In this document: piece after piece, positions 1-42,674 of the stretch
Numbering within the stretch: the stretch's first letter is position 1
Layout of the letters: every line of letters starts with the position of its first letter
DNA from: a virus
Lineage: Duplodnaviria > Caudoviricetes
DNA: 42,674 bases
IMG/VR virus record: IMGVR_UViG_3300033407_000045
Coordinates: 1-42,674 of that record
Strand: one strand, 5' to 3'
The notes under the pieces: generated by a model
The model's input: only the letters and a program-made list of their open reading frames with translations
Told to the model about the DNA's origin: nothing
Databases searched by the model: none
Translations under genes and position numbers: made by a program

Positions 1-445
1 CGATCTCGGCCGCTACGCGCAGGCGATCTCCGAGTTCTCCGCGACGCTCCCCCGCGACGAGGATGGCAACGTGATCATCGAAGACATCTCCCAGGTGCTC
101 GAGTTCCGGAGCTCGGTCGCGAAGATCGCTCCGAGCCTGGACGTGATCGTGACGCTGCTCGAGTGCGGTCTCAACGCGAAGCACAAAAACATCACGCGCG
201 ACGAGTGCCTCGATCTCATCGATGGCGTGCCGGGCGATTCGATAGAGCTCCAAGAGCAGTACGTGATCGGGAGGGTGACTGCGGCTTTTTTGTCGCGTTC
301 TCGCTCGGCGATCGACACCGACATAACGGTCGAGGAGATCGTCGACGAGATGACGGCGAGGCGAACGGAGGCGAAGGCAAAGGAGGAGACGGAGGAGATC
401 AGCCAGCCGGAGATGGAAGCAGCGTCTCTCTCGACGACGTCGTAG
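1..445 (+). CDS. Tail assembly chaperone (gpG-like), 3' part; continues from 42554-42674 across the circular junction
   Basis: Frame is open from position 2 (DLGRYAQAISEF...) to TAG 445. It joins in frame with the ORF starting at 42554 once the 8-nt terminal duplication is collapsed. Lies between tail tube and tape measure genes. Confidence 0.75.
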   Translation, partial: DLGRYAQAISEFSATLPRDEDGNVIIEDISQVLEFRSSVAKIAPSLDVIVTLLECGLNAKHKNITRDECLDLIDGVPGDSIELQEQYVIGRVTAAFLSRSRSAIDTDITVEEIVDEMTARRTEAKAKEETEEISQPEMEAASLSTTS

Positions 446-840
446 GGCTTCTTCCTCTCGCGCTCGAGTCGGAGATTCGCGAGTGCGAGTTCTGGGACAT
501 GACTGCGGCAGAAGTCGGCCGCTGGGTCGAGGCGCGACGTGAGCGACAGCGGCTCAGGTGGCGCGAGTCGTCGCAGCAAGCAGCTCTCGTGCTCGCGCAC
601 CTCTGCTCGACGCAGATCAACATGTTCCGCAAGAAGGGCTCGTCTCCGGTCCGGGCGAAGAAGCTCTTCCGGAGCTTCTACTACCAGCTAACGGGAGAAT
701 CCCCGCGATCTGACGCCGAAGAGGCGCTCCTCGACGAGTGCTACCTCGAGTCGAAAGAGCGCGCGCGGGTAGCAAGAGAGGCGCGCGAGCTCGAAGCGAA
801 GAAGCTCGCCGAGATCGAAGCAGTCGATGGGTCAAGCTAA
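286..840 (+). CDS. Tail assembly chaperone extension (gpGT-like), probably reached by -1 frameshift
   Basis: Overlapping -1 frame ORF (163..840) with an EFWDMTAAEV motif typical of gpT-like chaperones. T-TTT-TTG slippery heptamer at 286-292. Overlaps the tape measure start. Confidence 0.6.
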   Translation, partial: FFVAFSLGDRHRHNGRGDRRRDDGEANGGEGKGGDGGDQPAGDGSSVSLDDVVGLLPLALESEIRECEFWDMTAAEVGRWVEARRERQRLRWRESSQQAALVLAHLCSTQINMFRKKGSSPVRAKKLFRSFYYQLTGESPRSDAEEALLDECYLESKERARVAREARELEAKKLAEIEAVDGSS

Positions 841-3655
841 GCTCCTCATCCAAGTCATCGCGGATGCGAAGCAGGCGCTCCGGGAGATCGGCAGCTTCGG
901 GAAGCAGGTCCGCAACATCGGAGGGAATCTCCGCTCCCAGGGAGCCTCCCTCACTGCGGGCCTGACTGTCCCGCTCGCCGCGACTGGGGCCGCGGCGTTC
1001 AAACTCGCCGGCGACTTCGAGCAGTCGATGGTGCGCTCGACGGCCGTGATGGGCGAGCTCTCGTCGGCCATGCGTGATGACCTCGCGGCGACGGCGCTCC
1101 GCACCGCGCGCGATGTGAAGGTGGCGCAGTCCGAGATGGCGCAGGGCTACGGCTTCCTCGCCGTGGCCGGCTTCAACGCCGAGCAGTCGATCGTCGCGCT
1201 GCCGGCGGCCGCGCGCTTCGCGAAGGCGGGGGCCTTCGATCTCAAGACGGGCGTGGACCTCGTCACCGACGCGCAGAAGGCGCTCGGTCTTGCGAGCGCG
1301 GACGCGCAGGCGAACCTCGAGAACCTCACGCGCGTCTCTGACGTGCTCGTCAAAGCGAACACGCTTGCGAACGCGTCGACCGAGCAGTTCGCGGTCTCGC
1401 TCACGAACCAGGCGGCAACGGCCGCTCGGACCTACGGTAAGGACATCGAGGAAGTCGTCTCGGTCCTCGCGATCTACGCAAACGCTGGCGTCAAGGGCGA
1501 AGAGGCGGGCACGAAGTTCTTCCAGGTCCTCCGCGACCTCTCGCGCGCCGCGAACGAGAACGAGCATGCGTTCCGACTCGCGGGCGTGCGCGTCTTCGAT
1601 CAGGCCGGGAACATGCGGCATCTCGGCGACATCGTCGAGGACCTCGAGAAGCGCCTCGCCGGGATGTCGGACCAGCAGAAGAGAGCCGAGCTGTCGATGC
1701 TCGGGATCAACGAGAAGTCGCTCCAGGCGACCTTGACGCTCGTCGGATTCTCGAAGGAGATCAGGGCCTACGACTCATCGCTCCGCCAGGCTGCGGGGAC
1801 GACGGACGAGATGGCCGCGCGGCAGCTCGACAACCTCAACGACCAGCTCTTCGGCGTCCAGCTTGCGTTTCAGGAGGCCGCGATCGAACTCGGCGAGGCT
1901 TTCACCCCAGCGCTCCGCGACGGACTCACGGTCGTCGAGGACTGGGCGGACCAGCTCATCGCGTTGGTCAAGAGCTTCGACGACCTCCCCGACCCGGCGA
2001 AGCAGACGATCCTCCTCATCGGCGGCATCGTTGCGGCGCTCGGCCCACTGCTCATCATCTCGGGCCTCGTCGTCACGGCCTTCGGGTCGCTTATCACGAT
2101 CACCTCCACCATCGTCGGGCTTGTCGGCGGCGGCCTCATCGCGAGCGTCATCGCGGCGGTGAACGCATGGTCCGAATACAACGCCGAGGCTGAGCGTGCG
2201 GCCGCGGTCACGATGGAGATCGCGCAGGGGACGCAGGCGGCGAGCGAGCATCTTCGCGAGCTCGCGAGACAGGAGAAGGACGTTCAGGCGGCGATCGAGA
2301 AGACGAACGAGAAGATCCAGAAGGAGGAGGAGCTACTCGCGGGGATCCAGGAAAAGCTCGAATCGGGCATCTTCAAGAACACGATCCAGACGCAGAAAGC
2401 GATCGCCGCAATCGCTGGCCGCATCGCGGAGGCGCGCGTCGAACTCGACGCGCTCGGCAAGAAGATGGACGAGATCGGCCAGAAGCGCGAAATCGCGGAG
2501 GTCTATCGCATCTTCGAGCGCCTCGCTGCAGCGACCGAGGCCAATTCCGCTGGCTTCGCTGTCTTCGGCGACAAGGCGAAGCTGCTCTCCTCGCATATCA
2601 GGTCGACCGAGGCAGCGCTCTCCGCCCTCGTCGGCAAGCTCGACGCGAACGACCATCGTGTCGTCGCGCTGCGTGAGCGCGTCAAGCAGCTCACCGAGCA
2701 GCTCAAGGAGCTGAACGCAGAGACTGGGAGAACCGAACAGATCGAGCGCGGCCAGGAGTCGATGCGCCTCTTCTCGGAGAACATGGAGAACGCGCGCACG
2801 GTCGCGCTCGCGCTCGGCGACTCGCAAGGCGCGCTCAACGATCAGATTCGCCAGGGCGAGGCGGACCTCCGGCTCTACTCGGAGTCGCTCCTTCTCTCCG
2901 GCGCTTCGCACGACGAAATCATCGCGAAAACCGCTGGGATGCGAGAGGAGCTCGAGAAGCTCCGTGCAGAGCAGCACCTCTCTCAGAACGCATGGTCGAC
3001 ATGGTTCGAGCAGGCGAAGATCTCGCTCGGCACGGTAGAGGGCCTCCTCCGCGGCGTCGCCGATTCAAGTTTCGCTGCGTTCCAGGAGCTTTCGTCCGGC
3101 ATCGGCCAGTCGCTCGGCCGTGCTCTTGTCTTCGGTGAGAGCTTCGGAAAGTCCTTCGAGAAGGTCGTCAAGAACATGGCGGCGAACTTCATAGCCTCGC
3201 TCGTCCAGATGGGCATCCAGGCGCTTGCGTTCTGGGTGCTCCAAAAGGTGCTCGGCCTCGCCGGGCTGGTAACGCAGACCTCGATCGCCGTCGGCCGCGC
3301 TTCGGCGGGCGCGGCGTCGTGGGTCTTCGCGACGATCCCGTGGCCGGCTTCGGCGGTGATCGCGCCGATCGCCGCGGCGCAGGCGGGTGGTATCGTGGGC
3401 GCGCTGGGCGCGGCCGGGATTCTCGGCCTCGACATCGGCGGATTCGTGCGCTCCGACGGTATCGCGATGCTGCACGCGAACGAGGTCGTGACGCCGATCG
3501 ACCGCGTGCCAGATCTGATGCGGGCGCAGGGAATCGGACTCGGCGGCGGCGATCTGACTGTGAACATGATCGTCGACGGGCAGAAGATGGCGACGCGCAC
3601 CGTCCCCTATCTTCGCGAGGCTCTCAACGAAGCGATGGGAAGCGGGAGATTCTGA
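827..3655 (+). CDS. Tail tape measure protein (TP901-type core)
   Basis: 942 aa, Ala/Leu-rich and helical. Motifs LTAGLTVPLAA, ANAGVKGEEAGT, VFDQAGNMR. Central hydrophobic stretch and C-terminal AMLHANEVVTP. Confidence 0.95.
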   Translation: MGQAKLLIQVIADAKQALREIGSFGKQVRNIGGNLRSQGASLTAGLTVPLAATGAAAFKLAGDFEQSMVRSTAVMGELSSAMRDDLAATALRTARDVKVAQSEMAQGYGFLAVAGFNAEQSIVALPAAARFAKAGAFDLKTGVDLVTDAQKALGLASADAQANLENLTRVSDVLVKANTLANASTEQFAVSLTNQAATAARTYGKDIEEVVSVLAIYANAGVKGEEAGTKFFQVLRDLSRAANENEHAFRLAGVRVFDQAGNMRHLGDIVEDLEKRLAGMSDQQKRAELSMLGINEKSLQATLTLVGFSKEIRAYDSSLRQAAGTTDEMAARQLDNLNDQLFGVQLAFQEAAIELGEAFTPALRDGLTVVEDWADQLIALVKSFDDLPDPAKQTILLIGGIVAALGPLLIISGLVVTAFGSLITITSTIVGLVGGGLIASVIAAVNAWSEYNAEAERAAAVTMEIAQGTQAASEHLRELARQEKDVQAAIEKTNEKIQKEEELLAGIQEKLESGIFKNTIQTQKAIAAIAGRIAEARVELDALGKKMDEIGQKREIAEVYRIFERLAAATEANSAGFAVFGDKAKLLSSHIRSTEAALSALVGKLDANDHRVVALRERVKQLTEQLKELNAETGRTEQIERGQESMRLFSENMENARTVALALGDSQGALNDQIRQGEADLRLYSESLLLSGASHDEIIAKTAGMREELEKLRAEQHLSQNAWSTWFEQAKISLGTVEGLLRGVADSSFAAFQELSSGIGQSLGRALVFGESFGKSFEKVVKNMAANFIASLVQMGIQALAFWVLQKVLGLAGLVTQTSIAVGRASAGAASWVFATIPWPASAVIAPIAAAQAGGIVGALGAAGILGLDIGGFVRSDGIAMLHANEVVTPIDRVPDLMRAQGIGLGGGDLTVNMIVDGQKMATRTVPYLREALNEAMGSGRF

Positions 3656-3656
3656 C

Positions 3657-5969
3657 GTGTTCCGTGCTCCGACCCTCAAGAGATTCGACGACTTCGGCAC
3701 GCTCGCCGAGGGGGCCGAGACGCTCGTCCTCCCGAACGGGCACGGGCTCACGTCGCCGCAGACGACCGGACGATTCTACGTTGGCTCGATCTACCCTGCG
3801 TCGAAGCAAAACCCCCTCAAGGCGATCGCGGCCGCCGTCTACGAAGAGGTGCTCATCTACTCGATCACCGGAGACGACGCGTCGGTCATTCGCGGCTGGA
3901 ACGGCACGACAGACATCGATCACATCGATGGCGGCGAGGCGTACCGGATCGAGTTTCTCAACAGCGCGTCGACTCTCCGCTCGCTCGCCTTCCTCAACGT
4001 CGAGAGCTTCGGCGTGAGCATCGACAACGACGGCGACGAGAATCAGGCCGCGCTCGATCGATTGCTTGGGATTCTCCCATCGAGCAGGTGGCATCTCTTC
4101 TTCCCATCGGGTGAGTACCTCGTCGACCCTACGACCGTGACTGGTCGCTTCGTCCTCAACGGCTTCACGAACTTCTGCATCTCGGGCTACGGCGCCGTCC
4201 TGAAGGTCCGCGACGGCAACGCGATGCGCGCTTCGGACTACCCGACGCCGACGAACAACCTCGACGGCATCGTCCTCCAGAGCTGCGTCGACGGCCGCAT
4301 CGAGGGTCTCACTTGGGATGGGAATCTCGCTAATCGCGTCTATCCGCCCGTCGATCAGAACGACGTCACGCCAAACCACAACTTCGATGTCCAGGACTCG
4401 TGCCGACGCATCGACCTGGTCGACTGCACGTCGATCGGCGCCGCGGCTGACGGATTCGCAGTGCAGGCCTCGGCGCGCGAGACACTCGCGACTCTCCCGT
4501 TCGACATCAACGTCGTCCGCTGTCGCACGCGCGGCGCTACGCGCGTCGGCTTCTCGACCTTCAACTGTCACGATGTCCTCTGGGATGACTGCCTGGCCGA
4601 GGACGGGTACGAGGGCTTCGACTGCGAATCGGACACGGCAGCGACGCCGCCGCCCTACGTTCCGGGCGCACGCGACATCACCTGGCGTCGCTGCAAGTCG
4701 CGCGGCAACACAGGCGCTGGGATGTCGGTCGGCTCGGGCAAGTACACGACGACGCCGAAGCACGACTTTACGCAGGGCCTCAGGATCATCGACTGCGAGT
4801 TCGACGGACGAAATGCCGCCGGCACCGCGACGGGTCCGGCGAAGCTCACCGTCTCGCGCGTGCGCGACATCCAGATCATCGGGACGCGCTTTCTTTACTC
4901 GACGATCGACCCGAGCGCGGATCAGGGAGTGCTGACGATACGGAGCTCCGCGGACGTGAAGCTCGACCACCTCCACTTCGAGGGGAACAACGTCACGGGC
5001 AAGCGCGCCATTCGCATCGATTCGGAGTGCGCGCGCGTGACGATGTCGCACATCTCCGCTCCCGATCACACGGGATCTCACTGCATCGAGTCAGCCGGCG
5101 TCGACACGCTACTCGAGGACTCGATCATCTCCGCGGATGCGGGATCGGACCCGACGCCCCTTCCGGCCTACGGCGTCAACGGGAACGGTGCGTCGCGGAT
5201 GAAGGTCGCGCGCGTGACGGTGCTCCAGTCGCGCGGCACGGGCATTCGTCTCGACCAGGACGACGCGTCGGTCGAGGACTGCGACGTCGCCAACAACCGC
5301 TCGGACGGATCGACGATCAACTACGGGATCTTCCTCGTGGGTGATCGCGCGCACGCGATTCGAAACCGCATTCCTCAGCCGAATGATCTTTCGGCGAGTA
5401 CGGTGCCGGATACGACGCGGCACGCGGTGAGGACGAACGGCGACGACGTCGTCCTCATCGGCAATTGGGCCGAGACAGGCGCCGGCAAGTACGACATCGC
5501 GCCGGCGATCTACGCGGCGGGAAGCACGCAGTACCGCGCTGGGAACGTCGGCGACTCGTCGAGCGGGAATCCGCGCGCTCCGGTCTGGGGCTTCTACTAC
5601 GACGACATCCCGGCGAATCTCACGGCCGGGGACACGATGCTTTTTTCGGCCGGTGCTATCTCCACCCTCGGTCAGTTCCTCGCCGACACGAACGGATGGA
5701 TCCGTAGCATCGGGCTCCAGCTCTCAGACGACATCACGGCAGGCACGATCACTGCTCGAGTCCGAATCAACGGCACGACGATCTCGGCGACATACAACCT
5801 CGTGCTCTCGACGAGCGATCCGCGAAGGCTCACGCTCCTGATCAACTCTGGCCTCGTGCCGTTCTCGGCCGGAGATCGGCTCGATATGGCGATCTACTCT
5901 GACAGCTCGCTTCTACCTGATGGGACGCTCGACGCCATCGGTGGCTTCTCGATCGAGTACGCATCGTGA
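3657..5969 (+). CDS. Tailspike/depolymerase with right-handed parallel beta-helix (pectin-lyase-like)
   Basis: NVESFGV...DGDENQAAL...LFFPSGEY tailspike N-terminal motif, followed by Asn/Gly/Cys-rich beta-helix repeats and a C-terminal beta-sandwich. Confidence 0.75.
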   Translation: MFRAPTLKRFDDFGTLAEGAETLVLPNGHGLTSPQTTGRFYVGSIYPASKQNPLKAIAAAVYEEVLIYSITGDDASVIRGWNGTTDIDHIDGGEAYRIEFLNSASTLRSLAFLNVESFGVSIDNDGDENQAALDRLLGILPSSRWHLFFPSGEYLVDPTTVTGRFVLNGFTNFCISGYGAVLKVRDGNAMRASDYPTPTNNLDGIVLQSCVDGRIEGLTWDGNLANRVYPPVDQNDVTPNHNFDVQDSCRRIDLVDCTSIGAAADGFAVQASARETLATLPFDINVVRCRTRGATRVGFSTFNCHDVLWDDCLAEDGYEGFDCESDTAATPPPYVPGARDITWRRCKSRGNTGAGMSVGSGKYTTTPKHDFTQGLRIIDCEFDGRNAAGTATGPAKLTVSRVRDIQIIGTRFLYSTIDPSADQGVLTIRSSADVKLDHLHFEGNNVTGKRAIRIDSECARVTMSHISAPDHTGSHCIESAGVDTLLEDSIISADAGSDPTPLPAYGVNGNGASRMKVARVTVLQSRGTGIRLDQDDASVEDCDVANNRSDGSTINYGIFLVGDRAHAIRNRIPQPNDLSASTVPDTTRHAVRTNGDDVVLIGNWAETGAGKYDIAPAIYAAGSTQYRAGNVGDSSSGNPRAPVWGFYYDDIPANLTAGDTMLFSAGAISTLGQFLADTNGWIRSIGLQLSDDITAGTITARVRINGTTISATYNLVLSTSDPRRLTLLINSGLVPFSAGDRLDMAIYSDSSLLPDGTLDAIGGFSIEYAS

Positions 5970-7576
5970 TCGGCGCATCGCTCTTCTCCTCGCTCCTCTT
6001 CAGCGGTTCCGAACACGAGGCGCCTTCGGCGCCGCCGAAGCATCGGCCCGGAGTGCAGATCCTCCTCTCCTCGCTCAATCGCACGGGGCTCTATCAGGAC
6101 GGCTCGCTCTCGATCAGTCGCCGCCTCGGCTCGATCGCTTCGGCGCAGTTCGAGCTCATCGACCGCACGGGCGTCTTCTCCCTCAGCGAGGGTGCTGACG
6201 TCACGATTCTCCACAACGGCATCCGTCTCTTCGCTGGGACGGTGAACAGCGTGAGCGAGAACTGGCCGGAGGACTGGGACTCATCTCCAGCTCTCAAGGT
6301 GATCTCGGTCGGCTGCCAGAGCTACGACGCGATCCCGACGCACCGAGACTGCACGCTGGCTCTCGAGCGACAGGACGTGACGACGGCGCTCGAGACGATC
6401 GTCGACAACATCCTCGCGGCCGATGGCATCACGGCTGACATCCGAGTCTCGGGGATCGAGGTCGGGCCGCTCTCCTTCTCCGCGACGTCGTGCTGGGATG
6501 CGATCTCGCGCGTCGTGAAGCTCGCGGGCGCGACGGCTTGGGTGGACGACGACCGCGTGCTTCGCGTCCAGGCCCTCGGAACGCCAGCACCGATATCCCT
6601 CGGCGACGGCAACCGCGGCGCGTTCCGGCGTCTCTCGCGCCGCAGCACGCGCGCTGACTATCGCAACGTCTACCGCCTCAAGGGCGGCGTCGACGCAGGC
6701 GCGAGGCGACTCCACAAGTTCGTCGCGAACGGGACCGACACGAGCTGGGACGTGCCGTCGGCGATCGCGACGGTGCCGACGATTCGCATCGAGTCGGTCC
6801 CAGAGCTTTCGATCGGAATTCGCGGACTCAATTCCGAGGACGATCCCAATGGCTTCCGCTTCTTCTGGCGGAAGGGCGAAACGGCCATTTCTCAGCGCAG
6901 CACCGACGACCCGCTCCCGGCGGAGACCCTGATCGAGATCGAGTATCAGCCGCTACTCGAGATCGTCGCAATCTCGCGTGACTCGCAGGAGATCAGCGCG
7001 CGCGCGGCGCTCGAAGGCGGGACGGGGCTCTACGAGGCGGCCGGCTCGGAGTCGGGCGTCGACTCCGCGGAACTCGCCCGCGATCTCGCCGACGCCGAGC
7101 TCCGCAAGAACGCGCGCACGCGAACCGAGCTCCGCATCACGCTGGCGCTCAACAGCTTCGGCTGGGAGTGCGGGCAGGTGCTGCCGGTGAGCCTCACGCG
7201 CGAGGGGATCGACGACGAGTACCTTGTCACGGCGTACCTGGTAAGCGACCCGGGGAACGGAGAGTTCCTCGACTGCTCCGTGGTGGTGATCGACACGGAG
7301 TACGACGGCGGCTGGACGGAGCTCTTCCGTCGCCTCGCGCAGTCGGCGGCGGACTTCGCCGCGGATCGCACGAGTCTCGTGTATCCGGCCGCACAGGTCG
7401 ATTCAGCGGTCGTCATCGGCGACGTCGTCTCGGCTTCCGAGGGAGACAATCTCGACGACTTCGACGACGATCCCTACTCCTGGTTTCGCGTCGACGACAA
7501 CGCCGCCTGCGGGATGGAGTTCGTGCAGGACGGCATCATTTACGTGAGGGGCGGCGGCGTGGAGGATTTGCCATGA
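5966..7576 (+). CDS. Tail tip/hub protein
   Basis: 536 aa, position in the tail module, LFAGTV and WVDDDRVLRV motifs resembling tail hub proteins. GTGA overlap with the upstream gene. Confidence 0.65.
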   Translation: MIGASLFSSLLFSGSEHEAPSAPPKHRPGVQILLSSLNRTGLYQDGSLSISRRLGSIASAQFELIDRTGVFSLSEGADVTILHNGIRLFAGTVNSVSENWPEDWDSSPALKVISVGCQSYDAIPTHRDCTLALERQDVTTALETIVDNILAADGITADIRVSGIEVGPLSFSATSCWDAISRVVKLAGATAWVDDDRVLRVQALGTPAPISLGDGNRGAFRRLSRRSTRADYRNVYRLKGGVDAGARRLHKFVANGTDTSWDVPSAIATVPTIRIESVPELSIGIRGLNSEDDPNGFRFFWRKGETAISQRSTDDPLPAETLIEIEYQPLLEIVAISRDSQEISARAALEGGTGLYEAAGSESGVDSAELARDLADAELRKNARTRTELRITLALNSFGWECGQVLPVSLTREGIDDEYLVTAYLVSDPGNGEFLDCSVVVIDTEYDGGWTELFRRLAQSAADFAADRTSLVYPAAQVDSAVVIGDVVSASEGDNLDDFDDDPYSWFRVDDNAACGMEFVQDGIIYVRGGGVEDLP

Positions 7577-8052
7577 TCGAAGTCCCGCCCTTCATCATCG
7601 TCGAGCGCAAGACGAAGAGCGAGATCCGCATCGGCTGCTGGGTGCGCTGCATCGCTCGCTGCGTGAAGACGGGCCGCATCCTCGCCTACGGTGAGGGGCA
7701 GAATAAGCTGGTCGACGTCGGCCGCCAGGTCGTGAGGGATCACCTCGGCGGCATCGGCATGCGACCGAGCCACATGGGCGTCGGGCAGGGGCAGAACCCG
7801 ACGACCGACGGCATGGATGCGCTGGAGTCCGAGGTCCTCCGAAAGACGATCGACCGGCGCATCCAGAAGACTTACGGCGTCGACCTACAGGTCGTCATCA
7901 CGACGGCCGAGGGGAACGACACGACGTTTCGCGAGATCGCCACCTTCGAGGATGAGCGCATGATCGCGCGCGGCGTCTTCTCGCCGTTCATCCCGAAGAC
8001 CGAGCTCGCCGAAGTTACGCTTTCACACGTGATGACTGTCTACTCGAGCTGA
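7573..8052 (+). CDS. Virion protein, tail-collar/fibre N-terminal-like domain
   Basis: ATG 7573 with GGAGG RBS and ATGA overlap. NKLVDVGR...HMGVGQG...ALESEV...AEGND..REIATF...KT pattern, distantly like 30779-31294. Confidence 0.6.
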   Translation: MIEVPPFIIVERKTKSEIRIGCWVRCIARCVKTGRILAYGEGQNKLVDVGRQVVRDHLGGIGMRPSHMGVGQGQNPTTDGMDALESEVLRKTIDRRIQKTYGVDLQVVITTAEGNDTTFREIATFEDERMIARGVFSPFIPKTELAEVTLSHVMTVYSS

Positions 8053-8056
8053 CGCG

Positions 8057-9142
8057 ATGCCTCCGCACGTTTTCCCGTCGAAGAACGACCTCAACGCCGG
8101 AACGCAAGGGCTCGGTCGCACCTTCACCGAGCAGAACTGGGAGCGCGTGCTCACGCGCGCGATTCCGCGGAACTTCGTCATCTCGGGCCTCTCGGTGTCG
8201 GTGGTTGGGCTCGAGGCGCAGATCGCGGCAGGCAGCGCGATCATCGACGGACGCTACGTCGCGACCGACGAGGTGCTGACGCAGGATCTCACCGCGAGCT
8301 CCGAGTGGCGCGTCCTCCTCGAAGCGACGCAGTCGGCCGGGCTCGTCACGACGATACAGGCGAGGCGGCAGTCGAACTCCGATCCGACCATCGATCCGCT
8401 CGCGAACACCGTGATGCTCGCGCGCGTGACGACTGGCGTCTCAAGCGCGACGGCCATTCACGATGCGAGGCCGTGGGGTGCTGGACACCTGATCGAGTTC
8501 GTCTACGACGGCGACGGGAGCTCCGATCGCGCCATCAACCTCGGCGCTCCGCCGCGACTCGTCTTCCTTCGCAGCCTCGACGATGATCACATCTTCGCGG
8601 TCGCTGGCCCAGAGACTGTGCGTGATCGGAACTTCGCGGGGAACGGAGTCGGGGACCTCTTCGGCTTCGGCTTCGAGAAGGTCCAGTCGTTCATCAACGG
8701 GACGCAGATCTATCGCGCGAGCGCGACCTGGACGATGCTCCTCGATGTCGACGAGACAGAAACGAAGGACGTGACCGTTAGCGGTGTCGATCCGGCAGAC
8801 GACAACTTCGTGCAGGTGCACTATCCGCCGCTCACCGACGATCAGGATCCGGACATCTTCCTGACGGCGTGGGTGCAAGCCCTGAACACCGTCCGTGTGA
8901 AAGTGCATAACGGCACCGGATCCGGCATCTCGTCACTCTCGGACGACGTGACGGTGATGGTGACCGTTCCTCCGATCTCCTCGGTGGCGGTGGGTTCGAC
9001 GCGCTACCTCGTCCATCCGGAGGTCGGTCAGTCCGCAGAGTGGCGCCCACAGATCACTGCGACGGGAATTGTCGTCGGCGGCACGAGCGGAGCTCAGATC
9101 AACGCAGCCGGAAAGCGCTACGCCGTCATGGCCGCGTTTTGA
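8057..9142 (+). CDS. Putative tail fibre/minor tail protein
   Basis: N-terminal VISGLSV...IAAGSAIIDG fibre-like motif, YDGDGSSDRAINLG motif and NAAGKRYAVMAAF C-terminus. Confidence 0.6.
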   Translation: MPPHVFPSKNDLNAGTQGLGRTFTEQNWERVLTRAIPRNFVISGLSVSVVGLEAQIAAGSAIIDGRYVATDEVLTQDLTASSEWRVLLEATQSAGLVTTIQARRQSNSDPTIDPLANTVMLARVTTGVSSATAIHDARPWGAGHLIEFVYDGDGSSDRAINLGAPPRLVFLRSLDDDHIFAVAGPETVRDRNFAGNGVGDLFGFGFEKVQSFINGTQIYRASATWTMLLDVDETETKDVTVSGVDPADDNFVQVHYPPLTDDQDPDIFLTAWVQALNTVRVKVHNGTGSGISSLSDDVTVMVTVPPISSVAVGSTRYLVHPEVGQSAEWRPQITATGIVVGGTSGAQINAAGKRYAVMAAF

Positions 9143-9163
9143 ACGAACGGGAGCCGAGACCCG

Positions 9164-9496
9164 ATGACCGAAACAAAGCCGGACCCCCCATCCGGAAAGA
9201 CGAGGAAGATGGAATCGCGCTCTCCCGATCGCATCGCGGGCGACCGTGCGAACAAGCTGCAGTGGTGGTTCATGGGACTGACGAGCACGCTCTTGTTAAC
9301 GCTCGGAGCTGGATGGTGGCAGCACGTCAACGGACGCCTCTCTTCCATCGAGCAGTCGTTTCCCGCGCTCCTCCGCGAGATGCTGCGCGACCACGAGTCG
9401 CGCCCGCATCCAAACTCGATCTCACCGCGCGAGTGGGGATCGATCGAGGCGCGGCTGACGAGGATCGAGCTGAAGATCGACGCGCTCGGGCGCTGA
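9164..9496 (+). CDS. Small membrane protein (holin-like candidate)
   Basis: One hydrophobic segment (WWFMGLTSTLLLTLGAGWW) and a coiled-coil C-terminus. Last gene of the tail operon. Confidence 0.5.
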   Translation: MTETKPDPPSGKTRKMESRSPDRIAGDRANKLQWWFMGLTSTLLLTLGAGWWQHVNGRLSSIEQSFPALLREMLRDHESRPHPNSISPREWGSIEARLTRIELKIDALGR

Positions 9497-9563
9497 CTCG
9501 GCCGAGTTCGGTCTCACTGGTACCACGCGCCTCGTTCAGCATCGGCGCGCGCGAGAGATCGGC

Positions 9564-9734
9564 TCATCGCAGGCACGCCTCCAGTGCGCGGATGACGGTG
9601 TCAGTCAGCGTCGCGCCGTCCCGTGCGGCGCGCGCCTCGAGGCGCCGGCGGAGCTCCGGCGAGAGCCGGAGAAGGAGCTGCTCTGTCCGCCCGGAAGGCG
9701 GTCGCCCGCGGCCGCGGGCCTTCTTCTTCGCCAT
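9564..9734 (-). CDS. Ribbon-helix-helix (Arc/CopG-like) DNA-binding protein, 56 aa
   Basis: Manually translated, not in the ORF track: MAKKKARGRGRPPSGRTEQLLLRLSPELRRRLEARAARDGATLTDTVIRALEACLR. Strand-helix-helix pattern, divergent from the 9857 operon. Confidence 0.8.
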   Translation of the reverse strand: MAKKKARGRGRPPSGRTEQLLLRLSPELRRRLEARAARDGATLTDTVIRALEACLR

Positions 9735-9779
9735 GCGGAGAGGGTAGCGGAATTATTTGGCGATATCAAGAATTAGGCG

Positions 9780-9807
9780 TTGACCGCGGCGGAATAGGTG
9801 ATATCAT
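9780..9807 (+). promoter_or_regulatory. Sigma70-like promoter for the accessory operon, with GATATCA repeats
   Basis: TTGACC (9780-9785), 16-nt spacer, extended -10 TGnTATCAT (9799-9807) in an AT-rich intergenic island. GATATCA occurs at 9762 and 9800. Confidence 0.6.
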
Positions 9808-9856
9808 GTATTCGTTGGCTGGGAATCACCTCGGCCAGGGAACACAGGAGATCACG

Positions 9857-10747
9857 ATGTCCAGAGTCGAAAAGATCGGTCGCCGTCACTACCTCCGGGG
9901 CACGCCGTTCGCCGCGAAGGACCAGATTCGGTCCGCCGGCTGCAAGTGGGACCCGGCCGAGAAGTCCTGGTGGACCGCAAAGGCCGACGTCGCCGCGGAG
10001 CTCGTCGCGAGCCTCTCCTCGTCGAGCTCATCGAGCAGCGAGAGCGCCCCGGACGCGCCCGGACTCGACGCGACCGTCGCCGGCCGCGCCGAGTACAAGG
10101 GCCGGACCTACTACGTAGCCGCGCGGAGTGGCCGCTACGACGACGAGCGGCCGGAGCCAGTCACGAGCCGGGACGGCGCGCGGATCCTGCTCTACTTCCG
10201 CGACGGCTCGCGGCAGTTCTGGGCGGCGCGCGCGGCCGCGCGGGTCGTCAAGGGATACTCCCGCGGTCAGACGATCCGTTCGCTCCGTGATTACGCGGAG
10301 CGCGCGGAGCGCACGAAGGCCGAGCGCGCGACGCCCTCGACGGAGCCGGTCGGCCCGGCGGTCTGCCGAGCGCAAGGGAAGACGCCCTACGAGCGAGACG
10401 AGGTCCTCATCGCGCGCCTCACAGCGATCGAGATCGCCGAGTGCGAGGCACGTCAGGGGCTCTCGGCCGCGATCGCCGGCGCGCCTGACGAGCGCGGCAA
10501 GCCGCAGGTCGTGTGCGTCGTCGCCTGGGCGCGCTCGCTGAGTGACGACGACGTCGAGGAGCAGGACGCCTGGAGCCACCAGCACACGGCCGTCCTGCGA
10601 CTCGCGACGGCCGACGAGGCCGCCCCGATCGTCGCAGCGCGAGGCCTGGAGGAGCGGCGCGCTGCCGCGGTCGTGCAGGTCGCAGAGATCGTGGGCGCGC
10701 TGCCGCGCGTCGAGTCGCTCGAGGACGCAGGATGGGAGGGTGTCTGA
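9857..10747 (+). CDS. Hypothetical early protein, N-terminal DUF5710-like motif
   Basis: ATG 9857 with AGGAG RBS. TPFAAKDQIRSAGCKWDPAEKSWW motif followed by a Ser-rich linker. Confidence 0.7.
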   Translation: MSRVEKIGRRHYLRGTPFAAKDQIRSAGCKWDPAEKSWWTAKADVAAELVASLSSSSSSSSESAPDAPGLDATVAGRAEYKGRTYYVAARSGRYDDERPEPVTSRDGARILLYFRDGSRQFWAARAAARVVKGYSRGQTIRSLRDYAERAERTKAERATPSTEPVGPAVCRAQGKTPYERDEVLIARLTAIEIAECEARQGLSAAIAGAPDERGKPQVVCVVAWARSLSDDDVEEQDAWSHQHTAVLRLATADEAAPIVAARGLEERRAAAVVQVAEIVGALPRVESLEDAGWEGV

Positions 10748-10748
10748 C

Positions 10749-11360
10749 ATGCGAGAGACTACGAGACTCCTCGATCGGATCGAGCCAGACACGCCACCGT
10801 CGCGGCGCTACTCGCGACTGCTGCGGAGCTCGCTCCTCGAGCTCCGCGACCCGAACGACGGCCAGGACCCCGACCCGGCCACGAAGACGCGGCACCAGTA
10901 CGCCCGGGCCGGCGGCGTACTCTGGTCGCGGCGCCTGCCGCCCGAGTCGGTCGGCGACGAGTGGCTCGACGGCCCGGCGCGCTGGGAGCGGGTCGACCTC
11001 GGCCATGCGAGCGAGCTCCTCCGGGCCTTCGCGCGAGAGGGTCCGGAGTTCTCCCTCGCCGTTCTCCGGCGTCAGCGATTCTACGTCGCAGCCGACGACG
11101 AGTACTGCGTCCGCGGCGTCTACGTCGACGCGACGGACGAACTCGCGATCGATCTGCCCTATGGTCCAGTGACGGACGCGTGGTGGGACGTGCCGCTCCC
11201 GCAGTGCCCTGACTGCGGCGGCGACGTCGTCTGGTGGGAGGCCGGGTACGTGCCGGGGACGCGGCGCTGCGTGGGCGCGCCGCTCCGGCGAGGAGAGTAC
11301 CTGCCAGATCGCGGCTGCGGGTCGATGTTCGTGGTCGCGAGCCAGGAGACTGAGAGATGA
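10749..11360 (+). CDS. Hypothetical protein with C-terminal zinc ribbon
   Basis: GGAGG RBS. CPDCGG...C...GCGS motif. ATGA overlap with the next gene. Confidence 0.6.
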   Translation: MRETTRLLDRIEPDTPPSRRYSRLLRSSLLELRDPNDGQDPDPATKTRHQYARAGGVLWSRRLPPESVGDEWLDGPARWERVDLGHASELLRAFAREGPEFSLAVLRRQRFYVAADDEYCVRGVYVDATDELAIDLPYGPVTDAWWDVPLPQCPDCGGDVVWWEAGYVPGTRRCVGAPLRRGEYLPDRGCGSMFVVASQETER

Positions 11361-12364
11361 GCAACAGACTGTGGATCCTCGGGGCAGCCGACCCCGAGAT
11401 GGAGCGTATCGAGGCGCTGCTGATCGCCGCCGGCGAGCGTGTCGCGCATGCGCAGATCGCCGGCGAGCGGGTGCGCGGCGGCGACGCGTACCGCATGGAC
11501 GGGCACCGACCGCTATGGATGGCTGCGCCATCGGATCTCTGGGCCGACGGCTGGTACGCGGCGGCCTACCACGTGGAGTGCGACACGGCGCTCGACCGGC
11601 ACGTGCATCGTATCGGCGTGCGCGTCGCGGTGATCGACCACCACCGGCCCGGTGACCCGGGCTACGGTCGCCCGCCTGAGGAGTTCCTCGCGGCGTCGTC
11701 AATAGGGCAGGTGATCGCGGCGCTCGCGCGACTCGGGCTCACGCCCGAGACGTGGTCCGGATGGGTAGACCGGACATCTCCCGCCGGCGTGATCCATCGC
11801 GGGTACTGCTGTGACGGGCTGGGCCCACGCTGGATGCTGGCCACCGGGGAGGCCGCGCGCGAGATACCGGACGATCTCGTCCTCGCAGCCGCCGGGGATC
11901 AATGCCCGGCGTCGGCCTATCGCGGCCTCTGCCCAGGCGTCGACCCGGACGAGCTGATGCGCTGGCGCGTCGCGACACGTGCGGCGCATCAGGGACGCCC
12001 GGCCGAGGAGATCCTCGCGGACGTCGAGCGCGCGATGGCCGCGATCTCGTCGGCGCCGCGCGTCGACCTGGCTGATCCGTCCGACTCCAGCACGGTCGAG
12101 CTGGTCGCAGACCTGCGCGGCTCGCACGTCTCAGAGGCGCCCGAGGCGTCGCTGCGTCTCGGCGTCCCGATCCTCTGCGAGGGTCTGCCGGACTCGCGGT
12201 CCGGCAGACGAAAGGTGAATCTGCTCGGCGACGCGGGCGGCGATGCGGTCCGCGCCTTTCTCGGCGGGTGGGCCGAGGCCGAGGGTCTCGTCGACTGCTA
12301 CGGAGATCCGGCCCGCGGCTTCGCCGGCGGGTATCGGGAGCGCGAAGGAGGGAGCGATGACTGA
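11357..12364 (+). CDS. DHH-like phosphoesterase-family hypothetical protein
   Basis: LGAADPEM, VIDHH and SSIGQV motifs, and a C-terminal Gly-rich YGDPARGFAGGY. Confidence 0.55.
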   Translation: MSNRLWILGAADPEMERIEALLIAAGERVAHAQIAGERVRGGDAYRMDGHRPLWMAAPSDLWADGWYAAAYHVECDTALDRHVHRIGVRVAVIDHHRPGDPGYGRPPEEFLAASSIGQVIAALARLGLTPETWSGWVDRTSPAGVIHRGYCCDGLGPRWMLATGEAAREIPDDLVLAAAGDQCPASAYRGLCPGVDPDELMRWRVATRAAHQGRPAEEILADVERAMAAISSAPRVDLADPSDSSTVELVADLRGSHVSEAPEASLRLGVPILCEGLPDSRSGRRKVNLLGDAGGDAVRAFLGGWAEAEGLVDCYGDPARGFAGGYREREGGSDD

Positions 12365-13262
12365 GCACGTGACCCGCACGGGCCGCACGGGCCGGACGGT
12401 GACGATCGAGTCGAGGATCGTCGAGGCGCAGGGGCGCAGGGGCCTCGGCCAGCCGCTCAGGGGCTGCTCCGAGATGATCGCTACTCCCGAGAGCTCGCTC
12501 GGCTGGGAGCACTGCGGCCGGGGCGGCCTCGAGCTCTACTGCGATCCCGGCTGCGGCCGGGAGGAGCGCCGCAAGTGCTACTGCGACGAGCATGGAGGCG
12601 CGGAGCGCGCCGCGGAGCGACTCCTCGAGGAGTGGGCCGTGGTCGCCCCAGACTCGGTCGGGGGCGACTACGAGGTCCAGGAGGCCGGCTGCGCCTCGCT
12701 CACGAGCGTGGACGTCTACGTCGTGACGCGGCCGCACGAGGGACGCTACGTCGTCGCGCTCGGCATCGGTGGGCACACGGTCTCGCTCCGCGGCAGTCAC
12801 CCCGATCGCGAGGCCGCGACCCTCGCCGGCGTCGAGGCCTGGCGGGAGCGCGTCGGCGCCGACCTCGAGGCGATCCGGGCAGCGCGCGGCGGGACGCTCG
12901 ACTGGGGCGGCCCGGTCCGTCCGCGCCCCGAGCCGATCGTCATCCACGCCGCGGCGGGTCAGTCGGCCTACGCGGCGCTCCGGGTCCGGGAGATCCTCGC
13001 GCTCGTGCCGGACGCACACGTCAGGACGGTCCCCGTCTGCGAGCGCTGGGTGAACGGGCACGGGACGCACGCGATCGCGCCCGAGCAGGCGACCGAGCAG
13101 GCGACCGAGATCGCCGGCACGCGCGGCGTCGCGTACGTCGACGGCCACGACATCGTCTACGTGCTGCCGCGGCCAGCCTCGGGGGACTACGCGCCGACCC
13201 TCCTCGGTGCGGAGAACTGGTCCCACCGCAGCGCGGAGCAGGTCGCCGCGCGGATCGCGTAG
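12357..13262 (+). CDS. Hypothetical protein (Cys-rich N-terminus)
   Basis: ATG 12357 with strong GAAGGAGG RBS. Converges on the integrase. Confidence 0.65.
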   Translation: MTEHVTRTGRTGRTVTIESRIVEAQGRRGLGQPLRGCSEMIATPESSLGWEHCGRGGLELYCDPGCGREERRKCYCDEHGGAERAAERLLEEWAVVAPDSVGGDYEVQEAGCASLTSVDVYVVTRPHEGRYVVALGIGGHTVSLRGSHPDREAATLAGVEAWRERVGADLEAIRAARGGTLDWGGPVRPRPEPIVIHAAAGQSAYAALRVREILALVPDAHVRTVPVCERWVNGHGTHAIAPEQATEQATEIAGTRGVAYVDGHDIVYVLPRPASGDYAPTLLGAENWSHRSAEQVAARIA

Positions 13263-13295
13263 ACTCCCGCTATCTCTCGTGGCCCCACATCTGGC

Positions 13296-14177
13296 CTAAA
13301 TCTTATGTGGGTTCCCCTTTGCGCTCCCTGGCGGCTGACCGACCAGATGGTCCGTCCGCCGCTCGACTCCGCGTCTGAGTGTGTCGGGTGGGAGCAGGCA
13401 GTAGCGGCGGTGGATCGAGTCGGTCCTCCAGCCTGCGATCTGGCACTGCGCCGGGATCGGCACGCCGGCATCCGTCGCCGTCGCGGCGAAGAAGCGCCGC
13501 AGGTCGTGGAACCAGAGCTCAGACCGTCCAGCGCTGTCGACAGCTCGTCTCCATGCGCCGGCGAAGTGCAGCACGGCTCGACCTCCGCGGTGGAAAACGT
13601 GCGGCCCTCTCGCCACGAGCAAGCGGCCGAGCGCGATCCCCTGCAGGCCGAGTGAGAGCGGGATCCGGTGGACTCGCCGGCCCTTCGTCCGCTTCTGCGG
13701 GACCGTCACCGAATCGAGGTCGTCCGAGAAATCGTCCCAGCGGAGCCGGAACACCTGCGTGCGGCGCCAGCCCGTGAGCACGGCCCAGCGAACGCCATCG
13801 GCCACGGGCGGGTCGAGGTAGTCGAGGACGCGGAGGATCGCGCTGATCTCTTCCCTGGTCGGCGTGACCTCGCGAACGTTGTGCGGCTTCGGGACGTCGA
13901 TCCACGGCGCGTGGTCGACGAGCTCGAGTCGCGTCGCGATCCGGTATCCGCGCTTGATCGCGCCGAGCTCCTTCGCGATCGTCGCGAGGGCGGCGCCCTC
14001 GGCGCTGCGCGTCGCCATGTACTCGTCGAGGTCTGCTGCCGTGGGGAGTCGATCTGCCGGGAGCAGACGACGGAGGTGCTTCGCACGGAACCGGAGCGTG
14101 CGGAGAGAGGATCTCTCGGTGAGCGTGTAGTCACGCTCCACGAGCGCGATGAGGTCGCTGGCGTTCTCGGCGGCCAT
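13296..14177 (-). CDS. int: Tyrosine recombinase/integrase lacking an arm-binding domain
   Basis: Catalytic set present: LTGWR, KRTK, FHDLRR, GWRT, HRRY. 293 aa with no upstream in-frame start. Confidence 0.9.
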   Translation of the reverse strand: MAAENASDLIALVERDYTLTERSSLRTLRFRAKHLRRLLPADRLPTAADLDEYMATRSAEGAALATIAKELGAIKRGYRIATRLELVDHAPWIDVPKPHNVREVTPTREEISAILRVLDYLDPPVADGVRWAVLTGWRRTQVFRLRWDDFSDDLDSVTVPQKRTKGRRVHRIPLSLGLQGIALGRLLVARGPHVFHRGGRAVLHFAGAWRRAVDSAGRSELWFHDLRRFFAATATDAGVPIPAQCQIAGWRTDSIHRRYCLLPPDTLRRGVERRTDHLVGQPPGSAKGNPHKI

Positions 14178-14292
14178 CGGAATGCCCTTCGGCTGCCCAC
14201 CGACACCACCGATCTTCCCTGCGCCACGAGGCGCGCGCGAACGAGCATTCCCCGAAGCGCAGTCTACCAGAGCCGGCGCGGACGCCGGAGCG

Positions 14293-14529
14293 TTATTCCG
14301 CCTCCGCGAGGCGCCGGATCCACTTCGCGTCCTTCTCGCAGAGGTTCGCCACGAGCGTGATCATGCTCTCGACGACGGCGCTGCGACTCGGCTGCTTCGC
14401 CAGATCCTTGTCGAAGACGCGACCGAGTTGCTCGGTGAGCGCATCGAGGCGCTCCATGGTCTCCGGATAGATGCAGATGCTCGTGACGACCTTCTCGGGC
14501 CGCTTCTTCTTCAACAGCGACATGCTCAT
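14293..14529 (-). CDS. Ribbon-helix-helix repressor candidate
   Basis: KVVTSICIYPETMERLDAL...SRSAVVESMI pattern. Upstream of int and divergent from the early operon. Confidence 0.7.
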   Translation of the reverse strand: MSMSLLKKKRPEKVVTSICIYPETMERLDALTEQLGRVFDKDLAKQPSRSAVVESMITLVANLCEKDAKWIRRLAEAE

Positions 14530-14556
14530 GCCTCTTGGATATCCGATTACGAGGAA

Positions 14557-14605
14557 ATATCAACGGGAATTTCCGTTGACATGCGCCAACAAGTTCGGTT
14601 AACAA
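14557..14605. promoter_or_regulatory. Dyad operator with back-to-back -35 boxes; rightward early promoter
   Basis: 26-bp near-palindrome ATATCAACGGGAATTTCCGTTGACAT (14557-14582) containing TTGACA (+, 14576-14581) and TTGATA (-, 14558-14563). Weak -10 TAACAA at 14600. Confidence 0.6.
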
Positions 14606-14635
14606 CGACGAAGCGATTCCCCGACCTTCCTGCGA

Positions 14636-14662
14636 CCACCCGGCGAACCGTTCGCCGGGTGG
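14636..14662. terminator. GC-rich 13-bp inverted repeat (hairpin) next to attP
   Basis: CCACCCGGCGAAC-C-GTTCGCCGGGTGG. Would lie just 3' of the reconstituted tRNA in the prophage. No U-tract. Confidence 0.5.
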
Positions 14663-14676
14663 GGTCCAAGAGGATT

Positions 14677-14697
14677 CGGAAGTGGGTGGGAATCGAA
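14677..14697 (-). other. attP core matching the 3' end of a tRNA-Sec (selC)
   Basis: Minus strand TTCGATT-CCCAC-CCACTTCC-G parses as T-loop (7) + T-stem 3' strand (5) + acceptor 3' strand (8) + discriminator G. This is the bacterial tRNA-Sec 8/5 fold, ending CTTCCG. About 500 bp from int. Confidence 0.75.
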
Positions 14698-14710
14698 GGC
14701 CCTTGGTGGG

Positions 14711-15025
14711 ATGGCTGGGATGCAAGAACTGTTTCGCGGTGGACAGGGGCGGGATGACTCCGACGTGGCCGAGCTCGAAGGGACAGAGAGAGGCATGAGA
14801 GAGCACGGACCGGATCGAGGAATGGGCGGCGCGCCGCTGTCGACGCGCATCGCGCATGCGAAGCACCTCCGGGACCTCGACCTCGAGCGCTGGGCACTCG
14901 ACGCCCGCGCGCTCGAGGATCGCGTTGCCGAGCTCGAGGAGGCGCTCGGTCGCGCGATTTGCCGCAATGAGCGACTCCTCGGCGAAAAGGAGGCGCGGGT
15001 GCGAGCGGCCGCGGGCCTGCTGTGA
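14711..15025 (+). CDS. Hypothetical coiled-coil protein, first gene of the early operon
   Basis: ORF with a coiled-coil C-terminus and GTGA coupling to the next gene. Start uncertain. Confidence 0.55.
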   Translation: MAGMQELFRGGQGRDDSDVAELEGTERGMREHGPDRGMGGAPLSTRIAHAKHLRDLDLERWALDARALEDRVAELEEALGRAICRNERLLGEKEARVRAAAGLL

Positions 15026-15258
15026 GCACGCTGTGGATCGTCGCCGGCGCCGCCGCCTTCGGCACCGCAATCATCCTCGCGATCGCGATCACGCGCGCGA
15101 CGCGCATCAGCGACGAGGAGCTGCGCGGCCTCGTCCGCGGCGGGCAGGGGCGAAGTGGACGCACGGTGCTCGAGGGGGCCAGCGCTTTCGCGTGGTGTGT
15201 GGTCGCCGCGCTCGTCTGGGCCGGCGGCGCGTGCCTCTTCTGGGGGCTGGGCGGATGA
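15022..15258 (+). CDS. Small two-TM membrane protein
   Basis: Two hydrophobic segments. Translationally coupled at both ends. Confidence 0.6.
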   Translation: MSTLWIVAGAAAFGTAIILAIAITRATRISDEELRGLVRGGQGRSGRTVLEGASAFAWCVVAALVWAGGACLFWGLGG

Positions 15259-15533
15259 GCGATTGGTGGGACCACGAGCAGAAAGCGCTGATCCAGGACG
15301 TCGTGCTGAAGCTCTCGATGGGTTCGGGATCGAACCAGTGCAGCGTCGCGAGATTGGGCGCGGCCGCAGGCGTGCTCCTCGCTTGCGCTGACGCAATTAT
15401 CGAGAACGACGAGAAACGCTTGGGCGGCGTCCGCCTCTCGAAGTCTCGACGGTCGCTCGACCGCCTGGTCCGCAATACGCGCAAAGCGTGCGAAGGCCAT
15501 CCGATTCCGATGGTCGACCCGAACAGGAGCTGA
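15255..15533 (+). CDS. Hypothetical protein
   Basis: ATGA overlap start (MSDWWDHEQKAL...). Confidence 0.55.
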   Translation: MSDWWDHEQKALIQDVVLKLSMGSGSNQCSVARLGAAAGVLLACADAIIENDEKRLGGVRLSKSRRSLDRLVRNTRKACEGHPIPMVDPNRS

Positions 15534-15659
15534 GATGAAAACGAGTCGTATCCTCTTCCCGTTCGGCGTGGTCGCCCAGTGGATCGGTGGTGAACACCCA
15601 CGACGGCCCCGGCCGGTCGATCCCTCCGCGATCGGCCGGGGCGTGCGGAGCACAGCGAC

Positions 15660-16151
15660 ATGGCGAAGTGTGAAGCCTGCGGGCGAGAGCAGAGCTGGAG
15701 AGAGATTTTTCCGGCTGACGAAAACGACCTCTACGGCGCGTCGGAGCTATCGATCATGCCGTCGTCCGAGATCGCAGCCCGAATGACGCACGTGAGACGA
15801 GCAACACTCGAGGAGGCCGAGCGCCGCGCCAGAGAGATCTCGCGGCGGCTGAGGAAGGACATGCCGGCGGGCTGGGGTTTCATTCTGATGCTCGCGAGCT
15901 TCGAGCGAGGCGGCGGCGGCGGCCTCACGTACCTGAGCACGATCGAGCGAGAGAGCGCGATCCGACTGCTCGAGGAGTGGATCGGCCGAGTCTCGGGCGG
16001 ACGAGCCGCGGACGCTGGGAACGGCTTCTACGACGGCACGAGGAGCGAGTGCTGGTGCTGCGAGTCGAGGGTCGGTTTGCGCCGCATGCGTGGCGAGCAC
16101 CGCAGCATCGTGATCTGTGAGAACTGCCTGGCGGAGAGCGAAAATGTATGA
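15660..16151 (+). CDS. Hypothetical protein with CxxC motifs
   Basis: MAKCEAC, CWCC and ICENC motifs, with a PAGWGFILM...YLST core. Confidence 0.6.
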   Translation: MAKCEACGREQSWREIFPADENDLYGASELSIMPSSEIAARMTHVRRATLEEAERRAREISRRLRKDMPAGWGFILMLASFERGGGGGLTYLSTIERESAIRLLEEWIGRVSGGRAADAGNGFYDGTRSECWCCESRVGLRRMRGEHRSIVICENCLAESENV

Positions 16152-16488
16152 CGGATCGGGGAGGGAAGGACTGAGGGTCTGGAAGTATTTCCTAGACTCG
16201 CCGAGCGGAAAGCGCGTGCAGATCTCTGTGCCGCGCGGCATGCGAGTCCTACACTTCGAGCCCGCGCACCCGGGCTCGCTCGCGACCTTCACCCCGCCGC
16301 GGCCGCCGATGGTCTGGTGTCTCGTCGACCCCAACGAACACAAAGAGGATCGCATCTTCGGCTGGTTCGAAACCGGCCAGGGCGTCCCCGAGGGCTGGGA
16401 CTACGTCGGCACGACCGGGCAGCACGAGAACGCCTGCGCGTACATCTTGCACTGCTTCCTCTCGCCGCCGGGCTGGGTGGACCCGTGA
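16144..16488 (+). CDS. Conserved phage hypothetical protein
   Basis: VWKY...VWCLVDP...ETGQ...YVGT...LHCF pattern typical of a widespread small phage family. Confidence 0.65.
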   Translation: MYDGSGREGLRVWKYFLDSPSGKRVQISVPRGMRVLHFEPAHPGSLATFTPPRPPMVWCLVDPNEHKEDRIFGWFETGQGVPEGWDYVGTTGQHENACAYILHCFLSPPGWVDP

Positions 16489-17009
16489 TGCGCATCTGGA
16501 TCGGAATCGACTGTGGCATCCGGCCGACCCTCGTGCGGCTCGTCGAGCACGATGGCGTCGTGAAGGGGGAGCGGGCGAGCATCCACGTGATCGACGTGCA
16601 CGAGGTGCCGGAGAGTCGCCGCGCCTTTGCCGACGTGATGGCGGCGCTCGTCGACGACGGCTCGAGCGTACTCGTCGAGAAGCTCACGAAGCTCCCCTCG
16701 ACTAAGAGCGGCGCCACGGCGGCCTCGCGAGGCGGAGCGGCGCAGTTCGCGATGGGCGAGGCCTACGGCGCGGTCATGGCGTCGCTGTGGACGCTCGCGA
16801 AGAGCCGCGACCTGCGCGTCGAGGAGTTCACGGCGCGTCAGTGGCAGAAGCAGCTCGGCATTCGGTTCGCGCCGAAGACGAGCTACTACCAGCGCAAGAC
16901 GAGGCTTCTCGAGCATGCGCGGAAGCTGTTTCCCGGGCGCGCGATCGTACGGAGCGAGGCCGATGCCGTCCTGCTCGCGCATCTCTGTCGACTGCGCAAT
17001 CGACGCTAA
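16488..17009 (+). CDS. RuvC-like Holliday junction resolvase
   Basis: IGIDCG, VLVEK, FAMGEAYG, ARQWQK and EADAVLLA motifs. Confidence 0.8.
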   Translation: MRIWIGIDCGIRPTLVRLVEHDGVVKGERASIHVIDVHEVPESRRAFADVMAALVDDGSSVLVEKLTKLPSTKSGATAASRGGAAQFAMGEAYGAVMASLWTLAKSRDLRVEEFTARQWQKQLGIRFAPKTSYYQRKTRLLEHARKLFPGRAIVRSEADAVLLAHLCRLRNRR

Positions 17010-17025
17010 AGGAGGGTCGCACCTG

Positions 17026-17373
17026 ATGTGCTTCGTCGACAAGTGGGACGCCGATGGCGTGACTCAGGTCTACCAGCGCGACGAGCGCCGCGCGCGCAAG
17101 CGGCACCAGTGCGGCGAGTGCAGTCGCACGATCGAACCGGGCGAGACCTACGTCTGTCACCACGGCGTGTGTGACGGGAGCGGCTGGACTCTGAAGTCCT
17201 GCATGCGCTGTGAGCGCGTGCGCGATGCGCTCGACGACGAGGCTTGCGCTGCGGACCTGATCGTCCCGCTGGGCGAGCTTCGCTGCTGCCTCAGGGAACG
17301 AGCGCAGGAGCGATCGACGACGAGAATGAGGTCGTCCGCGTCCGGAATTACGCCGAGCACAACGGGGCGATGA
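17026..17373 (+). CDS. Zinc-binding hypothetical protein
   Basis: AAGGAGG RBS. RARKRHQCGECSRTIEPGETY...SCMRC motif. Confidence 0.7.
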   Translation: MCFVDKWDADGVTQVYQRDERRARKRHQCGECSRTIEPGETYVCHHGVCDGSGWTLKSCMRCERVRDALDDEACAADLIVPLGELRCCLRERAQERSTTRMRSSASGITPSTTGR

Positions 17374-17424
17374 GCGACGCCGAGCGTGCGCGCCGGCATC
17401 GGCGTCGCAAAGGGAGGTGAAGAG

Positions 17425-18219
17425 GTGAAAGAACCGCGCTACGACGAGCTCGGCGCGACGACGCTCAAGCGGATCTCGAACTCGACGCACCGCACGTTCG
17501 CGATGTGCGCGGAGCGCTACTGGCTGCTTCAGGACGTCGAGGAACGCGCGACGACGATGGCGCTCGCGATCGGCTCGGCGGTGGCGAAGGGCGTCGAGTT
17601 CGACAACCGCGGCAAGATCGGCCGCGAGAACGCGCGGAGTCTCGGGCAGCTCCTCGAGATCTCGGAGAGCTACTTCGCGGCGCTCGTCGAAGAATCCGAG
17701 CATGCGGCGAGCGTCTGGGAAGTCGAGCGCGCGCGCGACGACGCGGTCGCGGCGATGCGCTGCTACCTCGCCGAGATTTCGCCGAAGGTCCTGCACGTCG
17801 TCGCGACGGAGAAATCCTTTCGCGCGCGCATCGGCCACGGCATCGAGCTCGTCGGCCGCATGGACACGGTCTGCGATGCGGAGGTCCGCGACATTAAGAC
17901 CGGCCGGCGCTGGCGAGACGAGGACGCGCATCGCTCGCTCCAGCTCACCGACTACGACCTCCTCTTCGAGGCGGAGTACGAGACGCGGCCGCGGGTCCTT
18001 TGGATCGATTCGGTCTATCGCGTCTCGGGGGGCTGGAGAGCGCGAGCGATCCCGACTCACCGCAGCCAGGGGCAGCGGGCGCGATTCGTCGAGAGTGTTC
18101 GGCGCACGGTGGCGTCGATCGAGAGCGGTGCGCAGCACGCGGCGCCTGAGGGCGCCTGGTGGTGCAGCCGCGAGTACTGCCCGGTCTGGCAACGCTGTCG
18201 CGTGCGGGGCTGGGACTGA
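17425..18219 (+). CDS. PD-(D/E)XK exonuclease, Cas4/AddB-like with 4-Cys cluster motif
   Basis: CAERY, GRMD, DIKT and QLTDY motifs, and C-terminal WWCSREYCPVWQRC. GGAGG RBS. Confidence 0.85.
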   Translation: MKEPRYDELGATTLKRISNSTHRTFAMCAERYWLLQDVEERATTMALAIGSAVAKGVEFDNRGKIGRENARSLGQLLEISESYFAALVEESEHAASVWEVERARDDAVAAMRCYLAEISPKVLHVVATEKSFRARIGHGIELVGRMDTVCDAEVRDIKTGRRWRDEDAHRSLQLTDYDLLFEAEYETRPRVLWIDSVYRVSGGWRARAIPTHRSQGQRARFVESVRRTVASIESGAQHAAPEGAWWCSREYCPVWQRCRVRGWD

Positions 18220-18237
18220 GCCAATGGAGGGAGCTCG

Positions 18238-18705
18238 ATGTCAGTGAGCAGCAGCAAAGGTCCGGCGCGCAGGCGCGTACCGAAGGAGGGAGAGCCCCAG
18301 TTCATGGGGGCGCCCGATAGCCAGCACAAGGACGACCCGGCCGGCGAGCCGCCGAAGAAGGAAGACAAGCTCCGCGCGATGCTGAAGGGCGATGGCGTCG
18401 ACGAGGCGACGAAGAAGATCCGCGACTTCCTCGACCGCGCGGCGCGGAAGTGCGCCGACGAGGCGTCGACATGGATGGAGCACTTCAACCTCGAGTCGGA
18501 GGCGGATCGCCGGGCGTGGGAAGGGCTGATCTCGAAGCTTCGCGCATGCATCGAGTCGTGCATGGCGCCGAAGGAAGAGACGGCGTCGGCGGGAGAGGAG
18601 GAGTACGGGGAACCCTTGGAAGAAGAAGTGACGGCGGAGAGCGGCGGCGAGGAATCAGCTTCGGAGCTCGAGCGAGTGGAGGCAGCCGATGGCGCGACGA
18701 CGTGA
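18238..18705 (+). CDS. Acidic hypothetical protein
   Basis: GGAGG RBS and an acidic C-terminus. Confidence 0.6.
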   Translation: MSVSSSKGPARRRVPKEGEPQFMGAPDSQHKDDPAGEPPKKEDKLRAMLKGDGVDEATKKIRDFLDRAARKCADEASTWMEHFNLESEADRRAWEGLISKLRACIESCMAPKEETASAGEEEYGEPLEEEVTAESGGEESASELERVEAADGATT

Positions 18706-19744
18706 GGACCAGGAAGCGGAAGTCTCGGATGAGGCTGTGGCGACCGCTGTCGCCACGGCGCCCGAGGAAGCGGAAGACAGCGACTTCGATCGCCTGCTCC
18801 AGCGTGACGTCTCGATCCGCGATCGCGCGGCGACTGTGCTCGGCTGCCGTGCGGACTCGGTCTTCACGGCGCTGAAGGAGTACTGTTTCCAGCCGGGCCA
18901 GCGCTGGGACGACGACAAGAAGCGTTACGTCGATAACCCGCCCTTCAACGCGCAGGAGCTCTACGTCGCGCTGTCGCTCATCGCGCGCTACGGACTCGAC
19001 CCGATTCGCCAAGAGATCCACGTCACGCGCGACAACAAGGGGAAGGTCTGGACCGCGATCGGCGTCAACGCGTGGCGGCGATCGGTGCGGCAGGACCCAG
19101 CCTTCGACGGCGTCGAGTGGAACGAGGAGCGAGCGGAGGACGGCAAGCTCGTCGCGATGACCTGCACGCTCCACTCGAAGAAGCTCTCCCATCCGATCAA
19201 GTACCGCGGGCTCTACGAAGAGTGGCGCATGGACCGCTGGTACGACCTGAAGACGAGCGCGTGGGTCGTCGACGGGAAGCGCTCGCCCAACTGGAACACG
19301 CGGCCGACGCACATGCTCACGGTGCGCACCTTCTGCCACGCGGCGGCGTACTTCTGCGAGCTCGGCGACGGCAACGTGATTTCGGTCGATGAGCTCGAGG
19401 ATCTCATCGAGCACCAGGCGGCGGAGATCGAGGCTGAGAAGAAGGCCGCAGAGCGAAAGTCGTCGCCGCTCCCCAAGCGGCGCACGGCTCCGGAGGCGAG
19501 CGCGCCTCGAGGCGAGAAGGCGGCTCCTCAGGCGAACAACGAAGCGGCGCCGCCTGAAGAAGACGACTCGGCGAAGCGCGAAGCGCTTTTCGCCGAGTGG
19601 CAGGAGCTCGTGCCCAAGATCGGCACGAAGGCCGTGCGCTTCATCCTCGATCGTCTCGAGCTCGACGTGCTAACGAGCGGCACATCGCTACGACAGCTCG
19701 AGCAAGCGCTCGACTTCGCGCGCGAGTGCTCGCAGCCGGACTGA
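18689..19744 (+). CDS. Bet/RecT-like single-strand annealing recombinase
   Basis: ARYGLDPIRQEIH, IGVNAWRR, PAFDG and SPNWNTRPTHML motifs. Adjacent to the exonuclease. Confidence 0.85.
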   Translation: MARRREDQEAEVSDEAVATAVATAPEEAEDSDFDRLLQRDVSIRDRAATVLGCRADSVFTALKEYCFQPGQRWDDDKKRYVDNPPFNAQELYVALSLIARYGLDPIRQEIHVTRDNKGKVWTAIGVNAWRRSVRQDPAFDGVEWNEERAEDGKLVAMTCTLHSKKLSHPIKYRGLYEEWRMDRWYDLKTSAWVVDGKRSPNWNTRPTHMLTVRTFCHAAAYFCELGDGNVISVDELEDLIEHQAAEIEAEKKAAERKSSPLPKRRTAPEASAPRGEKAAPQANNEAAPPEEDDSAKREALFAEWQELVPKIGTKAVRFILDRLELDVLTSGTSLRQLEQALDFARECSQPD

Positions 19745-19763
19745 GTTTTTCTCTCTTCACGCG

Positions 19764-19794
19764 CCCCGCTGCCGTTCTCTTCGCGGCAGCGGGG
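19764..19794. terminator. Intergenic 11-bp hairpin
   Basis: CCCCGCTGCCG-ttctcttcg-CGGCAGCGGGG between the recombinase and the ATPase. Confidence 0.55.
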
Positions 19795-19813
19795 TCATTC
19801 TCGAGGTCAGCAG

Positions 19814-22171
19814 ATGCAGAAGACGATAGAAGATGGCGCGAGCCGAATCGTGCGTGTCGAGCTCGATGGCTGGAAGGGTGAGGACCGATCCATCGAGATC
19901 GACGGCCCGACGATCCTCCGCGGCCCGAACGGAGCGGGGAAGACTGCGGTCCTCGACGCGATCGTCTGGGTGCTCACGGGGAACACGCCGAAGGGCCGGA
20001 CGAACGCGGCCGCGGCGAAGTTCTTCCCGCCGCGTGGCGGCTCGGTGAAGCTCACCGACGTCGCGGGTCGCTGGATCCGGCGGAAGCTCACGGTCGACCA
20101 CGAGAAGGGCACGGTGTCGCAGCCCGAGCCCGAATACGACTCGGAGCTCTCGGAGCTGTCTTGGCGTGCCGACGACGAGCTCCTCCGCGTGCGGGACTTC
20201 CTCGCGCTCTCCGCGGAGAAGAAGCGCTCGTACATCCTCTCGCGCTTCGCGGCGGCAAGCGGGGACGAGCACTCGGGCATCGTCGACCAGGTGCGGCTGG
20301 CGCTGATTCGCGATGTCGCCGGCGTCGCGGCGACGCTCGACACCTACACGCGCACGGCGGACCTCCCCGACTTCGACGACGAGCGGAAACCGGTGCGGGG
20401 CATCGTGGAGCTCGTCGATGCGGAGCGCGGCATCGCCGAGGAGCTCGCCGCGCTCGTCCGGCCGAAAAAGTCGACGGCCCAGATCTTCGCCGCGCTCGTC
20501 GACGTCGCTAAGGAGCGGCTGTCGCAGTGGCGGCGGAACGCCGGCGACGCGCGCGGCGCGAAGCGGGAGCTCGAGGCGGCAGCAGCCGAGAGCGCGTGGG
20601 CGCAGGCGGCGGAGCCCGGAGCGAAGCGCGTTCTCGCCGTGGCCGAGGAGCGCTACCGGCTGGCGCGCGAGAAGATCGCTGCGGCCGAGGAGCTCGAGAC
20701 GTCGCTCTCGGAGAGGCGCAGTCGCGCGGAGGTCGAGGATGACATAGCAAAGAACCGCGAGGCTATCGACGCTCTGGAATCGACACTCGCTGAGCTCGAC
20801 CGCCTCGCCGAGAAGACGCTCCCGCCGCCGGATCTCCCCGCGCCGGCGACGATCGAGGCGGTGGAGCCATCCTCGCTGACGCTGAAGCACGAGCGGACCG
20901 AGATCGAGAAGCGCATCGAAGAGAGCGAAGCCCTCGCTGAAGGCGTCGCCGCGGCGAAGGAAACGCGCGACGAAGCGAAGGCGCGCGTCGAGCGGCGCCT
21001 CGAGTCGACCGCGCAGAAAGCTTGGGAGCTCATCGGCGCGATCCCCGACAGCGCCCACGAGCTGATCCCGGAGCTCCGCGAGAATCTCGAGCGACTGATC
21101 GAGGATCACCTCTACAGCCTCCAGACCGAACGGGAGGCGGTGCAGCAACGCTACGACGATCTCTTCGAGGCCGAGGAGATTCGCGACGCGCACGTCGACA
21201 AGCACGGCAGCCTCGAGGAGCTCTGGGCCGCCGAGCGGAAGCTCCGCGAAAGGGTCACGGAGGCCGTGCGCCTCGAGGCCGAAGCCGAGAAGATCCAGTC
21301 GGACCACAAGGCAGAGCTCGATCGACTCCAGGCCGAGCACGACAAGCTCGCCGCCGCAGTCAAGCGGCGCGCGGAGAAGCGGCGCACCGAGCGCGATGAA
21401 TGCGTCCGCGAGATCGCGAAGCATGAATCCGCGATCGCGACGCTCGAGGAGGAGCTCGCGCGCCGGGACGACGACGACGGCGAGCTCGAGGATCGCATCG
21501 CCGAGCTCCGCCGCGAGGCCGGCGACCTCGAGGAGCTCCGTGCGAAGAAGGGCGACGCCGCGGCGCAGCTCGAGCGCATCGAGGAGGCGCTCGGGAAGCA
21601 CCGAAGCTACGAGGAAGCGTGCGAGGCGCTCACGGCCGCCGAGCTGCGTGAGGCGGCCTGGAAGGCGACGAAGCGCGCGATCGAGGGCGCACGCGAGGCG
21701 CTCGTCCAACGCGTCAAAGGGCCGATCCTCGCGCGGATAGGGGCCTTCCTCGAGTCCACCGGCTGCACCGAGCTCCCGTACCTCGACCTCGAGACGTCGA
21801 CGGGCCAGCCGCAATACGAGCTCGGCTGGATCTCAGAGCGCGGACGCATCGCGTTCGAGGCGCTCTCGGGCTGGCAGCAGACACTCCTCGCCGCGGCGCT
21901 GGTGCTCGCGATCGCGCCGGAGACTTCGGGGAAACGCGTGCTGCTCGTCGAGGCGGGAGAGGTGAGCGCGGAGAACCTGCCGCATCTCCTCGCCGGGCTC
22001 GGTGGTCTCGGCTCGGAGCTCGATGCGTGTCTCGTCGCGACGTGGCAATCGATCGAGGCGGAAGGGTGGCAGGTCGTCGAGATCGGAGAGGAGGTGGCGC
22101 TTCAGCCGCCCCGACGCTTGCGAGCTGCTGCCGATACTTGGCCGGCCGCGGAGACAGGAGACACGAGATGA
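19814..22171 (+). CDS. Rad50/SbcC/SMC-like ABC ATPase
   Basis: Walker A GPNGAGKT, long coiled coil, signature LSGWQ, degenerate Walker B LLVEAGE. Confidence 0.85.
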   Translation: MQKTIEDGASRIVRVELDGWKGEDRSIEIDGPTILRGPNGAGKTAVLDAIVWVLTGNTPKGRTNAAAAKFFPPRGGSVKLTDVAGRWIRRKLTVDHEKGTVSQPEPEYDSELSELSWRADDELLRVRDFLALSAEKKRSYILSRFAAASGDEHSGIVDQVRLALIRDVAGVAATLDTYTRTADLPDFDDERKPVRGIVELVDAERGIAEELAALVRPKKSTAQIFAALVDVAKERLSQWRRNAGDARGAKRELEAAAAESAWAQAAEPGAKRVLAVAEERYRLAREKIAAAEELETSLSERRSRAEVEDDIAKNREAIDALESTLAELDRLAEKTLPPPDLPAPATIEAVEPSSLTLKHERTEIEKRIEESEALAEGVAAAKETRDEAKARVERRLESTAQKAWELIGAIPDSAHELIPELRENLERLIEDHLYSLQTEREAVQQRYDDLFEAEEIRDAHVDKHGSLEELWAAERKLRERVTEAVRLEAEAEKIQSDHKAELDRLQAEHDKLAAAVKRRAEKRRTERDECVREIAKHESAIATLEEELARRDDDDGELEDRIAELRREAGDLEELRAKKGDAAAQLERIEEALGKHRSYEEACEALTAAELREAAWKATKRAIEGAREALVQRVKGPILARIGAFLESTGCTELPYLDLETSTGQPQYELGWISERGRIAFEALSGWQQTLLAAALVLAIAPETSGKRVLLVEAGEVSAENLPHLLAGLGGLGSELDACLVATWQSIEAEGWQVVEIGEEVALQPPRRLRAAADTWPAAETGDTR

Positions 22172-22407
22172 CGACCTACTATCGGACGACCGGCAGCGTG
22201 CGAGGAGACTGCGGACACCGGCACCGGACGCTCAGCGGCGCGATCCGCTGCCTACGCCGCGACCAGAGCGGATGCGCAGGGCAGGGTGGCTACTCGGATC
22301 GCCGCATCGTCGAGATCGACGATGACGGCGAGGAGAACGCATGGGACGAGTACGAGGAGGGCTTATGGATGCGTGAGGCTCTCGAGCAGGAGGACTATCC
22401 GCTCTGA
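22168..22407 (+). CDS. Hypothetical phage protein
   Basis: AGGAG RBS and ATGA overlap. GSVRGDCGHRHRT...GGYSDR motif. Confidence 0.7.
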   Translation: MTTYYRTTGSVRGDCGHRHRTLSGAIRCLRRDQSGCAGQGGYSDRRIVEIDDDGEENAWDEYEEGLWMREALEQEDYPL

Positions 22408-22571
22408 CAACGAAAGAGCTCCTCGAGCTCCGCCGCAGCGCGGAGTGGCTCGACCTCGACGCTCTCGTCGACCGTATCGACGAGGCGCTCCTCGACCCGG
22501 CGCTGAAACCGACTCTCAAGACAGGCGATGCGATCCTCCTCATGGAGCTCGCGTACCGCCGCAACAGGTGA
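22404..22571 (+). CDS. Small hypothetical protein with probable CTG start
   Basis: AGGAGG at 22388, CTGA overlap with the upstream stop, and a 55-aa helical ORF (LTTKELLELRRSAEWLDLD...) with genome-typical codons. Confidence 0.5.
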   Translation: MTTKELLELRRSAEWLDLDALVDRIDEALLDPALKPTLKTGDAILLMELAYRRNR

Positions 22572-22578
22572 ATCGAGG

Positions 22579-22680
22579 ATGCCTGAAAGACCACCATTCG
22601 ATGCCGCCGGCTTCGTCGACGAGCTCCTCGCGTCGGAAGCGAGGATCGACGAGAAAAAGCGGAAGGAATCCCAGTCGTGA
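22579..22680 (+). CDS. 33-aa hypothetical peptide
   Basis: MPERPPFDAAGFVDELLASEARIDEKKRKESQS. GTGA overlap with the initiator gene. Confidence 0.35.
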   Translation: MPERPPFDAAGFVDELLASEARIDEKKRKESQS

Positions 22681-23486
22681 CGAGGCCGAAGCTCCCGTAC
22701 ATGCCGTGGTATCCGGTCGACTACGACGCGGACGACTTGGTGCAGGATCTGAGCGAGCTCGCGGACCTCTTCTATCGCCGTCTGCTCGACCTTCAGTGGC
22801 GCCGGAGAGGGCGCGGAATCCCACCATCCGTAGTAACGGATGGTGGGATCGTACGTTACAACGCACGGTGCAACGATCGGTACGACGTACGGTGGGGCGA
22901 TTTGTGGTCGGAGGTCGCGCAGTTCTTCGAGTTTGTCGAGAACGAGGACGGAGAGCAGTGCTTCCGAAACGTCAGACTCCACAACGAATGGTTGGAGCAC
23001 CAAGAGAAGTATCAGAAACGACTTGCGGCCTCCGCAAAGGCTGTTGCAGCCCGAAAGCAGAAACCGAACGTTGCACCGTGCGTTGCACCGGACGTTGAAC
23101 GTCGCGTTCAACCAACTCATAACTCAGAACTCAGAACTCATCATCCAGAACACACATCCGGAGCGCGCGTGCGCGCGAGTGTGGATGGTGGGGCTGAGGA
23201 GTCCGATCCGGATTCGGACCCGGAAGCGGACGCGATCGCCGACCAGAAGGGCGCGGTCTGGCTCCGGCTGACGACGCACCCGTGGGGCTTTCGCAAGCCC
23301 GAAAAGCTCGCGGCGATCATCGCTCGCGGCACGACGCCCGAGGACCTCGACGCTTACGAGCGTCAGTCGCCGAAGCACGGCGGCATGGCGTGGGCGCGAG
23401 CGAAGATCCAGGACTTCGCTCGGCCGGGAGACATCCCGCGCAGCGGCCGCCGCTCAGCGCCGGCGAACGACGACGGGGGCTGGTGA
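22677..23486 (+). CDS. Replication initiator, DUF1376/YdaU-like
   Basis: KLPYMPWYPVDYDAD...LS...YRRLLDLQW and NVRL motifs. Internal iterons. Followed by a DnaC-like gene. Confidence 0.75.
   Translation: MTRPKLPYMPWYPVDYDADDLVQDLSELADLFYRRLLDLQWRRRGRGIPPSVVTDGGIVRYNARCNDRYDVRWGDLWSEVAQFFEFVENEDGEQCFRNVRLHNEWLEHQEKYQKRLAASAKAVAARKQKPNVAPCVAPDVERRVQPTHNSELRTHHPEHTSGARVRASVDGGAEESDPDSDPEADAIADQKGAVWLRLTTHPWGFRKPEKLAAIIARGTTPEDLDAYERQSPKHGGMAWARAKIQDFARPGDIPRSGRRSAPANDDGGW
22854..23141. repeat. Putative replication origin: two inverted 12-bp-period iteron arrays plus 4x AACTCA(G/T)
   Basis: CGTTGCACCG-like units at 23069, 23081, 23093, 23105. Inverted units at 22854-22901 (exact CGGTGCAACG at 22866). 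Heptamers at 23114-23141. Confidence 0.65.
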
Positions 23487-23489
23487 CGC

Positions 23490-24266
23490 ATGACGAGCCC
23501 GCTCTACGGCAATCGCAGCTACGGCGAACTCGGCACGCTCCGGCCGCCGGGTCACATTCCCGATCACCTGCGCCAAGCCCCACGCGACGCGATCGACAAG
23601 GCGCAGTCCGAGTCGTACTCGCGGCTCGTCCGCGACCTCGAGCGACTGCGCGACCTGCACTGCCCGCCGGGAACTCCCGAGCCCACGCCGGCCGCTCCGC
23701 CGAAGCCGAACGCCATCGATCTCGGCATCCCGCCGGCGTACCGCGTCGTGGAAGCGAGCGACTTCTATCCCGACGAGTTCGCCGACGGAATCCCGCTCGT
23801 CGGCCAGGACGAGTCGGTGCTGATCGTCGGAGTCGATGCGCTCTTCGACAAGCGCCGCGGCGTCTACACGAGGACGAACGCTCGCGTAAGCGAGTACGCA
23901 GCGTACCTCGCGATCAACAGCTTGGTGCGCTGGTCCTCGGTGCTCGCGCTCTCGTCGGATCTCGCGCAGAACCCAGCACGAGAGCGCGGCGAGTGGAGCG
24001 AGACGAAGAAGCTCGCGCTGACGACGCGACTCGTGCTCGACGACATCGGCTCCGGGCTCAACTGGCCGCGCACCGCTGGACACGTCACCGCGCTGCTCGC
24101 CGCGCGACTCGAGTCCGGCCCGCTCCAGCCCGATCGCAGCGGCCGGCAGACGATCGTCACGTCGAGACACTCACTCGGTGAACTCGCGGAGACGGACCCG
24201 AGAATCGCCGAGCTCCTCAGCGGCATGAGACGCATTCGGATGGCTCCCAGCGAAACGAAGGAATGA
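23490..24266 (+). CDS. DnaC/IstB-like helicase loader, Walker A degenerate
   Basis: LVLDDIG and TIVTS motifs retained. No GxxGxGK[ST] after SVLIVG. Confidence 0.6.
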   Translation: MTSPLYGNRSYGELGTLRPPGHIPDHLRQAPRDAIDKAQSESYSRLVRDLERLRDLHCPPGTPEPTPAAPPKPNAIDLGIPPAYRVVEASDFYPDEFADGIPLVGQDESVLIVGVDALFDKRRGVYTRTNARVSEYAAYLAINSLVRWSSVLALSSDLAQNPARERGEWSETKKLALTTRLVLDDIGSGLNWPRTAGHVTALLAARLESGPLQPDRSGRQTIVTSRHSLGELAETDPRIAELLSGMRRIRMAPSETKE

Positions 24267-24610
24267 TGAATTGGCATCGCTTCGTGCGCTACCGCTTCGC
24301 TGACGGAACGATCGGGCGAGACGAGGTGCCGACGGGAGTCGGCCGCTCCGAGATTCGCTTCGAGTGTCTCGACGGGGCGCAGCTCCGCGGCGAGCTTGAG
24401 CAGCTCCTGATCGCCTCGTCGATCAGCAAGCACGACGGACGGCGCGTCGGCGTGGAGACCCAAGGACGAGGACGTCGCGACCTCGCTCGTGCGTTTCGCG
24501 CGCAAGTGGAGTCACGAGGACGAGGACCTCCTCGACTGCAGCGACGCGCGCACCGTGACGCTCACGAACGCTCGTTTCAAAGACTGCTGGATACCGCTCC
24601 AGATCGTTAG
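24263..24610 (+). CDS. Hypothetical protein; 3' half probably out-of-frame fusion
   Basis: AAGGA RBS and ATGA overlap. After about 24440 the coding-like frame switches to the Csf3-like ORF. Confidence 0.4.
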   Translation: MMNWHRFVRYRFADGTIGRDEVPTGVGRSEIRFECLDGAQLRGELEQLLIASSISKHDGRRVGVETQGRGRRDLARAFRAQVESRGRGPPRLQRRAHRDAHERSFQRLLDTAPDR

Positions 24611-24914
24611 CGTCGAACGCATCGAGTTCGTCGCCGTCGGCGACTACGTCCACGTGCGCCAGTTGGCGCGACGCGTCACGCAGATCGGCAAGAAGGGCGC
24701 GCATGGATACGGCGAGGTCGGCCACTGTCGTGTCTCGCGGCTCGCCGGCGACGCTGCCGGCTTCGATCGTGACTGGCGCGCGGGAGATCGACCGGCGCGC
24801 AATCTGCCGGCCGAGTTCTGCCGCGACCGTGGGCTCGTGACTCGGGAGCGGATGGCGCCTCTCAGGCCTCCGTACTGGAGGCGTCGAGCTGCGCACGTCA
24901 CGGTCGTCGGATGA
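24411..24914 (+). CDS. Type IV CRISPR Csf3 (Cas5-family RAMP)-like protein, N-terminally truncated
   Basis: GASAW, FKDCWIPL, IEFVAVGD, VTQIGKKGAHGYGEV (G-loop), RNLP and LRPPYW motifs. Frame opens after the stop at 24408-24410; first start is GTG 24489. Confidence 0.65.
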   Translation, partial: SPRRSASTTDGASAWRPKDEDVATSLVRFARKWSHEDEDLLDCSDARTVTLTNARFKDCWIPLQIVSVERIEFVAVGDYVHVRQLARRVTQIGKKGAHGYGEVGHCRVSRLAGDAAGFDRDWRAGDRPARNLPAEFCRDRGLVTRERMAPLRPPYWRRRAAHVTVVG

Positions 24915-24981
24915 TCGACTTGCGCGCTCGGCGCGAGCTGGATACGGTAGAGCCCGCAACGGTGGACAGAGCCGGCCTGGA

Positions 24982-25461
24982 TTGCCGGCGCGGGGATGCT
25001 CCGCCTTGCTACGCACAGCACTCGCTCTCGCCGTACTGCTCACCGCCACTGGCTGCGGCTCGCTCTGGTCGCGCGCCGGCGACTACGCGCTCGAGAAGGC
25101 CGACCTGGCCGCGACGAAGACGGCCGAGGCTGTCGGGAGCGCCGTGGGCCGCGCCGTCGGTGGCGCAATCGAGCGGCTCTCAGAGCGCGTCGAGACTCGG
25201 CTCGCACCGGCACTCGATCGCATGACCGAGAGTGTCGCGACGAGGCTCGAGTCCCCGCCGGCGGAAGATGATCCGCTCTCGGAGCAGGCGATCTACTGGC
25301 TCGGTGGGGCTCTGATCGCGCTCTTTGGCGGCCGTGAAGCGCTCGCCCAGCGGCGCAACGCTCGCACGGACGAGCGCAACGCTCGCTCGGACGAGCGCAA
25401 GGCGCGCATCGAGGGCGAGGTCGACGCGCTCAAGGCGACGATCGGGAAGGGGGCAGCGTGA
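24982..25461 (+). CDS. Lipoprotein with C-terminal hydrophobic helix (unimolecular spanin candidate)
   Basis: LRTALALAVLLTATG-C lipobox (alternative TTG start at 25006), AIYWLGGALIALFGG segment and a basic tail with a 21-bp tandem repeat at 25354-25407. Confidence 0.55.
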   Translation: MPARGCSALLRTALALAVLLTATGCGSLWSRAGDYALEKADLAATKTAEAVGSAVGRAVGGAIERLSERVETRLAPALDRMTESVATRLESPPAEDDPLSEQAIYWLGGALIALFGGREALAQRRNARTDERNARSDERKARIEGEVDALKATIGKGAA

Positions 25462-25465
25462 CTGA

Positions 25466-25714
25466 CCCCGTCGCGACTCGCACAACCAGGCGCACCACGC
25501 GCTCGTCACCGCCGTGCACGGAGAGGCGGTCGACGGCTACGTCCCGTGCATCAACCTCGTCTTCGTCTCGGGAGACGGCGACCGGACCGACGGCTACGGC
25601 CGGCAGATTGAGCGGGAAACGTCGCTCGTTCACCGTGACCAGCAGTCCGCGGCCGGCCAGTACTTCCGATTCGCCGACGAGTCGCCGCGGGAGCGAGTGG
25701 CGGCGTCGACCTGA
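25466..25714 (+). pseudogene. 5'-truncated or frameshifted phage hypothetical gene
   Basis: Coding-like frame DSHNQAHHALVTAVHG...CINLVFVSGD...YGRQIERETS begins after an in-frame TGA. The coupled GTG at 25458 is in another frame. Confidence 0.45.
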
Positions 25715-25811
25715 CGGTGACGTGGGAACCGACGAGGGACCTGCGCGCTGTTTGAACTGCGAGCGAATTCCAGCGCGAGCCCATCGATGCGAGCAATGAG
25801 GAGTTGATCGC

Positions 25812-25883
25812 GTGAACGAATACCCGATCCTGCAGCACTTCCATTTCGAACATCTCCCCGAAGACCAAGGGAAGCGAACGTGA
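25812..25883 (+). pseudogene. 3'-truncated remnant of a common small phage protein
   Basis: GAGGAG RBS, then MNEYPILQHFHFEHLPEDQGKRT*, resembling only the N-terminus of the ILQFFxYxHLP family. Confidence 0.4.
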
Positions 25884-28774
25884 GACGAGACATCGCAGCG
25901 CTGTTCGGCGGCGCCATCACCGCGGTCTCCTCGGGCGCTGCGGTCTTCTTCGGCGCGATCGCTCTCTCGCTCGTCCTGGCTCAGACCGAGCACGTCGAGA
26001 CGTACTCGATCGAGGGCCACGGCACGCGCAACCCTGACGGCACGATCACCGCGACGCTGACGCTGACCGAGATCCCGCCGATTCCGGAAGAGCCGCCGGA
26101 GCCGGAGCCCGAGCCGGAGCCGGAGCCCGAGCCCGAGCCGCCGGCGCCCACTGAAATCCGTGTCGCGTGGCAGGAGACCGGGCCGGCAAACTCCCTCGAC
26201 TCGGCCGACACCTTCGAGGTGCTCGCAGACGAGATCGTATCCCGCGGCTCGGGTCCGAACTGCCACGCGCACACGGACCAGATCTTCGCCGCGCCGATCG
26301 AGCTCTACGCCGAGGTCTACGTCGCGACGACGGCGAGCGGCAGCGGCTGCGGCATCACGCTCTGCTCGCAGTACCCAGCGAGCGATACGTACCTGCGCGT
26401 GCGCACGTACTCGGGCGGCGCATGGGACGCCAACGTACACCCGAACGCGCCGATCGCGGAGTCGCCGGCCATGCCCGACCCCCGCGCCGGTGAATGGTGG
26501 TCGATCCGCGTTCGGGTGCCTGAGGAGGGGGCGGTCGCCGCGCGTGTCTGGCGCGCAGTCGACAGCGAGCCAAGCGAATGGTCGACCGCTCCCTACTCCG
26601 GCCCGCGCACGGGCCGCATCGGACTCTGGTATCACGGCGCCGCGGGATTCCGCTGGCGCGCGCTCGCGGTTACGATCGGCGACTTCGATGATGCTCAACT
26701 CTCAGTCCTACCCCTCACATGGGATCCAGCCGAGGATCCTCGACCCAACGATCCGGCTCCGGATCCAGACCCAATAGACCCCACCCCTACGGATCCGGAG
26801 CCGGAACTACCACCCGAAGACGAGGGAACCGCGAGTAACGAGGACGACATCATGGGAGTGCGTGCGATCCGCTGGAAGCTGCGTAAGTTTCGTGAGGGCG
26901 AGTCGACGCCGTTCGCTGTCGTCAAGGCCGACGGGAACGTGATGCTTGACGAGGGCATCGGCGAACTCCTTGATCTCTTCGTGGGTGCTGGTGGCACTCC
27001 GTTCTCGAACGGCAACGCGCATCTCGCGGTCGGCGACTCGAGCACGGCAGCGGACGCAGCGCAGACGGGACTGGTCGGGGCGAACAAGCATTACGAGCCC
27101 GTCGACGCGAGCTATCCGCAGGTCGTCGGGCAGGAGGCGATCTTCCGCGCGACGTTCGAGTCGGGCGATGCCAACTTCGCGTGGGAAGAACTCTCGATCG
27201 CGAATGGGAACAGCGCGGCGGTGAACCTAAACCGCAAGGTTGAGTCGCTCGGGACGAAGACCTCGGGGCAGATCTGGGAGCTCACGGTCACGCTCGGTGA
27301 GGCTGTGGCCGGCGAGGGCGAGCTCGTGATGTCCGTCTCGCACGAAGACATCACGGTGAATTTCTCCGGTGCCGGCGCCGAGATCGAGTACACCGCGCTG
27401 GGCGATCCAGTGCTGATCGAGAGCGCGACAGTGTCGGACTACACGCTCGACGACTCGCCGACCTCGACGCCGCACTCGGAGGGCGGCGAGCGCCGGCACG
27501 GCGCGATGCTCAACATCCTGCCCGACGGCCACCCTGACGTGCAGGGCGACGTCAAGGAGTACTCGCAGGGATTCGATGGCTCGATCGGCTACAGCACTGG
27601 GCGCGATGCATCACTGTCGCTGCCGATTGCGATGTCGGCTGGGGACACGCTCGTGATCGGTTGCTCGTGGCTCGACTCGGAGTCTGCCGATCCGAACTTT
27701 CCGAACGTCGACTCGCGCGGCACCCGTGGCCTCAAGACGGCGATCGCTCTGTCGTCGGTCTCGTCTGCGTACCGCGGCCTTATGTCGGGCTACTTCCGCC
27801 CGTCTCCGTACTCGCGCCAGTTCGCACCGGTTCCTGTCTCGCAGGTGAACCTTTCGCTGCTCCCGTCGCTCGCAGCGCCGGGCACCGCGCCGAACGTCGC
27901 GGCCATCGTGACGAGGGCGAAGCGCTACTCGGTCGACTACTGCGGTCTTTGGTCCGGACGCTACCACCGAAACCGTCGGGCGACCGCCGACTACGGCACC
28001 GACATGGCGCTCGAGTACGCGCGCATTATGCTTCTGCTGTGTACCGACGAGCCGACGACTGAGGAGAAGCAGGACCTCGCGTACGCTCTCGTCCAGCGCG
28101 GGATCGATCTCTACGGATCGATGATGGAGCACGGCGTTTGGCCTGGCGCTGGCGGACACGGAGTCGGCAGGCTCCCGGTGCTCCTCCTCACGGCGTACCT
28201 CCTCGAAGACTCGACGATGATGGCGAACATCGTCGACCGCATCGATGGAATCTCGGGGGACGAATACCCGGGCTACCGCTTCGACGAGCACATGCATTAC
28301 TACTACGCGCCGAACGCCGCGCATCCCGTCTTCTATGATGCGCCGACGAACTCGCAGCCCGTCTACGTCGACGCGCTCTTCGGACTTTCTGCGTCGCTTC
28401 CGACCGGGTGCAACGCCGGATATGTGAACCACGACTGCCGCGATCCTGATGGGCTGATCAACAGCCCCGACATCGGCATCGACCCAGAGACCGGGCTGCC
28501 TTGGGAGGCGGGCTCGTACATTCGCAACGGCACGATGACGGCGTCACTCGGCGAGGTGCTAGCGCTTAGAATCGTCGGATTCGCTACGAGCGGCAACGCA
28601 CACGACATCGGCTCATCGCCGGCAAAGATCCTCTATCCGTACTTCGCCTACAGCGACTACTACTACGCCGGCATCCCGATCGAGTTCGCAGGCGATCCTA
28701 ACGTCACGTTCTGGCAGTACAGGAATGACACGTTCGTGCGCGACATGTACAACATGCACAGAGGTTCGTTCTGA
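25880..28774 (+). CDS. 964-aa multidomain protein: signal peptide, Pro-Glu linker, lectin-like domain, embedded virion collar-like domain, large C-terminal domain
   Basis: Hydrophobic N-terminus ending VLA/QTE, (PE)n repeat, Trp-rich beta domain, Pro/Asp linker, and a segment paralogous to 30779-31294. Confidence 0.8.
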   Translation: MRRDIAALFGGAITAVSSGAAVFFGAIALSLVLAQTEHVETYSIEGHGTRNPDGTITATLTLTEIPPIPEEPPEPEPEPEPEPEPEPPAPTEIRVAWQETGPANSLDSADTFEVLADEIVSRGSGPNCHAHTDQIFAAPIELYAEVYVATTASGSGCGITLCSQYPASDTYLRVRTYSGGAWDANVHPNAPIAESPAMPDPRAGEWWSIRVRVPEEGAVAARVWRAVDSEPSEWSTAPYSGPRTGRIGLWYHGAAGFRWRALAVTIGDFDDAQLSVLPLTWDPAEDPRPNDPAPDPDPIDPTPTDPEPELPPEDEGTASNEDDIMGVRAIRWKLRKFREGESTPFAVVKADGNVMLDEGIGELLDLFVGAGGTPFSNGNAHLAVGDSSTAADAAQTGLVGANKHYEPVDASYPQVVGQEAIFRATFESGDANFAWEELSIANGNSAAVNLNRKVESLGTKTSGQIWELTVTLGEAVAGEGELVMSVSHEDITVNFSGAGAEIEYTALGDPVLIESATVSDYTLDDSPTSTPHSEGGERRHGAMLNILPDGHPDVQGDVKEYSQGFDGSIGYSTGRDASLSLPIAMSAGDTLVIGCSWLDSESADPNFPNVDSRGTRGLKTAIALSSVSSAYRGLMSGYFRPSPYSRQFAPVPVSQVNLSLLPSLAAPGTAPNVAAIVTRAKRYSVDYCGLWSGRYHRNRRATADYGTDMALEYARIMLLLCTDEPTTEEKQDLAYALVQRGIDLYGSMMEHGVWPGAGGHGVGRLPVLLLTAYLLEDSTMMANIVDRIDGISGDEYPGYRFDEHMHYYYAPNAAHPVFYDAPTNSQPVYVDALFGLSASLPTGCNAGYVNHDCRDPDGLINSPDIGIDPETGLPWEAGSYIRNGTMTASLGEVLALRIVGFATSGNAHDIGSSPAKILYPYFAYSDYYYAGIPIEFAGDPNVTFWQYRNDTFVRDMYNMHRGSF

Positions 28775-29235
28775 TGGCCGGGCCATTTCCCCCCTTCAGC
28801 GCGATTCCGATCACCAGCGGCAGCGTCTGGCCAGAGCCGTACGATGGCGCCGAAGCGATGATGGTCGAGGCATCGGTCGGTGCGGATTCCACGTGGCGGC
28901 TCGCATTCGACGTGCCGACAGTGCTACCGAGCGGCACCGCGAAATTGCGGTTGAGTGCACGAGCGAACGCCGCGACCGGCGTGGCGAAAGTGAACCCGCA
29001 GTGGGTCTCAGTCGCTGTCGAGGAAGACTTCGGCGGCGCGTCTGTCAACGCCGAAGGCACGCAGACGGTGACGTGGGGGACCGGCGACGAAGATCAAATC
29101 AAAGAGGCGAAGGTCGATCTCGACGCTGATACGGTCGTCGCCGGCGAGCGCATCAAGATGGATCTCGTCTTCGAAACGACCGACTGGACGCTCGCGGTCA
29201 AGAGCGCGTGGGACGCCGCGATCATCTGGGAGTGA
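28774..29235 (+). CDS. Hypothetical beta-rich virion accessory protein
   Basis: TGATG coupling. 153 aa, beta-sandwich-like composition. Confidence 0.7.
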   Translation: MAGPFPPFSAIPITSGSVWPEPYDGAEAMMVEASVGADSTWRLAFDVPTVLPSGTAKLRLSARANAATGVAKVNPQWVSVAVEEDFGGASVNAEGTQTVTWGTGDEDQIKEAKVDLDADTVVAGERIKMDLVFETTDWTLAVKSAWDAAIIWE

Positions 29236-29238
29236 TCC

Positions 29239-30765
29239 GTGCCTCGACTCTTCGGCCCAAACACCTCTGGCGGCGCCTACGCGGAGGGGTCGTTCGTCGC
29301 TGCTCCGGCAACGACTGTCACGATATCCGCGTGGTTTCGCGCGACTGCGGCGACGGGCGCGTGGTGGGTTTTCAGCGTCGCGGATTCCGCTGTCCAAACC
29401 AACTATTACGGCATCCTAGTTCGCGGTGATGTTGCCGGCGATCCGGTTGGCGTTGCGAAACGCGCCGGCGGCTCCTTCATCGAAGCGACAAGCCTAGGTC
29501 CAGGTGGGGCGGGTTTCAGCGTGGGAACGTGGCATCACATCGTCGGTATAATCGACTTCTCCGCGCCATCGATGAGAGCGTATCTCGACGGCGTCGCTGG
29601 TAGCCCTGTCGCGACAGCCGGAACGCCGACTAGTCTCGATGTGACGTCCATCGGTCGCGTCGGCGATTCGACGCCGGATAACCCGTTCGACGGCGACATC
29701 GGCCATGTCGCTGTTTGGCCCGATACCATCCTCACTGCGGAGGAGATTGCAGCGCTTGCTGCCGGCGCTGACGAGCGCACGATTCGTCCTGGCGTTGTCA
29801 GGCCTATCCCGCTCTGGGGAATCCACGATCCGGAGCCAGTGCTCGACGATGTCGGCGACACGCTGACTTTGTTCAACTCGCCGGCGCAATCGGATTCTGG
29901 CCCGCCAGTCTCGCGGCGACTGATCGTGCCGATCGAGTTCCAGCAGGCGGCGGGGACGACCAAGAGCGTCGCGGACAACGCGGCAGGCGCGGACGCCGTC
30001 TCGGTCTCAGCATCTGTCGCCGTCGCTGAAAGCGGCTCAGGAGCCGACGCTAACCCATCGCTCGGCGCCGAGCTCGCGATCGCCGAGAGCGGCGCGGGCG
30101 CCGACGCGAATCCGTCAGTCTCGGCGCTCGCGCTCATCGCAGAGGTCGGCACTGGAGCCGACGGAGCGCCTACGATCAACGTCTCGCTCGCCGTGGCGGA
30201 ATCCGGCGCCGGCGGCGACACCGTCGACGTCGAGACCGCAGGCTCCGAGAAGAGCGTCTCCGACACGGGCGCTGGCTCCGACGCTGCTCCGCAGATCTCC
30301 GTGGCCGCGCTCGTCGCCGATGCAGGCGCTGGCGGCGACTCGGCTCAGGCATCCGTTGCGTCGACGGTTGCGGACGAGTTCTCGGGCGCTGAGCAGGTTA
30401 CGATCGCAGTAGACGTCGCCATCGCCGATTCGGGCGCTGGCGCCGAAACGATCGCGGCTGCGATTCTCGCTCTGGTCGCTGATGTCGGAGCGGGCGTCGA
30501 CTCGATCGGAGTCTCGACCGAGACCGAGAAAAGCGTCTCCGACACGGGCGCAGGCAGCGACCAGGTCCTCGCCGCGACCGTGGTCGTCAATCTCGCCGAC
30601 GCGTGCTCGGCGGAAGAGTTCGTGGCAGTTCTTGCTCAGCTGCTCGTCGCGGAGAGCGGATCGGCCAGCGAAGGGATTACGCGCCTCGGTGGCGTGGTGG
30701 ATGTCCTCATCAAGGAGCGTCGCGTCGTCTTCCGAACAGTACGGGAGATGCGGGCCAAGTTCTGA
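29239..30765 (+). CDS. LamG/concanavalin-A-like domain plus Ala/Ser/Asp repeat stalk (fibre-like)
   Basis: TISAWF, GTWHHIVG, AYLDG, FDGDIGHVAVW...LTAEEI LamG motifs. About 19-20-aa repeats of V(A/S)(D/E)(S/T)GAGAD. Confidence 0.8.
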   Translation: MPRLFGPNTSGGAYAEGSFVAAPATTVTISAWFRATAATGAWWVFSVADSAVQTNYYGILVRGDVAGDPVGVAKRAGGSFIEATSLGPGGAGFSVGTWHHIVGIIDFSAPSMRAYLDGVAGSPVATAGTPTSLDVTSIGRVGDSTPDNPFDGDIGHVAVWPDTILTAEEIAALAAGADERTIRPGVVRPIPLWGIHDPEPVLDDVGDTLTLFNSPAQSDSGPPVSRRLIVPIEFQQAAGTTKSVADNAAGADAVSVSASVAVAESGSGADANPSLGAELAIAESGAGADANPSVSALALIAEVGTGADGAPTINVSLAVAESGAGGDTVDVETAGSEKSVSDTGAGSDAAPQISVAALVADAGAGGDSAQASVASTVADEFSGAEQVTIAVDVAIADSGAGAETIAAAILALVADVGAGVDSIGVSTETEKSVSDTGAGSDQVLAATVVVNLADACSAEEFVAVLAQLLVAESGSASEGITRLGGVVDVLIKERRVVFRTVREMRAKF

Positions 30766-30778
30766 CTGGAGAGAGGCG

Positions 30779-31294
30779 ATGAGCGTAAGCGTGCTCGAGC
30801 GACCGAAGCGCCGCGAGGTCTTCACCCTCCGCCGCTGGGAGTCGCGAGAAGACTATGAGCTTTGGCGCGACGGTGACATGGTCGCGCAGCCCATCGAGGA
30901 GAGCGTGTTCGAGAAGAACGTGCTTCTCAACGAGGGCATCGGTGCCCTCCTCAACCTGCTGATCGGCGCGGCGGAAACCGCGTTCTCGAATGCCAACGCC
31001 TTCATCGGCGTCGGCGACGACAACACCGCGGAGAGCGCGGCGCAGACCGGTCTCATCGCCGCGACCAACAAGCTCTACAAGGCGATGGAGGCGAGCTACC
31101 CGCAGATCGCCTCACAGACCGTCACGTTCCGCGCCGTCTTCGGGACGAGCGAGGGGAACTTCGACTGGAACGAATTCACGGTGGCGTCGGGCAACTCGGA
31201 CGCTGCCGACAACCTCAACCGCAAGGTCTCAGCGCAGGGGACCAAGGCGTCGGGGCAGACCTGGACCATCGACGTCGCCGTCACGTTCTCGTGA
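30779..31294 (+). CDS. Virion accessory protein (collar-like domain)
   Basis: GAGAGG RBS. NVLLNEGI...IGVGD...QTGL...YPQ...FRAVF...NFDWNE...LNRKV...GTK pattern. Confidence 0.8.
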   Translation: MSVSVLERPKRREVFTLRRWESREDYELWRDGDMVAQPIEESVFEKNVLLNEGIGALLNLLIGAAETAFSNANAFIGVGDDNTAESAAQTGLIAATNKLYKAMEASYPQIASQTVTFRAVFGTSEGNFDWNEFTVASGNSDAADNLNRKVSAQGTKASGQTWTIDVAVTFS

Positions 31295-31316
31295 GAACGA
31301 GAAGGAGTAAAGACAC

Positions 31317-31532
31317 GTGAGCGAACTCAAGCTCCCTACGACCTGGTCGCGGCTCGAAACAGTCGCGAGGGACAACGGCATCGACCCGAGCGACAAGGAC
31401 GCGATCGCGAAGCTGCGCCGCGAGCTCGTGTCGCTGCGTAGTGCGGGCAAGCTCGTGCAGGGCTCGCACACGATCGACGGGCAGAGCGTCACGACGTATC
31501 GAGTTCGCGAGCCGGCGAACGTGGTGCGCTGA
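31317..31532 (+). CDS. Hypothetical protein
   Basis: AAGGAG RBS. TGATG coupling to the next gene. Confidence 0.65.
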   Translation: MSELKLPTTWSRLETVARDNGIDPSDKDAIAKLRRELVSLRSAGKLVQGSHTIDGQSVTTYRVREPANVVR

Positions 31533-31930
31533 TGCCGCTCTTCGCCGACCCGCTTACAGTCGGATCGGCAGACCTGATCCGGGTCTACTGCGAGGACGTG
31601 TGGACGGACCACCAGGCGAAACGGAAGCGGGAGGCGCCAGTCGACCTCTCGTTCTACTCGTCGATCGTGCTGCAGCTCTGGTACTACGTCGAGGGCTCTG
31701 GATACCCAGACGTCTCAACGGCGCCTGCCGATCTGGAATTCACGCTCACGGTAGATCCGGATCAGTCAGACCCGGCGACGAACCCAGACTCGCAGCGCGG
31801 CTACGCGACCTTTCAGCTCGACTCGAACAGTATCACGACGGCCGGTCTCGTCGTGGCACGAGTGGTCGCTACCGACGGCGCAGCGAAGCCGCACAAGTCC
31901 GAGCTCTTCTACGACCGGATTCAAGCGTGA
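31532..31930 (+). CDS. Hypothetical protein (BppU-N/Ig-like adaptor candidate)
   Basis: PVDLS...GYATFQL...TTAG pattern within the virion accessory cluster. Confidence 0.5.
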   Translation: MPLFADPLTVGSADLIRVYCEDVWTDHQAKRKREAPVDLSFYSSIVLQLWYYVEGSGYPDVSTAPADLEFTLTVDPDQSDPATNPDSQRGYATFQLDSNSITTAGLVVARVVATDGAAKPHKSELFYDRIQA

Positions 31931-31943
31931 GGAGGATCACGAC

Positions 31944-32372
31944 GTGAAGATTTCACGAGACGAAATCGAGAGGGCTCTCGGCGCGCCACGGCGAGTCGAA
32001 GTCCACGCACGGCATGGCGGGCTGACGCTCAGGCAGCTCCAGTTCGCGATGCGATCGAGAGAGGAGGGCGGGGGCTACGAGCCCGTCGACCTCGAGATCG
32101 ATGAGGAGGAGCTGCTCCGCGGCTTGCCGCACGGCAAGGCGACCCTCTACCTCAGAGGGCGCTACGGTGACGACTGGCGTGAGGGAGACTTCGTCTCGCT
32201 CGACGCTCAGACCGAGCGAGAGGAGGAGACCGAGGGCAGCAGCGAGGAGGCGCCTCAGAGCCCCTCTGCGGAGCTCACCGGGGAAGAGACCCCGAGTGTC
32301 GAGCCGAGCGAGCAGAGCCCCGCAGAGGAGAGCGAGGGCGCAGCGGCGGACGTTTCAGAGTCGAAGGCGTGA
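31944..32372 (+). CDS. Hypothetical protein with acidic tail
   Basis: GAGGAGG RBS. E/S-rich C-terminus. Confidence 0.65.
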   Translation: MKISRDEIERALGAPRRVEVHARHGGLTLRQLQFAMRSREEGGGYEPVDLEIDEEELLRGLPHGKATLYLRGRYGDDWREGDFVSLDAQTEREEETEGSSEEAPQSPSAELTGEETPSVEPSEQSPAEESEGAAADVSESKA

Positions 32373-32415
32373 TCGACCGGCCCTCCGCGGTTGGCGAGGC
32401 TGCCAGAGTGGCAGC

Positions 32416-32460
32416 GGGTCCTCCGTGGGGGGTGCCCCGTATAGCGGGTAGCCGAGGACC
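32416..32460 (+). other. Lambda-like cos region (cosQ/cosN candidate)
   Basis: GGGTCCT (identical to lambda cosQ) at 32416-32422, then 17 nt, then TATAGCGGGTAGCCGAGG. Intergenic, just upstream of Nu1/GpA-type terminase genes. Confidence 0.55.
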
Positions 32461-32505
32461 ACTCTTTCACCACATTGGTTTTTCGCGGGTCCCCCTGCCC
32501 CGTCG

Positions 32506-32577
32506 GGGGGGCATCGCTGCCACCCTGGCAGTCCCGGGGGGCATCGCTGCCACCCTGGCAGTCCCGGGGGGCATCGC
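32506..32577. repeat. 30-bp tandem repeat x2.4 with internal CTGCCA-ccc-TGGCAG dyad
   Basis: GGGGGGCATCGCTGCCACCCTGGCAGTCCC at 32506 and 32536, partial copy at 32566. Related TGCCAgagTGGCA at 32401. Confidence 0.9.
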
Positions 32578-32598
32578 AGGCCGACAGAGGATGCGCGC

Positions 32599-33198
32599 AT
32601 GTCAGACGAGTCCATCGTCGCGGCGGCGCGGAGAACGAGACACGAGCGACTCCGCGCGAAGGCGGAGGCGGGGGAGCACCTCACGGAGCCGGAGCTTCGC
32701 GAGCTGGAGCGCCTCGAGGGGGCCGTACCCGAGGGCTGTTTCGCGACGCAGAAGGAGCTCGCGGCTGCGGTCGGGATCCACCCGAAGACGGTGCGGAACT
32801 GGGCCGACGCCGGCATGCCGAGGCGCCCGGACGGGCTCTACAGCGTGCGGGACGTCGTGGCATGGCGCGACGCGCGGAAGAACGCCACGCGCCGGAGAGC
32901 AGCGCCGACGGCCGCCGAGAAGGCCGAGACGCGCCGGAAGATCGCGGCGGCGGAGCTCGCCGAGCTCGAGCTCGCGGCGCGGCGTGGTGAGCTGATCTCG
33001 CGCCAGGAGGTCGAGGCCGGGCGAGTCGAGCGCCTCCGGCTCTTCCGCAGCGCGCTCGCGGCGATGGTGCGCTCGGTCTCGCCGCTCCTCGAGCATCGCG
33101 ACACGCTGTCGATCCGCAACCTGCTGTCGATCGAGATCGAGCGCATTCTTCGTGCGTTCGCGGGGCAGAGCGAGCACGACGAAGAGGGTGCTGCTTGA
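32599..33198 (+). CDS. Terminase small subunit (Nu1-like, HTH)
   Basis: TQKELAAAVGIHPKTVRNWADAGMP HTH and AELAELELAARRGELI motif. Precedes terminase large. Confidence 0.9.
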   Translation: MSDESIVAAARRTRHERLRAKAEAGEHLTEPELRELERLEGAVPEGCFATQKELAAAVGIHPKTVRNWADAGMPRRPDGLYSVRDVVAWRDARKNATRRRAAPTAAEKAETRRKIAAAELAELELAARRGELISRQEVEAGRVERLRLFRSALAAMVRSVSPLLEHRDTLSIRNLLSIEIERILRAFAGQSEHDEEGAA

Positions 33199-35129
33199 GC
33201 GCGACGACGATAGCCGAGTCGGCGGCTCGATTCCGCGAGATCGCATCGCGAGACGAGCGCACGGCGCTGCGCGTGCCGAAGCGGCTCTCCGTGTCGGAGT
33301 GGGCGGACCGTTACCGGGTGCTTGGCGGCTCGAGCCCGGAGCCTGGTCCGTGGCGCACCGCTCGCGCTCCGTACCTTGCTGGGATCATGGACTCGTTCTC
33401 GGATTCCACCTGCTCCGAGATCGTGTTCATGAAGCCGAGCCAGATCGGCGGCACGGAGGCGATCTACAACGCGATCGGCTACGCGATCGACCGCGACCCT
33501 GGCTCGATGATTATCATGATGCCGCGCAAGGAGGACGTGCGCCGCATCTCGCAGAACCGCCTCCAGAAGGTCATCACCGAGTCGCCGCGGCTTCGTCGCT
33601 ACCTTCCGAGCTCGCCCGACGACTTCAACATCTTCGAGTACCGCCTCCGCTCGATGTCGATCCGCCTTGCCGGATCGAACTCGCCGGCAGATCTCTCCGA
33701 GACACCGTGTCGCTACGTGCTGATCGACGAGACGGACAAGTGTCCGCGCTGGTCGGGACGCGAGGCGTCGCCGATCAATCTTGTCGTCGAGCGGGCGAAA
33801 AACTTCTACGACCGAAAGATCATCAAGACATCAACGCCAACGACGCGCGCCGGCGTGATCTTCCAGTCGTGGGAGCAGTCCGACCAGCGGCGGTATCACG
33901 TGCCGTGCCCGTTCTGCGAGGAGTATCAGCCGCTCGGATTCATGGGCGGGCTGCGCTGGTCGAAGGGTGCGAGTCCCGAGGACCTGGAGGCAGGTCGGGC
34001 GCGCGTCTGGTACGAGTGTCGCGCGTGCAAGCGATCGATGTCCGAGCGCCACAAGACGGAGATGCTCCAGCGAGGTCGCTGGATCGCGGAGCGCCCTGAG
34101 TCACGGATTCGCGGATTCCAGATCTCATCACTCTACTCGCCGTGGGTGCGATGGTTCGAGGTCGCCTCGGAGTTCCTCCGCTCGAAGGACTTTCCCGAGC
34201 GGATGATGAACTTCGTGAATTCGTGGCTCGGCGAGGTCTGGGAAGAGCGGGAGACCGAGACGACCGCGGATCACGTTCGCGCCTGCGCCGAGAGCTATGC
34301 GCAGGGCATCGTGCCGAGCGCGGTGCGCTTCCTCTTCGCTGGCATCGACGTGCAGTCAGACTACCTGGTGGGCGTGATACGCGGCTGGGCGCCCGGGGAG
34401 TCGAGCTACCTTGTCCGTGCGTTTCGCTGCCAGAGCTTCGACGAGCTGCAACACATCGTCTTCGGCACTCAATACGCGACCGCGCAAGATCCTGCCGAGA
34501 CGATGCGCGTCGTGCTCGCGGCCGTCGACTCGGGGCACCGCACTGACGAGGTCTATCGCTGGGTGCGCCGTAATGCCGAGCGAGCGATCGCGGTGAAGGG
34601 CGCGCCGGCGAGAATGCGCCTCGAGAAACCGCTCCGCGAATCTTCGATCGACCGCGACCCCAAGACAAAGAGGAGACTCGCGAAGGCCGTGCGACTCGCG
34701 CACGTCGATACGATCTACTTCAAGGACAAACTCGCGCGCATGATCCACTCGGGTCCGGGAGATCCATCACGCTTCTACGTGCACGAGGATCCGCCCGAGT
34801 GGTACCTCGAGCAGGTGGCCGCGGAGCACTGCGTCATCGACCGCGACCGCAAGACCGGCGAGGTGCGGCGCTACTGGGTGCCGCGCTCCAGCTCGGTCGC
34901 GAACCACGCTCTCGACTGCGAGGTCTACGCGGCCGCGGCGGAGCAGTTCACGTTCGGCGCCGGCATCCCCGCCGACGCCGGCGAGCGCGTGACCTACCAG
35001 CCGAAGAGGCGCGAGGAGAATACGCTCGAGTCTCTCGACCGAGACTTCATGGAGCGAGAGACGGGGCGGCGCGATGAGGACGGCGCATGGGTGAAACCCC
35101 GCAGGCGCCGGCGAGGGTGGCTCGCATGA
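33195..35129 (+). CDS. Terminase large subunit (lambda GpA family)
   Basis: SVSEWAD, PGPWR, KPSQIGGT, LIDETD, STPT, SDQRRYHVPCPFC, AGIDVQ, DSGH and NHALDCEVY motifs. Confidence 0.97.
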   Translation: MSATTIAESAARFREIASRDERTALRVPKRLSVSEWADRYRVLGGSSPEPGPWRTARAPYLAGIMDSFSDSTCSEIVFMKPSQIGGTEAIYNAIGYAIDRDPGSMIIMMPRKEDVRRISQNRLQKVITESPRLRRYLPSSPDDFNIFEYRLRSMSIRLAGSNSPADLSETPCRYVLIDETDKCPRWSGREASPINLVVERAKNFYDRKIIKTSTPTTRAGVIFQSWEQSDQRRYHVPCPFCEEYQPLGFMGGLRWSKGASPEDLEAGRARVWYECRACKRSMSERHKTEMLQRGRWIAERPESRIRGFQISSLYSPWVRWFEVASEFLRSKDFPERMMNFVNSWLGEVWEERETETTADHVRACAESYAQGIVPSAVRFLFAGIDVQSDYLVGVIRGWAPGESSYLVRAFRCQSFDELQHIVFGTQYATAQDPAETMRVVLAAVDSGHRTDEVYRWVRRNAERAIAVKGAPARMRLEKPLRESSIDRDPKTKRRLAKAVRLAHVDTIYFKDKLARMIHSGPGDPSRFYVHEDPPEWYLEQVAAEHCVIDRDRKTGEVRRYWVPRSSSVANHALDCEVYAAAAEQFTFGAGIPADAGERVTYQPKRREENTLESLDRDFMERETGRRDEDGAWVKPRRRRRGWLA

Positions 35130-35347
35130 GGTGGATCGAGATCAGTGGGGACGGGTGGAACGGGAGGCGCCGGCGACCCGAGGATGTGCACGACGTCGTC
35201 ATCGTGCGCAAGCTCCGCTGTCCGTGCTGCCTCTCGACGGACATCAAAATCAACGCGACGCGCGGCCGCATCCGCTATCACGTCTGCCAGAACAAACGCT
35301 GCGGATTCCGCTTCAAGTCGATCGAGGACCGAGCTGATGGGGATTGA
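35126..35347 (+). CDS. Ogr/Delta-like C4 zinc-finger protein
   Basis: CPCC...IRYHVCQNKRCGFRFKSIE motif. ATGA overlap with TerL. Confidence 0.75.
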   Translation: MRWIEISGDGWNGRRRRPEDVHDVVIVRKLRCPCCLSTDIKINATRGRIRYHVCQNKRCGFRFKSIEDRADGD

Positions 35348-35422
35348 GGGCGAGGCAGCTTTGTTCCAGTCTGCGGACCCGAGGTCTCGCCTCTGCGCCC
35401 CGCGTGATGGACCGTGCGCGGC

Positions 35423-35635
35423 ATGGCAACGCCGCAGGAAAACGTCGCGTACTTCGATGCTCTGATTGCCGAGCTCGCCCAGAACGGCCGCGGCATCACG
35501 GAGTACGAGGTTGAGGGGCGGCGAGTTCGGCGCGCGACGTTCGCCGATCTTCACGCAGAGCGCGAGCGCTGGCAGCGCCTGGCCGACGCCGAAGGGTCGC
35601 GTGGCAGTCGCCGCACGTTCGTGGACTTCCGATGA
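35423..35635 (+). CDS. Head-tail joining protein (gpW-like)
   Basis: Small ORF between TerL and portal with EYEVEGRRVRR motif. Confidence 0.75.
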   Translation: MATPQENVAYFDALIAELAQNGRGITEYEVEGRRVRRATFADLHAERERWQRLADAEGSRGSRRTFVDFR

Positions 35636-37296
35636 GGCGCGTCGAGCGGAAGAAGTCCACGTTCATCGAGCGCTGCGGATCCGCGATTGACTCCGTCGTC
35701 GGCGTCTTCTCGCCGCGGAACGCCTTCGTCCGCGAGCGCTACCGTGCGGCGCAGCGGCAGCTCTCGGGATACCGCGGCGCGAGGCGAGATCGACCGCGCT
35801 CCAACTGGGCGCCGGGCTCGGGATCGGCAGACGCTGAGATCCTCGGCGATCTCGAGGAGCTGCGCGACCGCAGCCACGACCTCGCCCGCAACGACCCGCT
35901 GGCGTCGGCGGTCGTGCAGACCATCAACGTCAACACGATCGGTCCGGGGCTCCGCTATCAGTCGCGTGTCGACCGTGACGCGCTCGGGATATCACCTGAG
36001 AGCGCTCGCGCTCTCAACCGCGCGAACGAGCGCGCGTGGAACGCGTGGACGCCGCACGCAGACGCCGCGGGGATTCTCGACTTCGAGGCGATGCAGTCGC
36101 AGATCGACATCTCGATCCTCGTCTCGGGCGAGACCTTCCTGATTCCGCGGATGCTCCGCGAGCCGCGCTGTCCCTACGATCTCCGCCTCCAGGTCGTTGA
36201 GGCGCACCGAGTCGCGACGCCGCCGGAGTTCACGACCGACCCTTACGTCCGTGAAGGGGTCCGGATCGATGAGCGCTACGGCCGCCCGCTCGCGTACTAC
36301 GTGCGGCGCGCACATCCGGGCGAGGAGCGACGGACGCCGGAGGCCGACAGCTGGGAGACCATCCCGGCGTGGAACGAGCGAGCGGGGCGCCCGAACGTGC
36401 TCCACCTCTTCCACCAGACGCGGCCGGGGCAGCACCGCGGCGAGCCGTTCTTTGCACCGGTGCTCAACTACTTCCACGACCTCGATCGTTACCTCGAGGC
36501 AGAGCTCATTGCGTCGCGCGTCGCTGCGTGCTTCGGGCTCATCATCGAGAGCGAGGATCCCGTTGCTGACGCGCTGGCCGCATCCAGCGGCGAAGACGCC
36601 GGCGGCTTACCGATCGAGGAGATGACGCCAGGGATGATCGAGCGCGTGCGCGCTGGATCGAAGGTCACGCAGGTGAACCCGCTCAGGCCCGGTGCGCAGT
36701 TCGATCCGTTCATGGCGCGCGTCACGAAAGCGATCGCATCGGGGCTGGGGCTGCCGGTGCAGCTCGTGCTCAAGGACTTCGCCGGCATGAACTACTCGAG
36801 CGCGAGGACCGCGCTGCTCGAGGCGTGGCGCTACTTCTCGTGCCGGCAGACGTGGTTCGCACGGCGCTTCTGCCGTCCGGTGAATCAGTGGCTGCTCGAG
36901 GAGGCGTGGCTCCGCGGCGCGCTCCCCGTGCGCGATTTCTACCGGCAGCAGGACGCTTACACGCGCTCGGTCTGGATCCCCGCTGCGCGCGGCTGGGTCG
37001 ACCCCGAGAAGGAAGCGACCGCCGCGACGATGCGTGTCACGTCGTACCAGTCGACGCACGCGATCGAGGCGGCGGCGCAGGGGCACGACTTCGAGGAGAT
37101 CCTCGAGCAACGCCGCCTTGAAGAGGAGTTGATTCGCGATGCAGGACTCCCAGCGACTGGAGCCGCAGGTGGCGGCGGAGGTGGCGGAGGCGACGACGGC
37201 GGAGGCGGCCAGCCTCGAGATGCCGACGACGACGAAGCTGAGGATGAAGAAGAACGTGAAGAAGAAGAAGACGATGACGAGCGCTCTGCGGCTTGA
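35632..37296 (+). CDS. Portal protein (lambda family)
   Basis: LRDRSHDLARND, RPGQHRGEP, NYSSAR and WVDPEKE motifs. Gly/acidic tail. Confidence 0.97.
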   Translation: MRRVERKKSTFIERCGSAIDSVVGVFSPRNAFVRERYRAAQRQLSGYRGARRDRPRSNWAPGSGSADAEILGDLEELRDRSHDLARNDPLASAVVQTINVNTIGPGLRYQSRVDRDALGISPESARALNRANERAWNAWTPHADAAGILDFEAMQSQIDISILVSGETFLIPRMLREPRCPYDLRLQVVEAHRVATPPEFTTDPYVREGVRIDERYGRPLAYYVRRAHPGEERRTPEADSWETIPAWNERAGRPNVLHLFHQTRPGQHRGEPFFAPVLNYFHDLDRYLEAELIASRVAACFGLIIESEDPVADALAASSGEDAGGLPIEEMTPGMIERVRAGSKVTQVNPLRPGAQFDPFMARVTKAIASGLGLPVQLVLKDFAGMNYSSARTALLEAWRYFSCRQTWFARRFCRPVNQWLLEEAWLRGALPVRDFYRQQDAYTRSVWIPAARGWVDPEKEATAATMRVTSYQSTHAIEAAAQGHDFEEILEQRRLEEELIRDAGLPATGAAGGGGGGGGDDGGGGQPRDADDDEAEDEEEREEEEDDDERSAA

Positions 37297-37344
37297 GACA
37301 TCTCAAGGGCTCGAGCGTCCGCGCGGCATCGAGGTCGAGCTGAG

Positions 37345-38631
37345 ATGAGCGCTCAGGCGACAACGAGACGCTTCCGCGCGGCGCCATCGCGAGGCATCGA
37401 GAAGGGTAAGCAGGGCGTCGACCGCGAGGCCGGGATCATCTACGGCTATTCGGTCGCGACGACTGGCGAGGCGTCGGGGCACGAGCTCGAGCTCGACGGG
37501 ACGACGCTCGATCAGATCGTCGAGCTCGGCAACCGCCAGAAGCTCGGCGTCAAGTCTCGCTTCGGCCACCCGAAGATGTCGGCGGAGTCGCTCGGCACGT
37601 TCGTCGGTCGATCGAAGAACTTCCGCCGCGATGGCGAGCAGGTCCGCGCCGATCTCCATCTCTCGGCGACGGCCGCGAGCACACCGAATGGCGATCTCCG
37701 CTCCTACGTGCTCGAGCTCGCAGCAGAAGATCCGGACGCCTTCGGCACATCGATCGCGGCCGCGATCTCAGAGGAGTACCGAATCGAACCCGACGGCACG
37801 CCCGCGAAGGATGCAGACGGCGAATACCTCATGCCCCTCGCACGCGTCGAACGACTCTACGCCGTCGACGTCGTCGACGAGCCGGCGGCGAACGAAGGGC
37901 TCTTCGAGGGGCGCAGCTTCTTCTCGGCGGACGTCGGGCTGTCCGCCGATCTCTTGACGCTTCTCGACGCAATGGGCGTCGAGCCGGCCGACGCTGTCTC
38001 GACGCTTCTCGGCTTTCTCGACCGCTACGCGGACTCGGACGAGCGCCGTCAACGTGTCGGCGAATTCCTCGCAACCTTGCGCTCCGAGCTCGACGGCGAC
38101 GACGCCGGCGACGACCCGGAGACTCACTCGCCTGAGGAGGGCGATCCAATGGAATGGAGCGATGTCACGCTCGCGAGTCTCCGGGAGAACCGGCCGGAGA
38201 TCCTCGATGAGCACACGCGCGAGCTCGGCGCGACGGTCGGCGCTGAAGAGCGCACGCGCTGCACGCGAATCGTGAAGGACGCGTCGCAGTTCGAGGGCAA
38301 GCTCGGAAAGCCCGTCTGCGACGTGATCGCACCGGCGATCGAGAAGGGGCTCTCGGCTGAGGCGAGCCTCGCCGCGGTGCAGTCCGTTCGCATCGTTGCG
38401 CTCGAGGCGGGCTCGAAGGAGACGCCGGACGTCGGCCCGAATGGCGATGTCCCGAAGAAGCCGGCGGAGAAGGACCTCTCGCATCTCACCGTCGAGGAGC
38501 GAGCCAAGGCGCAGTGGGAGTCCGACCCCGAGCTGCGTGAGGAGTTCAGTTCGCTCTCGGTCTACACGGCCTTCCTCAAGGCCGACGAGCGCGGCTCGGT
38601 GAAGATCCTCAATCGAAAGAAGGGAGACTGA
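37345..38631 (+). CDS. Head maturation protease-scaffold fusion; nested scaffold start at 38149
   Basis: GEASGH, KSRFGHP, FGTSI and AVDVVDEPAAN motifs. Internal GAGGAGG RBS before in-frame ATG 38149. Confidence 0.75.
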   Translation: MSAQATTRRFRAAPSRGIEKGKQGVDREAGIIYGYSVATTGEASGHELELDGTTLDQIVELGNRQKLGVKSRFGHPKMSAESLGTFVGRSKNFRRDGEQVRADLHLSATAASTPNGDLRSYVLELAAEDPDAFGTSIAAAISEEYRIEPDGTPAKDADGEYLMPLARVERLYAVDVVDEPAANEGLFEGRSFFSADVGLSADLLTLLDAMGVEPADAVSTLLGFLDRYADSDERRQRVGEFLATLRSELDGDDAGDDPETHSPEEGDPMEWSDVTLASLRENRPEILDEHTRELGATVGAEERTRCTRIVKDASQFEGKLGKPVCDVIAPAIEKGLSAEASLAAVQSVRIVALEAGSKETPDVGPNGDVPKKPAEKDLSHLTVEERAKAQWESDPELREEFSSLSVYTAFLKADERGSVKILNRKKGD

Positions 38632-38634
38632 TCC

Positions 38635-39066
38635 ATGGCGGCACTGACCAAGGGCACGCCGCGGACCTTCGATCTCACGCGGCGCGAACAGACGAACACG
38701 CACCCCGTCAAGGCTGCGTCGAAGATCTACCGCGGCTCGGCAGTCGGCGAAGACTCCTCGACAGGCGATGCCCGTGCGCTCGTCGCTCAGGACGTCTTCC
38801 TAGGCTTCGCCGAGGAAGATGCCGACAACTCGGCCGGGGCGGCAGGCGCCGTTGAGGTCGGAGTGCGCGAGTCGGGCTCGATCGTCATCGACGTCACCGG
38901 CGTGAGCTCGAAAGCCAACATCGGCGAGAAGGTCTACGCGGCGAGTGACAACGATTTCACGCTCACCTCGACGTCGAACACGCTGATCGGGAAGGTGCTT
39001 CGGCACGAGTCGGGGACGCGATGCGTCGTCGGCTTCGAGGCCGCCGCGCTCCGGATCGATCTCTGA
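38635..39066 (+). CDS. Capsid decoration/cement protein
   Basis: PVKAASKIYRG, FLGFAEE..DNS and IGEKVYAASD motifs. Immediately upstream of the capsid gene. Confidence 0.75.
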   Translation: MAALTKGTPRTFDLTRREQTNTHPVKAASKIYRGSAVGEDSSTGDARALVAQDVFLGFAEEDADNSAGAAGAVEVGVRESGSIVIDVTGVSSKANIGEKVYAASDNDFTLTSTSNTLIGKVLRHESGTRCVVGFEAAALRIDL

Positions 39067-39083
39067 TCTGAAAGGAAGTCTCG

Positions 39084-40019
39084 ATGCCTCCGCATGCACT
39101 ACGAACGATCTCCTCGCGTGCCGTCATCGGCATGTTCTACGAGGAGCTCGAATCGAACGTCCTCGCCTGGCCGAATCAGATCGGGATGCGCTTTCAGAGC
39201 GACCAGGCTTCCGAAACGTACCCGTGGCTCGGCAACGTCCCGATGCTGCGCCAGTGGAAGGGCCGACGCCAAGCGAAGGAGCTCGCAGAGTTCGGGATCA
39301 CGATCCCGAACCTCGACTTCGAGGCGACCACTCGCTTTCACGTCCACGATCTCGACCGCGACAAGACGGGGCAGATTCGCATCCGCATCGGCGATCTCGC
39401 GGCGCGCGCGAATCAGCACTGGGGATCGCTGCTCTCCACTCTGATTCTCGCGGCCGAATCGCAGGTCTGCTACGACGGCCAGTTCTTCTTCGACATTGAC
39501 CACGTCGAGGGCGACTCGGGCACTCAGTCGAACGACCTGACATTCGACGCTACGACTGCGACGGCGCCGACAGTGGCAGAATTCGCGGACGCCGTGCTCG
39601 CGGCCGTACAGGCCTTCTATGGCTTCAAGGATGACGTCGGCGAGCCGATCAACGAAGGCGCTCGGTCCTTCATCGTGATGGTGCCGGTCCCGTTCTGGGG
39701 CGTTGCGCGGCAAGCGCTCACGCTCGAGGGAATCATCACTCCGAGCGGGGTCAAGCAGAACCCGCTCATGGCCGGCGATCTGTCGTTCGAGCTCGTCGCG
39801 AATCCGCGCCTCACCTGGACGACGAAGTTCTCGCTCTTCCGAGCGGACGGACGCCTCAAGCCCTTCATTCTGCAGGAAGAACTCGACGCGCAGATGAAGG
39901 CCGTCGCCGAGGGCTCGGAGCACGAGTTTTTCGAGAACGAGCACGTCTTCGGCGTGAACGCTTCCAGGAACGTCGGCTTCGGCAAGTGGCAGCACGCGGT
40001 GCTGACGACGTTCACCTGA
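39084..40019 (+). CDS. Major capsid protein (Mu gpT-like)
   Basis: ETYPWLG..PMLRQWKG, FEAT, CYDGQFFFD.DH, KPFILQ and NVGFGKWQHA motifs. Confidence 0.92.
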   Translation: MPPHALRTISSRAVIGMFYEELESNVLAWPNQIGMRFQSDQASETYPWLGNVPMLRQWKGRRQAKELAEFGITIPNLDFEATTRFHVHDLDRDKTGQIRIRIGDLAARANQHWGSLLSTLILAAESQVCYDGQFFFDIDHVEGDSGTQSNDLTFDATTATAPTVAEFADAVLAAVQAFYGFKDDVGEPINEGARSFIVMVPVPFWGVARQALTLEGIITPSGVKQNPLMAGDLSFELVANPRLTWTTKFSLFRADGRLKPFILQEELDAQMKAVAEGSEHEFFENEHVFGVNASRNVGFGKWQHAVLTTFT

Positions 40020-40048
40020 TTCTGATTCTCCGGATCCATCTGTTGGCT

Positions 40049-40111
40049 GGGGCGAGCTTGCGTTCGCGTGAGCTCGTCCCAATTGAACGAAAGGACGAGC
40101 TCACGTGAACG
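40049..40111 (+). promoter_or_regulatory. Alternative RNA hairpins after the capsid gene
   Basis: 40049-62 pairs with 40067-80 around a UUCG loop. Alternatively 40061-79 pairs with 40093-111, covering the SD and GTG of the next gene. Confidence 0.6.
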
Positions 40112-40338
40112 GCCATCTGATTCTCAAGGAAGAGCGCCGCGGCGGCGCTCGGCGCCTGAAAAAGGGCATGAGGCTTGGGAAGCTCCAGTGTAGTCGCGGC
40201 GTCTCGCTCGACGACATCCGCAAGGCTCTCCAGCTCGGACTCATCGAGATCGACGGACCGCAAGGGCCGGACGACGACACGAGCGCGCGCGAGCTCGCGG
40301 CGGCAGGGGCCGGACAAGAAGGGAGCTCAGAGGAGTGA
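40105..40338 (+). CDS. Hypothetical protein
   Basis: AAGGA RBS. GTGA coupling to the next gene. Confidence 0.6.
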   Translation: MNGHLILKEERRGGARRLKKGMRLGKLQCSRGVSLDDIRKALQLGLIEIDGPQGPDDDTSARELAAAGAGQEGSSEE

Positions 40339-40679
40339 GTCTCCGCGACGCGATGAAGCTCGACGCGAAAGCCATCCTCACGGTGGAGGAATTCGGCGAA
40401 GCCGCCACCTTCATCCGCCGTGACGGCTTCGAGCAGGGCCTCGTCGCGATCTTCGCCGAGAAGGGGGAGGACGAGAGCTACACGGCGAGGAACTTCGGCT
40501 CGACGCTCCGCCGCGAGCAACAGCCCTTCGTCGTGCTGCTCTCAGAGAGCGACTTTGCGGAGCTCGACATCGAAGAGCGCCGCGATCGCATTCGGCGTGA
40601 GAAGGACGGGAAGGTCTACACGCTGCTGCGCATCCTCGCGCGTGAGGGTGACGGCTGGATCAGGGTGCACGCCGAATGA
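40335..40679 (+). CDS. Head-tail connector (FII-like)
   Basis: EEFGEAATF motif and synteny. Confidence 0.6.
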   Translation: MSLRDAMKLDAKAILTVEEFGEAATFIRRDGFEQGLVAIFAEKGEDESYTARNFGSTLRREQQPFVVLLSESDFAELDIEERRDRIRREKDGKVYTLLRILAREGDGWIRVHAE

Positions 40680-41164
40680 GCGAGCCGAACGCCGAGAAGA
40701 TCATCTCTCGCATCGTCGCGGCTCTCGAGACGATCTCGAAGCTGAACGGATTCTCGTTCGACTTCCGCGAGGTCCTCCGCGACGACCCAAGAAACGAGAT
40801 CGTGCCGCCGCTCATCATCGTCGGGAACTTGCCCGAGGAGCTCGAGGCGCAAGGCGAGCACGGCTGCGCCTACTACATCTCGCAGCTCGGCGTCGCGATC
40901 CGCGCATACCTCGATGTCGAGCCGGACGATCCGATCAAGCTCGACCGCGCGTACGGACTCGCGAAGCACGACATCCTCCGCGCTGTCGGCTCGGTCGATT
41001 GGAACGACCTCGACGCGTTTCCGCAGTCGATCTCCGCGTCGCCCTTTGATGACGAAGCGGCGCCGGCCGACGCGTTCTGGCAGGGCATCGGCGTCGACCT
41101 CACGATCGAGAACCACCTCGACGTGAAGGGCTTCGACGTCGTCCGCTGGCTGAAGAGAGGCTGA
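40676..41164 (+). CDS. Tail terminator-like protein
   Basis: EKIISRIVAALETISKLNGF N-terminus and synteny. Confidence 0.5.
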   Translation: MSEPNAEKIISRIVAALETISKLNGFSFDFREVLRDDPRNEIVPPLIIVGNLPEELEAQGEHGCAYYISQLGVAIRAYLDVEPDDPIKLDRAYGLAKHDILRAVGSVDWNDLDAFPQSISASPFDDEAAPADAFWQGIGVDLTIENHLDVKGFDVVRWLKRG

Positions 41165-41166
41165 CG

Positions 41167-41718
41167 ATGGCCGCGACGGTAACGATACGAGCGATCGGTC
41201 TCATGCAGCTCGAGCGGCGCATCAAGGCGATCCCCGCGAAGGCGAACGGCGAAGTCAACGTCGGGATGCAGGCGATCGGAACGAACTACTTTCGCCGCTT
41301 CAACAGTCAGCTCGGAATCAAGGTTCGCCGCAAGCGCGCGAAGGCTCAGTCGAGCGGCAAGCGCGGTCGGCCGCGGCCGCGAATCCCTGGGCGACTCCGA
41401 GACCTCGGATTCCGCGGCACGATCGGGCCGCGCGGCCGTATCGACGGGAAGACGCTCACGATGACTTCGCGCTCGGGACACGCGGAGTCGCACGAGTTCC
41501 CGACGACGATCCGACCGAAGAAGACGAGCTCGGGCAAGGGGAGGAAATTCCTCACTCTGATCCGCAAGTCGGGGCGCGGCAAGAAGGGCATCTTCGCTCT
41601 CGTTCCGTTCGTGAGAACGAAAGCGCGGCTCGGTTTCTACAAGACCTGGCGCTCGAGCTCGAGCGACGTCACGACGGCGACCGATCGCATGGCGAAGCGA
41701 CTCGAACGGCTACTCTGA
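41167..41718 (+). CDS. Basic tail completion/neck protein
   Basis: Very basic, HE..TIRPK motif and synteny. Confidence 0.55.
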   Translation: MAATVTIRAIGLMQLERRIKAIPAKANGEVNVGMQAIGTNYFRRFNSQLGIKVRRKRAKAQSSGKRGRPRPRIPGRLRDLGFRGTIGPRGRIDGKTLTMTSRSGHAESHEFPTTIRPKKTSSGKGRKFLTLIRKSGRGKKGIFALVPFVRTKARLGFYKTWRSSSSDVTTATDRMAKRLERLL

Positions 41719-41734
41719 ACGGAGGCTCTCTTCC

Positions 41735-42175
41735 ATGGCAATCGAAGTCAAAGCAGGGCGCCTGATCGTCGTTGAGATCGACCTCAACGACGTCGGCGAT
41801 GGCGTGGGGACTCCGAACTGGGTTCGGATCGCGCAGCAGAACACATCGGGTCTTTCGCGCTCGACGGATCTCTTCGACGCGACGAACAAGGATGACAACG
41901 GCTGGCCGCGCGCAGCCGCAAGTCGAACGCCGTGGAGTTTCTCCTGCGAGGTGAAGCTCGACCCGACCGACCCTGCGTACATCTATCTCGAAACGAAGTG
42001 GCGAGCAAAGCAGCGCGTCTGGGCGCGCTTCAATGCGACCGACGCAGCGATCGGCGGATCGATTCGTTTCGGGCAGGTCTGGATCGCGACCTTCGACGAG
42101 GACGCTCCCGAGGGCGACGCGTACGTGGCGACGCTCGAGCTCCAGGGAGACGGCGAGCTCAAGAACGCAGCCTAA
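41735..42175 (+). CDS. Tail tube (major tail) protein
   Basis: DATNKDDNGW, WSFSCE and ELQGDGEL motifs. GGAGG RBS. Confidence 0.85.
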   Translation: MAIEVKAGRLIVVEIDLNDVGDGVGTPNWVRIAQQNTSGLSRSTDLFDATNKDDNGWPRAAASRTPWSFSCEVKLDPTDPAYIYLETKWRAKQRVWARFNATDAAIGGSIRFGQVWIATFDEDAPEGDAYVATLELQGDGELKNAA

Positions 42176-42189
42176 GGGAGAGAACTTCG

Positions 42190-42534
42190 ATGGCCATCGT
42201 AGCAACGCAAGAGATCGTCCACGCGGGGCTGAGCCCGACCTACACGGCGATGGGCGCCGCCGGCGACGAGGTCGCCTGCATCGACGACCGCATGATGCTC
42301 CACGTCAAGAACGCTGACACGGGGGCTCACACAGTGACGATCGACTCGAAGGTGCCGTGCAACCAGGGGAACGACCACGACATCGCAGTCTCGGTCCCCG
42401 CCGGCGGCGAGCGGCTCATCGGGCCGTTCCCGACGGCGCGGTTCCGCAACGCGAGCGGCCGCATCGACATCTCCGTCGACGACGAGACGGATATGACTTT
42501 CGCCGCCTTCCACCTCTCGCAACAGGGCGTCTGA
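42190..42534 (+). CDS. Hypothetical virion protein
   Basis: LHVKN...HTVTIDS...VPAGGERLIGPF..RF pattern. GGGAG RBS. Confidence 0.7.
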   Translation: MAIVATQEIVHAGLSPTYTAMGAAGDEVACIDDRMMLHVKNADTGAHTVTIDSKVPCNQGNDHDIAVSVPAGGERLIGPFPTARFRNASGRIDISVDDETDMTFAAFHLSQQGV

Positions 42535-42553
42535 CGCCCGGAAAGGCCAACAG

Positions 42554-42674
42554 ATGGACACGGTTCCCATTCGCTCCGGAGACGATGTCTACCACCTCAG
42601 GTTTACGACGCGCGCAGTGCTCCAGGCGGAGTTCGCGCTCCGCAAGTCGGCGGCCGAGATCCGCATCGATCTCG
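42554..42674 (+). CDS. Tail assembly chaperone, 5' part (runs off the end, continues at the window start)
   Basis: AAAGG RBS, MDTVPIRSGDDVYHLRFTTRAVLQAE..., no stop before the end. Confidence 0.75.
   Translation, partial: MDTVPIRSGDDVYHLRFTTRAVLQAEFALRKSAAEIRIDL

Follow-up and report, generated by a model that had tools for sequence, protein, structure and literature searches.

Subtype IV-B is the closest described system to the locus reported here. As set out in three accounts, it comprises csf1-cas11-csf2-csf3 together with a cysH-like gene, has no array (for example in Mycobacterium sp. JS623), occurs on plasmids and sometimes in prophages, and has an unknown function (PMC7937560, PMC8175902, PMC7038947). 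Structures of Csf3 come from type IV-A complexes (7XFZ and 7XG1, chain B; 8RC3 and 8RC2, chain F). A second group for comparison is formed by the anti-CRISPR proteins that derive from Cas subunits. According to the study that describes them, AcrIB3 is a full-length Cas5 homologue that is 38% identical to Cas5 and acts as an inhibitor, AcrIB4 is homologous to Cas8b over its last 90 residues alone, the two form old clades of their own with 45 and 49 homologues, true Cas5 or Cas8b gave no inhibition, and 358 orphan viral cas genes were counted, type IV included (10.1101/2023.06.24.545427). No type IV-derived anti-CRISPR was found in the literature searched, subscription journals lying outside its scope.

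The locus is located on a viral contig (IMG/VR record IMGVR_UViG_3300033407_000045) of 42,674 nucleotides (42.7 kb), the whole of which was analysed and is called the window below. It is a temperate tailed phage with a GC content per kilobase of 62-74%, encoding a tape measure protein, tail proteins, a Holliday junction resolvase, an exonuclease, Bet/RecT, terminase, portal and capsid proteins, and an integrase (Table 1). The missing piece of the genome is probably small, because both window ends fall within the tail gene block and the contig of another assembly measures 43,181 bases; an exact terminal repeat was sought at the window ends and none was present. Its terminase relatives are only 34-38% identical and have none of the eight tested local genes in common with it, and a synteny search through the neighbour genes of the csf3 remnant returned no locus. 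The region is associated with four sequencing runs (X1-X4), which are soil or sediment metagenomes by label.

Several other genes of the phage deserve mention. The exonuclease (17386-18219) has a C-terminal Cys cluster and matches a Cas4 model weakly (E 2e-5); it is better described as a phage exonuclease (PHROG 69, E 2e-12), lies two genes upstream of the Bet/RecT gene and is not CRISPR-linked. A 785-aa SMC/Rad50-like coiled-coil ATPase (19814-22171) is found within the recombination gene run. A 964-aa protein (25880-28774) contains a PE-repeat linker (26089-26151) that is a break point in assemblies, and has a domain in common with the product of gene 30791-31294 (PHROG 23653). Four genes without PHROG hits (9806-13262), with GC up to 74%, follow an AT-rich stretch in which a sigma-70-like promoter near 9780-9807 and two GATATCA copies were read by eye, and a small divergent ORF at about 9563-9734 on the minus strand looks by eye like a ribbon-helix-helix repressor; the gene group from about 9560 to 13262 may be an accessory or anti-defence operon.

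Table 1. Coordinates of features at and around the csf3 remnant (window numbering).
Feature	Positions	Strand	Basis or remark
3' remnant of csf3 (type IV Cas5 family)	24442..24914	+	profiles, P0002 and L002 alignment
ORF as reported by gene callers, 141 aa	24489..24914	+	start GTG
Upstream ORF, 115 aa	24263..24610	+	spans GTG at 24489
First nine codons of upstream ORF	24263..24289	+	common to X2 contig; left junction 24289/24290
152-nt coding-like patch	24290..24441	+	in frame with 24263 start; not Csf2 by profile
Weak possible microhomology	24429..24438	+	9/10 bases equal L002 217-226
Right junction	24441..24442	+	3' side identical to intact allele, 5' side unrelated
Upstream neighbour, 258 aa	23490..24266	+	no significant library match
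Downstream neighbour	24982..25461	+	likely start TTG 25006
Integrase	13296-14177	minus	

Identity and extent of the csf3 remnant

A first-pass annotation of this DNA had singled out an ORF with Csf3-type motifs, and these motifs are present in the order it gave in the 141-aa ORF, whose frame is open from 24411. Its assignment to the Csf3 family is borne out by profile searches (TIGR03116, E 1e-10; PADLOC Csf3_0_IV, E 2e-21), the TIGR03116 match covering profile positions 131-219 of 223 with 41.6 bits, under the 140-bit cut-off for the whole protein. The remnant also aligns by sequence to residues 122-213 of PDB 7xfz_B (E 0.016); a Pfam search of the remnant ORF gave no match. P0002, the best match of an initial protein search, is 70% identical, and G137, G143, G145, P198, Y199 and W200 (P0002 numbering) are invariant in all 15 aligned sequences. 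Both the G-rich loop and the C-terminal RPPYW, conserved motifs of Csf3, are retained in the remnant.

The N-terminal third was said to be absent, and indeed the remnant consists of 156 sense codons from 24444, which correspond to residues 81-236 of the frame in the sister contig L002; residues 1-80 are missing from the remnant and 1-95 from a product started at the GTG. That GTG is an internal Val codon (S-L-V-R) of the intact gene, read as GTC in L002 and GTG in an X2 contig. A full-length Csf3 with a complete RAMP fold is found in the L002 sister protein, not in the remnant. The AlphaFold2 model of the L002 protein (pTM 0.86; Foldseek match to Csf3 at E 3e-13) has the full sheet, whereas in the model of the 141-aa ORF, built with the same 111 relatives, the sheet is lost (pTM 0.59, central strands unpaired, best Foldseek E 0.25); its mean pLDDT is 87, the model being no measure of stability. 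The RAMP fold anticipated at the outset is thus recovered for the intact sister alone. The fragment has neither strand 1 (15-24) nor helix 1 (37-46), which occur in 108 and 109 of the 111 aligned relatives, respectively, and the 70-79 hairpin is gone as well.

The ribosome-binding site (AGGA/GAGG) proposed for the GTG does not hold: GAGG starts at 24468, 17 nt from the GTG, and belongs to Asp-Glu-Asp codons that are also present in the intact X2 allele. Pairing with the anti-Shine-Dalgarno sequence at -16 to -4 of this GTG amounts to +0.4 kcal/mol, the weakest of 26 starts by this computed proxy, and the GTG is covered by the off-frame read-through of the upstream ORF. A promoter scan of 22300-26000 yielded 0 sites against 0.2 expected by chance and so says nothing either way. 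Among the data sets listed with this region none is of RNA, which has no bearing on expression.

No other type IV gene accompanies the remnant, which had been described as solo: only one of the 53 window proteins matches a type IV model, namely the remnant itself. An HMM of Csf2 from three clade relatives gave a best E of 0.59 against 730 six-frame segments of the window, and tblastn of CysH, Csf1, Cas11 and Csf2 of related modules found nothing in the window under E 0.058; the CysH of the related locus L001, whose best E was 0.46, revealed no cysH-like gene of the IV-B kind. Nor does an array appear among the 20 largest repeat families listed in the window, none of which is regularly spaced, and an Rfam scan of the window gave 0 matches. 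As in IV-B, array, dinG and csf5/cas6 are lacking from the window (L001 agrees with regard to repeats only); csf1, cas11 and csf2, which IV-B has in an operon with csf3, are not found beside it. A faint Csf2 likeness had been suggested for LDGAQLRG in the upstream ORF. As a Csf2 remnant this ORF fails, with no BLASTP match, an hhalign probability of 0.4% (E 0.14) and 322 of 2000 shuffles scoring as high; by eye, its FxR..ADG..EVP..LRG looks Csf2-like despite these tests.

Junctions and sister alleles

A deletion junction had been predicted within 24435-24445, and the right junction can now be placed at 24441/24442. Homology to P0002 begins abruptly at 24444, from P0002 residue 58, and the first 57 residues of P0002 gave no match above noise in any frame of the window. 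Coding bias switches at about 24442-24443, from the frame of the upstream ORF to that of csf3. In X2, a soil run distinct from X1, a contig of 151 bases matches the window exactly over 24442-24529 but starts with 63 different bases, 30 of which read by hand translation as M-E-H-A-D-E-W-W-Y-R into the A-S-A-W of the window, as in P0002, and L002 carries at least 80 further 5' codons of csf3 before the reading frame runs off the contig end. This X2 contig and L002 carry the 5' part, so that the first third of a gene still whole in close kin is missing from the window. A simple frameshift within one csf3 gene was rejected, the missing 5' part matching nothing in the window.

A second junction lies to the left. 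Over 24217-24289 a further X2 contig matches the window exactly, after which it continues with 282 unrelated bases that remain in frame after the nine common codons. Since X2 differs at both junctions, the patch at 24290-24441 adjoins neither flank in X2, and it is either an internal segment of the lost DNA that survived between two deletions or the start of a different gene from which a single deletion extended into csf3, X2 then having another upstream allele; because the X2 pieces in 24180-25000 are unlinked contigs of 151-430 nt at depth 2-6, they allow no choice between one and two deletions. In the upstream ORF, codons 1-60 are coding-like (GC3 0.83), whereas the remaining codons (GC3 0.47) merely read through csf3 out of frame. 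No parent or homologue of 24290-24441 was found by searches that are weak for 51-60 residues, and a DNA pattern scan gave 0 matches. Just left of the right junction, the 9/10-base match to L002 is in the same frame by hand count (K-H-D-G against E-H-D-G) and is followed by 11 nt fewer than the intact gene has before Ala-Ser-Ala-Trp; it is a weak hint of possible microhomology, a match as good being reached by 93 of 3000 random 20-mers.

The upstream neighbour comes after a primosomal-protein-like gene (22677-23486), and its product contains LVLDDIG, which we take to resemble the Walker B motif of helicase loaders; the product of the downstream neighbour has an N-terminus that we presume to be lipoprotein-like. 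An X2 contig has the same junction between the csf3 stop and the downstream neighbour as the window. Farther downstream, an X2 contig skips 25565-25763 (199 bases), with most of the 66-aa ORF 25514-25714 gone.

Of the 473 bases of the remnant itself, 303 can be compared with X2 pieces, with 0 differences, and L002 differs at 25 of 471 bases (95% identical DNA). As 24 of these 25 differences are clustered in the first 178 bases, the last 259 being identical, a crossover inside csf3 is pointed to. Between the remnant and L002, dN is 0.030 and dS 0.136; the resulting dN/dS of about 0.22 reflects the past of the intact gene, because the measured selection predates the break. In L002, csf3 is followed (L002 713-1374) by 16 bases and a reversed 52-base piece that is 85% identical to 9445-9496, the 3' end of window gene 9164-9496; then come some 67 other bases and, again reversed, the 3' part of gene 12357-13262 (96%), an arrangement that places csf3 head-on to the accessory genes. 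A loose end of X3 at window position 24914 reproduces this downstream junction letter for letter, and X3 may itself be the source of L002. Near-identical csf3 sequences therefore have two downstream neighbours, one in the window and X2 and the other in L002 and X3. Judged from these contigs, the phage population is rearranging, with csf3 in at least two places.

The type IV-B clade of the remnant

A search with P0002 against 1.84 billion representatives returned 282 hits at E <=0.001 and 13 at 1e-30. Among the related loci, L001 and L004 have a complete cysH-csf1-cas11-csf2-csf3, with PAPS_reduct in both, and L005 has cas11-csf2-csf3 up to the contig end; csf2 is directly before csf3 in all three related loci with enough upstream DNA. 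The IV-B module of L001, a 66.7-kb viral contig, occupies about 3.4 kb (7253-10654) directly behind the tape measure gene and is followed by baseplate-like tail genes; L001 contains no array-like repeat. The complete module of L004 (440-3562) is on a contig that shares the assembly prefix of its name with the window; with a Csf3 at just 39% identity to the remnant, L004 is not the donor.

A FastTree tree was built on the remnant's columns only from 30 sequences, 5 from DNA and 25 best representative hits, two duplicates of loci and one long protein being left out. The remnant is sister to L002 (support 0.99) on a tip branch of 0.004 and falls inside a group of 18 with L001, L004 and L005 (support 0.81; inner nodes weak), so that in this tree its csf3 descends from genes of IV-B operons. 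Relatives with an intact operon are thus L001 and L004; beside the near-identical intact allele neither csf2 nor csf1 was seen, the close contigs being too short upstream. The operon-bearing relatives are only about 40% identical to the remnant, and it is from such distant kin that we infer the deletion of a module and a direct parent with the whole IV-B set. Elsewhere, 0 of 90 pattern matches in GTDB genomes and 0 of 69 in a second viral pattern scan were confirmed, annotated phages gave no match, a plasmid search gave 19 records, all with <36% identity, and no locus was confirmed for P0002 alone.

A probable recent relic and its alternatives

The 3' two-thirds of csf3 most likely stem from a type IV-B module without an array, of which they would be a recent and no longer functional residue. 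The first-pass annotation had left the choice between a relic of such a module and a retained subunit acting as a decoy; our data favour the former, and the latter receives no support. In the proposed course of events, the parent would have carried cysH-csf1-cas11-csf2-csf3 at the end of the replication gene run, and one or two illegitimate recombination events, in which the phage's Bet/RecT and exonuclease genes plausibly helped, would have removed everything up to csf3 codon 80, so that what is left of csf3 follows the first 60 codons of an unrelated gene in another frame. From GTG 24489, hardly any protein, if any at all, is predicted to be made, and any product, being without strand 1 and helix 1, would be expected neither to fold nor to join a Csf complex. 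What counts against a relic is that the remnant has neither a stop nor a frameshift; the frame would still be open because the time since the break has been too short for decay. The break is likely recent, given 0 differences in 303 bases and nesting among operon csf3 genes, and the open frame shows youth, not selection, because the X2 pieces match at all covered bases. Instead of losing the module, the phage could equally well have captured part of a csf3 from a co-occurring phage, because the downstream neighbour in L002 and X3 is different. The locus suggests that members of one soil phage population vary in their IV-B module and can do without it.

The boldest alternative is quite unlikely: a phage lineage would be turning csf3 into a stand-alone gene that travels among sister phages free of its module, and the intact or the C-terminal form would serve as a decoy that targets class 1 CRISPR complexes, much as AcrIB3 and AcrIB4 do but derived from type IV. 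That the truncated Csf3 is made from GTG 24489 and, as a faulty subunit, acts as a decoy anti-CRISPR by poisoning a complex of type I or type IV, whether it belongs to the host or to a rival element, is very unlikely: the frame is intact, the G-loop and RPPYW are kept and the gene points in the same direction as the replication genes, but there is no ribosome-binding site at a working distance, the start lies under the read-through of the upstream ORF, and the RAMP sheet is lost in the predicted model. Cas-derived anti-CRISPRs exist, as AcrIB3 and AcrIB4 attest (10.1101/2023.06.24.545427). Their clades are old, however, whereas the fragment, on its branch of 0.004 as sister to intact genes, is identical to the intact allele over 303 bases and forms no separate clade; a translation start of its own is likewise not seen by the computed pairing. 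Its 90% cluster has two members, both the same ORF, and the truncated form was seen in one of the four runs, X1, the probable source of the window. We keep a small probability for a decoy because AcrIB4 shows that truncation alone excludes no role.

That the junction is an assembly or amplification chimera, the csf3 of the real phage being intact, is highly improbable. The truncated form is known only from X1, possibly the window's own source, the evidence comes from contigs instead of raw reads, and several other junctions occur in the sister contigs. Against this, a Logan contig of X1 at depth 13.8 shows 0 differences over 21500-26088, and because it reproduces the window base for base the truncation is no simple assembly slip; no other X1 contig covers 24180-25000 at 97% likeness, the same ORF is recorded in JGI, ENA and Logan, and the repetition of the L002 junction in X3 suggests that such junctions are biological, unless X3 is the source of L002. 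X4 has no contig on the region at 97% likeness and so says nothing either way.

We assign an equally slight chance to a parent csf3 that was already solo, an intact orphan moved as a single gene in the manner of AcrIB3, of which the window would hold a broken copy. The two downstream neighbours of near-identical csf3, the recombination boundary inside the gene and the lack of a visible csf2 beside the close alleles speak for it, but upstream the close contigs end too soon to be informative, csf2 precedes csf3 wherever related loci extend far enough, and csf3 is the last gene of the module there, so that a whole module would give the same varied downstream junctions. Least probable of all is that a new N-terminus of 57 residues was joined in frame to Csf3 from residue 73 onward, in the past or still today via +1 frameshifting, and that 11 bases were lost later: the 9/10-base match in the same frame and gene-like codon bias on both sides agree with it, but random 20-mers match equally well at the frequency given above, the X2 allele matches only 6 bases there, two weak searches found no fused protein, no slippery run is seen by eye, and even the fused protein would be without strand 1 and helix 1.

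A recent leftover of a IV-B module, which remains our preferred reading, is as it stands an ordinary product of phage mosaicism. It illustrates that what seems an 'orphan' viral cas gene may in fact be a fresh deletion scar, and such scars form a class of false positives for screens that look for anti-CRISPRs among orphan cas genes. If assembled, the sister genomes would serve as natural plus/minus pairs in studies of the role of IV-B. Were a decoy role true, the fragment would represent a type IV-derived anti-CRISPR.

Compared with known systems, the locus resembles AcrIB3 and AcrIB4 in being an orphan cas homologue on a mobile element without an array or cas operon, and differs from them as a fragment that lacks the RAMP core and a ribosome-binding site and is known from one phage. 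The L002 model matches the IV-A Csf3 structures at E 3e-13 to 9e-11 with TM of about 0.67-0.72, whereas identity is 19-24% and the window has no DinG, Cas6/Csf5 or array. The closest likeness is to IV-B, with a Csf3-family sequence on a mobile element, no array, and the full IV-B gene set in L001 and L004; unlike a IV-B system, the window keeps only the last 156 codons of csf3, without csf1, cas11, csf2 and cysH, and thus holds the remnant of a system instead of the system itself.
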